NCBI GenBank assembly: GCA_963755715.1
Contig: CAVWLW010000033.1
Coordinates: 224,001-288,000 of the forward strand
Source: an uncultured delta proteobacterium
GTDB lineage: Bacteria > Desulfobacterota > Binatia > UBA9968
Length of the DNA stretch: 64,000 nucleotides
Direction: 5' to 3'
The notes beneath the pieces are model-generated. The model did not search any database and was not told where the DNA came from. It saw only the letters and a program-made list of their open reading frames with translations. The position numbers and the translations under genes are program-made. Positions 1 to 64,000 of this stretch are shown here, one piece after another. Position 1 is the stretch's first letter; each line of letters begins with the position of its first letter.

Positions 1-1093
1 GCCAGCGGCGAGGAATCCTCAATTGCCAACGCGCCCTGCGTGATCGTCAGCGCGTCCACGTTCTGGCGCAATGCCTGGAAGTACCAGGCGCGCGCTTATC
101 GCCACTGCTACTGGGACAACGGCACGATCCTCGCCAATCTTTTGGCCGCTTCGGCGGCGCGCAAGATTCCCGCAAAGGTTGTTCTCGGCTTTGTCGATGC
201 GATAGTGAATCGGCTTTTGGGTCTGGACAGCCGGCGCGAGGCGCCGCTTTCGCTCGTGGCGCTGGGCCCATCATCGGCAACGAAGATCGGTCCGTCTCCG
301 CCGATGCCAGCTGCTGGTGTTGGAAACTACACCGCTATCGAGATCCGAAATCGATTACCCCGCGATGAGAGATATGCATGAGGCGTCGTCCTTGGAAAGC
401 GAAGAGGAAGTTGATGCGTGGCGCGAGGAAACGAGAACGGCGGAAGGCGAAAGAATAAAGGATGAAGACGGCGACAAGCAAATTTTTCCTTTGCAGCTTT
501 TGAGCAATCAAGACCTTCCTCAAGACACAATCGAGGAGGTGGTCGTTCGGCGCGGATCGACGCGCGAGTTTTCCCGCGATTCGATCACGCTTTGCACAGC
601 TCTCGACTATGCTCGGCAGCGCGACCCGTGGCATCGAGGCGGATCTTCTCGCTCCGAGCAGGAGTCTTCGTTTAATGAACTCTATTTGATCGTTCATGCG
701 GTCGAAGGCCTTCCGTCCGGCGCCTACGTCTTTCGCCGCCAGGAGCGCGCATTGGAGTTGCTCAAAGAAGGGGACTTTCGCCGCGAAGCGGGCTATCTCG
801 GCTTGGGTCAGGAGATTCCGGCGGATTGCAGTGTCAATGTTTATTTTCTGGCGGACCTTGAAAGTATTCTTAAGCGTTTCGGCAATCGCGGCTATCGTGT
901 GGCACAGCTCGAAGCGGCGATCATGGGCGGAAAGCTTTATTTGGCTGCCTATGCCCAGCGCCTCGGCGCCTCCGGGCTGACATTCTTCGATGACGACGTT
1001 ACTGAATTTTTCTCGCCCCACGCCGCCGGCAAGAGCGTAATGTTTCTGGTTGCGTTGGGAAAGTCGGCAAAGCGGAAAACGGTCCATCCGTAA
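1..1093 (+). CDS. SagB/ThcOx-family (tandem nitroreductase-fold) dehydrogenase, 5'-truncated by window edge, frameshifted
   Basis: ORFs 40..381 (WRNAWKYQARAYRHCYWDNG) and 317..1093 (RRGSTREF, GNRGYRVAQLEA, GASGLTFFDDDV) are consecutive parts of one protein. Confidence 0.8.
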
Positions 1094-1139
1094 TTGAGAC
1101 CACGAGTCTTCCCACGAGCACGTTCGCAACGTGCGCGGC

Positions 1140-2006
1140 TCACCTATAGCTCATCGCGCCGCGCGGCAGCAGAACATCAATCTCTGTGGGAATAGGCAGC
1201 GCACCTTTACTGACCGCCAGCGTATCCGTATTAAGCATTCGCGTTTTCATACCCGCGCTGAACTGTTGAATCAAATAGGGACTGTCGCGATGGTGCATCG
1301 GTATGGCGATCTTCGGTTTTAGCTGAGCCAGGACTTCCTTGGCGAGGTCCGGTCCCATCGTACGCCCACCGCCGATCGGCGTGAGTGCCACGTCGACCTT
1401 GCCGAACGCTTTAATCTGTTGCTCGTTTAGTTTTTGGCTCAAGTCACCCAAATGCGCGATGCAGAGTGTGCCCAGGTCGAAGACGAACGCGGAGCCTTTG
1501 ATGCCTTCGACGATTTCGGCGTTTTGATGGATGGGCACGTTATAGATAAGCGTGTCTTTGACGCTCGTGCTGACTTTGTTCCAGTCCGCGCCATAATTCG
1601 TCAGGCCGCGCAGGATCACGGGGTTGCCCAGGACGATTTGGACGGCGTTGTGGTTGAACATCTCTTTGCCGACCGTGACCACATCGCCGATCACGTTCGG
1701 GTTCGGATACCATCCCGGCCCCAATGGATCGGTGACGATTCGCGTTCCTTTACTGGTGGTGATGAGAAAGAAATTGTGGCCGAAGTATTGAATCGTCGCG
1801 TCGACATTCGCCGCGTAGGCAAGCGAGCCAATCCCGCGCGCCACGTCGGGATCGCGGCAAGCCGACTGAGAGGGGAGGGTAAAGATGAGCAGCGAACTGA
1901 TGAAAACTACCGAACCGAGGATTAACCGAAGTGTTCTAAATGGACGAAGCAGTTCATGAGGCTCACGACCACAAATACGGCTTTTGCCCCAACGCCGCAT
2001 ATCCAT
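1140..2006 (-). CDS. MBL-fold protein (Lactamase_B_3/YtkL-like) with N-terminal signal/TM segment; start codon uncertain
   Basis: YFGHNFF, IVTDP, HLGDL, PIGGG and IAIPMH motifs; the HxHxDH motif is degenerate. Confidence 0.75.
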   Translation of the reverse strand: MDMRRWGKSRICGREPHELLRPFRTLRLILGSVVFISSLLIFTLPSQSACRDPDVARGIGSLAYAANVDATIQYFGHNFFLITTSKGTRIVTDPLGPGWYPNPNVIGDVVTVGKEMFNHNAVQIVLGNPVILRGLTNYGADWNKVSTSVKDTLIYNVPIHQNAEIVEGIKGSAFVFDLGTLCIAHLGDLSQKLNEQQIKAFGKVDVALTPIGGGRTMGPDLAKEVLAQLKPKIAIPMHHRDSPYLIQQFSAGMKTRMLNTDTLAVSKGALPIPTEIDVLLPRGAMSYR

Positions 2007-2163
2007 GAAGAGCAGGCTATTGGATTGAAATGGAAAAAACAATCGCGAGCGCTACTCGACGGAATGGATATTCTGTCGAGCCACGCACGATGTCCGCATG
2101 ATCCTTACGGTTGTTCGGAGCCTCATCCCGGCTGCGCTATTCCCTGTCTACCAGCGCGACGCG

Positions 2164-2898
2164 CTAACGGCTCAAATGCGGCTCGATGCCTTTGATGAGC
2201 CGGTCCATATCGCCATTAAAGTCAGGGTCAGCTCGGATTTGAATGCCGTTGCGATAGGCGAGCGACTTTAGTGAGGGAGGTAGGTCCTCTTCCAACGGCA
2301 TCGACGCCTTTCGGACCAGAACGGGAATCACGGGTATGTTTCGACCCAAGGCGACTTCCAGCTCGATCCTCAACTGATCGCGAGGATCGTCGATGCGCCG
2401 TTTACCCGTGGCGCTGCCTCGCTCAATCCATTGATCCCCGATCACCGCGATCAACACGCGACACTGGCTGAGGGCATTTTCTAGATGCTGTCGGAAGTCG
2501 ATTCCCAGTGGAATCGAGTCCACGTCTTTGAAAACTACATCCCTGGCAAAACGTTGCAAAAGTCGCTCGTGAATCCTTCCCGTAACGTCGGCGCTATCAT
2601 CCCGGCGATAGGAAATAAACACGCTTCCGCGCGGGTGACCTTGTGTCGATGGAAAACTCGCCGGCTTTGGCTGCTGCGCTGGCGGCTCGCTAACACGCGG
2701 CGCTTCGCCACTCTTGTTTGTGAAGGATCTAAAAAGAAAAAATCCGACAGCCGCTATGACTATTATGCCAATGCCCCATGCGATCCATGTGACATCGGAT
2801 TGGCTCTTTTCCGGCGTGTATGCCTCCTGCCCAAACGCAATCGCCGAGCCAAACGCAAGTAGCGGCGCAAGGAAATATCCAACGGGTTTCGGCGTCAT
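2164..2898 (-). CDS. Membrane-anchored TIR-domain (TIR_2) protein
   Basis: AGGAGG RBS before ATG at 2898; signal peptide, TM helix (WIAWGIGIIVIAAVGFFLF), then VFISYRRDDS...FKDVDSIPLGIDF...RIELEVAL...IPVIPVLV. Confidence 0.88.
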   Translation of the reverse strand: MTPKPVGYFLAPLLAFGSAIAFGQEAYTPEKSQSDVTWIAWGIGIIVIAAVGFFLFRSFTNKSGEAPRVSEPPAQQPKPASFPSTQGHPRGSVFISYRRDDSADVTGRIHERLLQRFARDVVFKDVDSIPLGIDFRQHLENALSQCRVLIAVIGDQWIERGSATGKRRIDDPRDQLRIELEVALGRNIPVIPVLVRKASMPLEEDLPPSLKSLAYRNGIQIRADPDFNGDMDRLIKGIEPHLSR

Positions 2899-2947
2899 CG
2901 AGATACTCCTCCTAATCTTTACGGCTTGCACGCCACTCCACTCACGT

Positions 2948-3517
2948 TCATGATACACGCACGGCCCGGATCAAATGGTCCAAATCGGCTTTGATCGTTT
3001 CGAACGGCGCGCCGGGGATAGCATCGCCTTTCTGCTCGTTCATTTCCGCAGCCGTTATCTCCGCGCTGATGTTTGTTAATTGGGGGGCTAAGTCAGGCTT
3101 AACAAGCGTCTGCACGTCGTGCAGCGATATCGCGGCGCGGTCAAGTTCCTTGATTGCCCGGTCGGTCTCCCTCATCGCTTCCGTGAACACTTCGGCATTG
3201 GCTATGTGAAATTTTACGTCAAGGAGGTCCGTCTCGGCGGGGCTCGATGCGCGCAAGAATTCCCACTGGGATGCGTTGTACTCCATCAACCATTCGTTAA
3301 AAAACTTTCCCCGGCGCCAGGTATCATTGAGGAACGCTGCCGCGCGGCTGAACGCTGCTGGCATCCGTGAACTCCGCGCAGATTCACCGTCCACTGTAAA
3401 AACGTATCGCTCCCATTGGTCGCGACCGGGGCCAAAAACAGTGGCTGAGTGTTGGATGCTAAGAAGGGTTATAAGGAGAAGGACAAAACACAAATTGAGA
3501 AAAGCGTATCTCCACAT
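2948..3517 (-). CDS. Hypothetical exported/membrane-anchored helical protein
   Basis: GAAGGAG RBS before ATG 3517; hydrophobic N-terminus; 189-aa ORF co-oriented with the TIR gene. Confidence 0.6.
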   Translation of the reverse strand: MWRYAFLNLCFVLLLITLLSIQHSATVFGPGRDQWERYVFTVDGESARSSRMPAAFSRAAAFLNDTWRRGKFFNEWLMEYNASQWEFLRASSPAETDLLDVKFHIANAEVFTEAMRETDRAIKELDRAAISLHDVQTLVKPDLAPQLTNISAEITAAEMNEQKGDAIPGAPFETIKADLDHLIRAVRVS

Positions 3518-3882
3518 ACAAGTCTCCTTCTATCGATACTTCACAAGGTCATCCTATTTAATGCGTATCCACCCGAGATTCTACACCAAACAAAGTGTCG
3601 GGTCATCTGGGGTCGGGTCAGGCGTCTCAATGAGAGACTGAGCTGCTCCGCAATGCGTATCGCATAAGACGATCCCGTCGAGGTCGGTAAACTTCTATTG
3701 ATAATGCTCCCACTGCCGTGGTGCATGGTTTCTTGATCCACATCGGGCTCGCTCGAGTTGAACTGCAACAAAGCCGACCGGGTTACAGTGACCTTGCCGC
3801 TTTCGCCCGATCAGCGAAGGTTACCGACAGCTCATCACAAACGGGTAAAGCCGGAAGGCGACTCCTTTGCTTCATCATCTTG

Positions 3883-6207
3883 TCATGGTTCCCCGGGGAG
3901 CGGGCCGAACGCTGCCGGCGGCCGGCGGTGTTTGGTCACCGCTTCGTATGCCGAAGCGGCTTTTAAGATCGTCGATTCCTCCCCCGGGCCGGCCCAGAAC
4001 GACAAGCTGATCGGCAAGCCCGGCGCATCGAGCAAGGTCCGTTCGGTGCCCGAAACACTCCGATAGCTTCTGGTGTCGGAACTGAGCGCGAACTTGGGCT
4101 CGTAGACCACGCGATTGAAACCGGCCGGCACGACGATTTCCGGGATACCTGCGTCGGCGGTGAACGCGTAACGGTTGCTCGGCCGGCTGTTGATCTCGGG
4201 TTCTACCGGCCCGCCGATCTTCGGGATCGGAATCGTGGTCAGTGGATTTACCAGGACATCGAGATTGTTTTCGCGCATCACTTTGAGCACCACCCGTTGC
4301 ATCACTTCGCGCATTTTGATGCGTTCGGTGAGTCCGTCGGAGCGAATGTCGTTAAGATTCTGCCAATTGATGAACGCCGCCAGCTTATCGCCGGAATAGT
4401 AAGTCGCATTAGCGTTGAGTGTGGGCCAGTCTTTGACCTTGGCGTCGCCGCGGCGCAACAAGTATTGGCTGAGATGAAATCTGAAGCTCGACGTGCGCGG
4501 AAAATTTGTAATGCGGCGTAGATTGAGATTGGGTGGGAAGGGCTCCAGCCCCTCGGCGGCGCGGGCCATATATTCCGCCGGTGAAAGTGTGCCGCCGCCG
4601 GGCGTTTTGCCGACGTTGACATTGATCTTGCTCGCGAAGAGGGGAAACTCCGCCTCGCCGGTGCTGTTCGTCTTGAACAGATATTCGGGCATATGGAACG
4701 GCAGGATTTCCGCGAGCGCTTCTTGAAAGGTCGGTTTCAGATTGGGGATCGTCGGATCGTCCGGATAGAGCGGATCGACGGACTCAAATAATTGGGCGCC
4801 CAATTTGTCGCGCAGGATGCTCTTGATCTCTTTATCGATCTGATCGCTGATAGCGGCGTCATTGGGCGTGTGCTTGACCATGAATTCGCGCACGATGCCG
4901 ATGCGCATGCCGGCCAGGCTCTTTTGCTGGGCAAAACTGGCGTAGGGTTTTTGCGCGATCAACGCCTTGGGCAGCGCGGTATAAATATCGCGGGGGTCGT
5001 AGTAGCCGCGCTTTGGATCCTGCAAGGCGTCGAGGACGATCGCGGTGTCTTTGACCGTGCGGCAGTGAATCCCGGCTCGATCGATAAACGGGTCGGCGCC
5101 GATACCGCCGCCGAATGAGATGATCGCTTTACCGGTATTCAAGTTGGCGAGACCGTTATACGCCGCGGGAACGCGGCAGGAGCCGCCGGTTTCTTCGCAA
5201 ATCGAGCAGGTGACCAGATTGGCTGCCACAGACACACCTGAACCCGAGCTTGACGCCGCTTGCGCGGGAGCGCGCTCGGTATCGTAGGGGTTACAGGGAT
5301 TGCCGGCCCAGGTGCTACGGGAATTGCCCGCGCCGAGTACGACGGCATCTGCCTTGGCCGCGCCGCCGGGATCGCCGCTGGCGCCGTTGTATTCGCTCAA
5401 GTTGGCCTTGGCGAGAATGATCGCGCCCTTGGCGCGAAGCTGCGCCACAATCGTCGAGTCCGCCGGAGCCGCGTCCATGCCGTAGGCAACGTCCGCACCG
5501 CCCGTCGAGCGCATATCCTTGGTGTCAAAAATGTCTTTGATCGAAAACGGCGTGCAGTAAAGCGGCAGCGCGGCGAGATTCGGGTTGGCGCCGAACTGGC
5601 GGTCCAACTCCCGCGCCCGTTCAAGTCCGTCGGGCTGGGCGCGGAATGCCTCGCAGCTCTGACTGCAAGTGTTCGGCAGCGCGCCTTTCGACGGATGCAG
5701 GTCGCACGTGGCTTTACAGGTCGCGGAGCGTTCGCCGCGGATGTTGACGGTGCTTAGCGAGCGCAGCTTGCCCGCATTTTTCACGCCGCGAATGTAGCCG
5801 TAGGTTTGCAGCTTTGCCGGATCGGAAATCGTCGCCTGCATGACGCCGGGTTGCAGCGGCGTTCCCGTGTACTTGGCGACGTCGGGAAAGAAATTCTTCG
5901 GATCGCCGGCGTCATTGGGATTTACGGGCGCGACACACATGCCGTCGTAGGCGCGGATTCGGTTGAGGTAGGCTTGCACCACCTGCTCGCAGGTGATTTG
6001 CCGCGACTTGATCGCGCGGTGGATATCTTCGATCCTTGCTTCTTCGAGATGAAACTTCGATGGTGCCGGCGCCTTGGCGGCCGACGGCGGCTTGGCGACT
6101 TGTGCGTAGATTATCGCCGGCACAATGTTCAACAGGCTGATTGCCGCGACCCAGATCGTTAAACAGCGCTTCAAAGCGCTCCCGACGTTCGCAATGTCCT
6201 CCATCAT
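3883..6207 (-). CDS. Amidase-signature family protein, large, secreted
   Basis: SIKD (Lys), SSSGS and ETGGSCR catalytic motifs; signal peptide; AGGAGG RBS. Confidence 0.9.
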   Translation of the reverse strand: MMEDIANVGSALKRCLTIWVAAISLLNIVPAIIYAQVAKPPSAAKAPAPSKFHLEEARIEDIHRAIKSRQITCEQVVQAYLNRIRAYDGMCVAPVNPNDAGDPKNFFPDVAKYTGTPLQPGVMQATISDPAKLQTYGYIRGVKNAGKLRSLSTVNIRGERSATCKATCDLHPSKGALPNTCSQSCEAFRAQPDGLERARELDRQFGANPNLAALPLYCTPFSIKDIFDTKDMRSTGGADVAYGMDAAPADSTIVAQLRAKGAIILAKANLSEYNGASGDPGGAAKADAVVLGAGNSRSTWAGNPCNPYDTERAPAQAASSSGSGVSVAANLVTCSICEETGGSCRVPAAYNGLANLNTGKAIISFGGGIGADPFIDRAGIHCRTVKDTAIVLDALQDPKRGYYDPRDIYTALPKALIAQKPYASFAQQKSLAGMRIGIVREFMVKHTPNDAAISDQIDKEIKSILRDKLGAQLFESVDPLYPDDPTIPNLKPTFQEALAEILPFHMPEYLFKTNSTGEAEFPLFASKINVNVGKTPGGGTLSPAEYMARAAEGLEPFPPNLNLRRITNFPRTSSFRFHLSQYLLRRGDAKVKDWPTLNANATYYSGDKLAAFINWQNLNDIRSDGLTERIKMREVMQRVVLKVMRENNLDVLVNPLTTIPIPKIGGPVEPEINSRPSNRYAFTADAGIPEIVVPAGFNRVVYEPKFALSSDTRSYRSVSGTERTLLDAPGLPISLSFWAGPGEESTILKAASAYEAVTKHRRPPAAFGPLPGEP

Positions 6208-6359
6208 GGCTGCCTCCTGGGATATAAATTCGAACTTCTTCTATCATGTTTGTCGTCCATCGGGGGAAATTTTGCAGCAACACCCCTTGTCTCACTCCCT
6301 TGGTTAATTTTCCGGCCTTTGGTACGTTTCGAAAAAACCCGGCTGATCGGAGGTGCGCG

Positions 6360-7322
6360 ATGAAAAACATTCTTGTGGCTGCGGTGACGATTCTATTGTC
6401 TCTCGCCGGCGCCGTTCGCGCCGCAGATAAGATTAGAATCGGAGTGCCGCAACAGGTCGTGCATTGGATGGTTTTTCCTTTGGCGCAACAAAAGGGCTTT
6501 TTCAAAGAGGAAGGATTCGACGCGGAAATCGTTCGCATCACCGGTCCGTCCGGCAGATCGGCTCTGATGAGCGGCGATATCGATTATTACACGACCATCG
6601 CTTTCATCGTTCAATCGGCGATCTTAGGTTTGCCGGTCAAAGTCGTCGCCGCTTATGTGACCTGTCCGCCCTTCGTGTTGATGTCGCGCCCCGAGTTCAA
6701 GTCGGCGCAGGATCTGAAGGGCAAAACCATGGGCATCGGCGCGCCGCCTGGCAGCTCGCCGGACGTGATCGCCAAGCTTTCGCTCAGGCACATTGGCTTG
6801 AATCCGGATAGGGACGTGAAGTTCGTCTACTTGAACTCGCACGAGCGAACGTTTCTCGCTCTCGAACAGGGACTCTATGCCGTGGGATTGATACCGCCGC
6901 CCTTCGATTTTCAGGGGAAAAAGCTTGGCTTCAACTCGCTCGCTCGAGCCGACGAGATTCTCACCTACCCCGAAGACGGATTGATCGCCACCGTGAAAAA
7001 AATCAAAGAGAAGCCTGACGAAGTAAAGCGCGTGATTCGCGCCGGCATCAAGGCCAATCGGTATATCCGGACGCAGCGCGAGGGAACGATCCAATTTTTG
7101 ATGGAATGGCAGAAAGTCAATCGGGAAACGGCGAGCGCCAACTACGACAGCGCCGTGCGGGTTTTCAACGACGACGGCGCGCTGCCGGAAGCCGGCCTGC
7201 GGTTGATCATCGACGAAGCGAAAAAAACCGCTAAAGTGGAGCGCGAAATACCCCTCAACGAAATCGCCGATCTTTCGATCCTGAGAGAAGCACAAAAGGA
7301 GCTGGGAATTAAGCCGAAATAG
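6360..7322 (+). CDS. ABC transporter substrate-binding protein, NMT1/SsuA/THI5-like
   Basis: GGAGG RBS, signal peptide, KGFFKEEG and DLKGKTMG motifs. Confidence 0.88.
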   Translation: MKNILVAAVTILLSLAGAVRAADKIRIGVPQQVVHWMVFPLAQQKGFFKEEGFDAEIVRITGPSGRSALMSGDIDYYTTIAFIVQSAILGLPVKVVAAYVTCPPFVLMSRPEFKSAQDLKGKTMGIGAPPGSSPDVIAKLSLRHIGLNPDRDVKFVYLNSHERTFLALEQGLYAVGLIPPPFDFQGKKLGFNSLARADEILTYPEDGLIATVKKIKEKPDEVKRVIRAGIKANRYIRTQREGTIQFLMEWQKVNRETASANYDSAVRVFNDDGALPEAGLRLIIDEAKKTAKVEREIPLNEIADLSILREAQKELGIKPK

Positions 7323-7354
7323 TCGCAACTGTCGCGCGCGTCAATGGGAGGCGG

Positions 7355-7744
7355 TCACGGGTTTGCGTACGTAATGGCCGAAATCACCGCGCCTTGCGGG
7401 TCCTGGATCACGCAGAAGCGACCGACGGTCGGGATATCCTGTGGTCCCATCAAGATCTTTCCCCCAAGTTGCTGCACGTTTTTGGCGACTGCATCGACGT
7501 CAGTGACGGTAACATAGCATGCCCAGTGCGGAGGCATGCCTGGCGCTTGCGACGGTATCGACATTATTCCACCGATGCCCTTTCCACCGACTTTTACGAC
7601 CGTGTAAGTCATGCCGGGCGTGACACTCATCTCTTCAGTTGTCCAACCGAACAGCTTTGTGTAAAAGTCCTTGGCCGCATTGGCATCGGTGGTCATCAAT
7701 TCGCACCAACTGAAAGCACCGTGGGTTTTTAATTGTTCATCCAT
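7355..7744 (-). CDS. VOC (glyoxalase/bleomycin-resistance) family protein
   Basis: FSWCELMT, FYTKLFGW, W..YVTV.DVD, DPQGA motifs. Confidence 0.92.
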   Translation of the reverse strand: MDEQLKTHGAFSWCELMTTDANAAKDFYTKLFGWTTEEMSVTPGMTYTVVKVGGKGIGGIMSIPSQAPGMPPHWACYVTVTDVDAVAKNVQQLGGKILMGPQDIPTVGRFCVIQDPQGAVISAITYANP

Positions 7745-8019
7745 CTTTGTGTCCTCCGTGCCTTGACTCTAACACCGGCGCAACCGCCGACAAGGGCTGG
7801 GCTGATCGATATGAAGTCAAGGCAGCTTGGAAGTTTGTTCGGAACGGCAGCAAATTTCTGCCAGTTTGTTCGTAATAAGAGGATGCGCCAAGCCGATCGT
7901 CGGGCGGTCTGGTATTTCGAGATTGATCATGGAAACATAATTTATCCCCGAAGTTTCCGGAAGTTTCGTCGCGCTGATTCTCCAAGTCCGGAGCCAGGCG
8001 TTCCGGCTGGGATCAGCTA

Positions 8020-9579
8020 ATGCCGCCCCAAGATTTGACTAACGATTCCGTCAAACGACTTTTGCCGTGGCTGGTCGCCATAGCCGTATTTATGGAGTCG
8101 CTCGACACGACCATCCTGAACACGGCGGTGCCGGCGATCGCGGCGGCGCTCCAGGTGGCGCCTCTCAGCATGAAGGCGGTTCTCTCCAGCTACACTTTAA
8201 GCTTGGCGGTCTTCATTCCGGTGAGCGGCTGGATGGCGGATCGCTATGGAACCCGCCGGGTATTTTCCGCCGCGATTGGCATGTTCACGATCGGATCGAT
8301 CCTGTGCGGAATCTCTAATAGCATTCACATGCTCGTCATTTGCCGTATTCTTCAGGGCTGCGGCGGGGCGATGATGGTGCCGGTCGGCCGCTTAACCATG
8401 GTTCGAACATTCGCCAAATCGGAACTCATCCGCGCCATGAGCTTCGTCGCCGTCCCGGCACTCGTTGGCCCGATGCTGGGCCCTGTAGCCGGCGGCGTCA
8501 TCGTGGGATTTCTTCACTGGCGGATGATTTTCTTCATCAATGTGCCGATCGGTCTCCTCGGCCTGTATTTCATTTATCGCCACCTGCCGGACTATCGCGA
8601 AGTACGCATCGACCCGCTCGATATCACCGGTATGATTCTCTTTGGCGCCGGCGTCGCGCTTCTGTCGTACGTCTTGGAAGTGTTTGGCGAGCACACTCTG
8701 AGCGTTGTGGAAATACTCGGCCTGTTGGCGCTCTCCATCGTGCTGCTCTCGGGCTATGGGCGCCACGCGACGACGACACTACATCCGCTGCTGCGTCTCG
8801 GCCTGTTTCGCATCCGAACTTTCCGCGCCGCAGTCGCCGGCGGCTTCATCACGCGTCTGGGCGTGGGTGGAATGCCGTTTCTTCTTCCGCTGCTTTACCA
8901 GGTCGGACTCGGCTACACGCCGGTGCAATCTGGATTCCTGATTATGCCTCAAGCCCTCGCGGCAATGAGCTTGAAAATGTCTATGCCTCTCGTGCTGACG
9001 CGTTTCGGCTACCGCCGGGTGCTGATCTACAACACAGTGATCATTGGCACGATCCTCGTGCTGTTCTCCACCATCGGGCCGGGGACGCCGGTCTGGCTCA
9101 TCGTGCTTCAAGCCTTCTGTTTCGGATTTTTTTCCTCGCTGCAATACACGAGTATGAATACGCTCGTGTACGCCGATGTCAGTGAAAGCGACACCAGCAT
9201 GGCAAGCACCATCGCAAGCACCGTTCAACAGATGTCGATCAGCTTCGGCGTTGCAGCGGCCTCGTTGGCAGCGGCGCTCTTCATCCCCGATCGGTTTAAC
9301 TCCGACGCCGCGCAGATGATCCATGGCGTGCACCAGGCTTTCCTGGTGCTCGGCGGGCTAACCATTCTTTCCACGATAGTTTTTCGTGAATTGAAACCCA
9401 ATGATGGTGACAACGTCAGCCAGCACAACGTCATCGTCCCGCAAGGCCCACAGGAAATCGCCGTCACACCAGCGGCCGCAAGACCTCTGATCCTCAACGA
9501 TCGAAGCGCGGACCGCGAGTCAGTTGAATTTAATTTGGGCAATCCCAACAATATCTTCATTTTCCCCGTATATAATTGA
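8020..9579 (+). CDS. DHA2-family MFS efflux permease (EmrB/QacA/HsrA-like)
   Basis: LDTTILNTAVP, GWMADRYGTRR, RILQGCGG and WRMIFFINVPIG motifs; ~14 TM segments. Confidence 0.93.
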   Translation: MPPQDLTNDSVKRLLPWLVAIAVFMESLDTTILNTAVPAIAAALQVAPLSMKAVLSSYTLSLAVFIPVSGWMADRYGTRRVFSAAIGMFTIGSILCGISNSIHMLVICRILQGCGGAMMVPVGRLTMVRTFAKSELIRAMSFVAVPALVGPMLGPVAGGVIVGFLHWRMIFFINVPIGLLGLYFIYRHLPDYREVRIDPLDITGMILFGAGVALLSYVLEVFGEHTLSVVEILGLLALSIVLLSGYGRHATTTLHPLLRLGLFRIRTFRAAVAGGFITRLGVGGMPFLLPLLYQVGLGYTPVQSGFLIMPQALAAMSLKMSMPLVLTRFGYRRVLIYNTVIIGTILVLFSTIGPGTPVWLIVLQAFCFGFFSSLQYTSMNTLVYADVSESDTSMASTIASTVQQMSISFGVAAASLAAALFIPDRFNSDAAQMIHGVHQAFLVLGGLTILSTIVFRELKPNDGDNVSQHNVIVPQGPQEIAVTPAAARPLILNDRSADRESVEFNLGNPNNIFIFPVYN

Positions 9580-9733
9580 GCTTGCCAAAAATCAGCACGA
9601 GCATTCAAAAGGGGAGCATGAAAATTCGGATGAACTCCGCGTGAAGTTCAGCGCGGCGGGACGCTTTGTTCGAGCGCGTCACTTGTTCGCAGCCGATGAG
9701 TGAGAAGCTGAGAAAGAAAGGCCGCTGTTAGCG

Positions 9734-10720
9734 CTAGACAAAAATCGCCTTGGGAATCATTCCGTGGATCCCTTTTGTACCGTTCACCACTTGAGTTACG
9801 TGATAATCCACCGCAACACTGGCGATCATGTAGGCCTCTTCTCTTGTCAGATGCGGAAATCGCTCTACAATAAAGTCGATAGTTTCGCGCACGGCCATCT
9901 TCATCGCCTCATCGAAGTTCGAATTTAGCCCCATAACGATCCAGTGGGTGGCGGTTTCCGCGCGGGGCCATCTGAGTTGCATATCCTTGCGGACAAAAAA
10001 CTGGAATCGGCCTCTAAGCCCGGTCTCAATCGCATTCAGATCAACTTCACCGTGGCCTTGGGCGGCGTGACCGTCTCCAGCTGAAAAGAGCCCGCCTCGA
10101 ACATGGATTGGCATATAGAGAACGGTGCCCGTGCCGAGGTCTTTGATGTCGATATTCCCAGTATGCACGCCAGGGGGAGCGGTGCTTACACGTCCCATGC
10201 TGGGATGAGGGGCTACGCCCATCGTGCCAAAGAACGGTTTGTTCACGGGGACAACAACCCCTTTAGCCACGTCAGCTGTCTTCTTGTGCCGGTCGATGGG
10301 AATGACTCGTTGCCAGAAGCGAGTGAAATCGTCGGGCAAAGCACCCGTAGAAGGGCGCTGCCTGTTGTAACCGTAGCTGTACGCTAGCTCGACCTCCAAA
10401 ATCTGCACCTCAAGCACGTCGCCAGGCTCGGCTCCGTTGACGTAAACCGGCCCCACCATAATGTGAGGCCCCGGACCGCGGTCCTTTACCTCCCGATAGA
10501 TCGCACGGTAGTCCTCCGGGATCTCGCTCGCCGCGAAGCCGGCGCGCTCGGCTTCCGACGGGTCCAACCTCGGCACGTCTTCAATAATGACGACATCACC
10601 GGAATCGACGGTTAGCGCCGGCTTGACCGCGGCGCTGAAATAGCCCCAGTGCACATTCGTCGGATTGGCTTTAATCTCATAGATGTTGTGTGGCTGAATC
10701 TGAGCTTCACTTCGGGCCAT
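9734..10720 (-). CDS. Acetamidase/formamidase family protein
   Basis: GPH..GP.YV.GAEPGDVL, GNID, GDGHAAQGHGE motifs. Confidence 0.92.
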   Translation of the reverse strand: MARSEAQIQPHNIYEIKANPTNVHWGYFSAAVKPALTVDSGDVVIIEDVPRLDPSEAERAGFAASEIPEDYRAIYREVKDRGPGPHIMVGPVYVNGAEPGDVLEVQILEVELAYSYGYNRQRPSTGALPDDFTRFWQRVIPIDRHKKTADVAKGVVVPVNKPFFGTMGVAPHPSMGRVSTAPPGVHTGNIDIKDLGTGTVLYMPIHVRGGLFSAGDGHAAQGHGEVDLNAIETGLRGRFQFFVRKDMQLRWPRAETATHWIVMGLNSNFDEAMKMAVRETIDFIVERFPHLTREEAYMIASVAVDYHVTQVVNGTKGIHGMIPKAIFV

Positions 10721-10872
10721 CTAATCCTCCTGGGGCTTTACAGCATCTAGCGCATCACGATGATTTTTTTCGGGCTCGACAAACTCGCTTTTTCAATTTC
10801 AATACGGCTGGGAATGGCTGATGTCAAACTCAATTTTTTCTCAGCGAGGCGCCGCTAGGAGATCCGCTTTGT

Positions 10873-11904
10873 TCAAGAGTCCTTGGGCACCAAAAGTTCT
10901 CTTAATTTTCCTACCAGAGTTGGGCTGAGAGTGAAAAAGTCCCGTACAATGTTTTCCAATTCCCTGGCATATATAGGGTTGATTGCCAAGTTGGATTTCT
11001 TTGCCTCGGACAAGAAGTCCGGATCTTTCATAGTTGCGACAAAGGCATCCTGTAGCAGTTTGACTCGATCCTTTGGCGTCCCTGGTGGGAGCGAATAGGG
11101 CTGAGTGATCACAGCGGGATCGATGATCCCTGTCTTGATCAATTGACGGGCTTCATCGTTTTTGGCTAAGTCGAGAGCATTGGGCACGCCCAATAGCTCA
11201 GCATGCTTCTGCGCTGCCGCTTGTATTACGACTTTCACGTCTCCGGAAGCTAACTGTTGGCTCCAATTTACTTTCATCGTCTCCCAGGGCCAACAGCCGC
11301 CTGCTACCTCGCGGGCGTCTGCCGCCAATCGGATCTCAGCGGTGCCTTTATATCCTTCAACGAGTTGTATAGGGAGATTTAGAACCGCCTTCAGGACTCT
11401 GGGAATATCGGAGGTGGAAGCCCCAGGGGCAATGCCGCCTATTTTGACGGGCGTCGTCGCCACAAGCCAACTGTCAACGCTCGTGATACCGCTTGCCTTA
11501 GTCAAGGCACAGACGGGACTGTCGGGTTTTGGGGTTCCGATCCATTCAAATCTTCGGGCATCGAACTCAATTCCCTTCGTGCCAAGAACCTGCTGCAAGA
11601 CCAGCAACCCAATCCAGTTGCCGATAGTCAGGCCATCGGGCTTAGCGATATTGTAGAGGTAGTTGGCCGCAATCATCATTCCGGCTCCGGGCATGTAGTC
11701 AATATTAATTGTAGGGTTGCCAGGGATGTGTTTCCCCATGTGGCGCGAGATCGCACGAGAATAAGCGTCGAAGCCTCCTCCTGGTGGAGTACCAAGGACA
11801 ATGCGAATGACTTTGCCCTTAAAGAATTCTTGGGCTGTTGCCGTCGATGTAAAGAAGGCAAAGCACAAGATACTCATATACAGCAATGGGCGTCGGCAGA
11901 TCAT
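10873..11904 (-). CDS. Bug/TctC-family tripartite tricarboxylate transporter substrate-binding protein (orphan)
   Basis: PGGGFD, MPGAG, PDGLT, GYKG, PPGTPKDR motifs. Confidence 0.9.
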   Translation of the reverse strand: MICRRPLLYMSILCFAFFTSTATAQEFFKGKVIRIVLGTPPGGGFDAYSRAISRHMGKHIPGNPTINIDYMPGAGMMIAANYLYNIAKPDGLTIGNWIGLLVLQQVLGTKGIEFDARRFEWIGTPKPDSPVCALTKASGITSVDSWLVATTPVKIGGIAPGASTSDIPRVLKAVLNLPIQLVEGYKGTAEIRLAADAREVAGGCWPWETMKVNWSQQLASGDVKVVIQAAAQKHAELLGVPNALDLAKNDEARQLIKTGIIDPAVITQPYSLPPGTPKDRVKLLQDAFVATMKDPDFLSEAKKSNLAINPIYARELENIVRDFFTLSPTLVGKLRELLVPKDS

Positions 11905-12129
11905 GACGTTCCCCCTTAGGATTCAAGCGAATTAGTTAGCGCCAGCTGAACGCGCTGCAGCTTAGATAAAATAAAAATATTCGACAATAGCAACTTCGGC
12001 GTTATTTCTCTGAGGATTATTCTCTTAGAGGAATCTCCGAGCGCGGTCTTTACCTAGAATCGACTGAAGCCTCAGGAGAAATTCCAGCGGGCACAAAACT
12101 AACTATCTTGCGTGAGCGTTTCGTCCCCT

Positions 12130-13128
12130 TCACACTGTTACGGAGTCCTCGTGCGATCTCAAAAAATTCTCCCACGCGGAACGTGACGGGGCGACTTTTT
12201 CCTGTAGCTTCTGCTTGCCGCCTTCGCTCATTGGTGTGAAGTTGAGCGCCGCTTGGACGTTTTGTTCGAGCGGCGCGAGTTGTTCGCAGCCGATGATGAC
12301 GCTAGCGACCGGTTGGCTCAAGTTGAACTGCAAAAGCTCGGCGGGGGAGGCGCGACCGGCACCGCTGCCGACGAGCATGCCTTGGCCCATGACTTTCATC
12401 GACAGGATGCCCACGTTTTTCTGCAGCGCTACCGGCAGAGCGGATTGTTCGAAGGCGGGGATCGGTTCCATTTTGCGCTGGGCGACGGGGTTGGCGGATT
12501 GGGCGGCGTTGAGCGACATCAAGACGGTGTCGAAGTCGTGGCGGCGCAAGGCTTCGGCCATGGCGGCGCCGTCGTTGTGGCCGGTGATGCCGATGAAGCG
12601 GACGACTTTCTGTTTTTTCAATTCCTGTATTGCCGCGAGCACGCCGTCGGGTTTGCCGATGCGTTCGAGGTCGTCGAGATTGTTCAAGCTGTGGATCTGA
12701 ATCAGATCCACGTAATCGCTTTGCAAGTACTTTAAACTCGTTTCCACCGAACGGAGCGCGCCGTCACGGTCTCGTGGGTCGATCTTGGTAGCGAGGAAGA
12801 TTTCTTTCCGCCGCGTCTTTAGAAATTCGCCCAGCCGCTTTTCGCTCAATCTTTCGATTGGACGCCGTGTGTACGAACCTGCGGTGTCGAAATAATTGAT
12901 GCCGAAGTCAAACGCTTTCTCCAATAGTGCCTGAGCGGCGTCTTCGTTTTCGATGGAGCAGAAGCGCGTGCCGGAGCCGAAGCCGATGCAGGAAACCATC
13001 TCGCCAGTCTTGCCCAGGCGGCGCTTCGGCAGTGAGCTCGCCGCGCCCCATGATTGTTCCGCCGCGCCGAGCACGACGGCGGCGGTGGTGGTTTTCAGAA
13101 ATTCGCGACGGGACCAACGTGTTTTCAT
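12130..13128 (-). CDS. Aldo/keto reductase with Tat signal peptide
   Basis: SRREFLK Tat motif; INYFDTA..Y, FLATK and DLIQIH catalytic motifs; RBS before ATG 13128. Confidence 0.92.
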   Translation of the reverse strand: MKTRWSRREFLKTTTAAVVLGAAEQSWGAASSLPKRRLGKTGEMVSCIGFGSGTRFCSIENEDAAQALLEKAFDFGINYFDTAGSYTRRPIERLSEKRLGEFLKTRRKEIFLATKIDPRDRDGALRSVETSLKYLQSDYVDLIQIHSLNNLDDLERIGKPDGVLAAIQELKKQKVVRFIGITGHNDGAAMAEALRRHDFDTVLMSLNAAQSANPVAQRKMEPIPAFEQSALPVALQKNVGILSMKVMGQGMLVGSGAGRASPAELLQFNLSQPVASVIIGCEQLAPLEQNVQAALNFTPMSEGGKQKLQEKVAPSRSAWENFLRSHEDSVTV

Positions 13129-13438
13129 AGTGGCTCCTTTCTGGTTGCGCAGCGAGATTTTATCACGGCCATCATAACCCAATTCGCAGTCTCGCTGTCA
13201 ATCCTCATGATTACGCTCTTTCGCTGAGTATCGGCCCGGCCGATCCAATGAATATCTAAGCCGCGACGCTGAGCGCCGGGAGAAAAGTCGCGATGCATCG
13301 TTCGCCGGGCTTTCGTGGGTGGCTCATGTTTCGCCACAATTTGCTATGTCCAAATTGACGCGCCACGACGTTGTCGAATTTTAAGCAGGTACTGCTCCTT
13401 TGGATGAGTGAAACTACAGCAACCAGGAGGTACAAGGG

Positions 13439-14360
13439 TCAGTTTTGATGACGTTGCTCGATCGCCAACTTTTCGACGAGCGCATTCTTTACCAATTCTA
13501 CGTTGGTATTTGGAGAATGGCGATGCGCTTCGACGATCATGAGCTGGGTGTTCGGTAAGCCGCCCTCTTTGATTGTGAGAATTTTCAGAGATTTTCTTCG
13601 GACTTCGTCCTTCACCGTAAAATGCGGCAAGACCGTGACGCCAACGCCCGCGCGCGCAGCTTCTTTCCTCGCCCGAAGATTACTTATCGCCATGCCGTTC
13701 GCCGGTAAGGGAAAGTGATACTTCTCCAACGCATCGTCGAGCACGACGGGAAAGTCAATACATTTCTTACACGTGGATAAAAGGCACGGTCTGAAGCTCG
13801 CTCGGGAAACCATCTTTTGTTCGTCAAATCCGATCTGTCGAAGCGATAACGAAGCTGATAGCCGCTCAGATCTGGCGGCACGATGACGATCGATCCACTC
13901 GGCGCGCTGTCCGCCAGCAAGACGGCGAGATCAAGGCTGCCTTGTTGAAGAGACTCGTAGGTAATCGCTCGAGCTTGCGACAGGAACGTCAATTTTAACT
14001 TGGGAAATTGTTTTGAGATGCTGCCAATCACTTCCGGCAAAACATAAATTCCCACGGAGCGGGTCGCGCGATGTGTACTTCCTCCAAATTGCGATTTTTG
14101 AGCGCCAGCAAAGCACCTTGTATGGCGTCGGTTTGAGCAATGACCTCGTGCGCGAAATCGAGAAACAATTCTCCTTCTTTGGTGAGTCTGAATTGGCGCT
14201 GCGATCGCTCGATGAACTTAGATCCGGCTTGTTCTTCGAGCTTGGCGATTTGAGTGCTGATCGCGGCCTGCGACTTGTGCACGCGTGCGGTTGCGCGGCT
14301 GAAGCTCTTGCATGCGCAGACCGCTATCAAGGTCCGAAGATAGTCAGTCGTCAGGTCCAT
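13439..14360 (-). CDS. LysR-family transcriptional regulator, split by frameshifts
   Basis: HTH SFSRATARVHKSQAAISTQIAKLEE in 14028..14360; substrate-domain pieces in 13684..14055 and 13439..13813. Confidence 0.85.
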
Positions 14361-14585
14361 AACGGAAACGAATCATAGTATCAAAACAATTTATTTGACA
14401 AGGATTGAAATCCTGGCAAGAGGCGTTGAGGAAAGCTTTGCGAAGTGGAGGGCAGGAGCAAGTCAACCAAAATAAAAACTAAAATCAGGAGGCTAACATG
14501 AAAGACCCTGATCCGTAGGTAACTATTTCATGATGTGATTTTGCCAGATCTGCTTTACGGCAATCTAAAGACATAGCGAGAAAGG

Positions 14586-15008
14586 GTGGCCATGTTGAAA
14601 TCCGTATGCGTGCTCTTCGCGGTATTGTTGGTCGCGCCGCTGGCCTCCGCGGAAGTCTTCAAATGTGTGGGAAAATATGGCGAGGCTCTCTATCAGAATT
14701 TTCCCTGCCAGTTTGTGTCGATGGGCGGGATGCCAATGGATACTCCGGGCCCAAAGGAATTACCCGCGGACGTCCCGGGGGCAAAGAAATCACCCACGGA
14801 TGTCTCCGGCGCAAAGAAATCACCCACTGCGTCCGCAGCGCCGCGCGCCGGCATGACGGGCGACGAAGTCAGAGCCATTTGGGGAGAGCCCACGGAGATC
14901 ATTCAGGAGGAGCCGGGCGAAGGTAGTCGCTTCGAGGTCTGGTCATATGGTGACTCTCGCTCCGTGCGCTTTGATCGCAAAAGGCGCGTGTCCTCCGTAC
15001 AAAAGTAG
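14586..15008 (+). CDS. DUF4124-like exported protein with C-terminal SmpA/BamE-like small domain
   Basis: Signal peptide, AEVFKC...YQNFPC, low-complexity linker, GMTGDEVRAIWGEP...W.YG. Confidence 0.75.
   Translation: MAMLKSVCVLFAVLLVAPLASAEVFKCVGKYGEALYQNFPCQFVSMGGMPMDTPGPKELPADVPGAKKSPTDVSGAKKSPTASAAPRAGMTGDEVRAIWGEPTEIIQEEPGEGSRFEVWSYGDSRSVRFDRKRRVSSVQK
14733..14831 (+). repeat. Coding tandem repeat, ~3.3 x 30 bp
   Basis: Encodes PMDTPGPKEL/PADVPGAKKS/PTDVSGAKKS/PTA; units 14763-14792 and 14793-14822 nearly identical. Confidence 0.85.
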
Positions 15009-15150
15009 AATGTGGCGCTCGGGAGGATTGGTCGCGCCTCAAACAAAGCGAGCGATCCGCTCATACAGGCCGCTATCCTTTAGGATTACGTTAAGCAGAA
15101 GCACGGGGGTTGTCTATCGTATCAAAAGCTGAGGTGAAAGGAATAGTCAA

Positions 15151-16789
15151 ATGAAACGACATCCATGCAATACGCAAAGGCGCGTACTGCGCACAGCAAT
15201 ATTCGCGGCTAGTTTGGCCATTCTGGCATTCGGCGGCAACGCACTGGCGGCCAGTGTAAGCCAAAGCGGCGAGCAGAAGAACATGCGTCGCGTGGGGCAT
15301 ACCGACCTGCAAGGGCGGCCTGGCTACCAACCGAACGTTATTCAGTACCCGGATGGAAGATTCATTGCATTCGCCGGCACGCACAGCAATATTCCGGTAA
15401 CCAAACCGGGCTTTACTTTTTTGCCGAACCCGCTGAACAACAATACGGATGAGCCGAACGGAACGATGATCATTGACGTCACCGATCCGAGTAATACGAA
15501 GGAGATGTCCCATATTCCGGTTCCGGTCGCCGGCGGCCAGGCGCAAATGGCGCGGATGTGCCTGGGCTCCGACCTGAACGAGGACCTACGGGGCAAGGTT
15601 TATTTGATGCGCAACATCCAGGGCAATACCGCCCAAATGTCCGGCTACGAAGTCTGGGACGTGACCGATATCAAAAAGCCGGTGCTCGCGTCGGCGCTGC
15701 GGGGGATACGCTCCACGCACAAGCTCTGGTGGGAGTGCGACACCGGCATCGCCTACATGCCGGGCAGCAAGGACTCCGGGCCCTATGGCGTCAAGCGCAG
15801 TCGATGGTAATCGTCGACTGGCAAAACCCGCTACGCTCCTCCAATCTACCTCCGCACGTTCGGTTTGGTCGGTGCGGCAACCAGGCTCGACCGGTGCAGT
15901 GGCCACTTCGCTCCATGGTGCGATCTCGGCGCACGAACATCCTGATGCGGCTAACAAACTGGCCCGTGGGGCCACAGCCGACGACATCATCGGGAACCGC
16001 GTGTACGGGGCATGGGGCGTCGGCGACGATGGCGTGTTGACGATTCTGGACCGGAAGAAGCTCCTACCGCCGCTTAGTGGTGGTCGTGGCGGTAACGTAC
16101 ATGGGCGACCCTGACGCAGCCGACGGAAGCTGACTTGCTGGCTCCGCTGGCCGGGATTCTTTACATGTCCCCGACCAAGGCGGCCACACCTCGATGCCGG
16201 TGTTCGGGTTAAAACCGGCGAGCTATCAGAGCTTCACCGAGTTCCAGACGCGCGACATCGTGCTCTTGGCGTCGGAAGCGACGGCCGACCTGTGTGACGA
16301 GGCGCCGCACTGGAGCTTCGTCGTCGATGTGTCCGTGGAAAATTCGAAGTCCGCCCCTCCAGGCACCAGGGTGCAGCCGAATGTCTTTCAGGGACCCATG
16401 GTCCTGTAGACGATGTCGGTCGATCCGATTTGATGGCGATAAATATCCGCGCGGCAACTACTGCGCGCGTGGAGCGCGCTTCGGTATGCACTCGAGCGAG
16501 GAGAACTTCAATAATCCGTTGTACGGTAAGCTGACGGCGATCGCGCTACTTCACGGGGGGCGTGCGGATTTGGGACATCCGCGAGCCGCAGGCCCCGGTC
16601 GAAGTCGCGTTTTACGTACCTGAGTCCAACGCCAACACCAATCCCGACGGTTACATGACCAACAACGTCGAGATCGACGATCGTGGCTTTATCTACGTGG
16701 TCGATCGTAATGGCGCAGGGTTCGACATCCTGCAGCTGACAGGAAAGGCGCTCGACATCGCCTTCCCGGCGGCACGGCCACTCAGGTAG
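15151..16789 (+). CDS. LVIVD-repeat beta-propeller secreted protein, multiply frameshifted
   Basis: NMRRVGHTDLQGR, IIDVTDP, WDVTD, RFGMHS, RIWDIREP and YVVDRNGAG pieces across ORFs 15151..15810, 15785..16114, 16194..16409, 16294..16623 and 16562..16789. Confidence 0.8.
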
Positions 16790-16806
16790 ACTGCATTGGC
16801 TAACGC

Positions 16807-16842
16807 ACACAGGGCACGCGAGAATGGCGTGCCCTGTGTTTT
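16807..16842 (+). terminator. Probable intrinsic terminator
   Basis: 13-bp perfect stem ACACAGGGCACGC/GCGTGCCCTGTGT, 7-nt loop, short T tract, 18 nt after the LVIVD stop. Confidence 0.7.
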
Positions 16843-16923
16843 GCTTTCGTGCATCGTGCGAGCGGCTTTGTGCGGCTCTTCGTCGCATGATCGTCGATGC
16901 ACGCAGAAACGAGCGAGCTCATT

Positions 16924-17323
16924 ATGAAAGGACTTTTATTTACGCTGTTCTGTGGCGCCGTCCTGATGACACTGGCAGCGCCGGCGATGTCTCACGACTG
17001 CAGGGTGCGGGATGCTTACCTTCGCGGTGCTTATGAAGGTGACTGCGACGAACGCACCGAGATGGCGCAAGGGAAGGGCGAAGCCAAGGGAGCCGACATG
17101 TATGTCGGTGACTTCGTCAAGGGCAAACCGACCGGGAAAGGCCTCTATACTATGGGAGAACGGCGCGCGCCTGGACGGAAGCTTTAAGGAAGGCAAAGCC
17201 CATGGCCCAGGAGTCTACGTGAGCGCCAAGGGTATGCGCTACGAAGGACAATTCGTCAATGGCAAGCTGGAAGGATTGAAGATCGCCGATTGTCCTTCAA
17301 CGCCCGGGCCGCTCAGCTGCTGA
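16924..17323 (+). CDS. Small exported MORN-repeat protein, frameshifted
   Basis: YEGDC, YVGDFVKGKPTGKG, GSFKEGKAHGPG and YEGQFVNGK repeats across ORFs 16897..17187 and 17012..17323. Confidence 0.8.
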
Positions 17324-17621
17324 GATTGTGTTCGCCGACCGATATTGAGCAATGCCAAACGATTGACGCCGGCAACCAAGAAAAAATTTCTAGGCAAAGA
17401 AAATTAAAAGAGATGATCAACAGACTGCGAGGTACAAACAATAATGCTCTCATGACCAGCTGGCGCGGCTGAACCAGGCGGGACTGGACGCGGGTGTGCC
17501 GGCGCCGCATGGGACAGGGTGCGGACAAGACCACCACAAAGTTCTGCCACATCGATAAAAAGCAGTAAGAAAGAACTTTCACTGTGGACTAAAGGGGAAA
17601 GATGTGGGTTTTTCTTCCTTT

Positions 17622-17668
17622 GATCCTTCGAGGGCATAATGTTATGAACGTTATGCCCTCGAAGGATC
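17622..17668. repeat. Long near-perfect palindrome
   Basis: GATCCTTCGAGGGCATAA...TTATGCCCTCGAAGGATC, 18-bp perfect arms extended by T-G and GTT/AAC pairs. Confidence 0.85.
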
Positions 17669-17830
17669 GACTTTCGCTAAATTCTATCCCACTCATCATC
17701 ATCACCAAGAAACCGAATAGGGTTTTTTTCTCTGGCTACTGGTGCCGGGGGTTGCGGGCATGCCAGTATTTTTGATAGAGGGCTGCTTCTATCGTGACTG
17801 CTACGGAGCCTCAATGACTGGCAACGGAGG

Positions 17831-18823
17831 GTGAGTTCAATGAAATTAAATTTTAACCGACTGTTGTTCTTAGCGCCAATGATTCTGTTCTCATGGCAGA
17901 CAGTTCAAGCGTGGGAACCCACCAAACCCATTGAGTTTGTCATACCGGCCGGCACCGGCGGCGGCGCCGATCAGATGGCGCGGCTGATCAGTGGCATCGC
18001 CGAAAAAAATAAGCTGTCGCCTCGGCCTTTGATCGCCATCAATAAATCGGGCGGCGCCGGGGCTGAGGGATTTCTCTACGTCAAGGAGAAAAAAGGCGAT
18101 CCGCATGTGATCATCATCACGCTGTCCAACCTTTTTACGACTCCACTGCACACCGGGGTGCCATTCAACTGGAAGGACTTAACGCCGATCGCGCGCATGG
18201 CCCTCGATCAGTTTATTCTGTGGGTGAACGCCGAAACGTCCTACAAGACCGCGAAGGAATATATCGCAGCTGTGAAGGCTCAATCGGCCGGAAGCAATAG
18301 AATGAAGATGGGTGGCACGGGCTCGGCGCAAGAAGATCAAATCATCACGATCCAGCTGGAACAGGCGTTGGGAGTCAAGTTTACGTACGTGCCATTTAAA
18401 GGCGGTGGCGAGGTCTGTGTGAATCTGGTCGGCAAGCACATCGATTCGACAGTCAATAATCCCGCCGAATGTGTGAGTCACTGGAAGGCGGGCCGCGTGC
18501 GACCGCTGGCAGTTTTCGACACCGCGCGAATTGCCGATGAGAATTGGAAAGGGATACCTACGATCAAGGAAGCGCTCGGCGCCGACATCCACTATCTCAT
18601 GCTGCGCGGCATCTTCGGCGCGCCCGGAATACCGAAAGATGCCGTGCAATGGTACATCGATTTTCTGAAAAAAGTTTACGATTCGGCAGAGTTCAAGAAA
18701 TATCTTTCCGAAGGCGCGCTGAAGCCCGCGTTTGCGACCGGCGATGAGTACGTCAAGTGGATCGAGGCCAACGAACAGCTCCATAAAGATTTGATGGCCA
18801 AGGGCGGATTGCTCAACAAGTGA
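17831..18823 (+). CDS. tctC: Tripartite tricarboxylate transporter substrate-binding protein
   Basis: PAGTGGGAD, NKSGGAG, VPFKGGGE motifs; first gene of the tctCBA operon. Confidence 0.93.
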   Translation: MSSMKLNFNRLLFLAPMILFSWQTVQAWEPTKPIEFVIPAGTGGGADQMARLISGIAEKNKLSPRPLIAINKSGGAGAEGFLYVKEKKGDPHVIIITLSNLFTTPLHTGVPFNWKDLTPIARMALDQFILWVNAETSYKTAKEYIAAVKAQSAGSNRMKMGGTGSAQEDQIITIQLEQALGVKFTYVPFKGGGEVCVNLVGKHIDSTVNNPAECVSHWKAGRVRPLAVFDTARIADENWKGIPTIKEALGADIHYLMLRGIFGAPGIPKDAVQWYIDFLKKVYDSAEFKKYLSEGALKPAFATGDEYVKWIEANEQLHKDLMAKGGLLNK

Positions 18824-18824
18824 G

Positions 18825-19286
18825 ATGCGCACCGCGGATTTCATCACCGCTGCTATTTTGCTGCTGTTGGGCGTCGTCGTTCTCTTCGATGCCATCCGCC
18901 TCGGTTTCGGTTGGGGCACAGATGGCCCAAAGAGCGGATTCTTCCCGTTTTGGCTGGCGCTCATTATGGTCGTGACTTGTGGATTAATTATTCTTCAGAC
19001 TTTGCGGCGACCGTCCGGTGAAACATTTGTCACGCGGCAACAGCTCGGTCCGGTCCTCAAAGTGATTTGGCCCGCAACGGCGATGGTGCTACTCACGCAT
19101 TTCGTCGGCCTGTATGTCGCCGCTGCCCTTTATATCGGCTTTTACATGCGCTGGGTCGGACGCCACTCCTGGTTTAGCGTAGTTGGAATTGCGGTTGCGG
19201 TCCCTGTTATCAGTTTCGTCATTTTTGAATTGTGGTTCTTGGTGCCGATGCCGAAGGGACCGCTCGAGAACTGGCTGGGCTACTGA
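18825..19286 (+). CDS. tctB: Tripartite tricarboxylate transporter small permease
   Basis: GPKSGFFP and FELWFLVPMPKG motifs; 4-5 TM. Confidence 0.9.
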   Translation: MRTADFITAAILLLLGVVVLFDAIRLGFGWGTDGPKSGFFPFWLALIMVVTCGLIILQTLRRPSGETFVTRQQLGPVLKVIWPATAMVLLTHFVGLYVAAALYIGFYMRWVGRHSWFSVVGIAVAVPVISFVIFELWFLVPMPKGPLENWLGY

Positions 19287-20806
19287 TGGGGCTGGAAAAT
19301 ATTTTTCTCGGGTTTGAGCAGGCACTGGCGCACCAGAACTTGCTTTATGCTGCCATCGGCATCACTCTTGGCACGATCATCGGCGTGCTTCCGGGCTTGG
19401 GCGGCGCAAACGGGGTCGCGATTTTGTTGCCGCTCACACTGCGCATGCCGCCGACCTCGGCGATCATCCTGCTCACATCTATTTATTGGGGAGCGCTGTT
19501 CGGCGGCGCCATCACTTCGGTGCTGTTCAACATCCCCGGCGAGCCGTGGTCCGTGGCGACCACGTTTGACGGTTACCCGCTGGCGCGACAGGGGAAAAGT
19601 GGCCAAGCGCTGACGGCTGCGTTCACTTCCTCGTTCATCGGGGCTCTGTTTGCAACCGTGCTCATCACTTTTTTTGCCCCTCTACTTGCCGACGTGGCGC
19701 TCAGATTCGGCCCGCCGGAAATATTTTCGATTCAACTGCTGACCTTCTCCGCGTTCGTTGGCCTGGGCGGAGGCAATCCTCTTAAAACCGTGGTCTCGAT
19801 CATGATCGGATTTATATTGGCTACGGTTGGTCTCGATATCGTCACTGGGCAGCTGCGCATGACGTTCGGCGTTACCTCGCTCATGCAGGGCTTTGATTTT
19901 ATCATAGCCGTCATCGGCCTCTTCGGGATCGGCGAGATCATGCTTTCCGTCGAGGAAGGGCTGAGCTTCAAAGGGGTCAGCAGCAAGATGAACCTCTTCG
20001 TGGTTCTGGAAACCTGGAAAATTTTGCCGCGCTATTGGCGCACATTCATGCGCAGTTGTCTCATCGGGTTTTGGATGGGCTTCAAACCTGGCGGCGCGAC
20101 TCCCGCTTCGTTCATGAGCTACTCCTTCGCAAAACGCTTCTCCAAAAACCCCGAAGAGTTCGGCAAGGGTGCACTGGAAGGCGTCGTCGCCCCGGAGACA
20201 GCAGCCCATGCCGCAGGTGTCGCGGCGATGCTGCCAATGATCACGCTGGGAATCCCGGGGTCGCCGACTGCGGCCGTGATGCTCGGCGGACTGATCATAT
20301 GGGGACTGCAACCCGGTCCATTGCTCTTCACGGAGAAGCCGGAGTTCGTCTGGGGACTAATCGCGAGCATGTACACCGGCAACATCCTCGGCGTGCTTAT
20401 GGTTCTGGCGTTCGTACCTTTTTTCGCGGCCATTCTGCGCATTCCATTTGCGATTCTCACGCCACTCATCGTCGTGCTCTGCGCTATCGGTTCGTACGCT
20501 GTGCACAACGCCATGATCGATGTTTGGTATATGCTGCTGTTCGGGGTGGTGGGATACGTTTTCAAGAAACTTGATTACCCATTGGCGCCTCTGGTCCTGG
20601 CGCTGGTCCTGGGTGATATGGCGGAGAACGCACTGCGGCAGAGCCTGATCATGTCGCAAGGATCATTGGCCATTTTTCTAAATCGACCGATCGCCGGAGT
20701 GATCACAGCCGTGGCCTTGTTATTTTTCATGATGCCCATCATCACGCCGTGGTGGCGGCGATTACGCGGACTGCCCGCGGCAACGCCGGCTCCTCGGGAA
20801 ATTTGA
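19286..20806 (+). CDS. tctA: Tripartite tricarboxylate transporter large permease
   Basis: GVLPGLG, NIPGE, DGYPLA, TLGIPGS, GLQPGP motifs; TGATG overlap with tctB. Confidence 0.95.
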   Translation: MGLENIFLGFEQALAHQNLLYAAIGITLGTIIGVLPGLGGANGVAILLPLTLRMPPTSAIILLTSIYWGALFGGAITSVLFNIPGEPWSVATTFDGYPLARQGKSGQALTAAFTSSFIGALFATVLITFFAPLLADVALRFGPPEIFSIQLLTFSAFVGLGGGNPLKTVVSIMIGFILATVGLDIVTGQLRMTFGVTSLMQGFDFIIAVIGLFGIGEIMLSVEEGLSFKGVSSKMNLFVVLETWKILPRYWRTFMRSCLIGFWMGFKPGGATPASFMSYSFAKRFSKNPEEFGKGALEGVVAPETAAHAAGVAAMLPMITLGIPGSPTAAVMLGGLIIWGLQPGPLLFTEKPEFVWGLIASMYTGNILGVLMVLAFVPFFAAILRIPFAILTPLIVVLCAIGSYAVHNAMIDVWYMLLFGVVGYVFKKLDYPLAPLVLALVLGDMAENALRQSLIMSQGSLAIFLNRPIAGVITAVALLFFMMPIITPWWRRLRGLPAATPAPREI

Positions 20807-20827
20807 TCGTCGCTTAGAGACTCGTCG

Positions 20828-21511
20828 ATGGAACTAATAGTTCAGCCAGAGTTCTGGGCTCGTTGGCTAGGGATTGTCGTCATCGATCTCTCACTCGCCG
20901 GTGATAATGCTTTAGTGATCGCCATGGCGGTGCTTAGCTTACCCCCTCGGCAACGAATGATTGGCTTGATCGGCGGAACTGTCGGCGCCGTGGTGCTGCG
21001 CATCGTCCTCATCGCGGTCATCACGCAGATACTTCTTATTCCGTTTCTTCAAGCGCTCGGCGGCCTGGTTCTAGTTTGGATCGCCATGAAGCTGGTGCGA
21101 CAGGACGCGAGCGACACGAAGGGGCACAAAGTACGTGAGGTCGCCACACTTTGGGAAGCGATCGGAATCATCATCGTTGCGGACCTGATCATGAGTCTCG
21201 ACAATGTCTTAGCGGTGGCCGCCACCGCGCACGGTGACCTTACACTCGTGCTTTTTGGCATCGGACTTTCCATTCCGATCGTGATTTGCGGCAGCACTCT
21301 GTTGGCGCGCCTTATGGATCGCTTCCGTTGGATCGTGTGGCTCGGTGGAGGCGTGCTTGGCTGGGTGGCGGGAGATCTCGCCATCACTGACACATTGGTC
21401 CGCGCCTCCATCGGCTCGTGGGACTCGATCCTGCATTGGGCTTTGCCTAGCCTGTTGGCTGCTACAGCGATAATGCTGGGCTGGCGGAGTGCTTATGTCG
21501 CGAGCCGATAA
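20828..21511 (+). CDS. TerC-family (YjbE-type) membrane protein
   Basis: IDLSLAGDNALVIA and ADLIMSLDNVLAVA motifs. Confidence 0.93.
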   Translation: MELIVQPEFWARWLGIVVIDLSLAGDNALVIAMAVLSLPPRQRMIGLIGGTVGAVVLRIVLIAVITQILLIPFLQALGGLVLVWIAMKLVRQDASDTKGHKVREVATLWEAIGIIIVADLIMSLDNVLAVAATAHGDLTLVLFGIGLSIPIVICGSTLLARLMDRFRWIVWLGGGVLGWVAGDLAITDTLVRASIGSWDSILHWALPSLLAATAIMLGWRSAYVASR

Positions 21512-21595
21512 CCAGGCGACCGCGGGCAGGTTCTCCTGCGCGAACTGGCTGTCTATCTCTCTTCAAAACTTCGAAAATTTTCTCCTGACCTTCTG

Positions 21596-21638
21596 TTGAC
21601 AACGTGGTCGGGGCTGGATAGAAAACTGGTCTGACCAG
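21596..21638 (+). promoter_or_regulatory. Sigma70-type promoter with FadR/GntR operator
   Basis: TTGACA (21596-21601), 17 bp, TAGAAA; perfect palindrome CTGGTCTGACCAG (21626-21638) fits the FadR-subfamily TNGTNNNACNA consensus, 16 nt before the regulator ATG. Confidence 0.75.
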
Positions 21639-21654
21639 CAGACAGCTGGACCCT

Positions 21655-22349
21655 ATGCTTAAAGTCATAAAAAAGACGCGCATCCACGAGGAAGTTTTCA
21701 GTCAGATTCACGAGCTGATCAAGCAAGGTCGACTCAAGGCCCGCGACCAACTGCCGTCGGAGCGCGAACTGGCCGAGACCTTCAAAGTCAGCAGGACTTC
21801 GGTGCGCGAGGCGCTCCGCACATTGGAAAGTCAGGGGCTCATCGTCAGCAAAACCGGCATGGGCAATTTCGTCGTCGATCTTCCGGTTGAAGCTCTGGTG
21901 GGACCGCTCGCGCGATTGCTGATCGACGAAAAAAAGGCGCTCGCGGATGTCTTCGAGCTGCGCAAGCTGATCGAACCGCATATCGCCGCCTTGGCGGCCG
22001 AGCGCGCAACGGCGACAGACGTCGCGAAACTGAAAAAGATCGTCGCCAAGCAAACCGAAGCGGTGAGTCGCGGCGAGACCGGAGTCGAAGCCGACGCTGA
22101 ATTGCATTTATGCATCAGCCGCGCCACGCAAAATCAGGCGCTGCAGAAATTGGTGTCGGGGTTGATGGAAATGTTCAGCCGCAGCCGCGAAGAGTCGTTG
22201 CAGACGGATAAGCGGCGAAAGGCATCCATCGAGACTCACCGAAGGATCATCGCCGCTATCGAAAAGCATGACCGCATCAAGGCTCGCAAAGAAATGAATT
22301 GCACATCGAGCAGGTCGAAGCGAGCGTGTTGCTGTCCAGCCGGGTATAA
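21655..22349 (+). CDS. FadR/GntR-family transcriptional regulator (frameshift near C-terminus)
   Basis: LPSERELAETFKVSRTSVREAL wHTH plus FCD domain; natural end ...HIEQVEASVLLSSRV* in another frame (TAA 22347-22349). Confidence 0.92.
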
Positions 22350-22390
22350 AAAAACCAGCGTAACGAGGTCACCAAAGAGAGGAGGGTTTG

Positions 22391-23590
22391 ATGATCAAAT
22401 GCGTAGAGGTCAACTATCGAGGTATCTTTCAAAAGAACCTGGGTAAAAAGATCGGCAGCGACATTGTCATGATCGCCAGCCGCATGGGCCAGAAAGCCTT
22501 TTCCAACGGGCGCTACAGCGATTCGCCGGAAAGAAACGGCATCCCGTGCAAGTATTTTGCTTTCGTTTCGCCGGATCTTGCCGAGGAGGAACTGGAAGCG
22601 GAATGCGGCGCCAAGCTCGAGATCGATGAAGCCAACATCTCCGTCGTCTTGGACGACACGATGTGCAAGGGTGTCGAGCCGTGGGGATGGCACGGTATCC
22701 GCCCGATCAATGAACGGGTGGTCAAGGACGGCTGCCTCCTGGTGGTGTCCAAGAAAACACCGGAAGAGCTGTTAAAATTCATCGGCAAGAAGCCGTACAA
22801 CTATCGAATCGCAATCCTCGACGGCGACGCCAGTCTCGCTGGACTTTGGGTCAACAAGGATGACATGACCCATGAGCACATCTTGGGCGGCATCGCAGCC
22901 ATCGATCCGACGCTTATCAGCATCGAGGCGGTTGAAGCTTATCTGATGGACAAGACAAAGCAGAAGCACCGTGTTGAGGCCGCGCGCGCGGCATTCGAGT
23001 CGCTCAGGCAGGAGGCTAAGCCTCCTAAAGTAACGACCGTGACACCGGAAGACGGAATCGTGTGGCTGCATGAGATACCCGTGCTGCCCAAGTGGTTCGA
23101 GATGCAAGAGGGAGCTGTAGTTCCGGCAGTGAAGCGCGGTTTCGAAATGGGACCGAGGGGACAAAACAGAAACCCCGGCTTCAAGCGCGGCACGACCAAG
23201 ACGCAGAGACCCGCGGTCAGGTTCGATCTCTGCACCAAGTGCACGCTCTGCTGGGTCGAGTGTCCGGACGAGTGTTTCGATCCGACCACGGATGGCTTTT
23301 ACGACATCGACTATCAGTATTGCGTCGGTTGCGGGAAATGCGCTCAAGTATGTCCGGTTAAAGAATGCATCGTCATGGTGGATGAACTCCAATTCAAGGA
23401 CGACTCGAGTCCGTGGGAACACTGGAAAAGGGATTCCAACGACTACATTCAGTGGGTAGAGGACAAAAAGGGCAAAGACCGGGTTTCTTACCCCTTCGTC
23501 ACCGGCAAGGGCATGACCGTTACTCAGGGAGATGTGATGCCCGAGGGCAAGATAGTGCCCGTGAGAAAAACCGAGGAGGTCGAAGTATGA
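22391..23590 (+). CDS. oorD: 2-oxoacid:ferredoxin oxidoreductase gamma/delta fusion subunit, oxalate oxidoreductase delta-like
   Basis: Gamma domain (YSDSPER) plus two CxxCxxCxxxCP [4Fe-4S] motifs and DELQFKD; delta-alpha-beta gene order. Confidence 0.75.
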   Translation: MIKCVEVNYRGIFQKNLGKKIGSDIVMIASRMGQKAFSNGRYSDSPERNGIPCKYFAFVSPDLAEEELEAECGAKLEIDEANISVVLDDTMCKGVEPWGWHGIRPINERVVKDGCLLVVSKKTPEELLKFIGKKPYNYRIAILDGDASLAGLWVNKDDMTHEHILGGIAAIDPTLISIEAVEAYLMDKTKQKHRVEAARAAFESLRQEAKPPKVTTVTPEDGIVWLHEIPVLPKWFEMQEGAVVPAVKRGFEMGPRGQNRNPGFKRGTTKTQRPAVRFDLCTKCTLCWVECPDECFDPTTDGFYDIDYQYCVGCGKCAQVCPVKECIVMVDELQFKDDSSPWEHWKRDSNDYIQWVEDKKGKDRVSYPFVTGKGMTVTQGDVMPEGKIVPVRKTEEVEV

Positions 23591-24830
23591 GTGTCGCACT
23601 CGCAACAGCCAAATCAGATCAATCAGGGGTCTACGAGCGGGAAGACCTTTTAAACGGCTGCCAGGCGGTCGCGCAGGGCGTGTGTCTCGCCGACGTGGAT
23701 GTGATCGCCGCTTATCCGATCCGTCCCTACACCGAAGTGATGGACGCCCTCTCGAAGCTGATCGCCGACGGGAAATTCGACGCCGAGTACATCATCGCCG
23801 ACAGCGAGCATTCCCAATTCGAGATCGTCAAGCACGCCAGCTCGGTGAACGCGCGCGCCTTCGGCGGTTCGAGCGGCACGGGCTGGATGTACGGTATGGA
23901 AGCGCTGGTCGTTACCGCGACCGACCGTCTTCCGCCTCTTTTCGTGGTCGGCAACCGCGCTTTGGATGATCCCGGCGCTTTCGGCGTCGAGCACAACGAC
24001 GCGATGTCGGTCCGCGACATGGGCTGGCTTCTCTGCTGGGTCACGACGCCGCAGGAGGCGCTCGAACACGTGCTGATCGGCTACCGCATCGCCGAGGACA
24101 AGACAGTCAGGATGCCGATGGGATTGGCGATGGACGGCGCCTTTCTCACCCACTCGCAACACATGGTCAAAATCCCATCGGTGGAGGCGGCGAAGAAATT
24201 CCTGCCGCAGTACGATCTCGCCGAGCGGCGGCTCCATCCCGACAACCCGATCTCGGTCGCGCCGCAAGCCAACGAGGATTGGGTTATGGAGATTCGCAGG
24301 CAAAATTGGGAAGCCGCCAAGCGGGCGCGCGGTGTCATCAAGGATGCTTATAAGGAATTCAACGATATTTTCGGCGATCGCTACGCCGCGCCTTACTATT
24401 TCGACGAGTTCATGACCGACGACGCGGAAGCGGTCCTGATCGGCGTTGGTACGGTGGCAGCTCCAGCGCGCACGGCGGTCAGGCGCTTGCGTGAGAAGGG
24501 ACAGAAGGTCGGCTACGTGGAATCTGCGCTGGTTCCGGCCCTTCCCGACGGTGGAGCTGCGCGAGTCCCTGAGCCGCTTTAAAGCGGTCGGTGTCGTCGA
24601 CAGGGACTTCGCTCACGGCTCGCCCGACAATTGCGGCATCTTGATGCACGAAGTCCGATCCTGCCTCTATCCGGCGAAGAACCGGCCGGCGATCGTTAAT
24701 TTCATGGGTGGTTTGGGCGGGCGCGATCTGTCGATCGCCGACTGCTCAGAAGATGTTCGAAATCACCCAACAGGCGGCGAAGAAAGATTCCCTGGATGAA
24801 TACGTAACCTGGATCGGCCTAAGAGAGTAA
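23587..24830 (+). CDS. oorA: 2-oxoacid:ferredoxin oxidoreductase alpha subunit, oxalate oxidoreductase-like (frameshifts in 3' part)
   Basis: LADVDVIAAYPIRPYT, SEHS, GSSG, NRALDDPGAFG, FRPFP, GGLGG; ATGA overlap with delta; ends ...WIGLRE*. Confidence 0.78.
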
Positions 24831-24844
24831 ATAGGAGAAACATT

Positions 24845-25840
24845 ATGTCGACCGTACCGACAATCGATTACGAGAAAGTCAAAGGCGTTCACAAAATTCC
24901 GCTGGAAGAGCTCTATACTTCCGGCCATCGGACCTGCCAGGGCTGCGAGTCGGCGACGACCATGCGCGGCTTCATCAAGGTTGCGGGTTCGCGCTCGGTG
25001 GTCACAGGAGCAACCGGTTGCATGTACGTGGCCAACACTTCGTACATGACCACGCCGTGGATCGTGCCGTGGATGCACACGCAGCTCGGCGCCGGCGGCT
25101 CTTCGGCCGTGGGCATGGCGGCGGGCCTGCGAGCGCTCAAGCGCAAGGGCAAGATCAAAGACGAGAAGATCAACGTCATCAATTTCTCCGGCGATCTCGG
25201 CGCCGGCGATATGGGCATCGGCGGCATCTCCGCCGCGTTGCAGAGCGATTACGACTTGCTGATTATCATGTACGACAACGAATCGGCCGCCAATACCGAT
25301 ATCCAAGCAACAGGCTCGACGACTTACGGCGCGCAGACGACCTTCACGCCTCCGGGAACCAAGCATCCGATCATGCAGAGGCGCTGGAAGAAGAACGTCG
25401 CCGGCATGCTTGCCGTCGGCCATCCGACCTGCCGTTACGTTGCCACTGCCTGCGCTACCTTTCCGCCGACGGATTATCTGAACAAGGTCCAAAAGGCGCT
25501 CGCCATCGGCGGCCCGACCTTCATCCACACCTACGATCCCTGTCCAAAGGGTTGGGACTATCATCCGCGCTACTCCAACGAGCTTGGCGAGTTGGGAATC
25601 AAATGCGGCATCTATCCGCTGTATGAAATCGTCGACGGCAACGTCATTTACACCTGGGACGCGCGCAAGACGGGCAAGGGACGCATTCCGGTCAAGGAGT
25701 TTATCTCCAAGCAGGGGCGCTTCGATCATCTCAAAGAAGAACACTACGCGCATATTCAAAACATGGTCGATCAAATGTGGGAAGAGTGGCAGATTCCCGG
25801 TGTCGCGCCATTGCGAGGGATTCTGAAGGCTAGGATTTAG
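24845..25840 (+). CDS. oorB: 2-oxoacid:ferredoxin oxidoreductase beta (ThDP-binding) subunit, oxalate oxidoreductase-like
   Basis: GHRTCQGC, TGCMYVANTSY.TTPW, GD...YDNES.ANT, TTFTPPG, PCPKGW. Confidence 0.78.
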   Translation: MSTVPTIDYEKVKGVHKIPLEELYTSGHRTCQGCESATTMRGFIKVAGSRSVVTGATGCMYVANTSYMTTPWIVPWMHTQLGAGGSSAVGMAAGLRALKRKGKIKDEKINVINFSGDLGAGDMGIGGISAALQSDYDLLIIMYDNESAANTDIQATGSTTYGAQTTFTPPGTKHPIMQRRWKKNVAGMLAVGHPTCRYVATACATFPPTDYLNKVQKALAIGGPTFIHTYDPCPKGWDYHPRYSNELGELGIKCGIYPLYEIVDGNVIYTWDARKTGKGRIPVKEFISKQGRFDHLKEEHYAHIQNMVDQMWEEWQIPGVAPLRGILKARI

Positions 25841-25888
25841 GGAAACTGCGGCAATAAGCTTTCCGCTTCGGTTCTGCCCAATTAACTC

Positions 25889-25928
25889 CCGCTGACATGC
25901 ACGGACGAAAGGCCGCGCATGTCAGCGG
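25889..25928. terminator. Strong hairpin after the oxidoreductase operon (terminator or stabiliser)
   Basis: 12-bp perfect stem CCGCTGACATGC/GCATGTCAGCGG; no clear U tract. Confidence 0.5.
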
Positions 25929-26332
25929 TGAGAAGATTTTATCAAGCCAAACATCGCCGATCGCCACGTGCGACGCTCGTCGATAGACCGCCACTCAGTG
26001 GACGGGTGTAAAGCTTGAGCACGACCGCTAGATTCTGTATCCTAAGGAGGAAGCTTGAGAGACTGCAAGCATCGGCGAGTAAACGAACAGGTAGACCAAG
26101 CGTTCCAGACCTAAGTCTGACAGTTCATCCGCGCGATATTTGTCTCAGCTTTACAAAAAGATTTTTCACGCGCTGAGTTAGACCGTTGAATAACGAACGG
26201 GCCGGCAAAGCGATGCTTAATGTGCTTGCCGCGGTCGATCGCGCTGAATAGGTCTGTTGGCCAGTCGACGCTGGATTGGCTTGCAACGGTCGAACTTAAT
26301 TTTTTCAGGCAACGAGTCGAAGGGAGGCAATC

Positions 26333-28045
26333 ATGGCAACGACCGGCGAAACTAAAAAAGAAGCTAGCGGCCCAGTGATCTCCGGCGGGCATCTGGTCGC
26401 CAAAGCGTTAAAGAATGAAGGCGTCGAAGTGATCTGGACGCTTTGCGGCGGCCATATCATCGACATCTACGACGGCTGCATCGACGAAGGCATCAAGATC
26501 ATCGACGTGCGCCATGAGCAGGTCGCGGCCCACGCCGCCGACGGCTACTCACGCCAGAGCGGGAAGATCGGTTGTGTCGTAACGACCGCCGGACCGGGCA
26601 CGACTAACGCGATGACGGGCATCGCCAATGCCTTTCGCGCCGAGAGTCCGCTCTTGATGATCGGCGGGCAGGGCGCGCTCTCGCAGCACAAGATGGGCTC
26701 CCTGCAAGATCTGCCGCACGTCGATATCATGTCGCCGATAACGAAATTCGCCGCCACCGTGCCGCATACAGAACGCATCGCCGACATGGTGTCGATGGCT
26801 TTTCGCGAGTCGGTGAACGGGGCGCCGGGGCCGAGCTATCTCGAAATCCCGCGTGACGTGCTCGACGCTAAAGTGCCGCTCGAACGGGCGCGTATCCCCA
26901 AGCCTGGTGCCTATCGCGCCTCGACTAAATCTGTCGGCGATCCGGCCGACATTGAAAAACTTGCAGACATTCTGGCCAAATCCGAACGGCCGGCAGCATT
27001 GTTCGGTACCCAGGTCTGGACCTGTCGCGGCCACGATGCGGCGGTGGAATTTTGCCGCGCTCTCAATGTTCCCGGTTACATGAACGGCTCAGGACGCGGC
27101 ATCTTCGCGCCCGGCGATCCGCATGGTTTCAATCGCACGCGTAGTTTGGCGTTCGACAAAGCCGACGTGATCCTGATCGTCGGCTGTCCGTTCGATTTTC
27201 GTCTCGGTTATGGGAGGCGTTTGCGCGCCGATGCGACCGTCGTGCAGATCGATCTCGATTATCGCAACGTCGGCAAGAACCGCGACGTTTCGCTCGGCAT
27301 GGTCGGCGATTGCGGCGCGATTCTCAAGGCCGTAGAGCAGGCCGCGTCCGGCCGCGCCTCGAAAGGCAACGCGCAGCGCGCCGAGTGGATGAAAGAGCTC
27401 CGCGCCGCGGAGGCCAAGGCGTACGAAAAACTCTTGCCGTCGTTCAAATCGGAGTCCGTGCCGATCAATCCTTATCGGGTCGCTTACGAGATCAACGAAT
27501 TTCTGACCGACAACACGGTTTACATCGGCGACGGCGGCGATGTGGTCACGATCACCGCGACGGCCGTGGAGCCGCGCAAAGCCGGCAACTGGATGGATCC
27601 GGGTCCGCTCGGCACGCTCGGTGTCGGCACTTCGTTCGCGATGGCGACCAAGTTCGTTCATCCGAAAAAAGAAGTGCTGTGCTACTACGGCGACGGCTCG
27701 TTCGGCATGACGGCGTGGGACATGGAAACCGCGCAGCGCTTCAAATTGCCCTACATGGCCGTGATCGGCAACAACTCAGCGATGAATCAGATCCGCTGCG
27801 GCCAGATCGGTAAGTATGGTCCCGAGCGCGGCGGCGTGGGCAATAAGCTTGGCGACGTGGATTTCGAGAAATTCGCCGACTGTTTCGGTGGCTGGGGCAT
27901 CGCGGTGCGCGAGCCGAGCCAGATTCGTCCCGCGTTGGAAAAAGCGCGCGAACGGGTCGCCGGCGGTCAGTGTGCCATCGTCAACATCTGGGTCGACATC
28001 AATGAATACGCGCCAGGCACCAAGGCGCAGACGATGTACAAATGA
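26333..28045 (+). CDS. ThDP-dependent enzyme, oxalyl-CoA decarboxylase/2-hydroxyacyl-CoA lyase-like
   Basis: LCGGHI, RHEQ.AAHAADGY, TAGPG, PGPLGTLGVG, GDGSFG...NNS motifs; directly upstream of frc. Confidence 0.85.
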   Translation: MATTGETKKEASGPVISGGHLVAKALKNEGVEVIWTLCGGHIIDIYDGCIDEGIKIIDVRHEQVAAHAADGYSRQSGKIGCVVTTAGPGTTNAMTGIANAFRAESPLLMIGGQGALSQHKMGSLQDLPHVDIMSPITKFAATVPHTERIADMVSMAFRESVNGAPGPSYLEIPRDVLDAKVPLERARIPKPGAYRASTKSVGDPADIEKLADILAKSERPAALFGTQVWTCRGHDAAVEFCRALNVPGYMNGSGRGIFAPGDPHGFNRTRSLAFDKADVILIVGCPFDFRLGYGRRLRADATVVQIDLDYRNVGKNRDVSLGMVGDCGAILKAVEQAASGRASKGNAQRAEWMKELRAAEAKAYEKLLPSFKSESVPINPYRVAYEINEFLTDNTVYIGDGGDVVTITATAVEPRKAGNWMDPGPLGTLGVGTSFAMATKFVHPKKEVLCYYGDGSFGMTAWDMETAQRFKLPYMAVIGNNSAMNQIRCGQIGKYGPERGGVGNKLGDVDFEKFADCFGGWGIAVREPSQIRPALEKARERVAGGQCAIVNIWVDINEYAPGTKAQTMYK

Positions 28046-28090
28046 CAGCTGCCTAGAGCAAAACCGGACGCGAAGACGCAAGCATGGCAT

Positions 28091-28172
28091 TCACCACGAA
28101 GGACACGAAGAGCACGAAGTTCGGAATATCAATAGTACGAACCCTTCGTGTCCTTCGTGATCTTCGTGGTGA
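28091..28172. repeat. Inverted repeat element built from CACGAAG 9-mer units
   Basis: TCACCACGAAGGACACGAAGAGCACGAAG ... CTTCGTGTCCTTCGTGATCTTCGTGGTGA. Confidence 0.85.
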
Positions 28173-28203
28173 GATTGAATTTTCTTAAGGAGAAAATAAG
28201 TCG

Positions 28204-29444
28204 ATGGCAAAAGCGCTTGATGGAGTTCGCATACTCGATATGACCCACGTGCAGTCCGGGCCGACTTGCACGCAAATGTTGGCGTGGTTCGGCGCCGACG
28301 TGATCAAAGTCGAACTGCCCGGCCGCGGCGACATCACGCGCGGCCAACTGCGCGACAAGCCGAATGTCGACAGCCTCTATTTCACCATGCTCAATTGCAA
28401 CAAGCGGAGCATCACGATCAATACCAAAACGAAAAGGGCAAAGAAATTTTTCGCGAACTGATCAAGGTGTTGTGACGTGATCGTGGAGAACTTCGCGCCC
28501 GGAGCGCTGGACCGGCAAGGGTTCACTTGGGAAGCGATTCACGGGCTCAATCCGCGGATCATTTACGCGTCGGTGAAGGGCTTCGGACCCGGTCCTTACG
28601 AAGATTGCAAAGTTTACGAGAACGTCGCCCAGTGCACCGGCGGTGCGGCGAGCACGACCGGATTCGACGACGGCCCGCCGCTGGTGACCGGCGCGCAGAT
28701 CGGCGACTCCGGCACCGGGATGCATTTCGTCGCCGGAATTTTGCGGCGCTTTTTCAACGTGAAAAAGGCTGGAAGGGGACAGCGCGTCACTTGCGCGATG
28801 CAGGATACGGTGCTCAATCTCTGCCGTGTCAAGCTGCGTGATCAACAACGACTCGCCGCCGGACCGCTGGAGGAATATCCGCAATATCCCAATGGCGTCT
28901 TCGGCGACGCCGTGCCGCGCGCGGGCAATGCATCGGGCGGCGGCCAGCCGGGCTGGGCGGTGCGCACCAAAGGCGGCGGACCGAACGATTATATTTACGT
29001 CATCATTCAGCCGCCGGGTTGGGAGCCGTTGATGAAGCTCTGCGGCCGGCCCGAGCTGATCACCGATCCTGAATGGGCGACGCCGGAAAAGCGTTTGCCG
29101 AAGCTCGGTCAATGTTTCGAGATCATCGAGCAGTGGACGATGACCCTCGATAAGTTGGAGGTCATGCGCAAGCTCAACGAGATTCGACGTGCCGTGCGGG
29201 CCGATCCTCGACATGCGCGAGATCGCGGAAGAGCGAGCGCTGCGCGAAACCGGCACGGTCGTCGAAGTGGATCATCCGAAGCGGGGAAAATTTCTGACGG
29301 TCGGTAATCCGATCAAGCTGTCGGATTCGCCGACGGATGTTAAACGTCGCCGTTCCTGGGCGAGCACACGGACGAGATCTTGCGATCCATCGTCGGCTGG
29401 AGCGATCAGAGATGACGACGGCGCGAAAAGAGGGCGCGATCTAA
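28204..29444 (+). CDS. frc: Formyl-CoA:oxalate CoA-transferase (class III), frameshifted
   Basis: [36 protein letters not shown], catalytic [10 protein letters not shown], glycine loop [10 protein letters not shown] across ORFs 28204, 28477 and 29189. Confidence 0.92.
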
Positions 29445-29525
29445 ATCCTGCAACCCTGAGGCGACAAAACTGATTCACCACAAATTTGTACGGTTCGATT
29501 TTGGTTTAGATCGAACTGCGTTCAA

Positions 29526-29604
29526 GAAAGATTTCTCGCTTCCCGCTCGAAATGACATTCGCTATTGCACGACTGTCATCTCGAACGAATGTGAGAGATC
29601 TTTC
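29526..29604. repeat. REP-like inverted doublet
   Basis: GAAAGATTTCTC...TCGAAATGACA and TGTCATCTCGA...GAGAGATCTTTC in inverted orientation. Confidence 0.75.
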
Positions 29605-29663
29605 TAAATCCAACAGCGCGCGCTTCATAAGCGCCCAACCTAACCGAATTTTCGGAGGTGTCG

Positions 29664-31774
29664 ATGAATAAAAAAACTTTGCGCGCCACGATCAACTCCG
29701 ACTCGCCGCCGGACGCGGGCTTAAGCGCGCCGAGGCGCAAGAATTCTGCGACGCCTACGGTATTCCGACGCCGAAACAAGCGCTAGCGAAAACTGCAGCC
29801 GAAGCGGTGAAAATCGCTGCACGATTAGGGTTCCCCGTCGTCCTAAAAATTGTCTCGGACGATATTCTTCACAAAACCGAAGCGGGTGGCGTGATCGTTG
29901 GACTCAATAATGCAGCTGATGTTCGGCGCGCTTTCGATCGTCTCGTCAAAAACGCCAAGGGATACAAGAAAAACGCCAGCATCCAAGGTGTTCAGGTCCA
30001 ACAGATGCTCAAGGGCGGACAGGAAGTCCTGGTCGGCGCTGTGACGGATCCGAGTTTTGGCAAAATGATTGCGTTCGCTTTGGGCGGCGTACTGGTCGAA
30101 GTGATGAAAGACATCACGTTTCGCATGACGCCGGTCGGCAAGAAAGAGGCGCTCTCGATGCTGGATTCAATTGCCGCGGCGGAAGTGCTGCGCGGCGTGC
30201 GCGGCGCGAAAGGCGTGAGCCGCTCCGCGCTGGCCGATATCATCGCCAAAGTTTCCAAGATGGTAAACGATTTTCCCGAGATTCTCGAAGTCGACCTCAA
30301 TCCGATCTTCGCGACGGAGAAGGGCGCGCGCGCCGTCGATGTGCGTATCGTGATCGGCGATAAGCCGCAAACGCGCCAGCATTTCGATCAAAGCGCGATT
30401 CTCGCCGCCATGCAGCGTATCATGAACCCGCGCTCCGTCGCCGTAATCGGCGCTTCCGCCGAGGACGGCAAGATCGGCAACTCCGTGATGAAAAATCTCA
30501 TTAACGGCGGCTATCAGGGCGCGATCTATCCGATCCATCCGAAAGCTCAGGAGATCCTGGGGCGCAAGGCCTATCCGAGCGTGCTCGACGTCGCCGAGGA
30601 AATCGACGTCGCAGTGTTCGCGATACCGGCGAAATTTTGCGCCGCGGCGATGGATGAAGTGGGGCGGAAAAAAATTCCCGGCGCGGTCATGATTCCTTCC
30701 GGCTTCGCCGAGGTCGGCGAGCAGGCGCTGCAAGACGAGCTGCTCGGCGTCGCCCGCAAGCACAACGTGCGCATCATGGGGCCGAATATTTACGGATTTT
30801 ATTACACGCCGCAAAATCTCTGCGCGACTTTCTGCACTCCTTACGACGTCAAGGGCAAAGTCGCGCTCAGCTCGCAATCGGGCGGGGTCGGCATGTCGAT
30901 CATCGGCTTTTCGCGCACCACGCGCATGGGCGTGTCGGCGATCGTCGGATTAGGCAACAAATCGGACCTCGATGAAGACGATCTGCTGACCTATTTCGAG
31001 CAGGACGAAAACACTCAAGTCATCGCCATGCATTGCGAGGATTTAAAAGACGGCCGGTCTTTCGCCGAAGTAGCAAGCCGCGTTTCAAAAAAGAAACCCA
31101 TCGTCATGCTCAAGGCGGGCCGCACGGCGCTGGGCGCGCGCGCCGCGGCATCGCACACCGGCGCCTTGGCCGGCAACGACAAGATCTACGACGACGTGCT
31201 GCGCAATTGCGGCGTCATTCGGGCGAAGAGTTTAAACGATATGTTGCAGTTCGCGCGCGGCCTGCAAGTGCTGCCGACGCCGAAGGGAGAAAATATCGTG
31301 ATCATCACCGGAGCCGGCGGATCGGGCGTTCTCTTGTCGGATGCCTGCGTCGACAACGGCTTGTCGCTCATGAAAATGCCGCCGGACATGGACGCCGCGT
31401 TTCGCAAATTTATCCCGCCCTTCGGCGCCGCCGGCAATCCCGTCGACATCACCGGCGGCGAGCCGCCGACGACTTATGCGAACACGATTCGCTACGCGCT
31501 CGGCGAGCCGCGCATTCATTCGCTGATTCTCGGCTACTGGCACACGATCATCACGCCGCCGATGGTCTTCGCCAAACTTTGCGCCGAAGTTGTTCAAGAA
31601 GCGCGCGACAAAGGCATCGATAAACCGGTGGTAGCGTCACTCGTCGGCGACGTGCAGGTGGAAGAGGCGAGCGAGTATCTCTACGAGCGCGGCATCGTGG
31701 CTTATCCGTACACGACGGAGCTGCCGGTTGCGGTGCTCGGCGCGAAGTACAAATGGGCGCGCGGGGCGGGGTGA
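29664..31774 (+). CDS. ADP-forming acyl-CoA synthetase (acetate-CoA ligase family; N-terminal ATP-grasp, then CoA-binding and ligase domains), 5' frameshifts
   Basis: GFPVVLKI...ILHKTEAGGV, DLNP, VAVIGAS, GPN, SQSGG, phospho-His SHTG, GNPVD; GGAGG RBS before ATG 29664. Confidence 0.9.
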
Positions 31775-31981
31775 TGTAGATTAAGTTGTACAGTCGGAGG
31801 GTAATCAAAGTGATAGTTGTTCGATTGGTGGCCGTCAGGTAGTGAAGCGAAGGGTCGGCAGATTGACCCGCCAAGCTCAGTTTATCTAAGAGACTCTGCG
31901 ACCTTATTGTTTTTTCCACCCGAGCCACAAAGTTTCCATCGAGACATCGCTCAAGGACGCGAAAAGAGTTATTCATTATTC

Positions 31982-32386
31982 ATGCTGGGGCGTTTAATTC
32001 TGCTATTCATCATCGGGGGAATGGCCGAGCTTTACATCCTGATTAAGATTGGCAGCCATATCGGCGGGTTCAACACCATACTTCTCGTCTTAATGACCGC
32101 AGTGTCTGGGCGCTTTGCTGGCGCGTCGGCAAAGTTTGCGCACTTTGCAGCAAATTCAATTAAGCCTGTCGCAAGGCCAAATTCCGGCGGAGGAATTGAT
32201 CGACGGCGTGCTGATTCTTTCGGCGGCATTCTGTTCGTCATGCCCGGCGTGCTTACCGATCTATTCGCGCTGGTTTTGCTGCTTCCGCTCACGCGGACAT
32301 ACTTCAAACGCTGGCTGCGGCGCCGATTCGACCGCATGGTCGCGGGCAGGGATGTCCGGCTCCAATATCACCGAGGCGGCTTCTGA
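31982..32386 (+). CDS. fxsA: FxsA-family membrane protein, frameshifted
   Basis: ELYILIKIG..IGGFNT, GQIPAEELIDG, PG.LTD...L.LL.P.TR motifs. Confidence 0.85.
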   Translation: MLGRLILLFIIGGMAELYILIKIGSHIGGFNTILLVLMTAVSGRFAGASAKFAHFAANSIKPVARPNSGGGIDRRRADSFGGILFVMPGVLTDLFALVLLLPLTRTYFKRWLRRRFDRMVAGRDVRLQYHRGGF

Positions 32387-32445
32387 AGTTTAGTATCGCG
32401 CCCCGCCCGTTTTTCCCGGGGTGAGGCGGACGGCGTTATTTTAGT

Positions 32446-32554
32446 CGCCATTCCGGGCAAGCTGGCGATACCTGGCGCGACCCGGAATCCAGAAATTTAA
32501 GTAGGGGCGCATGGCATGCGATCTTTCTGGATACCGGTTTTCACCGGTATGACG
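32446..32554. repeat. Composite REP-like element between convergent genes
   Basis: CGCCATTCCGG...CCGGAATCCAG and CTGGATACCGG...CCGGTATGACG arms with a nested GTAGGGGCGCATGGCATGCG unit. Confidence 0.75.
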
Positions 32555-32621
32555 ATTCGGTCGCCCGGATTAACGCGCAAACTTTAGTTGCGGTTCACCA
32601 GAATCGCGCGGCTCGAAGAAC

Positions 32622-33773
32622 TTACCGATATGCTTCCTCAGGCATATTGAATTCTGCGCCTTCTTTTGCCAATTGCTCTCGGAACATCTTGCGGATGTAA
32701 GGGTCCTCGTCGCGGTACTCGATGGTGTTGCCGCCCTCTTTGATGTCGAGATTCAAACCTCTCCAGTCTATACCAGGCACACCTTTGACGCGCCTGAGGA
32801 TAGCCGCCCAGGAAGGCCAGCACACGCAAAGGTTCCTTGGATGCGCCATAGTGACCGTGGAACCAGCCGGCATCGCCCGGGGCGGCGCTCACGATGCCGC
32901 CGGCTTTGTAGTCCTGTCGCTGGACCAATTCGCCCTTGCCGTCCTTCCACGGCGTCGTCCCCGCCTCGCCGGGCCAAGTGATGGTGTAGCCCTTGCCGGC
33001 TAACGCAGAGTAGCACCGGCCCGGCTTCATGGGCGTGACATCGCGAGTAGCGGCCAGGCGCATATTGCGCAATGAACCCCTGATAACTATTTCCGGACAG
33101 GCTCCAAAAGAAAGTTCGGTGACCCACGCCGCGCTGGCCATCGAGCGGCAACTCCACGCGGTCCGCGTCCGGGATAATATTGCCGTAGTTGCGCGCGCGG
33201 CCGTGGCGCGGATCTTTTCCGAGCTCGGTATGCGCTTTGAAATAATTTGCACTGCCGTCGTAGCGATCCTTGAACTGGTACGGGTTGTTGAACAGCGCGT
33301 CCTGACTCCGGTACATGATGAAAGATCGGCGGAGCGGTGGTCACGCCAAGCAGCAGGGCAGGGCTGGAGGTTGCGTTGACGATCCGGTGCCAGGTATTCA
33401 GCGGCGGAGAAAAGAGGCTACCCGGCTGCCACTCGAAGGTCTGCTTCTTGTTGGCATCGTCGCCGCTCCAGATCTCCGTCGTGCCGCGCCCCTCGAGCAC
33501 GTAGAAGATTTCCTCGTACATGTGCTTTTCAGGAGTAATGGCGCCTGCGCCGGGCACCTCGATCACGTACATCCCCTGAAGCCCGCCGCAGCCGTTAAGC
33601 TCGATGAACGCGCCTTGAGCGCCCATGCGCTTCCAAGATGCCAAAGTCAGGTCGCGGATGTCGTGGAAGCCCACCGTGCCGCGATGGATGGGGAGATTTT
33701 GCTCCTCCATGTAAACTTCATACGGACTGGCCTGCCGTATCCAGCGCTTGGTACCAACGAAGTCTTGCTCCAT
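32622..33773 (-). CDS. Bicupin protein, multiply frameshifted
   Basis: HMYEEIFYVLEGRG...FSPPLNTWH and second cupin HAH...GKGY...WFH.H spread over four overlapping ORFs; AAAGGAGG RBS. Confidence 0.82.
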
Positions 33774-33852
33774 TCTTAATTGCCTCCTTTGATTATCCAG
33801 TTTGTTGCACTGAGAGCCGACTCAATACAAGCGTTTATATCCTGCGCGCATC
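33750..33852 (-). repeat. Cupin promoter/RBS/first-codons segment, copy 1 of a 103-bp direct repeat
   Basis: Ungapped match to 35558..35660, 80/103 identical by manual count. Confidence 0.85.
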
Positions 33853-33936
33853 GACGGTTCCAGTTGCTACGATTGGGCGCGTGGGTGAAAGCAATGGCTG
33901 CGTTAATCGTTGCGCTCTGACCCTAATTTGACTGGT

Positions 33937-35519
33937 CTAGAAACCTACTGCCTGCCCGTCGCGGCGCGGGTCGCTGGCGGTGAAGTAGCCGCCGTCGAGC
34001 TTCCAGATCATCTGGCCGCAGCCGAACTGGTTGTAGTCGTCCACGGTCACGATGCGATGCCCGCGGCGCTTCAGCTCCTCGAGCGAAGCAGCGGGGAAGC
34101 CGTCCTCGACGCTCACCTCCATGCCCTGCACGACACGGAAGCGCGGGCCGTCGCAGGCCGCCTGCGGGCTCTGCTCGTAGTCGGCGATGCGTACCATCAC
34201 CTGTGTGTGGCCCTGCGGCTGCATGGTGCCGCCCATCACGCCGAAGCTCATCACCGGCCGGCCGTTTTTCGTGACAAAGCCGGGAATGATGGTCTGGTAC
34301 GGGCGCTTGCCGGGTCCGACGCAATTGGGATGGCCCGGCTCGAGCACGAAGTTGCTGCCGCGGTTCTGCAGCGAGATGCCTTCCACCACGACTCCCGAGC
34401 CGAAGCCCATGAAGTTCGACTGGATGAAGGAGACCATCATGCCGGAAGCATCGGCCGCGGTGAGGTACACCGTGCCGCCTTTCGGCGGGTTGCCGTGGCC
34501 GAAATCCTGCGCGCGCTTGGGATCGATGAGCTTCGACCTCGACTTCAGGTATTCCTTGTCGAGCAGCGCCTGCGGGCGCACGTCCATGTGGTCGATGTCG
34601 CCTACGTAGCGCCAGCCATCGGCGAAGGCGAGCTTCACCGCTTCGATCTGCAGGTGCACGCTGTCGGCGCCGTCGACCGGGATGCGAGCGCAAGTCAAAG
34701 TTCTCAAGGATGCCGAGCGCAATCAGCGCCACGATGCCCTGGCCGTTGGGCGGGATCTCGTGCAGCGTGTAGCCGCGATAATCCATCTCGAGCGGCTTCA
34801 CCCAGTCGGGCCGGTGCGCCGCCAGGTCGGAAGCGCGCAGCGCGCCGCCTTGCTTCTTCGCCGCCGCCTCGAGCTTTGCGGCAAGCTCGCCGCGATAGAA
34901 TGCCTTGCCCTTCGTGGCCGCGATTTTTTCCAGGGCCGAGCGCATGTTTCTTGAAAACGAATTTTTCTCCGGCGCGCGGCGCGCGTCCTCCCGGCAGGAA
35001 CGCCTGGGCGAAGCCGGGCTGGTCCTTCAGCTTGTCGACCTGCGCTTGCCACTGTCCCGCGATGGTCGGCGAGACCAGGAAGCCTTCGCGGCCGTAGCGG
35101 ATCGCCGGCTCGAAGAGCTTGCGGAACGGCAGCTTGCCGAATTTGCCGTGCATCTCGACCCATGCCGATACGGCGCCCGGCACGGTCACCGTGTCCCAAC
35201 CGCGCGCCGGCATGGCCTGTTTGTCGCGGAAATAGTCGGGCGTCCACGCGGCCGGCGAGCGTCCCGAAGCGTTCAGGCCATGCAGTTTGCGTCCGTCCCA
35301 GACGAGCGCGTAGGCATCCGAGCCGATACCGTTCGACACCGGTTCGACCAGCGACAGCGTGATCGCAGTGGCGAGGATCGCGTCCACCGCGTTGCCGCCG
35401 GCGGCGAGCATCTGCAGCCCCGCCTGCGCGGCGAGCGGCTGGGAGGTGGCGACGACGTTCTGCGCGAGCAGCGGCTTGCGCGGCCAGGCGTAGGGGTTGT
35501 TCCAGGAAAAGGGAGTCAT
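33937..35519 (-). CDS. ggt: Gamma-glutamyltransferase family protein (YwrD-like), frameshifted
   Basis: VATSQPLAAQAG, GGNAVDA, LNASGRSP, EIPPNGQG, nucleophile GGTVYL, LQNRG, KRPYQTIIP, SDPRRDG. Confidence 0.92.
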
Positions 35520-35557
35520 TGCGCTGTTGCCATCCTGCCGGCCTTTAGGCCGTCGCG

Positions 35558-35660
35558 GGTGCCGACAAAGTATTGATTCATATTTAATGCTCTCCTTTGA
35601 TTGTTCAGTTTGTAGCACTGGGAGCGGGCGCAGTGGAAGCGTTCCTATCCTGCGCGCATC
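35558..35660 (-). repeat. Copy 2 of the cupin leader, upstream of ggt
   Basis: Carries AAAGGAG RBS and an ATG at 35581 reading MNQYFVGTR (cupin: MEQDFVGTKR). Confidence 0.85.
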
Positions 35661-35816
35661 TCGATTCAAGCTCTTGATCGCTGTTATCAACTACGAACCG
35701 GATAAGATTCGCAAGATTTTTCTGTGAGAGTTTATGTATTGCACGGGCATCACTGCGGGAGTAAAATTTTTACAAAGCGCAAAAAAATCTGGCCACTCAA
35801 TTAGGAGGATCAAGCC

Positions 35817-36575
35817 ATGGCTGAGAATACATCGCTAGACGCGCGCGCAGATGCCCTCGAGCGGAAGATGAGCGATGAGCTTGATGTACTACTTTCGAAA
35901 TCGGCGCTGTTCAATATGGCGGACGGCCAGCTCGGCGCGTCCGGCATGGGATCTGACCTCACGACTAAACACGGCAAGTATTATCTGATGGACGACGACC
36001 CGCGGCTGCCGAAAATGCCGGCGAAGCCGACGCTTCTCGACTATTTCGAGTGCCGCGCCAAGGGCATCAATCATATGCTGCAAAGCGCGACCCATGCACT
36101 GAAGGCCGGCATGCCGGAGAAAACGATTCTCGCCTGCCTGCTGCACGATATCGCCAATGCAATCTTCATCAAAAGCGACCACGGCTACTGGGGGGCGCAG
36201 CTGATCGAGCCCTACGTCGACGAGGAGGTGAGCTGGGCGGTCCGCGCGCATCAAGCGCTGCGTTTCTTCCCTGACGAGTCGGTCGGCTACTCGTATCCGG
36301 AAATGTACGTCAAGAATTTCGGGAGGGACTACGTGCCCGACGACTACATCCAGGACGCATACAAGCGCGCGCGGAACCACAAGTGGTACATGACCGCGCG
36401 CATGATTACCGTCCACGACATCTACTCCTTCGATCCCAACGCGGTGGTGAGCTGGGAACCTTTCGTCGAGATCGTCGGGCGTCACTTCAAGCAGCCGGCG
36501 GAAGGTTTAGGATTCGACAACAGCCCGACCTCGCACATGTGGCGCACCATCCGGCGTCCGACAAAGTATCTCTGA
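35817..36575 (+). CDS. HD-domain protein, PhnZ/TmpB/MIOX-like diiron type
   Basis: NHMLQSA, LLHDI, DHG, AH and HD.YS metal-ligand pattern; AGGAGG RBS. Confidence 0.8.
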   Translation: MAENTSLDARADALERKMSDELDVLLSKSALFNMADGQLGASGMGSDLTTKHGKYYLMDDDPRLPKMPAKPTLLDYFECRAKGINHMLQSATHALKAGMPEKTILACLLHDIANAIFIKSDHGYWGAQLIEPYVDEEVSWAVRAHQALRFFPDESVGYSYPEMYVKNFGRDYVPDDYIQDAYKRARNHKWYMTARMITVHDIYSFDPNAVVSWEPFVEIVGRHFKQPAEGLGFDNSPTSHMWRTIRRPTKYL

Positions 36576-36761
36576 GGCGGGAATCTGAGGGCGCACATTT
36601 CCCGTCTCGACTAAAACGAGTTTCCAGGGCCAGCCAAAGACAAGTCCGAATAGAAAGAGGTCCGAATCTTTCGAGATTGCGATGCGCTGCTCGTCGACCG
36701 AAATCTAATTGAGAACGCCGTCCTTTAACGGAATGGGGTACTGGCTTGCTTTGATTCTACG

Positions 36762-38324
36762 CTAACGTAATCGGGGTTTGAGATCCCAACCGTAGACGTC
36801 CTCTCCGGGATTCGCCTTGAAGTCGAACTTGTTACTGACTCCTTGCAGGCCCTGATATTGGTAGAGCCAGGCCACCGGCGCTTCATCCATCAGCACCGAC
36901 ATCGCCTTCTGCAGCAGCTTTACTCGTTGGGCAGGATCGAAACTTGCCTGTTCCGCTTGAAGCGCGGCATCCACCGCCGGGTTGGAGAATTCCAGCCGCT
37001 TGGTGACTCCCGTGCGGAAGTACTGGTGCAGGTACTCACTGGGGTCGATGACTGCGCCGCGTCCGAAAATATACATGCCGACTTTGCCATTTTGGATCGC
37101 GGCAAATCCGCTATCTTGATCCTGCGTGTGCAGCTTGGCGCGGATGCCAACCTCGTTGAGCATGCCGCCGATCGCCTCTGCCACATCTTTGATCTTGTTG
37201 TATTGCCCAAGGGGAACCAGGAAATCGACCTCAAAGCCGTTGGGATATCCGGCTTGGGCGAGCAACTTCTTCGCCTTCGCCGGGTCATGATTGTATTTGG
37301 GACGGAGCTCGCGGCTGTAGCCGTACTGGTCCGGTCCGACGGGCGCGTCCATGGGATAGGCATTGCCACTGAGCACGCTCTTGGCGAGAGCGTTTCGATC
37401 GATCGCATAGTTGACCGCCTGACGAACGAGTTTGTTACTGAACTGCGGCACCGAGCTGTGCATGCCCAAAAACATAATATTGATCGTGCGAGCGCTTTCG
37501 ATGCGCGCAGCGCCGGTCACCCGCGCGGCGCTCTCGGGCGGAACGTTGGAGATGATGTCCACTTCTCTATTCAACAGCGAGGTGATCGCCACTTCCGATT
37601 CCGCAATATTGCGAAACACGATTTCGTCGACGATCGGCTTGTGATCGCTATGAGCGTAGCTGGGGTTCTTCTCGACGACGAACCACTGACCGCGCACCCA
37701 GTCTTTGAGCTTATACGGCCCCGTGCCGAGCGCGAGCTTATCGGCCGCCGCCGCGCCCAAACGATCGTAGGCAGCTTTGTTGGTGATGAAGCGCTGCGAT
37801 AGGCGAAACAGCAGCGCGGCATCCGGACTCTTGGTGCGCAATCGAACAGTAAGAGGATCGACCGCCTCGATCGCGATCACGTGGGCGATGGAGCTCGCCT
37901 GTTTGCTATCGGGGTCCTTCTGAATACGGGTGAACGAGTGTACGACATCGGCCGACGTGAAATCGCTGCCATCGTGGAACTTGATACCCTTCTTAAGCTT
38001 GAACACCCAAGTGCTGTGGTCCGGATTGCTCCACGACTCGGCGAGAAGTGGAACAATTTGTTTTTTGCTCCAGCTCCATTCGACCAGCGGCTCGATCACA
38101 TGTTTCCAGGTCGGATAGATCTGCGTCGTCGAATGAGCGTAGGGGTTCAAGGTCTCGACCTGCACGCCGGGCAGAGCGATCGTAGCGGTAACCTTCTGCT
38201 CTTTCTTCGCGGCACTCTGCGCCTGCGCGCCCGAGATGGTTAAAGCTGGCGGAACGAATATCTGGTACGCGGCGAGAAACAGCGAAAGTAAAATAGCAAA
38301 AGCAACAACGCGGAACTTTGGCAT
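36762..38324 (-). CDS. ABC transporter substrate-binding protein, family 5 (peptide/nickel)
   Basis: LAESW...W.F.LKKGIKFHDG, GTGPY, VRQAVNYAIDR motifs. Confidence 0.93.
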   Translation of the reverse strand: MPKFRVVAFAILLSLFLAAYQIFVPPALTISGAQAQSAAKKEQKVTATIALPGVQVETLNPYAHSTTQIYPTWKHVIEPLVEWSWSKKQIVPLLAESWSNPDHSTWVFKLKKGIKFHDGSDFTSADVVHSFTRIQKDPDSKQASSIAHVIAIEAVDPLTVRLRTKSPDAALLFRLSQRFITNKAAYDRLGAAAADKLALGTGPYKLKDWVRGQWFVVEKNPSYAHSDHKPIVDEIVFRNIAESEVAITSLLNREVDIISNVPPESAARVTGAARIESARTINIMFLGMHSSVPQFSNKLVRQAVNYAIDRNALAKSVLSGNAYPMDAPVGPDQYGYSRELRPKYNHDPAKAKKLLAQAGYPNGFEVDFLVPLGQYNKIKDVAEAIGGMLNEVGIRAKLHTQDQDSGFAAIQNGKVGMYIFGRGAVIDPSEYLHQYFRTGVTKRLEFSNPAVDAALQAEQASFDPAQRVKLLQKAMSVLMDEAPVAWLYQYQGLQGVSNKFDFKANPGEDVYGWDLKPRLR

Positions 38325-38378
38325 GTTAGTTGTTCTCCCCCTTTTACGATCAATCCGATAGGGCTGTGCGCGCCCCTA

Positions 38379-39365
38379 TCATCGGGATGAGTGAAGTTTC
38401 CTTAGAATGCTCAGGTCCTCAAGATCGTCCGGCGTAAACGCTTTGGCGACTTGGAGAGTCTCACGATAAATCTCGATTTCTCTTTCCACGGCTTTGCGTG
38501 GCTTGGTGCCATCTCGGCTATAAGCCGTTAACATCGAAGCCAAAGCCTTTTCAGCAACCGACGGTTCCATTTTAAAAGAACCCGCGATGTACTGAACCAT
38601 CTCGTGGCGATTCATCGGGTTCTGCAGGTAAGCCATCGTCTTAAGCAGACCTCGAATTACGGCCTGGACTATGCCGGGATTTTTTGCCAGAGCTTGCATC
38701 GAAGCCACAAGCCCGATGGTGCTAAGCGGTGCGTAGTCCTTGGCCTCCGCCAGGCGGCTATAACCTTTTGCTTCGGCCTCTTCAGCATAGGGCGGCGGTA
38801 GCAAGGTCGCCGCGATTCTCTTGCTAAGCAATGCCTTGTAAGCGTTTTCGGTGACCTGGGTCGAAAGGAAGGTTACCTGAGACGGATCGATACCGTTGCC
38901 TTTTAAGATCATCTTTGCCGACATGCCCATGGCATCGGTAGGCGCATTGACTCCGATGACTTTGCCGGTTAGCTCACGAATCGTCTTGATCTCTGGCTGT
39001 GCCGTGAGAGCGAAGGTCGGGTCCTGCTGGACGTAGAAGACTCGTTTAAGCGAAGATCCCCGCATGATCGCCGCAGTTGCCGCTCCCAGCGTTGTGGAGA
39101 AGTCCAACTCTCCTGCCACCATAGCAGCAATGGCTACTGGCGGTGACATCGCCACAAGCTGCGCATCGATTCCCTCCTCGAAAAAGAAACCTTTATCCTT
39201 GCCGAAATAGAAAACCATGACAGAGAGGCTCTTCCCGGGTATATGGACGGTGATTTTTACAGGAGACGACGCGCCCCAAGCAATCGGAGCAGAGCAAGCA
39301 AGCATGATGGATACAGCGGTCACTCTGCGCAGGAATGTTAGCGGATGAGCAAAAGACATTGACAT
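38379..39365 (-). CDS. ABC transporter substrate-binding protein, NMT1/SsuA-like
   Basis: KGFFFEEGID, ELTGKVIGV motifs; signal peptide. Confidence 0.88.
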   Translation of the reverse strand: MSMSFAHPLTFLRRVTAVSIMLACSAPIAWGASSPVKITVHIPGKSLSVMVFYFGKDKGFFFEEGIDAQLVAMSPPVAIAAMVAGELDFSTTLGAATAAIMRGSSLKRVFYVQQDPTFALTAQPEIKTIRELTGKVIGVNAPTDAMGMSAKMILKGNGIDPSQVTFLSTQVTENAYKALLSKRIAATLLPPPYAEEAEAKGYSRLAEAKDYAPLSTIGLVASMQALAKNPGIVQAVIRGLLKTMAYLQNPMNRHEMVQYIAGSFKMEPSVAEKALASMLTAYSRDGTKPRKAVEREIEIYRETLQVAKAFTPDDLEDLSILRKLHSSR

Positions 39366-39638
39366 GCAGGCCTCCTTTCAAAATCGCTGATTTAAACAAA
39401 GGGGCGGCTTTCAATGTCAAACAGTGCGTCGACGAGTATCTTCATTGCGGCACCTCTTCGTTCGATTTCTAGAAAGAAAAAATTCCATAAGACAACATGC
39501 CGGGCTCGCCGCGCTTAGGGCGGGAATCTTATCAAGATTCAAGAAGCTGTCAGTAGCTTCTGCGCGCTTCACCAGGGAAACGAAATCCACAACACATTTA
39601 GATTGATCAGAGTGATGTCATACCCCATGGGCGTTCCC

Positions 39639-40715
39639 TTACCTTTGCGGCAACGGGTCGGGGCCGGTGAGCTTTTTGAATAGCTCCACGGCTTCGCGGT
39701 CACGCGGCATGTCTCTGATCGTTTGCTCCAGCTCCTCCGGCATTTGCGGTTCGGCTTTTAGGCCGGTGAGCTTTGTGTATTCCTTGAAAAAGTCGGCGTC
39801 TCTGTAAGTCTTGCGCATCGCTTCCTGCAGAGTCTTCACCCGGTCTTTCGGTGTGCCGGGCGGAAGGATGAACGGATTGCCGCTGCCGACGAAAGTCCGA
39901 TAGAGCGCGACCAGCTTGCGCTCGAGGGCGGTTTTGGCAAAGCTCTCGATGTCGGCGAGCGCGGCAAAGCGGGGATGAGCGTGCTTTCGTCCCTTCGGGA
40001 TCTCGATGATGGCGTGGAAATCCATCAGGTTTTTTTCGACCCATTCCGGTTTCTCGTGGAGCAGAGCGTCCGCCACGGTCGAGCGAGTGTCGATCTCGCC
40101 GGCCTCAATGGCGACGTCCAGTTCGGGCGAGGCATATCCGGTGACGAATCTGGGCTGTCTCAACCCGATCAGGTGCGCAAACATGCGGCCGGAAATGTAG
40201 ATCAGATGCCCCACCGACTGGGAGCCGATTCTCAGACCGGAAGCCGCGCGGAGCTTCTCCAAACTGTCGAGGCCAGCTTCTTTGCGTGTGAAAAAAACAT
40301 GATAGCCGCCGCTATAGCTGGTGCCGAGATAACTCACTTTATCGATGTCGTAGAGAATCCCACTCTCGCCGAGAATCGGTTGCATAACGAATGGCGTCGA
40401 CATGCGGCCAATGGTCAGGCCGTCCGGACGGACCGATTTATATAGGTGGTTTGCCGCCTTCCGCCCTCCGCCGCCGTCCATGTACTGCATCATAATGGTG
40501 GGATTTCCCGGAATATACTTTTGCAGAAAAGGAACGACGGCTTTGGTCCGCATGCTCCCGACTCCGCCGGGCGCGCTACTCTCAAGTATGGTAACGGTTT
40601 TCCCTTGGAAGAAAGAAGTTTGCGGAAAAGCGACGCCGCCTATGAAAAGACCGGGCAGTAGCGCGCCAAGGGAGATTCGGAGAAATACTGCCGACGTGGA
40701 TCTGTCGCGTCTCAT
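39639..40715 (-). CDS. Bug/TctC-family substrate-binding protein (orphan, divergent)
   Basis: FFQGKTV, IPGNP, PDGLTI, GY, PPGTPKDR motifs. Confidence 0.85.
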   Translation of the reverse strand: MRRDRSTSAVFLRISLGALLPGLFIGGVAFPQTSFFQGKTVTILESSAPGGVGSMRTKAVVPFLQKYIPGNPTIMMQYMDGGGGRKAANHLYKSVRPDGLTIGRMSTPFVMQPILGESGILYDIDKVSYLGTSYSGGYHVFFTRKEAGLDSLEKLRAASGLRIGSQSVGHLIYISGRMFAHLIGLRQPRFVTGYASPELDVAIEAGEIDTRSTVADALLHEKPEWVEKNLMDFHAIIEIPKGRKHAHPRFAALADIESFAKTALERKLVALYRTFVGSGNPFILPPGTPKDRVKTLQEAMRKTYRDADFFKEYTKLTGLKAEPQMPEELEQTIRDMPRDREAVELFKKLTGPDPLPQR

Positions 40716-41030
40716 ATGCACCCCCGTAACATGAGAACTCCGGGTTTCGTCAACTCTCTTCCTGTGATCCTTCCGGTAAACCGCTATGACTCGAAGCCCG
40801 ACTAACACCTCTGAAAAGTCGTGTCAATGAAACAATCTTGGCTTGCCGTGTGAAACGGGCTGGTGCGTGGCCTGGTGGACGTTCCGAATTCGATCCGTGA
40901 AGTAAGCGCATCCGGTCTATCCGGTACAACTGTTTGAAGAGAACATGGCGCGCATTGGGTGGGCGTGATCAGAGATCCGGCGAAGAACGAGTCATGATTA
41001 GGTCGTTCGTCTTGTATCTCGGCACGACCG

Positions 41031-42037
41031 CTATTTTACGCCGTAAGCGCCGTAAAGCTGGTCGATGTAGCCGCTTTTATCGAGCTCCTGGATAAGTTTT
41101 GCGTCGATGAGACTCTCGGCTTTAAGATCGGCCACCGCGGGATTGCGCTTTTCATCAGCCGCTGCACGTTGTTAAGACCTTCCACGGAGGGATAAGGTTT
41201 TCGGTCCGTGGCGCGAAGCAGATCTTGGTAGCCTTGCTCGGCAAGCGCCGGGTTAGATACTTTAAGCCGCCGCGTGATGGTTTCGATCACCGCGGGTTTC
41301 ATCCGCGGGCTCAGCGCGTAGGCGACTCCTTCCAACCACGCCTTCAAGGCGTTTCTCGCCGCGTCCGGTTGCTGGATCAGGTAGCCCGCGCGCACGACAA
41401 TCCCGTTGCTGACGAACGGAATGTTGGTTTTCGAGAGCTCCACCAGGGTCGGAAATCCGCGCTGCTTTAAATCGTTGCTGAAAGCGCTATCGACGACGGT
41501 CGCGTCGATGCTTCCCTTCTCCAACGCTTGGCTGAGCATCGTTTGGTCACCGGCAGCGACGACCTGGATATCGTCGCGACGAGAATCAAGTCCCAGATGT
41601 TCGAGTCCGAGCATCGCCGCCATCCAGATGGTCCCGCCGATCACTTGCACGCCGACACGCTTACCGCGCAAATCTTTGGGATTCTTGATGTTCGGTCTAA
41701 CGACCAGATCGAAAGGGATGCGGCTTGTGAACGTACCGATGACGCGTAGGTCCAAACCGCCGGCCGCCGCGCCTAGAGCCGCAGTGCCGCCGCTGTTGGC
41801 GAGATGAACTTGTCCGCTCGCCATGCTGGCGATCATAACGGGAGAGCCCGGCATGTAGACTTGCTGAACGTTCACGCCAAACTTGGTAAAGAACCCTTTT
41901 TCTTGCGCGATCCAAAGCGGGCTCACCCGGGCGCTGATATTCGCGTAACCGATGACGACTTCCGACGCCGCGAAGAGGAGTGCTGGTGCGAGGACAACGC
42001 CAAGAATGAAAGTTACTGTCAGGTTGAATTTTTTCAT
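41031..42037 (-). CDS. ABC transporter substrate-binding protein, NMT1/SsuA-like (frameshift near C-terminus)
   Basis: PLWIAQEKGFF, DLRGKRVG; natural end ...ELDKSGYIDQLYGAYGVK* in alternate frame. Confidence 0.87.
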
Positions 42038-42335
42038 CGGAAGCAACCCTCATCCGATTTGCTGAGGTTGAAATAGCTGTTGACGATTCGTTTACCACAC
42101 CTTGCGGGCAGGGGAGAAGGCGAATGGAGGAAGAGCGTGGATGCGAGGCGAGAAGTCATAGGTGCCCGTCAAACTCAGTTTGACCCGTTATACGCAGACT
42201 CGTTATACGTAGCGAAAGAATGTCGAATGTTGGGGTATAGCGGAAAATCTTAAGCAACAACGCTCGCGCGTTCTGCGGGCTGCAATAGACACGTTTCTGC
42301 TGTGAAATTTCCACAAGATCAGTTTGGAGGCGCAG

Positions 42336-43469
42336 ATGATTAAGGCGTGGGACGCGGACGGGCATGTATCGGAATCCGAAGTGACGTTCTCGGACAAATA
42401 CTGGGATCTTAAATTGAAGGATCGCAGACCGAGCATCGTGGAGACCGGACCGGACGGGCCGCTCTACTGGATGATCGATACCCGCTCTTTTCCCGTGAGG
42501 AGCGGGCCCTATCAGCAAGCCGGCTTTCCCCTAAGCAAGAACGGCGTCGCGGCCAAAGTCACGCCGGGAATCAGCCCTCATGATCCCGTCGAAAGCGCGG
42601 AAATGCGCTCGGTCAAGGCTCGCGTCGAACAATTGGACCGGGAGAATACCGCGCTTCAAGTGATCTATCCCACGATGTTTCTCTCCTATCCGATCACCTA
42701 TGATCGGGAATTGGCCGTGGCGATGATGCGCGCCTACAATAGCTGGGTCGCCGATCTCACCAGCCAATATCCGGACCGCCTAAAGTGGGTCACGGTTGTC
42801 GATCCCGTCGATCCGCAGGCATCGGTTCGGGAAATCGAGCGAGGCAAGGAGCGGGGAGCCGTAGCCGTGATGCTTCTCGGCGTCACCGGAGATGTGCGAA
42901 TCGACGACCCGCCCATGGAGCCGATCTGGGCCGCGGCCAACGACACTGGGCTTCCCGTCGCGGTGCATACCGGACACAGCTTTCGCGCCCTCGGCCAGGT
43001 TAACGACACGCACCATGATAAGACGGCGCTATCCTTTTGGCTGACCGTGCAGTTCGCCTTCCACCGTGTGATCTCGAAAGGGATCGCCGACCGCTACCCG
43101 AATTTAAAGATTGCGTTTCTCGAAGCCGGATGTTCCTGGGTCCCGGCTTTGGTGGAGCGGATCGAAGAATACAGCGGCTTTCCCGGAGCGCGGGCGGGAG
43201 TTGATTTTCACAGGGGTTACACCGGCAAGCATTTGCCCAAGGAATACATCGAGCGCGGACAGATTTATTTCGGCTTCGAGGTCGATGAGAAACTTCTCCC
43301 GTTCGCCATCGAAGAGTTCGGCGACCAGTGCTGGGTTTACGGCTCGGATATCCCGCACGGAGACCGCCTCTACGGCGCGGTCGATGTTTTCCTCAAGCGA
43401 GACGATATCAGCGAGGAGAGCAAGCGAAAGCTGCTCGTTGATAACACAGCGCGCTTTTACGGGCTCTAA
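42336..43469 (+). CDS. Amidohydrolase family protein (Amidohydro_2)
   Basis: DADGH, RAYNSW, VAVH, FLEAGCSW, GSDIPH, NTARFY motifs. Confidence 0.92.
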   Translation: MIKAWDADGHVSESEVTFSDKYWDLKLKDRRPSIVETGPDGPLYWMIDTRSFPVRSGPYQQAGFPLSKNGVAAKVTPGISPHDPVESAEMRSVKARVEQLDRENTALQVIYPTMFLSYPITYDRELAVAMMRAYNSWVADLTSQYPDRLKWVTVVDPVDPQASVREIERGKERGAVAVMLLGVTGDVRIDDPPMEPIWAAANDTGLPVAVHTGHSFRALGQVNDTHHDKTALSFWLTVQFAFHRVISKGIADRYPNLKIAFLEAGCSWVPALVERIEEYSGFPGARAGVDFHRGYTGKHLPKEYIERGQIYFGFEVDEKLLPFAIEEFGDQCWVYGSDIPHGDRLYGAVDVFLKRDDISEESKRKLLVDNTARFYGL

Positions 43470-43491
43470 AAGTTGGAAACGTAATCGTCTA

Positions 43492-43728
43492 GGGTTTCGG
43501 AGAGCTCATCAAAAAGCTAGCCACCAAAGCCGGTATCAAGCCCCAGACGTTACGGCGCAAGGGGCGAATGGCAAGGATCGTGGAGGCGCGGGATCGATTT
43601 ATACAGACAGCGGTGTTTGAAGAGGGGTACCTCGGCTCCGAAGGCGCCGGCTTTCTTGCCTGTCATCCATCCAACGTCAGTCGGGCGCTGCAGAAAGACG
43701 ATGGAGTTAATAGACTTAGGCAAGTCTG
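43492..43728 (+). mobile_element. 3' remnant of a RAYT (C-terminal DnaA_C-like HTH) plus right-hand end hairpin
   Basis: Reads GELIKKLATKAGIKPQTLRRKGRMARIVEARDRF...GY...FLACHPSNVSRALQK; followed by AGTTAATAGACTTAGGCAAGTCTG (43705-43728), the exact reverse complement of the 24-mer upstream of the RAYT 5' fragments. Confidence 0.72.
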
Positions 43729-43740
43729 TCATAGGACCAG

Positions 43741-43847
43741 TCGACCATCCTCGGAATCGTAACACCGATCTGCTTCGTCGCTTTGAGATTGATGATGAAC
43801 TCGAATTTGATCGGCTGCTCGAAGGGAATATTAGCTGGTTTGATGCC
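43741..43847 (-). pseudogene. C-terminal scar of an ABC_sub_bind-family substrate-binding protein
   Basis: GIKPANIPFEQPIKFEFIINLKATKQIGVTIP matches the family C-terminal signature; no upstream body. Confidence 0.75.
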
Positions 43848-43860
43848 GTTGAGATGTTGT

Positions 43861-44956
43861 TTACTTAGGTAAAGGGCTTGTGCTGCGCAGTACCGGCAGC
43901 CCCATTTGCTGCCACAAAAGCATGCCGCCATGTAGGTTGGCTACCCGAGGAAAACCGGCATCGCGTAGGATCACCGTGGCTTGACCGGAACGCATGCCCG
44001 CGTGGCACACGGGGATCACGGGCTTGTCCTTGGGAATTTCCGCCAGGCGGTCTTTCAGTTCGTTTAACGGAACACATTGAGCCGTGGCGATGTGGCCCAG
44101 CTTGTCCTCCAGTTCTTCGGGTTGGCGCACGTCGAGCACGTGGACTTCAGCGAGATGCTCGGCGACCCACTCCGGGTCGATCTCGAGCAGCCCCGCGTAG
44201 CTCCGCCGCACCGGTCCCCAATCCGCGGGTCGCGGTAACTTCTCATCCTGCGGCTTGCCGCAACGCAGATTAGCCGGCACGGCAATAGCAATCTGCTTGG
44301 GGTGCGGAAGGTTCAGGTTTTCCATGAAGCCGACAAAGTCGCGCTCATCGGCATGACCGCCGATGCGCGGATTGTGCGCACGTTCCTCGCCGACCGAAGA
44401 CATGGTGCGGCCACTGTAATCGTGCCCAGGAAACAACAAGCAATCGTCCGGTAGACTGAAGATCTGCTCGGTGATGGAGCGGTAGAGCGTGCTGGCGTTG
44501 CCGTGCTGGAAATCGCAGCGGCCGGCGCCGCGGATCAGCAGACAGTCGCCGGTGAACGCCATGCGGTGGTCGTCGGTCACGTAGGTGACGCATCCGTCGG
44601 TGTGGCCGGGCGTAGCGCGCACTTCCAGATACCGTTCCCCGAAAACCACCCGGTCGCCATGATCGAAGCGCAGGTCCGCCCCCTGCGTCGCAGCGCAGCG
44701 CTTCGAAATACCGATACGGCAGCCGGTCGCCTGTTGCATCAACCACGCGCCGGTCACGTGGTCGGCGTGGCAGTGCGTGTCGAGCACGGCGAGCAGCTTC
44801 AAGCCGAGTTCTTCCACCAGCGCGCGATCGCGGAAGTGCTGCTCGAAGACTGTGTCGATGATCACGGCCTCAAGGCTTTGCGGGTCGCCCACCACGTAGG
44901 TATAGGTCGACGAAGCAAGCGTCGAACAGTTGGCGAAAAATAATGTTGCCGAACAT
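43861..44956 (-). CDS. Persulfide dioxygenase (ETHE1-like MBL)-rhodanese fusion; frameshift near the start
   Basis: FRQLFD..SSTYTY, THCHADH, TPGHT, GRCDFQ, PGHDY; rhodanese VLDVR...VCHAGMRS; AGGAG RBS before ATG 44956. Confidence 0.9.
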
Positions 44957-44983
44957 GGGTAGCTCCTAAAGTGTTCGAGTCCG

Positions 44984-45416
44984 TTATGCGATTCCACTCA
45001 GCTTGGTCAGCAGGATCCCAATCAACCACAGGAAACTGACGATCTGCACGAAAAAGAATCCGAAGCGTACGGATGCCACCGTGTTGGTCTGAACGAAGCA
45101 TACGTGCACCAGCGATTGCATGATGCGGGCAACCAGAACCGCGACTGCCAGCGCATTCACAAAGGCGCTGGCCACGTTGCCAACGTACAGCCCGAAAACA
45201 ATTGCGCCAAAAACCGGAAGGTTTTCGACGCAGTTCGCGTGGGCCCGCATCGCGCGCTATGTACCAATCGGCTCCCTCAATCTGATCAGCCCGGAAGCTG
45301 CGTATCGGCATACGTCCCGTCAGAATCCGACTCCAACGGTATACGCCAACCGTAGCGAGCAACAACAGTACGGTCCAAGCGGCGAATCCCACCAGCATCC
45401 CCACGGGTACCGTCAT
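44984..45416 (-). CDS. MAPEG-family membrane protein, frameshifted
   Basis: RAHANCVENLPVF motif; N-terminal half in 44862..45416, C-terminal half in 44984..45250. Confidence 0.87.
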
Positions 45417-45557
45417 GAGGTCGCCTCATCGTGTGACGCATAAGTGTTCAGTCTACTGCCGAATGTCCGGCCGTATTTCACGTTTTTATTTTCGATTCCA
45501 CAAGAACAAACCCGATTGAAATATTCTCCAGTTGCCAAGATCCTGTCAAGGATATTC

Positions 45558-45832
45558 AGCAGGCCGCTGAAAAAGACCCATATGTCGATTGCCCTGAGAA
45601 TCATCGAAGGCTGCGTCAATGGCCTCGAGCGTCAAGGATAAGGGATAAAGGATGAAAAATGGGATTAGTATTATCCTATGGCGTTTTCCTTTATCGTGCG
45701 ACTGTTTACACGCTGTCAAAAAGATCCAGACGCGATCACGGAAAAATCGACGAGCGCAGGCGTACATCGGCAGTACGTTGACTCAGGCGATTGAGCGCAA
45801 CGAAGCATATGGGACTATTTTCAGCAGCTGCT
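45558..45832. mobile_element. MITE-like element(s) with GCTGCTGAAAA-type termini
   Basis: 27-bp imperfect inverted repeat AGCAGGCCGCTGAAAAAGACCCATATG (45558-45584) vs CATATGGGACTATTTTCAGCAGCTGCT (45806-45832); inner ~125-bp unit starts near 45710. Confidence 0.65.
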
Positions 45833-47119
45833 CATGCGCTTAGCCAACTCGGCGGGCGAGGCCATGGCCAGGGACAGTGGCACCATGAGAGCGCTGATGG
45901 CGATGAGTCCCCAGATGGCGGCGGAGTAGTTCCCGTGCAGGTCGAAGATCAAGCCCATGACCAAGGGACCGACGACTCCCGCCGCAATCGGCCCTCCCTG
46001 CAGAAGGCCCAAGATTCTTCCGATAGCCCGGGTGCCGAACATGATGCTGCCGACGGCGCCGCGCATGGGAACAAGGCAGCCGAAGCCGACGCCGAAACCC
46101 AGCGCGAAAGGCAATGTGGCCCAGACCGTTTTGACTTCTGCAATCTGGAGGTACAACAGCGAAAGGGCCATCATCGCGGCGACGATTGCGAGGACGAGGC
46201 GATAGTCCATCCTGTCCAGCAGAAAGCCGCCGCCGATGCGTCCGATACCGCTGAGGACGAAGACAAAGGACATGACCACGGCCGCCCAGGCCGCGGTGAG
46301 TCCGATGTCTTGCTGGAAGTAGGGAATCATGTGGCCCTGGACGGCGGAGTTTACGGCGAAAGTCCCCGACAAGTAGCTCGTGAATAGCCAGAACTCCTTG
46401 GTACGGAACACTGCGTGGAGCGTCAGCCCGGCGTCCGTTCGGCGGCGCAATGGGCCGCTAAGGTGTTCCGTGGAGGCGCCATCCTCCGGTGGGTCGCCAT
46501 CGGGCCGCAAGCCGTAGGGTTCCGGCCGGTCGCGTACCAGCGTGCTGAGCAGCGTGACACCGACCAAGACCAAGGCACCGTAGCCGAAGAGGACGACGCG
46601 CCAGCCGTACGCCTCCTCGATCTGCGTGTTCAGTATGACGAGGGGCGAGCCGAAGATGGGACCCGTTACCGCAAGCCCCGTGGCCAGGCCGCGGTTGCGA
46701 CGAAACCACCTCGATATGATCACGGGCCAGGTGACCGCGTGGCTGACGCCGGATGCTCCCAGGGAAATGACCACGAAGCAGAGAAAAAACGTGACGATGC
46801 CGGTGATGAAGCCGAGGCCGATGAAGCCGACGCCCGAGATGACGGCGCTCCAGAAAATCAATTTACGCGCGCTGAAGCGATCCAGCAGGAAGCCGACAGC
46901 GGGACTGACAATGCCGGACTCCAACTGGCGCAGCGACATGGCGGCTGAAATAACCCAGCGGTCCCAGCCGAAGGCGCGTTCTATCGGAATGATGAGAACG
47001 CCGAAGCCCTGGAAATAGGCGGCGGAAAAAATCGTGTTGGTCACGACGCTCGCGACGACCATATACCAGCCGAAAAAAATCCGAGGCCTCCCTGATTTCT
47101 CAGTGTGGGTAGCGATCAT
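45821..47119 (-). CDS. MFS transporter (MCT/OFA-like)
   Basis: IFFGWYMV, GFLLDRFSARK, SRWFRRNRGLA, GFLLDR motifs; ~12 TM. Confidence 0.9.
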   Translation of the reverse strand: MIATHTEKSGRPRIFFGWYMVVASVVTNTIFSAAYFQGFGVLIIPIERAFGWDRWVISAAMSLRQLESGIVSPAVGFLLDRFSARKLIFWSAVISGVGFIGLGFITGIVTFFLCFVVISLGASGVSHAVTWPVIISRWFRRNRGLATGLAVTGPIFGSPLVILNTQIEEAYGWRVVLFGYGALVLVGVTLLSTLVRDRPEPYGLRPDGDPPEDGASTEHLSGPLRRRTDAGLTLHAVFRTKEFWLFTSYLSGTFAVNSAVQGHMIPYFQQDIGLTAAWAAVVMSFVFVLSGIGRIGGGFLLDRMDYRLVLAIVAAMMALSLLYLQIAEVKTVWATLPFALGFGVGFGCLVPMRGAVGSIMFGTRAIGRILGLLQGGPIAAGVVGPLVMGLIFDLHGNYSAAIWGLIAISALMVPLSLAMASPAELAKRMSSC

Positions 47120-47408
47120 TCCGGGCTTTCTGTGCAGATACGGCGGAGCATATTAATTTATGATAGTCATCGCGGCTGCATTGAACACAGGGGACGGGAG
47201 TGGGGTACGGGTAAGGTCGGACCGCGCTCTGCCTAAGTAACTCGGAAATTTTCCTTCCAGAAAATATGGTTGTTTTCCGATCTTAGCACATACACAGGGC
47301 ATTTCGCTTGCGGCGTATTGAGCTAGGCGAAGCGTCCGAACGCTTGACACGAGCCTCGCTGCCAAACTAACTTCCAGCGACGATAGCCAAACCACGAGGA
47401 GGTGGCGC

Positions 47409-48440
47409 ATGGCGAAAACGCTCGGCGTATTTTTGCTCCTGATCATTATCTCGGTATCGCTGGTCTCGGCGCGTGCTGCCTCGGTCGAGGACTTCTACAA
47501 GGGCAAAACCATCCAGTTCGTCGTCGGCGGCACCGCCGGCGGCGGCTATGATACGTACACCAGGCTGATCGCGCGCCACTTCCCTCAATACGTTCCGGGC
47601 AAACCGTCCACTGTCGTTCAAAATATGCCTGGAGCCGCCATGCTGATCGCGGCGAATTACACTTATAATAGTGCTCCCCGCGACGGCACGGTCATCGGGA
47701 ATTGGTCCGGCCCGCTTATTTTACAGCACATGATGGGCAATCCGGCGGTGCAATTCGAGGGACGCAAGTTTGGTTGGCTCGGTATGCCGACAGCGGATGC
47801 GCTGGTGTGCATAACGACTGAACGCAGCGGGATCAGAACGGCAGAGGATTGGCGCAAGGCTAAAACCCGCGTCAAGCTCGGCGCGATTGGCCCCGGCACC
47901 AGCGGAACCGACGACACCAAGATTCTCGCCGCCGCCACGGATTTCCCGCTGCAGCTGATCGAGGGCTACAAGGGCACCGCCGACATCAGGATTGCCGCGG
48001 AAACCGGGGAAGTCGACGGCACCTGCGCCTTTGGCTGGCAATCGGCGAAGGTGACGTGGGCCAACGCGCTGAAGGCCAAACAGGTGCATGTCGTGCTCCA
48101 GACGATGCTCGAGCCCCATCCTGAGCTGAAGGGTGTTCCTCTCGCCGTCGATTACGCCAAGACGGACGAGGGGAAAAAACTCCTGCGCATCGCCAGCGAG
48201 CTTTACGGCAAGCAGAGACTCTATTCTCTCCCGCCCCAAGTGCCCGAGCAGCGTCTGCGAACACTGCAAAAAGCTTTCATCAGTGTTCTGAAAGATCCTC
48301 AGCTTCTGGCCGAGGCGGAAAAGGCGAAACTCGAGATCGACCCGATCGACGGACCCGGCGTGGAAAAGATGGTCAACGGCTTGTATGAAATCGAGCCTGC
48401 CATCGTGAGTCGAGTGAAACAGATACTCGAGTCAAAGTAG
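47409..48440 (+). CDS. Bug/TctC-family substrate-binding protein (orphan)
   Basis: FYKGKTI, GGGYDTY.R, NMPGA, GYKGT, GEVDG motifs. Confidence 0.9.
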   Translation: MAKTLGVFLLLIIISVSLVSARAASVEDFYKGKTIQFVVGGTAGGGYDTYTRLIARHFPQYVPGKPSTVVQNMPGAAMLIAANYTYNSAPRDGTVIGNWSGPLILQHMMGNPAVQFEGRKFGWLGMPTADALVCITTERSGIRTAEDWRKAKTRVKLGAIGPGTSGTDDTKILAAATDFPLQLIEGYKGTADIRIAAETGEVDGTCAFGWQSAKVTWANALKAKQVHVVLQTMLEPHPELKGVPLAVDYAKTDEGKKLLRIASELYGKQRLYSLPPQVPEQRLRTLQKAFISVLKDPQLLAEAEKAKLEIDPIDGPGVEKMVNGLYEIEPAIVSRVKQILESK

Positions 48441-48460
48441 GACGATAGCCAGCAGGCAAA

Positions 48461-48684
48461 GGCAAGCATCTGCCCAAGGAAAATACATCGAGCGCGGACA
48501 GATTTATTTCGGCTTCGAGGTCGATGAGAAACTTCTCCCGTTCGCAATCGAAGAGAGGCGAAGTGCTGGGTTTATGGCTCCGATATCCCGCAAGGAGACT
48601 GCATCTACGGCGCGGTCGATGTCTTCCTGAAGCGAGACGCGATGTCAGCGAGGAGAGCAAGCGAAAGCTGCTCATTGACAACAC
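48461..48684 (+). pseudogene. Degenerate duplicate of the 3' end of the amidohydrolase at 43224..43448
   Basis: Long identical stretch, e.g. ATACATCGAGCGCGGACAGATTTATTTCGGCTTCGAGGTCGATGAGAAACTTCTCCCGTTCGC, with indels elsewhere. Confidence 0.9.
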
Positions 48685-48738
48685 GCTGACTCATCAATGG
48701 GGCTCAGGCCAACGTCAAACTTTTAAGAGGAGGGTATC

Positions 48739-49530
48739 ATGTGTATTGTCAGTACAGTCGGGCTCGGGGGGCGAAACGATTTGACCGATGTGACGGTATT
48801 TCAGATCCTTTTCAATCTAAATGTTCCTCGTTTCCCCGATCCAAAGCCCGAGAAGCTCGCTACCGATGGACGGATCGGTTCTAAGACGATTGACGCCATC
48901 AAGAACTTCGAGACTAAGGTCATGCGGCTCGCGAGCTCAGATTCCATTGTGGCGCCGGGCGATGCAACCGTGGCGGCCCTTCTGAATGGTCTGGTGCCGG
49001 GTCCATCGAGAGAAAAGCTCTCGGTTGTGATGCCGCGCGCGTTGCTGGACAAGATCGATCGTTATTACGATCCGCTCGTCGCAAGCATGAAGAAGTATCA
49101 CATCACGACCGACCTTCGAATGGCTCACTTTATTGCCCAGATCGGTCACGAAACCGCTTCTTTCCTCTGGGCCGAAGAGCTTGCCGATGGGTCTGCATAC
49201 GAAGGGAGACGGGATCTTGGAAATACGGATCCCGGTGACGGTAAACGTTTCAAGGGGCGCGGCCTGATCCAGCTGACCGGACGCGCGAATTACACGGAGT
49301 ACAAGAAAGTCGCGGGGTTTGACTGCGTGGCCGAACCAGGACGAGTCGCTTCGGACGCGTCCGTTGCTGTCGACGTTGCCTGCTGGTATTGGGACAGGCA
49401 CAAGCTAAATGATCTTGCCGACAGAGACGACGTGAAAGCGATAACCAAAGCGATTAACGGTGGTTTCAACGGACTCGATGATCGCGTCCAGTATCTCTTC
49501 AGAGCCAAGGCCGTGCTCGGCATCAAGTAG
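48739..49530 (+). CDS. Glycoside hydrolase family 19 (lysozyme-like) with N-terminal peptidoglycan-binding-like domain
   Basis: FIAQIGHET, YEGRRDLGN, GRGLIQLTGRANY, INGGFNGLDDR; N-terminal DG.IG..T..AI..F. Confidence 0.92.
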   Translation: MCIVSTVGLGGRNDLTDVTVFQILFNLNVPRFPDPKPEKLATDGRIGSKTIDAIKNFETKVMRLASSDSIVAPGDATVAALLNGLVPGPSREKLSVVMPRALLDKIDRYYDPLVASMKKYHITTDLRMAHFIAQIGHETASFLWAEELADGSAYEGRRDLGNTDPGDGKRFKGRGLIQLTGRANYTEYKKVAGFDCVAEPGRVASDASVAVDVACWYWDRHKLNDLADRDDVKAITKAINGGFNGLDDRVQYLFRAKAVLGIK

Positions 49531-49531
49531 A

Positions 49532-50230
49532 ATGTACCGGCCCTGGGTAGCGCTTGCCGCCGCGACATGCTGCCTCCTTCTTGGCGCATGCCGCGGCAAA
49601 GAAGACAGTGTTTCGAGCTCTTCGCCGTCCAGCCAGGCGGCAGGGACCAAAACAAAAGCGGCAAACGCCACGACGTTCCGCCTTCGCATCCATCCCACGC
49701 TCCCCGAATATTCATTCACGTTGGTGAGTGACCGATCCAGCGACAACAGCCAAACGTTGCAGGTGAAAAGAATCGAGATCCGGCGCGGAGGGGAAACTGA
49801 ACCTTTTCAGATCATTGAAGGACTTGACGCCGCCACGCCACTACAGCTGGTCCCGCCGCTTTCTATGGTCGATATGAATTTTGATGGTTACGGCGACATA
49901 CGTCTGATCGAGCTGCAGCCCGCCGGACCGAATGTTCCCTACCTCAACTGGTTGTTTGACCCAGCATCGGGCCGCTTTGTTGAAAGTCGCGCGCTCAACG
50001 AGATCACCTCGCCGCAATTCGATGCCGCTACCCGAGAGATTCGATCGGAATGGCGTGACGGCCCCACGCGCTACGGAACCGACATATACGTTTATAAGCA
50101 GGGCGAGCCGGTACTCGTGCGCAAGGAATCAAAAGAATACCGACAACCGGGCGTCTACACCTTGCGAGTCTCACAGTTGGTTGATGGCGCCTGGAAAACC
50201 GTCGAGCAACGCGAAGTGCGGGAGCCTTGA
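49532..50230 (+). CDS. Lipoprotein, XAC2610-like (putative peptidoglycan-hydrolase immunity protein)
   Basis: Lipobox LLLGA-C; DMNFDGYGD Ca-binding motif; WLFDPASGRF; starts 1 nt after the GH19 stop. Confidence 0.75.
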   Translation: MYRPWVALAAATCCLLLGACRGKEDSVSSSSPSSQAAGTKTKAANATTFRLRIHPTLPEYSFTLVSDRSSDNSQTLQVKRIEIRRGGETEPFQIIEGLDAATPLQLVPPLSMVDMNFDGYGDIRLIELQPAGPNVPYLNWLFDPASGRFVESRALNEITSPQFDAATREIRSEWRDGPTRYGTDIYVYKQGEPVLVRKESKEYRQPGVYTLRVSQLVDGAWKTVEQREVREP

Positions 50231-50290
50231 GGCGCTGCGACCGACGTAGCAGCGCATTATCCCGCCAGATGGTCAAGATTCATGTCGGAT

Positions 50291-50474
50291 AAATCGGTGT
50301 CAGACTTGCCTAAGTCTATTAACTTCTGGGGAAGACGATGCCGCGTCACCCGCGAGTTCATGCCGAAGGACTGATCTATCACGTGATGGCGCGGGGCAAT
50401 GACGGGCAGAAGATTTTTCTCAGCCAAAGCGACTATCAGGCATTAATCGAAGCCCTTCGGACCGTGCGTCGTCC
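50291..50474 (+). mobile_element. 5' remnant of a RAYT (Y1/HUH transposase) with left end hairpin, copy A
   Basis: AAATCGGTGTCAGACTTGCCTAAGTCTATTAACTTC, then ATG 50338 MPRHPRVHAEGLIYHVMARGNDGQKIF...DY; truncated before the HUH motif. Confidence 0.85.
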
Positions 50475-50492
50475 TCGGGACAAGACGTAAAC

Positions 50493-50551
50493 GGGTCAAG
50501 TCCGCTGTTGCTAAAAACGTTAGGACAGAAAGCAAAAAGCGGACTTGCCCC
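50493..50551. repeat. REP/REPIN-like inverted doublet
   Basis: GGGTCAAGTCCGCTGTTGCT ... AGCAAAAAGCGGACTTGCCCC immediately after the RAYT fragment. Confidence 0.75.
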
Positions 50552-50579
50552 CATTTCTGCCGCCTTTTCCCAACGGGCA

Positions 50580-53500
50580 CTAAAGAGATTGATCCGCGAA
50601 TTGGGGCTGTGCCGGCGGCGTGGTGCTGGAACCGATCAATTGCGCGCCGACGAGCTGTGAGTAGAGCCCGTTTTGGGCAAGAAGGAGAGTGTGGGAACCC
50701 TGTTCGGCGACGCGACCTTGGTCGAGAACAACGATATGGTCGGCGTCGCGAATCGTCGAGAGACGGTGAGCGATCACCAGAGTGGTGCGCCCTTTGGCGA
50801 GATGGGCAAGCGCCTGATGGATCAATTGTTCGTTGACGGCGTCGAGATGCGATGTGGCCTCGTCAAGGATGAGGACGGGAGCATTTTTGAGCAGGGCCCT
50901 GGCGATGGCGAGTCTCTGCCGTTGTCCGCCGGAAAGCTGAATGCCACGCTCGCCGACCACGGTATCGTAGGAAAGCGGCAGCTCGGTGATGAACTGGTGC
51001 GCGTTAGCGCGCTGCGCGGCTTCCTCGATGGCTTCGTCGGTGGCTTGCGGCTGGGCCAAGCGCAGGTTTTGCCGAATGGTGGTGTTGAAAAGGTAGGTCT
51101 CCTGGGAGACCAGAGCAATTCTTGTTCGCAGGTCATCGAGAGTGAACGCCCGCAAATCGTTTCCTTCCAACAAAATTTTGCCATGGGTGGGGTCCCAGAA
51201 GCGCAGCAGCAGCTGCGCACAGGTGGTTTTACCGGCTCCGGAAGGACCGACGAGAGCAACGGTTTGTCCGGGCTCGATGCGAAATGAAACATCTTGCAGC
51301 ACCGGCGACTCGTGCGGACCGTACGTAAAGCTCGTGTTGTCGAAAATCACTGACGGAGGCCGGTCGGGGGTGGTCGGCAGCGAAACCATCCCAGCACCGT
51401 CCGTCACGGGGATCGGTTCATCCTTGATGGCAAAGATCCGCCGCGCGGAAGCCAGAGTCTCCATGAGTTCTTTGAACGTGCGGGTTATCTCACTCACCGG
51501 GCCGAAAGCCGCCATAGCCAAGACCGTTGCCAGTGGCAGGACCGCGCGGGTCATTTCCCCCTGAGACACGAGCCAAACGCCGGTTACCAGCACCGCCAAC
51601 GCGCCGATGCCCGTGAGGGTCTCGTTCAAGCTTGCTTGCCGAGCCTGTTCCGTATGAAACCGAACTTGCGCCGTGGCGACGCGCCAACTGTTGCGCGACA
51701 GCTCAGCGGTGAACCGCTTCTCACAGCCTAAGCCCACCACTTCTCGCAGGCCCTGAATGCCGTCGACCAAGTGAGCGTTGAGCTGCCCCATGGTTTCTCG
51801 TACCTGGGTTCCAAGCTGTCCGGAACGCTTCTGAAAAAACAGCGGCGACACGGCGACCAGCAAGAGGAAGGGAAGCAGAGCGGCGGCCAAAGGCCAGCCC
51901 ATCCAGCCGAGGAAAAAGAGAACCACACCAGGGACCAGAACGGCGACGAAAGCGGGCGCAATGGTGTGGGCAAAAAAGATTTCGATCAATTCGATATCAC
52001 TGCTGATGATGCTTACCAGGTCTCCTGAGCGGCGCTGCAACAGATAACCTGGGGCCAACGGATCCAAGGTCTGGTACATATCGATGCGCATCTCGGCGAG
52101 CAGCTGATAGGCCAGATCATGGGAGATCCAGAGTTCGACCCAGGACAGTAGCGATGTGGCCACAACCGCCAGCGCGAGCAACAGAACCGGCCAAAAAATC
52201 TCGCCGTGCCGGATCACCTGTCCGACCACGAGCGCGCCCGCAACACCGACGCCGATCAAAGCCGCCTGGTATAGAACTCCACTCGAAAATGCCAACGTCG
52301 TCTTCACCGCAAAGGGACGCACCAGCCCGAGCAAGCGCTGCAAGGTCGTACGAATCGATAGCGGTCGTACCGTGTTGAAAGTTTTATCCGTCGTGCTTTG
52401 AGCGGCGCTTCCGACCGGCCCCAGCCCATGACCATTATCAAAACCATTGGCAACGGAAGCCGCCTGCGCGGCGATTTCTCCGTCGGATGCGTTTTGTTGG
52501 CCGGCCATAAGGTCAGCGTAAACACCATTGGCTTGAAGCAGCTCGGCATGAGAGCCCGACTCGACGATCTCACCTTGCTCGATCACCAAAATGCGGTGCG
52601 CGTCGATCACGCTCGACAGACGGTGGGCGATAATCAATGTTGTCCGGCCTTCCATCAGCCGGTTCAGAGCCTCCTGTATAATCGCCTCGTTCTGCGCATC
52701 AACGCTGGAGAGCGCTTCGTCGAGCACCAGAATCGACGCATCCTTGAGCAGAGCGCGAGCGATGGCGACACGCTGCCGCTGACCGCCGGAGAGTCGGGCG
52801 CCGCGCTCGCCGACGAGAGTTTCGTAGCCCTTGGGCAACGCACTAATAAAATCGTGCGCGTTGGCGGCGCGGGCGGCGGCTTCGATTTCCTGCTGCGTCG
52901 CCTCGGGTTGGGCAAGGCGCAGGTTCTCCGCCACGGTGCCGTAGAAAAGATAAGTGTCTTGAGCGACCACTGCGACATGACGGCGCAGAAAACTGAGGGA
53001 CAGATGGCGCAGGTCTCGATTGCCAAGAAAGATACGGCCCTTTTGCGGATCGACGAAACGGAGCATCAGTGACACGACAGTCGATTTGCCGGCTCCGCTC
53101 GGCCCGACAATCCCGAGTTTCTCGCCCTTGCGCAGCGTGAAGGAAATATCGCGGAGCGCCGGGCGTAGGCCGTTCTGATAGCCGAAGGTCACATTCTCGA
53201 AGCGTATCTCGGGCTCAAGGAGACCCGGCGTGACACCATTGGTTTCATGATAGTTCCCGTCTTGAACCTCAATCGGCGTAGCCAGCAGCGTGAAAATCCC
53301 TTCGGCCGACGCCGTGGCCAAGAAGCCTTGGTGGTAGAGGATGATCATCTCGCGCATCGGGCGAAAAACTTCCGCGCCCAGAAGCAAAAGAACCACGAGG
53401 GCGCGCAGGTCGAGCTCGCCGTTGGTTACCTTGAATGCGCCCCAAGCCAGGGCCGCAGCGCTACCTGCCGTAATGCCGAAGGTACCTACCCCACTAGACA

Positions 53501-54221
53501 TGAGATTGACGGCGAGCACCCCCATGGTGGCGCGGTAAACCTGATGCGCCCTGTCCGCGAGGATGTTACCCCAATTACGGCTCTGGCCGAAAATCTTGAG
53601 CGTCGAGATGCCCTGCATGCTGTCGAGGAAATCCGCGCTCAAAGCGCCGTAGGCGGCGCGGCGTCGACGGCTGCTCTCTCGACTCGTCCAAAAAAAGATG
53701 GCCGGAGCCACCAAAGTGAAGACAGCGAAGCACAGGAAAATAAAACCTATGGAGAGATCGATGGAGGCCATGAGAAAGAAAATAATGATCGGAGCCAATC
53801 CGGCGACCATCATCTGCGGAAGAAACTGGCCAAAAAAAACCTGCAACCGTTCGACACCTTCGCCCAATATGGTCAGCACGTCACCGGTTCGGCTTTGGTC
53901 GAACTGTCCCGGTCCCATGGCAAGGGAATGCGCATAAAGTTGTCGTCTGATTTCGACTTTGACCCGCGCCGCGGTTTCCTGGCTGATCCCATCCCGGAGA
54001 AACTGCAGGAGCCCGCGCAACACGGTGCAACCGATGATTCCGCCGATCGGCAAGATCAGGGAGGAAAATGGTTTGCCTAAGAGAACGCCCGCAATGACCA
54101 GGCCCGAAAGGGTCAACCGACCCAACCCCGCGAATACAGCGCATAGACCGACAAACGCAGTGGCGACAATGCGGCTTCTGACACCCTGAGTCAGGCGAAG
54201 TAGGCGTTTATCGAGATACAT
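50580..54221 (-). CDS. Fused double ABC transporter, TMD-NBD-TMD-NBD (CydDC/IrtAB-like type IV fold)
   Basis: Two GPSGAGK[ST] Walker A, two LSGGQ, two LDEA Walker B and two IAHRLS motifs in one ~1213-aa ORF. Confidence 0.92.
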   Translation of the reverse strand: MYLDKRLLRLTQGVRSRIVATAFVGLCAVFAGLGRLTLSGLVIAGVLLGKPFSSLILPIGGIIGCTVLRGLLQFLRDGISQETAARVKVEIRRQLYAHSLAMGPGQFDQSRTGDVLTILGEGVERLQVFFGQFLPQMMVAGLAPIIIFFLMASIDLSIGFIFLCFAVFTLVAPAIFFWTSRESSRRRRAAYGALSADFLDSMQGISTLKIFGQSRNWGNILADRAHQVYRATMGVLAVNLMSSGVGTFGITAGSAAALAWGAFKVTNGELDLRALVVLLLLGAEVFRPMREMIILYHQGFLATASAEGIFTLLATPIEVQDGNYHETNGVTPGLLEPEIRFENVTFGYQNGLRPALRDISFTLRKGEKLGIVGPSGAGKSTVVSLMLRFVDPQKGRIFLGNRDLRHLSLSFLRRHVAVVAQDTYLFYGTVAENLRLAQPEATQQEIEAAARAANAHDFISALPKGYETLVGERGARLSGGQRQRVAIARALLKDASILVLDEALSSVDAQNEAIIQEALNRLMEGRTTLIIAHRLSSVIDAHRILVIEQGEIVESGSHAELLQANGVYADLMAGQQNASDGEIAAQAASVANGFDNGHGLGPVGSAAQSTTDKTFNTVRPLSIRTTLQRLLGLVRPFAVKTTLAFSSGVLYQAALIGVGVAGALVVGQVIRHGEIFWPVLLLALAVVATSLLSWVELWISHDLAYQLLAEMRIDMYQTLDPLAPGYLLQRRSGDLVSIISSDIELIEIFFAHTIAPAFVAVLVPGVVLFFLGWMGWPLAAALLPFLLLVAVSPLFFQKRSGQLGTQVRETMGQLNAHLVDGIQGLREVVGLGCEKRFTAELSRNSWRVATAQVRFHTEQARQASLNETLTGIGALAVLVTGVWLVSQGEMTRAVLPLATVLAMAAFGPVSEITRTFKELMETLASARRIFAIKDEPIPVTDGAGMVSLPTTPDRPPSVIFDNTSFTYGPHESPVLQDVSFRIEPGQTVALVGPSGAGKTTCAQLLLRFWDPTHGKILLEGNDLRAFTLDDLRTRIALVSQETYLFNTTIRQNLRLAQPQATDEAIEEAAQRANAHQFITELPLSYDTVVGERGIQLSGGQRQRLAIARALLKNAPVLILDEATSHLDAVNEQLIHQALAHLAKGRTTLVIAHRLSTIRDADHIVVLDQGRVAEQGSHTLLLAQNGLYSQLVGAQLIGSSTTPPAQPQFADQSL

Positions 54222-54349
54222 GACGCAAAGACGACATTCGTAATACCAATTGAAGATTCGTAACACCGCAGCCGTTTTGCTGTCAAAGCCCGCTTGAATC
54301 TAGGTTACGGCAGGAGCTTCAGGCAGGTAGACCTGTGGGACCAGATTCA

Positions 54350-54434
54350 ACCAGTCCAAACTGCTCGCCAGCAATTCATACGAGCGATGACGCGAGGCCG
54401 GATTGTAAGTGCATGCGACGACGGCTAGCGCGTC
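54350..54434 (-). pseudogene. C-terminal scar of an LLM-class flavin-dependent oxidoreductase (YhbW-like)
   Basis: Reads DALAVVACTYNPASRHRSYELLA, resembling the family terminus DEL......D...R..SYELLA. Confidence 0.5.
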
Positions 54435-54456
54435 GCGACCTGACAAACTCGCGCTT

Positions 54457-55482
54457 TCACTGGCGCACCGAAAAGATTTCCCTGAATTCGGTGGCGTAGC
54501 GGCCGTAGTTCTTCACGACCTGATCGTAGTCCATGGTCATCAGACGAATTTTCGCGGCTCGAGGAACCGGCTGGGGGACATCGGTCCGGCTTGGATTGCG
54601 GTTGAGCTGAGAAATGATCATCTGTCCTTCGCGTGAAAGAACATAGTCTGTGAAAAGCTTCGCAGCATTCGGGCGCGAGGCGTTTTTCGGTATGCTCGCC
54701 GAAATAGGTGGGTTAGGAGCTAGCGGCTCAATGGCAGTCCATTCGATGGGTGCTCCCTTGAGCCTCATCGTCTCGGCCTGGTGAATACGAATGGTCGGAG
54801 CAATAGCAAATTCTCCGGCACCGATGAGTTGCGCGAGCAAAGTATGGCCAGTGCGGATTTGCGGCTGCTGCGCTGCCAATCGGCGCATAAAAACTTTCCC
54901 TTTTTCTTCGCCCATGAGCTGGAGCATCGCCGTGTACCAATCGACGTCTTCCTCCTCCAAAGCGATTTGGGATTTCCAACGTGGAGCGAGAAGATCCTCC
55001 CAGGTTTTGGGAGCTTCAGGGCCGCGTACCATTCTAGTGTTATAGGTAAGGACTTCCAGGTTCCAATATACCCCGGTCCAATAGCCATCGGAATCCTTCA
55101 GCGCCGCAAGAACCTTCTCTCGTTCTGGCGATGCGTAGGGTAAGAGCAGTCCCATGGCTTTGAGAAGCCAGGTCTGAAATCCGCTGAGCAGATAGGCATC
55201 GGAGAGATTCTTCCCCGCGCGCGCCTCCATGGTGATTTTTTGCAGCAACTTTTCGCCGCTGGCGCGATAGGTCTCGACCTCGATGAATGGATACTTCTTA
55301 CGAAAACCGGTCAAGATGTTTTGGGTGTCCGGAACATTCGGCGAATGGTAAAGTACGAGTTTCTTTTCAATCTGAGCATTTGCCAACCAATCTTGCGCAT
55401 GGATCTGGTCGACAAAAACTAACGCGGTTAGCATTGTTGATAAAATCAAGAGCATCATGGAGAAGCTGTTGCGCCTCCTCAT
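54457..55482 (-). CDS. ABC transporter substrate-binding protein, Fe3+/thiamine/polyamine-like
   Basis: F.KKYPFI, PKTWEDLL.PRWK, PNAAKLF.DY.LS.EGQ motifs. Confidence 0.88.
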   Translation of the reverse strand: MRRRNSFSMMLLILSTMLTALVFVDQIHAQDWLANAQIEKKLVLYHSPNVPDTQNILTGFRKKYPFIEVETYRASGEKLLQKITMEARAGKNLSDAYLLSGFQTWLLKAMGLLLPYASPEREKVLAALKDSDGYWTGVYWNLEVLTYNTRMVRGPEAPKTWEDLLAPRWKSQIALEEEDVDWYTAMLQLMGEEKGKVFMRRLAAQQPQIRTGHTLLAQLIGAGEFAIAPTIRIHQAETMRLKGAPIEWTAIEPLAPNPPISASIPKNASRPNAAKLFTDYVLSREGQMIISQLNRNPSRTDVPQPVPRAAKIRLMTMDYDQVVKNYGRYATEFREIFSVRQ

Positions 55483-55531
55483 ATTTCCAACTTCCTTCTC
55501 CATATCAAATCTCTGATTTTTCGTGAACCAT

Positions 55532-56710
55532 TCACAGCACGAGTCTTTGACCGTAGAGCTTGACCGCGTTGTCCCAAAGGATCTTTCGCTTGGCTTCATC
55601 CGAGATGGGTTGAGCATTGAACTCGGGCAGTGCTTTCGCTGGTTCTATGCCGTCAAGATGGGGATAGTCGGTGTTCCAAACGATGCAGTCGCCTTTAAGA
55701 TGGTCGACCGCATACGCCAAAGCGGTCTCGTCACTGTCGCAAGCCACTGTGCATTGGCGCAGGAAATACTCGCTCGGCAGCATGGATATTTTCTTGGGCT
55801 TGCCCATAATGCTGTAACGACCGTGCGAATGCACGTCCATCCGTCCAAGCCAAAATGGCAACCAGCCGGCGTTGGATTCGAGAATCGCCAGACGCAGTTT
55901 GGGAAATCGCTCCAGGATCCCGGTAAAAATAAAATGGCCCATGGTCGCCATGTTATCGCAAGGAAAGCCGATCGCATGATCGACCCCCCGGAGCGCTTGG
56001 AAGTCGTGAATCTCGTCGCTGCTCGAGCCGCTTTGCTCGACCACGCGAAAGCCGCGAAAGGGTTGGACCCGATAGCGGTATTCACCGTGGACGGCTATGG
56101 GAAAATCCAACTCACAAGCGAGCTGCCAGAGGGCGTCATACTCCTTCTCGTGCAACCATTTGCCCTCCGGCAACAACGGATTTCGGATCGAGACGGCGCC
56201 GAGTTCCGCCACCGCCCGTCGTGCTTCCTTGACGATCTCGTCGATGTTTGCACCCGGCACAACGGCGATAAACTTAAGTCTCTTGGAGTCAACACTGCAG
56301 TAGTCATGCGCCCAGTTGTTATAAGCCCGGCACAGTGCGGCGCCTAAATCAGCATGCTTCAGCGCGACGGAACATCCGAAGTTTCCGTTGCTGCCGGTAG
56401 GCAAAAGCACCTGGATATCCCATCCGTGCCGGTCCATGTCGCTGATGCGTGTTTGCGGCGCCCACCAGGTTTGGAAAGCTTCGCCGTACTTTTCCTCCAT
56501 AATTTTGAATGATTCCTTCGGGGGTCCCTTAACCTGCTTTTCGTCTTTCGGAATGATCTTTCCGTCCGCCTCGTAGACCATGAATGTGCCGTTCATATAA
56601 GCCACTTTGGGAGCCTGCGCCCGGTACTTGGGCTCCACGTACTTCTCCCACATGTCCTGAGGCTCGTGCATGTGAGCGTCGGCGTCGACGACCTTGTATC
56701 CATTCCACAT
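55532..56710 (-). CDS. Amidohydrolase family protein (Amidohydro_2)
   Basis: DADAH, RAYNNW, IAVH, ILESNAGW, TDYPH, NAVKLY motifs. Confidence 0.92.
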   Translation of the reverse strand: MWNGYKVVDADAHMHEPQDMWEKYVEPKYRAQAPKVAYMNGTFMVYEADGKIIPKDEKQVKGPPKESFKIMEEKYGEAFQTWWAPQTRISDMDRHGWDIQVLLPTGSNGNFGCSVALKHADLGAALCRAYNNWAHDYCSVDSKRLKFIAVVPGANIDEIVKEARRAVAELGAVSIRNPLLPEGKWLHEKEYDALWQLACELDFPIAVHGEYRYRVQPFRGFRVVEQSGSSSDEIHDFQALRGVDHAIGFPCDNMATMGHFIFTGILERFPKLRLAILESNAGWLPFWLGRMDVHSHGRYSIMGKPKKISMLPSEYFLRQCTVACDSDETALAYAVDHLKGDCIVWNTDYPHLDGIEPAKALPEFNAQPISDEAKRKILWDNAVKLYGQRLVL

Positions 56711-57284
56711 AGATTTTCCCCTTCACCGGCCCTATATCCTATTCAGAAATTAGACACTGCAAAATCATCTGGTTTATAATCCGCAAGATGTCACACGTCC
56801 AATGTTTTTTTGGTGATATCATTCATAGATGTTTGACAAGACCTTCGAGGGAACAGGCTACTTTGTAATTGAAAGGCGGACGCGTACGCATAGGAGAAGC
56901 GGCTCTTGCCGAGAGCGCGTTGCCTTTTAGGAGCGTAGTTCATGAAGATCCACATTTCTCCACCGCAAGTTGCCATGCGGGTACCACTGCACGCAACATC
57001 TTCACAAGGTGCTGTAGACATGGAGCCGCGTCGCCAAGACTATGACCGGCTCGATCTGACCCGCCAGCGGAAGTTCCGCACGATCGGTCGGGGGAAAAGT
57101 GAGTCCGAGGTGGACGAAGCAGCAATCGCTCTAGTCGAGCTAAGCGTGCTGGTCTATGACGATATCGGCACTATCGGAAAGACGGCCGCAAAGCTCCGCG
57201 ATCCCCGCCTGGGATTGTTTGGAAAGAAAGGAAACCGCGACGCGGACCTGCAGTGGCTGGAAGCCGAGCGCGAAATCGGTGTCG

Positions 57285-57472
57285 AAATCGGTGTCAGACT
57301 TGCCTAAGTCTATTAACTTCTGGTAGGGAGAGACGATGCCGCGTCACCCGCGAGTTCATGCCGAAGGACTGCTCTATCACGTGAAGGCCCGTGGCAATGA
57401 CGGGCAGAAGATTTTTCTCAGCCAAAGCGACTATCAGGCCTTAATCGAAGCGCTTCGGACCGTGCGTCGTCC
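57285..57472 (+). mobile_element. 5' remnant of a RAYT with left end hairpin, copy B
   Basis: Near-identical to 50291..50474; preceded by tandem duplication of GAAATCGGTGTC (57272-57295). Confidence 0.85.
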
Positions 57473-57649
57473 GCGGGTGATCCATGTAACTGGGTTCTGC
57501 CGGGCGTGCGGCATTTAGCTTCTTCTCACCGGTATCAAATGAGCAGATCCGTTGAATTTGACAGCGAGCAGACCAACGAATACGTTTGCGGAGAATGGTG
57601 ATGTTCAGCACGGCAAACGTGGCTTCGCCAAATTTCGGCGCGAAAATTT

Positions 57650-58699
57650 ATGACCATCTCTCGCCTTGGACTGCATCTCCCTCGGCTGCCGCAGCGTTTT
57701 GACGGATTACTGCTTGCGGCGTTTGTCCTTCTTTTTCTTTGGGTCAAAATGCCGAGCGCGCTGGCGGGCCAGGCCAAGACGCTCGTTAAAGTCGTCATCG
57801 GCTATGGTTCTACGGATGGCGGCGTTGCGGTATTGGGGTTTGCCCAGGAAACTAAACTATTCGAGAAGCACGGTCTCGATGTGGTGCTGGTCGGCATGGG
57901 GACCGGATCGGTGTCCTTGCGGGCGCTGATCGCCAAAGATCTGCAAATTTCCTCTCTTTCGGGCTCCGGTTTGGTGCAAGCCGCATTGCAGGGCGCCGAC
58001 ACCGTCCTCATTGCTGCTCTCATCAACGGATTTGTTTTCAAGGTTTTCAGCGCGCCAGAAATCTCCAGCCCGGCGCAGCTTAAGGGTAAGAAATTAGGCG
58101 TCAGCCGCTACGGGGCGACATCCGATTTCGCGGTCCGGCTGGCGCTTAAAAAATGGGGCCTGAATCCTGAGCGCGACGTCAATATTCTCCAAATCGGCAC
58201 ATCGCAGGACACAGTCCGCGCGATGCAGACCAAAATGCTCGACGCTGGGGTGACGACTGGCACCTCGTCGCTGATCGCGCGCAAAGCGGGCTTTCGTGAG
58301 CTCGGGGACCTCGCCGACTTGGGGCTGGATTATCCGACGTCGGCGATCGGCACGACCAAATCTTATCTGCAAAAAAACGAAGCGACCGTGAAAGGATTCA
58401 TGCTCGCCTACATCGAAGCGATCCATGACTTCAAGCGCAATAAAGAAGTCGCTCTGGCGGTACTGAAAAAATATACCCGCAACGACGACCGCGAGGTGTT
58501 GGAGCATAACTATGACGATATCGCGAGCAGATATCTGGCGATGCCGATTCCGACTCTGGAGGGGATTCGTACCATTCTGACGGAGCTTTCAAGCACCACG
58601 CCCGCGGCGAAGAACGCCGATCCGGAGCAATTCGTCTCGTACAAGATCGCGCGGGAAATCGAAGCGAGCGGCTTCGTCAAACGGCTGTACGAGAAGTAG
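57650..58699 (+). CDS. ABC transporter substrate-binding protein, NMT1/SsuA-like
   Basis: LFEKHGLDV, LKGKKLGVSRYG, GLNPERDV motifs; start uncertain. Confidence 0.88.
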   Translation: MTISRLGLHLPRLPQRFDGLLLAAFVLLFLWVKMPSALAGQAKTLVKVVIGYGSTDGGVAVLGFAQETKLFEKHGLDVVLVGMGTGSVSLRALIAKDLQISSLSGSGLVQAALQGADTVLIAALINGFVFKVFSAPEISSPAQLKGKKLGVSRYGATSDFAVRLALKKWGLNPERDVNILQIGTSQDTVRAMQTKMLDAGVTTGTSSLIARKAGFRELGDLADLGLDYPTSAIGTTKSYLQKNEATVKGFMLAYIEAIHDFKRNKEVALAVLKKYTRNDDREVLEHNYDDIASRYLAMPIPTLEGIRTILTELSSTTPAAKNADPEQFVSYKIAREIEASGFVKRLYEK

Positions 58700-58839
58700 G
58701 GAGAAAGCCTCAGGAGCGGGATGTATCCAATGTTGCATCAATGCACAGATCCATACGGCTTGATGCCCGCGTACTAGGATCGACCTTAAGAGAAATCTTT
58801 TCGGTTCTGTAAGCCGATGATTTCAAGGAGCTGCTCGTT

Positions 58840-59601
58840 ATGACCGACTACGTGAAAAAACTTCTGCCGCGTTTTCGTTACGGAGTGATCCAGCCTCGCG
58901 CCCATGAAGAAGTCCAGCGCGCGCGAAGCTATCAGCTATACCGGCTCCTCCCGCTCGACTTCATGGAAATCTCCACGGGACTCGGGCTCGAAAATTATAC
59001 GAAGGAAGGCGTCGAGAAAGCGATTAACAATTACTGGGCCTGTGTCGAGCGCCTGGCCAAAGAGAAGGTCGATCATATTATTTTTAGTGGCGCGCCGATC
59101 TCCGCAATGCTGACCCGCCCGCGGGTTCTCGAATTGCTGCGCGAAACGAAAGAGAAAACCGGAATATCCGCGGACGCTCCGCTCGAGGCGCTGATTGCCG
59201 CGATGAAACATCTCGGATTGACGAAGCTCGCGATCGGCAGCCGCTGGGCGGACCCGGTCAACGATGCAATCAAACGCTACCTCGAGGCTGGCGGCATCGA
59301 CGTCGTCGGCATCACGAAGCGCAACCAGTGGGCATCGGACTCCTTCGCCATGACTTTGGAACAAGGCTTGGAAATGGCCCTCGATGTCGGTCGGGAGGCG
59401 GCAAGAACCTGGCCCGAGGCCGAAGCGATCTCGGTGCCCGGCGGTGCGGCAATGTCACTGCACGTCATCCCGGCTATAGAGGAAGAATATGGCAAACCAA
59501 CTTTCACCAACATGAGCGCTGAAGTATGGAATGATCTCGTGCGCCCCGGCATCATCCCGCCCGTGCAAGGTTGGGGAAGGCTCCTCGCGGGCATGAAATG
59601 A
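58840..59601 (+). CDS. Maleate isomerase/arylmalonate decarboxylase (Asp/Glu racemase fold)-like protein lacking catalytic cysteines
   Basis: G.I.P, A...LG..KLAI, N..I..YLE..G, IE...GKP, GWGRLL fold motifs. Confidence 0.78.
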   Translation: MTDYVKKLLPRFRYGVIQPRAHEEVQRARSYQLYRLLPLDFMEISTGLGLENYTKEGVEKAINNYWACVERLAKEKVDHIIFSGAPISAMLTRPRVLELLRETKEKTGISADAPLEALIAAMKHLGLTKLAIGSRWADPVNDAIKRYLEAGGIDVVGITKRNQWASDSFAMTLEQGLEMALDVGREAARTWPEAEAISVPGGAAMSLHVIPAIEEEYGKPTFTNMSAEVWNDLVRPGIIPPVQGWGRLLAGMK

Positions 59602-59693
59602 TTGTTCTGATCCGCGCGTCACGAAGGAGATGAACAACATGAGCAGGAAGAGGTTGTCTCTCACCGGCATTACGCAGGTGGAGTTTACATAAA

Positions 59694-60644
59694 ATGAAGC
59701 TCATCACTTATGACTGCGGGGACGGACCGCGCGCTGGCGTCGTTGTTGACGAGCGAGTGCTCGATGTGGCGACGTTGCTTGGCGAGGGAAGGAGACTGCG
59801 CGATGTCCGTGCCCTGCTCGAACTGACGAATGATCCGCTAACGAGGCTGAAGTCAGTCCTGGGCTCCGCTGCGGGCGTGCCACTGACGAGCGTCCGCTTG
59901 CGCGCGCCGATCTTGCAGCCGCCGACGGTACGCGACTTCATGGTGTACGAGGGACATGCCAGCGCGGGCAACTCACGGAAACTCTCCGACGCATGGTATC
60001 GGTTGCCGATTTTTTATTTTTCAAATCCGCTCTGCATCTTCGGCCCGGACGACGCGGTGCCTTACCCGTCCGCTTCGGAACAACTGGATTACGAGCTGGA
60101 GCTTGCGGCGGTCATCGGCCGGGAAGGCAGCAATATCGCCGAGGCGGACGCGTTCTCCTATATTGCCGGCTTCACGATTTTTAATGACTGGAGCTGCCGC
60201 GACCTCCAGCGCGACGAGATGGCAGCGCGCCTCGGGCCCGCCAAAGGAAAAGACTCGGCCAGCTCGCTTGGCCCCTGGATCGTGACGACCGATGAGCTTG
60301 CGCCGTTTATCCGCGACGGCCGGCTGCACGCGCACTGCTCGCTCAAGGTGAACGGCGCAACGTGGATGGACAACGACGCGAGCCTCATGTATCACACCTG
60401 GGGAGCGATGATCGAGCGCGCCTCGCGGGACAGCCGCATCGTTCCCGGCGACGTCATCGGGAGCGGTACGGTCACCGGTGGATCGATCGGCGAGGCGATA
60501 CGCAACGGCTTCCCGGCCCGGTATCTCGAACCAGGTGACATCGTGGAGATCGCCGTCGAACGGATTGGTATTCTACGCAACACCATCGCGCCGAAGCTGA
60601 ACCCGGACCCCAACTATCGTTTCAAAGCTCCTCGCCCGAGATAG
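59694..60644 (+). CDS. Fumarylacetoacetate hydrolase family protein
   Basis: RDF, LDYELE, FNDWSCRD, KGKD, LGPW, PGDVIGSGT motifs. Confidence 0.93.
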   Translation: MKLITYDCGDGPRAGVVVDERVLDVATLLGEGRRLRDVRALLELTNDPLTRLKSVLGSAAGVPLTSVRLRAPILQPPTVRDFMVYEGHASAGNSRKLSDAWYRLPIFYFSNPLCIFGPDDAVPYPSASEQLDYELELAAVIGREGSNIAEADAFSYIAGFTIFNDWSCRDLQRDEMAARLGPAKGKDSASSLGPWIVTTDELAPFIRDGRLHAHCSLKVNGATWMDNDASLMYHTWGAMIERASRDSRIVPGDVIGSGTVTGGSIGEAIRNGFPARYLEPGDIVEIAVERIGILRNTIAPKLNPDPNYRFKAPRPR

Positions 60645-60660
60645 ACAGGCGGAAGAATCC

Positions 60661-60761
60661 GGTTCAAGGCGTTCAAAATAGCCTGCCCTGAGTTAATCGA
60701 AGGGTTCAGCCGCTTCGCGGAGCCAGTCCTGAGCGAAGCCGAGCGGTTCAAATCGTTCAAC
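60661..60761. repeat. GTTCAA-rich short repeat element with nested CCTGAG..TCGAAGGG units
   Basis: GGTTCAAGGCGTTCAA...CGGTTCAAATCGTTCAA; related cluster at 62021..62110. Confidence 0.6.
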
Positions 60762-60853
60762 GAGGGTGAAGCCTTTTCTTCTCCGCCCTCTATCGCTATA
60801 GTTTGCCGAAATGCACCAGGAGCGCCGGACTTCACCTTTCACGGAGGAAAAGC

Positions 60854-61996
60854 ATGAAGCGAAGCACTCATCACATCCTCACCACGCACACCGGAAGCTT
60901 GCCTCGTCCCTCGGACTTGGTCGACATAGTGCTCCGCCAGGAGGCAAAGCAGCCGGTGGATGAAGAGGTTCTTGCCATGCGTGTCCGCTCTGCGGTCGCG
61001 GAAGTGGTGCTAAAACAGGCCGAGATCGGGATCACCTTCCTCAACGACGGCGAACAGGGCAAACCCGGTTACTCCACTTATATGAAAGACCGCCTCACCG
61101 GCTTTGAGGGTGAAAGTACGGCTGCCGCCGTGTCAGGCGAAGCCAAGGACTTTCCGGAGTACAGCGCGCGGCGCGCAGGAAGAGCCTCCCCCATGCGCCC
61201 AGCGTGCACCGGCCCCATCGCTTGGAAAAACCGGGACGCGGTGCGCAAAGACATTGAAAATCTTAAGGACGCCATCAAAGCAGTCAAAGCCGAAGAGGTA
61301 TTCATGACCGCCGCCTCGCCGGGCGTGGTGCCGCACTTCATGAAAGATCAATACTACGGCAGTGAAGAGAAATATTTATACGCCCTGGCGGACGCCTTGA
61401 AAGAAGAATATGACGCCATCCATCGCGCCGGCTTCGTGCTCCAGCTAGACTGCCCCGACTTGTGCATGAGCCGCCACAACCGATTTTCCGATCTGAGCAC
61501 AACGGAGTTCAAGAAGATCGCCGAGCTTCACGTGGCGGCCCTCAACCACGCCTTGCGAGACATTCCGGCTGATCGGGTGCGCCTGCACATGTGCTGGGGC
61601 AACTACGAAGGTCCACACCATCTGGATATCCCGCTTAGGGAAATCATCGACGTGGCGCTAAAGGCCAAAGTCGGCGCTCTCTCCTTCGAGGGCGCCAACC
61701 CCAGGCACGAGCACGAGTGGGTCGTCTTCAAGGAGGTTCACCTCCCTGATGGCATGGCCATCATTCCAGGTGTGATCGACTCCACGACCCATTTTATCGA
61801 GCATCCGGAACTTGTCGCGCAGCGTATTGTCCGCTACGCCGAGGTGGTGGGCCGCGAGAACGTCATCGCGGGCACAGACTGCGGCTTCGGCACCTTCGTG
61901 CGCGCAGAACCGACCATCGACCCGCGCATCGCGTGGGCCAAACTCAAGTCGCTGGCTGACGGCGCAGCCATCGCCTCAAAGCGACTTTGGAATTAG
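60854..61996 (+). CDS. Cobalamin-independent methionine synthase II family protein (catalytic domain only)
   Basis: THTGSLPRP, DGE, LQLDCP, Zn ligands HMCWGN, E and GTDCG. Confidence 0.92.
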   Translation: MKRSTHHILTTHTGSLPRPSDLVDIVLRQEAKQPVDEEVLAMRVRSAVAEVVLKQAEIGITFLNDGEQGKPGYSTYMKDRLTGFEGESTAAAVSGEAKDFPEYSARRAGRASPMRPACTGPIAWKNRDAVRKDIENLKDAIKAVKAEEVFMTAASPGVVPHFMKDQYYGSEEKYLYALADALKEEYDAIHRAGFVLQLDCPDLCMSRHNRFSDLSTTEFKKIAELHVAALNHALRDIPADRVRLHMCWGNYEGPHHLDIPLREIIDVALKAKVGALSFEGANPRHEHEWVVFKEVHLPDGMAIIPGVIDSTTHFIEHPELVAQRIVRYAEVVGRENVIAGTDCGFGTFVRAEPTIDPRIAWAKLKSLADGAAIASKRLWN

Positions 61997-62020
61997 CGGT
62001 AATTCCGCCCGCGTGAATCA

Positions 62021-62110
62021 GGTTCAAAACCGTTCAAACTGTTCAACCGCTGTGCTCCGTTCAAAACGTTACATGAACATCGGTTCCAAAGGTTCCGTTG
62101 GTTCCAATCG
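62021..62110. repeat. GTTCAA/GTTCCA short repeat cluster
   Basis: GGTTCAAAACCGTTCAAACTGTTCAACC...CGTTCAAAACG...GGTTCCAAAGGTTCC. Confidence 0.6.
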
Positions 62111-62174
62111 CAACTGCTATGACGCCCGGAACGTGTGGCATTGCTCGCCTCGCCGCACGTGCTAAAGTCCGAGC

Positions 62175-62480
62175 GTGAACGCGCCCCGCGCGATCGTTTA
62201 TCGCGCGCTTCTCGATGCGCGCGCGGTCGTGAAGTGGAAGGTGCCGAGCGGCATGACCTGCCACGTGCATGCGTTCGACGCCCGCGAGGGCGGCTCGTTC
62301 CGGATCTCGCTTACGTACGCCGCGCCAACCGGGACCGGCAAAACGACTGCGCACACCGACACGTACCATGGCCGCTTTGTGAAGCTTGTGACGAACGAGC
62401 AGGTCGTCGAAGTGGTCGAGTTCGAGACGACAGATCCCGCGTTGCGTGGCGAGATGACGATCACGATCTCGCTGGCCGAT
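62175..62480 (+). pseudogene. SRPBCC/AHSA1-domain gene fragment (3' lost)
   Basis: APR..VYRALLD...W.VP.GM, REGG.FRISL, YHGRFVKLV; homology stops at ITISLAD. Confidence 0.75.
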
Positions 62481-62940
62481 CTGCTTCCGTTCGATCTCCT
62501 CATAGGGCGGATAGCCCGGCGCGAGGCCTAGACCATGACGATAGGAATGGATCACCACGTCGACATAATCGGGGTTGTCGAACGCCATCGCCGGGCGCTC
62601 GAATGTCGGCCTCATCCGGGCGACGCCGCGCCGATCGGCCGCCAGTCCTACCTGGCCGCGCTCTGTCTGAAAATAGTACTGGTACCAAAGGCCGGAGTCG
62701 ATCTTCGCCGGGATTGGCGTCATCGCATGGGCAAATATCCTGGATGAGTTAGCTGTTGACGGAAATCAAGCCGTGCAGCGCTCCGGCCACAGCGCCGCCG
62801 CGACGCAGGCCGCGCGCCCGCCCCAATTGAAACCGGCTAACACAGCGATCGGGATTTTAAGGGCATACATCAAGGCGATCACGTCCGCGCCGATCGCGCC
62901 ATGCTGACCCGCTCGCGGTATAGCGGCGTCGAGAAAGCCT
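62481..62940 (-). pseudogene. Decayed alpha/beta hydrolase (epoxide hydrolase-like)
   Basis: AGFNWGGRAACVAAALWPER, WYQYYFQTERG and FDNPDYVDVVIHSYRH pieces with stops and internal deletions. Confidence 0.8.
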
Positions 62941-63182
62941 GATCCTGCCTGTCTTATCGAATCCATCCCGATCACGACGCTTGGTGAGACGGGCTGATTC
63001 GGCATTGCGGCCGTCTTAGCCTTCGCGCGTTCAAAGAGTCCGACCCCGTCGCCGTTAGCCCGGTCGTGCCGACGAAGGCATTCTGCAGGAAGCGCCTGCG
63101 TTTCGCATCCGTAAGGTCGGAAATTAGATTCTGCTAGTGCAGTCCGTTGGCGGCGATTTTCAGATGCAGTGAATCCGACGCT

Positions 63183-63449
63183 CTAGGCATCGCCTGCGGA
63201 GGAACGAGCGGCCAGCGCTGGCTTTTCGCCGCGGCCCTTTCGGGGATCACGAATTCGACTTGCACCACGTCGGTGAGGCTCTTTCCACCGCCGAGCCATG
63301 TATCGGGCGTATTCCTCCGCCATTGCCATATTAGGGCATGACATTGTTGTCCTAAAAAACCTCATTGCCCCATTTTTCAGAATGATTTCGACTATGGGTG
63401 ATGATTCGTGCCTGACTGTGATCTCAATATTGGATTCTCGATACGTCAT
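63183..63449 (-). CDS. Small hypothetical protein
   Basis: GGAGG RBS before ATG 63449; no recognised family. Confidence 0.4.
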   Translation of the reverse strand: MTYRESNIEITVRHESSPIVEIILKNGAMRFFRTTMSCPNMAMAEEYARYMARRWKEPHRRGASRIRDPRKGRGEKPALAARSSAGDA

Positions 63450-63778
63450 TGTCTAATGCCTCCGGGCGTACTGTTGGTGACACCTTTAACGTGCACCTAT
63501 ACCAAGCGGGCCGCTATTTGCCGTTCAATATTAGACAGTGTTGAAAAATAAATTTGGGCAGAAACCTCACACCGTCCGCACCGTTGTTGTGGAGCGAGCG
63601 GCCAGCAAAGACAAGAAAATTTTTGAGCAGATCAACCCCATCGACACGACCCATTTCCAGTTTTAACTGAGTCCTTCTCGATGCAAGGATTTTCTATCCG
63701 CGCGGGCGTTTGACAGGAGTTAGAATGTTAGCCATCTTATAGGAGATAACTTACCTAACGCCCCATGGAGAGGAATCT

Positions 63779-64000
63779 ATGAAGACACTGCGATTGGAAA
63801 CCACTGCGCCGTTTCAAGGCTTGGCCGAGCTCGTGGCCTATGACGAGGGTCTGTTCGAGAAGGAAGGCATCCAGATCGAGTGGATGGATCGTGAGAAGGG
63901 CGTCGACAAAAGTCCGCAGCTGCATATCACGGATCATAAGGAAGCATCGCGCTACACAAGCCACGGTAAGATGATGGAGCAAGGTCAGGCGGATCTCTAC
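63779..64000 (+). CDS. ABC transporter substrate-binding protein (NMT1-like), truncated by window edge
   Basis: MKTLRLETTAPFQGLAELVAYDEGLFEKEGIQIEW; GGAG RBS; TTGACA at 63710. Confidence 0.7.
   Translation, partial: MKTLRLETTAPFQGLAELVAYDEGLFEKEGIQIEWMDREKGVDKSPQLHITDHKEASRYTSHGKMMEQGQADLY

Follow-up and report, generated by a model that had tools for sequence, protein, structure and literature searches.

The locus described here carries two gene sets that probably both degrade oxalate, each by a different chemistry. We consider it fairly likely that these are two adjacent oxalate modules, transcribed separately, in a Binatia-like soil bacterium. The genes lie within a 64,000-nucleotide stretch of DNA (the window), all on the + strand and in the order tctCBA, terC, gntR, a three-subunit OFOR that resembles oxalate oxidoreductase (OOR), a ThDP enzyme, frc, and an ADP-forming CoA ligase. 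An earlier sequence-only reading had reported this co-oriented run and interpreted it as an OOR-like enzyme combined with the Oxc/Frc route. Its observation is confirmed, and its interpretation is supported in part. The new element is the juxtaposition of the two enzyme families, both of which standard oxalate-degrader gene surveys would overlook. No assayed member of the OOR-like OFOR family or of the frc-linked ThDP family was found in the literature searched. The features of the locus are as follows.

17831..18823, +, TctC, periplasmic binding protein of a tripartite tricarboxylate-type (TTT) transporter (Pfam PF03401, 94.5 bits)
18825..19286, +, TctB, small membrane subunit (Pfam PF07331, 60.4 bits)
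19286..20806, +, TctA, large membrane subunit (Pfam PF01970, 506 bits; the ORF runs from 19232, and the ATG at ~19286 is the likely start)
20828..21511, +, TerC-family membrane protein, YjbE subfamily, putative metal transport (Pfam PF03741; NCBIfam TIGR03717, 204.9, above the cut-off of 134.8)
21627..21637, no strand, predicted palindromic FadR-type operator TGGTCTGACCA, 18 nt 5' of gntR
21655..22385, +, GntR/FadR-subfamily regulator, wHTH plus FCD (Pfam PF00392 and PF07729)
22391..23590, +, OFOR fused subunit, domain III (gamma) plus 2x[4Fe-4S] domain V (delta) (Fer4 domains, residues 279-330)
23587..24830, +, OFOR alpha (domains I-II) with YPIRPYT and RALDDPGAFG, in two ORF pieces (Pfam POR_N and PFOR_II)
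24845..25840, +, OFOR beta (ThDP/[4Fe-4S] domain VI), intact (match to OOR beta 5c4i_C)
25886..25932, +, terminator-like hairpin followed by a U-rich stretch (inverted repeat I4), ~45 nt past the beta stop codon
26013..26043, +, conserved promoter-like block, GCTTGAGC - 17 nt - TATCCT, ~290 nt 5' of the ThDP gene
26333..28045, +, ThDP enzyme of the HACL/Oxc/ALS superfamily, three domains (Pfam TPP_enzyme_N/M/C)
28091..28172, no strand, long palindromic repeat element in the ThDP-frc gap (inverted repeat I1)
28204..29455 (end approximate), +, formyl-CoA:oxalate CoA-transferase, Frc (TIGR03253 match)
29664..31774 (start approximate), +, ADP-forming acyl-CoA ligase (Pfam ATP-grasp, CoA-binding, Succ_CoA_lig, and Ligase_CoA_2)

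In the scheme that we infer, module 1 would comprise tctCBA-terC, gntR, and the OFOR genes for gamma-delta, alpha, and beta. The TTT transporter would import oxalate, and the FadR-type GntR would sense oxalate or a close metabolite and, acting at the palindrome TGGTCNGACCA, control the gntR-OFOR operon. The OFOR would then convert oxalate to two CO2 independently of CoA, and a ferredoxin-type acceptor would receive two low-potential electrons by way of three [4Fe-4S] clusters. Module 2 would comprise the ThDP enzyme, frc, and the ligase, expressed from their own promoter. Frc would transfer the CoA of formyl-CoA to oxalate, the ThDP enzyme would act as a non-canonical Oxc analogue that converts oxalyl-CoA to formyl-CoA and CO2, and the ligase would spend ATP to prime or refill the labile thioester pool. 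A formate dehydrogenase encoded at another locus would receive the formate; the genome carries an FDH alpha equivalog (806.6 against a cut-off of 666).

Operon structure and gene neighbourhoods

Modules 1 and 2 are separate operons: they are divided by a terminator-like hairpin and a conserved promoter-like block, and the GntR operator stands only at the head of gntR-OFOR. The hairpin has a folding energy of -34.1 kcal/mol (z -6.9), and the related locus L004 retains it with altered sequence (-27.3 kcal/mol, z -5.2). The promoter-like block is the sole well-conserved part of the beta-ThDP spacer, and its pattern is found in L001, L004, L005, L006, L017, and L119, as well as in L088 (the genome of the window itself). 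This arrangement speaks against the earlier suggestion of one regulator for both branches. Nor are the genes tightly packed: gaps of 492 nt (beta-ThDP), 158 nt (ThDP-frc), and ~200 nt (frc-ligase) interrupt the run.

The regulator shares its wHTH plus FCD architecture with FadR-subfamily GntR proteins such as PdhR, LldR, GlcC, and NanR, which use TGGT-N3-ACCA operators, and the perfect palindrome TGGTCTGACCA is located just 5' of the window's gntR itself. PdhR and LldR use the core TGGTNNNACCA. In contrast with these proteins, the window's GntR scores below the cut-off of every named NCBIfam equivalog, and regulators of its type are found at the head of OOR-like operons and, for L121, of a ThDP-frc module. 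Inside the cluster, TGGTCTGACCA at its own position is the only match with up to two mismatches. Among 80 related loci, TGGTCNGACCA was found in 35, and 35 of its 37 occurrences immediately precede one of two genes, gntR in 28 cases and gamma-delta in 7.

The same partners recur around both modules. Of the 80 loci with the OOR-like operon, 16 also carry TctCBA, and TctA lies 5' of the ThDP gene linked to frc in 7 of the 39 loci with at least 4 kb of upstream sequence. TctC homologues (40-84% identity) adjoin OOR-like operons and also ThDP-frc modules, and the order TctCBA-TerC-GntR is repeated in L072, L073, and L078. In L120 and L121, a GntR that is 79-84% identical to the window's is encoded directly 5' of ThDP-frc, in L121 with the same operator as well. 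In an Acidobacteria MAG, L012, an OFOR operon of the same type, with its gntR, adjoins frc and the gene for an OxlT equivalog, which scores 591.9 with TIGR04259 (cut-off 335). Oxalate as the substrate is supported because GntR and TctCBA are partners common to both modules and because the OxlT equivalog and frc stand beside the OFOR in L012. An OFA-family MFS protein, slightly under the cut-off, adjoins another OOR-like operon (L022). In many OOR-like loci, neither a transporter nor a regulator suggests oxalate.

Direct linkage of the modules is lineage-restricted. The OFOR and ThDP-frc modules are adjacent in five of the nine Binatia-like loci with enough flanking sequence, and outside Binatia-like loci the OFOR-frc linkage was seen once among 69. 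Apart from the linked loci, each module occurs alone. The expectation that linkage to frc would be conserved in related genomes is thus half borne out.

The oxalate oxidoreductase-like OFOR

As judged by sequence, the OFOR belongs to a large sister clade of the oxalate oxidoreductase of Moorella thermoacetica (EC 1.2.7.10; PDB 5C4I, 5EXD, and 5EXE; NCBIfam NF045790-NF045792), not to PFOR. Like that enzyme, it has three subunits: alpha (domains I-II), beta (domain VI), and a fused III plus V chain. The three genes (22391-25840) had previously been described as delta, alpha, and beta; the gene order is the fused subunit, alpha, then beta, and the first gene encodes a gamma-delta fusion rather than delta alone.

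Moorella OOR is the closest solved relative of all three chains. The beta subunit scores 266.8 bits to OOR beta (5c4i_C) versus 169.4 to PFOR beta, an intact copy of alpha from L001 scores 321.5 bits to 5c4i_A versus 203 to PFOR 9bt4_B, and the top PDB sequence match of gamma-delta is 5c4i_B. When an AF2 model of gamma-delta (pLDDT 77.5) was searched with Foldseek, the first eight ranks went to OOR delta chains of Moorella (E 5.6e-18; TM to target 0.73-0.80), and PFOR came next (E 3e-10). Among NCBIfam models, those for OOR rank first for all three subunits, with PorA and PorB second (for beta, OOR-beta 333 versus PorB 260). All OOR scores fall below their cut-offs: 367 versus 500 for alpha (the intact L001 copy), 333 versus 590 for beta, and 93 versus 230 for delta (the window's fused subunit). 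In a quick alpha tree, the window's clade groups with P0130 (SH-aLRT 100, branch length 0.71), which counts as a true OOR equivalog at 583 bits against a cut-off of 500, and the two are separate from 26 PorA/VorA-like representatives.

A published account (PMC5020499) describes the YPIRP motif as unique to OOR and as the binding site of the charged substrate, and makes Asp116-alpha part of a bait-and-switch mechanism. YPIRP, with its Arg31-alpha, is present in the window and in all 74 related loci that cover the site, while PorA-type representatives carry PITP where OOR-like alpha has PIRP. Arg109-alpha of OOR is also retained. In contrast, Asp116-alpha is replaced by Ala in 76 of 76 loci, with an Asp at 113, and the switch loop RALDDPGAFG (RTLDPPGDFG in OOR) is invariant in the same 76. 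Domain III has diverged strongly, and the fused subunit exceeds its Moorella counterpart by ~85 residues. Because domain III barely aligns to OOR (11.5 bits), loss of the CoA site is not readable from these comparisons. The setting differs as well: instead of an acetogen, the OOR-like operons are carried by soil Binatia, Acidobacteriota, Chloroflexota, Rokubacteria, and archaea, and the window's OFOR is accompanied by a GntR with its operator and by TctCBA. Thus, the proposed kinship with OOR is upheld by the tree and by YPIRP, and is qualified by the sub-cut-off scores and the missing Asp116-alpha.

Database labels would make this an ordinary CoA-dependent pyruvate or 2-ketoisovalerate:ferredoxin oxidoreductase, since homologues are named at source “pyruvate ferredoxin oxidoreductase beta subunit” or “pyruvate synthase” and PorA and PorB rank second. 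This reading is hardly credible given the grouping with the OOR equivalog, PIRP rather than PITP, the fused III plus V subunit, and the neighbours gntR, tctCBA, oxlT, and frc. A more serious proposal, which we nonetheless judge unlikely, is that the enzyme uses a different small 2-oxoacid with a negative charge (glyoxylate, mesoxalate, oxaloacetate, or oxamate) imported by TctCBA, possibly with CoA; glyoxylate plus CoA would yield formyl-CoA and so feed Frc and the ligase directly. The replaced Asp116-alpha, the altered switch loop, the sub-cut-off scores, and the divergent domain III are all in keeping with such a substrate, and TTT transporters and FCD regulators handle many different carboxylates. 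Weighing for oxalate are Arg31-alpha, which binds the second carboxylate and is never lost among the 74 loci, the OxlT equivalog and frc of L012, and the ThDP-frc module of L121 under the same regulator type and operator. Glyoxylate, moreover, lacks the second charge that would require Arg31.

The ThDP enzyme, Frc, and the ligase

Module 2 resembles the Oxc-Frc systems of Oxalobacter formigenes and E. coli (oxc-frc, b2373-b2374) in that a ThDP enzyme of the same superfamily is encoded immediately 5' of a true Frc. The presence of Frc in the locus was correctly called: read through its indels, it scores 525.6 against TIGR03253 (cut-off 504.2), and it alone passes that cut-off among the 41 family-III matches in the genome. 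The ThDP enzyme had been taken for Oxc, an assignment we do not retain, as its scores place it in a separate family, usually encoded just 5' of frc. It reaches 233.6 and 220.7 with the NCBIfam Oxc models (cut-offs 557 and 739.4), versus 323 with HACL and 431.6 with its top match, PRK05858 (cut-off 587), and it is 25% identical to E. coli Oxc. Its context also differs from that of Oxc-Frc, with an ADP-forming ligase and a TTT importer instead of OxlT or YfdV. The ligase falls below the cut-offs of all NCBIfam ADP-forming ligase models, and one is encoded 3' of frc in 22 of 37 loci.

The Tyr/Glu/Tyr/Ser of Oxc align to Leu/Gln/Ile/Ala in the window's enzyme; the Leu-Gln pair, versus Tyr-Glu in E. 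coli Oxc, is like that of HACL/ALS, and Gln125 aligns with the HACL/ALS glutamine. Residues Y483 and S553 of OfOXC hold the oxalyl carboxylate (PMC8760513), and they align to I487 and A565. The enzyme further departs from Oxc by two extra residues within the NNSAMNQIR segment and by its own C-terminal lid, APGT[RK]xQTMYK, which is invariant in the family. Despite the replaced Oxc residues, the enzyme is probably a non-canonical oxalyl-CoA decarboxylase, because frc follows this family directly in 56 of 58 metagenome loci.

It could be argued instead that module 2 is no oxalate cycle and that its ThDP enzyme is a 2-hydroxyacyl-CoA lyase/synthase acting on glycolyl-, lactyl-, or a similar CoA, with the ligase activating the hydroxy acid and an Frc-like transferase recycling formyl-CoA onto it. 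HACL and HACS (AcHACL 7PT1, RuHACL 6XN8, HACS 8VZA) are indeed the top solved relatives, at 258 bits for 8vza and 244 for AcHACL versus 180 for E. coli Oxc and 147 for O. formigenes Oxc, and formyl-CoA is the family's common product. The NCBIfam ranking, the conserved Gln125, and the absent Oxc Tyr and Ser point the same way. We still regard this alternative as improbable. The acid/base Glu of AcHACL (E493) is absent, the window reading NQI there, as is the long AcHACL lid domain; the basic residue of the invariant lid could bind a carboxylate. In contrast to HACL/HACS, the family is consistently paired with Frc, often with TctCBA too, and the partner transferase exceeds the oxalate-specific Frc cut-off. 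The genome has no other Oxc to serve as Frc partner, with none of 10 matches over the canonical Oxc cut-offs. A decarboxylase of oxalyl-CoA thus remains our preferred identity.

Frame breaks in the assembly

Single-base indels interrupt several genes. Alpha has two (extra bases at 24519 and 24743), frc has seven, and gntR has a 1-nt deletion near 22299, relative to L017, L019, and L006, that puts its C-terminal ~30 residues out of frame. Compared with L017, L019, and L004, the ligase start shows three frame changes in its first ~100 nt, which scramble the N-terminal ~35 codons. Most likely these are consensus errors of the assembly, because the extra bases are missing from almost identical contigs of independent soil runs, which also differ from the window at 28433 and 28465, relatives (L001, L004, L017, L019, and L118) have the broken genes in frame, and rpoB is intact in the same genome.

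That alpha and the CoA branch are instead decaying pseudogenes in this strain, and the cluster a relic, we hold to be very improbable. The indels are clustered, as decay might produce, sparing gamma-delta, beta, and ThDP (3.9 kb) as well as rpoB. The contigs X1 and X5 (two independent DNA studies) and X15 (an RNA library) are nevertheless free of both extra alpha bases while differing from the window by only 0-4 other letters over 500-1400 nt around alpha. Both 28433 and 28465 are corrected in X1 and X15, and 28433 alone in X5. Contigs of the window's own frc/ligase allele show 8-12 gaps and few substitutions, and the substitution divergence of frc from its relatives (82-86%) is no greater than that among the relatives. 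The indel cluster also crosses an intergenic spacer and ends after the first 100 nt of the ligase. Because it begins approximately where similarity to L001 falls from ~98% to 89%, a strain-mixed consensus is suggested.

The palindromic repeat at 28091..28172 (-45.8 kcal/mol, z -7.8) attracts a loose-ended pile-up of many unrelated soil contigs.

Gene content and reading frames of the cluster

The 7.4-Mb assembly to which the window belongs (G000; 76 contigs, 56% GC) is estimated by CheckM-type measures to be 93.6% complete and 4.2% contaminated, and the closest named relatives of its genes are found in MAGs labelled Candidatus Binatia or ‘Deltaproteobacteria’. The gene inventory proposed by the sequence-only reading proved to be correct, with all genes of the cluster located on the + strand:

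17831-31774, 5′ part, + strand: TctC, TctB and TctA; TerC (YjbE subfamily); GntR with an FCD domain (Pfam/NCBIfam)
17831-31774, 3′ part, + strand: three OFOR genes; a three-domain ThDP enzyme; a family-III CoA-transferase (frc); a single-chain ADP-forming acyl-CoA ligase

The OFOR subunit that had been called delta is indeed present, but is actually domain III fused with a two-cluster ferredoxin domain V. Because PF03401, PF07331 and PF01970 occur together in one operon (Pfam), TctCBA is classed as a tripartite tricarboxylate transporter. The ligase carries ATP-grasp, CoA-binding, Succ_CoA_lig and Ligase_CoA_2 domains in a single chain (Pfam), as in NDP-forming acyl-CoA synthetases of the ACD type, and scores under the cut-off of every NCBIfam equivalog considered (acetate, 3-hydroxypropionate and 4-hydroxybutyrate ligases).

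Four of the cluster genes (gntR, alpha, frc and the ligase gene) are out of frame in the window. Comparison with four relatives of the same gene order revealed indels that are unique to the window, including additions of one base at 24519 and 24743 in alpha, seven single-base indels in frc (28433, 28464, 28740, 28760, 29182, 29346 and 29408), and more in the spacer. The ligase gene has three frame changes within its first ~100 nt, and gntR lacks one nucleotide near 22299. No indel interrupts gamma-delta, beta or the ThDP gene, which together span 3.9 kb, rpoB of the same genome is a single frame of 1378 codons, and frc is a single frame in the related loci L001, L004, L017, L019 and L118.

These breaks could reflect either decay of the genes or errors in the consensus sequence. 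To cover positions 22300-31800, we used contigs from three soil DNA runs of different studies (X1, X3 and X5) and one RNA library (X15), which are not fully independent evidence because one DNA run may be the source sample. Coverage gaps in X3 and X15 and depth peaks at repeat elements were left out of the evidence, and X15 contigs over the OFOR genes are not evidence of transcription. The extra bases are absent from soil contigs whose only other differences from the window are 0-4 letters in 500-1400 nt. The one at 24519 is missing at full depth in X1 (13.8/13.8) and X5 (14.9/14.9), and the one at 24743 is missing in X1, X5 and X15. These three also gain a base at 28433, and X1 and X15 lose one at 28465. 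Contigs that carry the window’s own frc/ligase allele show few substitutions and 8-12 gaps. The indels start to cluster near the point at which identity to L001 drops from ~98% to 89%, and the cluster then runs across the intergenic spacer. The existence of near-identical contigs that lack the extra bases, the intact rpoB, and a substitution divergence of frc from its relatives that is no greater than theirs from one another leave low odds that alpha, frc and the ligase gene are pseudogenes. The frame breaks very probably arose as errors in a consensus that mixes strains here.

Other genes in the window cover only part of their Pfam profiles: a formamidase/acetamidase (9734-11922; profile positions 202-371 of 373), an amidase (3883-6240; 23-259 of 445) and an aldo-keto reductase (12130-13197; 17-201 of 291), which suggests more indel errors elsewhere in the contig. 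The window also holds four NMT1/THI5-like periplasmic binding proteins (6228-7322, 38379-39377, 41036-42049 and 57602-58699), several amidohydrolases, an arylmalonate-decarboxylase-like gene and an FAA-hydrolase gene, giving its flanks the look of a mosaic of genes for small-acid and amide catabolism. Short repeat elements occupy two spacers, at 28091-28172 (between the ThDP gene and frc) and 29525-29557. The former is a long palindrome of CACGAAGG-type units (-45.8 kcal/mol), and at both elements many unrelated contigs from soil accumulate, their ends loose, to depths of up to 400-540, a pattern that a REP-like element widespread in soil bacteria would produce.

An OFOR related to oxalate oxidoreductase

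The best solved relative of all three OFOR chains is the oxalate oxidoreductase (OOR) of Moorella thermoacetica. Alignment to this enzyme yields 321.5 bits for alpha (vs 203 for Methanosarcina-type PFOR), 266.8 bits for beta (vs 169.4 for PFOR) and 67.8 bits for the fused chain. NCBIfam OOR models (NF045790-2) are likewise the top match for each subunit, and the subunit architecture is that of OOR, with alpha (domains I-II), beta (VI) and one chain joining III and V (Pfam, NCBIfam). When the fused chain was modelled with AF2 from a 25-row alignment (pLDDT 77.5) and compared by Foldseek, ranks 1-8 were Moorella OOR delta chains aligned through both domains (~345 columns, E 5.6e-18, TM to target 0.73-0.80), followed by PFOR at E 3e-10. 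The genome carries one such OFOR, homologues of which bear the source labels ‘pyruvate ferredoxin oxidoreductase’ or ‘pyruvate synthase’.

When the whole sequence library was searched with the intact L001 alpha chain, few full-length representatives exceeded 40% identity. One representative, P0130, is a true OOR equivalog (583 vs a cut-off of 500, NCBIfam), P0121 and P0127 resemble the L001 query, and the remaining 26 match PorA models best. When 48 alpha chains were placed in a quick maximum-likelihood tree (IQ-TREE), the OOR equivalog grouped with P0127 and two window-side clades (A and B) in one clade (SH-aLRT 100, branch length 0.71), within which the alpha clade of the window is sister to OOR rather than nested in it. 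The kinship with OOR suspected from the sequence alone is therefore borne out by this quick phylogeny, in that the OFOR branches apart from CoA-dependent PFOR/VOR.

Active-site residues point to a shared substrate-binding feature and one clear departure. OOR is distinguished by a YPIRP motif whose Arg31-alpha, in place of the Thr of YPITP, binds the charged substrate; Arg109-alpha is a carboxylate anchor common to other OFORs, and Arg31 acts with Asp116 in a bait-and-switch mechanism (PMC5020499). The window and L001 alpha chains carry YPIRPYT, as does P0130, and YPIRP is present in 74/74 related loci that cover the site; PorA-type representatives have PITP and unrelated loops. Arginine also occupies the Arg109-alpha position (VVGNR, aligned with AIADR of OOR). 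In contrast, Asp116-alpha is replaced by Ala in the window (RALDDPGAFG vs RTLDPPGDFG of OOR), and RALDDPGAFG is found in 76/76 loci. Both motifs are kept though two subclades are only ~57% identical overall.

Thus, the OFOR resembles OOR in architecture, YPIRP and Arg109-alpha, and differs from it at Asp116-alpha and in falling under the equivalog cut-offs of the OOR models (alpha 367 vs 500 for the intact L001 copy, beta 333 vs 590, delta 93 vs 230). With respect to the mechanism described for OOR, it shares the substrate-binding hallmark and lacks the proposed switch residue, for which Asp113 of alpha is a candidate stand-in. The alignment of domain III to OOR reaches only 11.5 bits, so whether CoA is dispensable is not readable from the sequence.

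A scan of species-representative genomes yielded 80 OOR-like loci. Their bacterial hosts are Binatia, Acidobacteriota (including Vicinamibacterales), Chloroflexota, Rokubacteria, Methylomirabilota, Armatimonadota and Thermodesulfobacteriota, and their archaeal hosts are Thaumarchaeota, Thermoplasmata and Bathyarchaeota. Searches by tblastn with the window’s proteins located a GntR homologue in 45/80 loci, placed immediately before the fused-chain gene in 34 of the 65 that have at least 1 kb of upstream sequence. TctA (at least 45% identity) is present in 16/80 loci and TerC in 3/80. The exact palindrome TGGTCNGACCA occurs as 37 copies in 35 loci, and 35 of these copies lie 26-171 nt upstream of a gene (28 before gntR and 7 before the fused-chain gene). 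The window holds it once, at 21627-21637. GntR and the palindrome are thus a putative, conserved regulator-operator pair of the OFOR operon.

Neighbors of this operon occasionally relate to oxalate. In L012, from an Acidobacteria MAG, a divergent frc (415 aa, CoA_transf_3) borders the gntR-OFOR operon, and an MFS protein encoded two genes away passes the OxlT equivalog model (591.9 vs 335). In the thaumarchaeal locus L022, an OFA-family MFS protein slightly under the cut-off is encoded divergently adjacent to the OOR-like operon. Further links to oxalate are provided by TctCBA and the window’s GntR type, which also accompany frc-linked ThDP modules. The neighbors in 13 OOR-like loci without tct genes are mostly unrelated and uninformative.

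A ThDP enzyme paired with frc in a separate operon

The sequence-only reading had combined an OOR-like enzyme with the CoA-dependent Oxc/Frc route, possibly under one regulator. Its interpretation is upheld in part: the OFOR does group with OOR, but the ThDP enzyme is not Oxc by curated models, and the idea of a single regulon was not sustained.

The ThDP enzyme scores far under the cut-offs of both Oxc models, TIGR03254 and NF006721 (220.7 vs 739.4 and 233.6 vs 557). Its best NCBIfam model is PRK05858 ‘acetolactate synthase’ (431.6 vs a cut-off of 587), and its best solved relatives are HACL/HACS at 258 bits, compared with 180 for E. coli Oxc and 147 for O. formigenes Oxc. We take the Tyr120/Glu121 pair of the latter enzyme (OfOXC) to be Oxc signature residues. 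Tyr483 and Ser553 of OfOXC hold the oxalyl carboxylate, HACL and ALS use Gln, and AcHACL also uses Glu493 (PMC8760513). When the window’s enzyme is aligned to E. coli Oxc (K-12), with OfOXC numbering converted by offset, the corresponding residues Y118/E119/Y478/S550 are replaced by L124/Q125/I487/A565. The same substitutions, or N/V, are seen in six relatives. The enzyme belongs to a large family, 74-78% conserved across phyla, in which two residues are inserted (NNSAMNQIR) and a C-terminal APGT[RK]xQTMYK is invariant.

Gene neighborhoods associate this family with frc. Among 80 metagenome loci, grouped by available flank, frc lies directly downstream of the ThDP gene (within 600 nt) in 56 of the 58 with at least 1 kb of downstream sequence, the exceptions being L162 (ligase next instead) and L193. 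The ligase gene comes next after the frc-linked module in 22/37 loci. With at least 4 kb of upstream sequence, TctA is found upstream of the ThDP gene in 7/39 loci and OFOR in 0/39. In L120 and L121, a GntR 79-84% identical to that of the window is encoded directly upstream of the ThDP gene, and L121 also has the same operator. A 401-genome phylum sample that includes G000 has ThDP homologues in 34 genomes (34-48% identity apart from the copy in G000), none within 1.5 kb of frc, and is uninformative on the family.

Frc of the window, read through one TGA, reaches 525.6 against a cut-off of 504.2 for TIGR03253 (profile 2-331), plus 70.8 bits over 326-385. Of 41 family-III CoA-transferase matches in G000, no other exceeds the equivalog cut-off. 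Those matches are spread over many contigs, a very large paralogue family for one genome. No canonical Oxc over the cut-off is present in G000, which does encode an FDH alpha equivalog. Glyoxylate carboligase was not found over its cut-off in G000, and the glycerate-pathway branch of assimilation is therefore not supported.

The ThDP enzyme thus takes the position of Oxc beside frc, yet fails the Oxc model and residue tests. Its pairing with frc, the single Frc equivalog and the lack of canonical Oxc in the genome indicate that Frc has its working partner in this family. The enzyme is more likely than not an oxalyl-CoA decarboxylase of a separate lineage. The main rival is a HACL-like activity, a reading that agrees with the best solved relatives.

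Although they are adjacent in the window, we read the OFOR and ThDP modules as separate operons. A hairpin with a 16-bp stem (-34.1 kcal/mol, z -6.9) lies ~45 nt after the beta stop codon, with a U-rich stretch behind it, and is kept in L004 with changed sequence. About 130 nt farther along lies GCTTGAGC-N17-TATCCT, the sole strongly conserved block of the 492-nt spacer, which is common to L001, L004, L005, L006, L017 and L119. The cluster holds no second GntR operator: TGGTCTGACCA at 21627, before gntR, is its sole site with at most two mismatches. The hairpin, the promoter-like block and the single operator argue that the two modules are not one unit, and control of both by one regulator, as had been entertained, is not borne out. 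Allowing up to three mismatches, TGGTCTGACCA gives 100 matches vs 112 expected, and one regulon for the whole cluster was rejected. A looser PdhR-like pattern gives 19 vs 16.6 expected, and a consensus promoter/terminator scan found fewer sites than in shuffles and was uninformative.

Between the promoter-like block and the ThDP start codon is a leader of ~290 nt (26046-26335), in which several blocks are conserved in Binatia loci. Its RNAalifold consensus is weak (-11.7 kcal/mol, ~300 columns, five sequences), and Rfam gave no match at gathering scores in the leader or elsewhere in the window; we make no claim of a structured leader. A protein-binding site or small regulatory element is conceivable here.

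Adjacency of the modules is patchy. Nine of 11 loci whose beta chain is at least 87% identical to that of the window have at least 1.5 kb downstream; ThDP-frc(-ligase) is beside OFOR in five (L001, L004, L006, L017 and L019) and not in four (L003, L007, L008 and L009). In the genomes of those four Binatia-like loci and one Vicinamibacterales genome, all of unknown completeness, there is no ThDP homologue at E 1e-120 or better and no Frc equivalog. Of the remaining 69 loci, only L012 has frc nearby. The predicted linkage of OFOR and frc therefore holds in one subset of Binatia-like loci and fails in the others. The resulting picture is of a probably self-sufficient OOR-like operon, beside which a ThDP-frc-ligase operon was placed in one Binatia lineage.

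Proposed oxalate routes and their wider setting

In soils, oxalate is of major importance both as a carbon compound and as a metal chelator, and studies of its microbial turnover usually follow frc and oxc. To our knowledge, OOR has so far been known from a single thermophilic acetogen. We tentatively propose, as a possibility rather than a favored conclusion, that many soil phyla, including archaea, have an overlooked CoA-free oxalate:ferredoxin oxidoreductase with an altered switch loop (Asp113/Ala116 instead of Pro113/Asp116), and that a second overlooked enzyme, a Frc-coupled ThDP decarboxylase without any of the Oxc signature residues, replaces Oxc. In Binatia, the two may stand side by side as electron-yielding and formate-yielding branches, fed by the tripartite tricarboxylate transporter and controlled by a GntR of the type found at the head of ThDP-frc modules in other loci. 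The mechanism proposed for the cluster builds on observed family membership, motifs, fold, operator and neighborhoods; the substrates, CoA independence, the electron acceptor (for which the cluster encodes no gene), a priming role for the ligase and any role for TerC are predicted.

If the proposal is correct, two enzyme families unlike the textbook enzymes break down oxalate, one of them a decarboxylase that carries the database label ‘acetolactate synthase’. Surveys of oxalotrophy based on oxc would then miss much of the soil oxalate sink, and those based on frc would also miss genomes that have the oxidoreductase only. In the four Binatia-like genomes and the Vicinamibacterales genome, subject to their unknown completeness, the oxidoreductase would be the only oxalate route. 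The Binatia arrangement is a natural system for comparing both routes, clean alleles from L001, L017 and L019 are usable for expression, and the GntR-operator pair could be a candidate oxalate sensor.

New in this window are the side-by-side placement of both modules in Binatia, the evidence for their being separate operons, a GntR type with an operator found at the head of the OFOR operon in several phyla and of a ThDP-frc module in one locus, and the L012 locus with OxlT beside an OOR-like operon. Literature searches found no description of either enzyme family or of the arrangement, although the primary OOR papers may discuss homologues or neighbors. Nothing was found that links oxalate with Binatota, or oxalate with both tripartite tricarboxylate transport and formyl-CoA transferase, and searches for oxalyl-CoA with an ADP-forming ligase returned unrelated papers only.

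Metal transporters recur beside the OOR-like operon. TerC/YjbE is encoded in the window (20828-21511) and in L072, L073 and L078, and an Nramp-family protein is encoded directly downstream of the operon in the Vicinamibacterales locus L021 (11172-12647). Speculatively, these transporters may be linked to uptake of metal-oxalate complexes. In a Bathyarchaeota MAG (L042, 4462-7378), another ThDP enzyme (ALS-like, NCBIfam) and a PanE/ApbA-family reductase are encoded divergently upstream of the OOR-like operon; a PanE-family protein is the oxalyl-CoA reductase of Methylobacterium extorquens.
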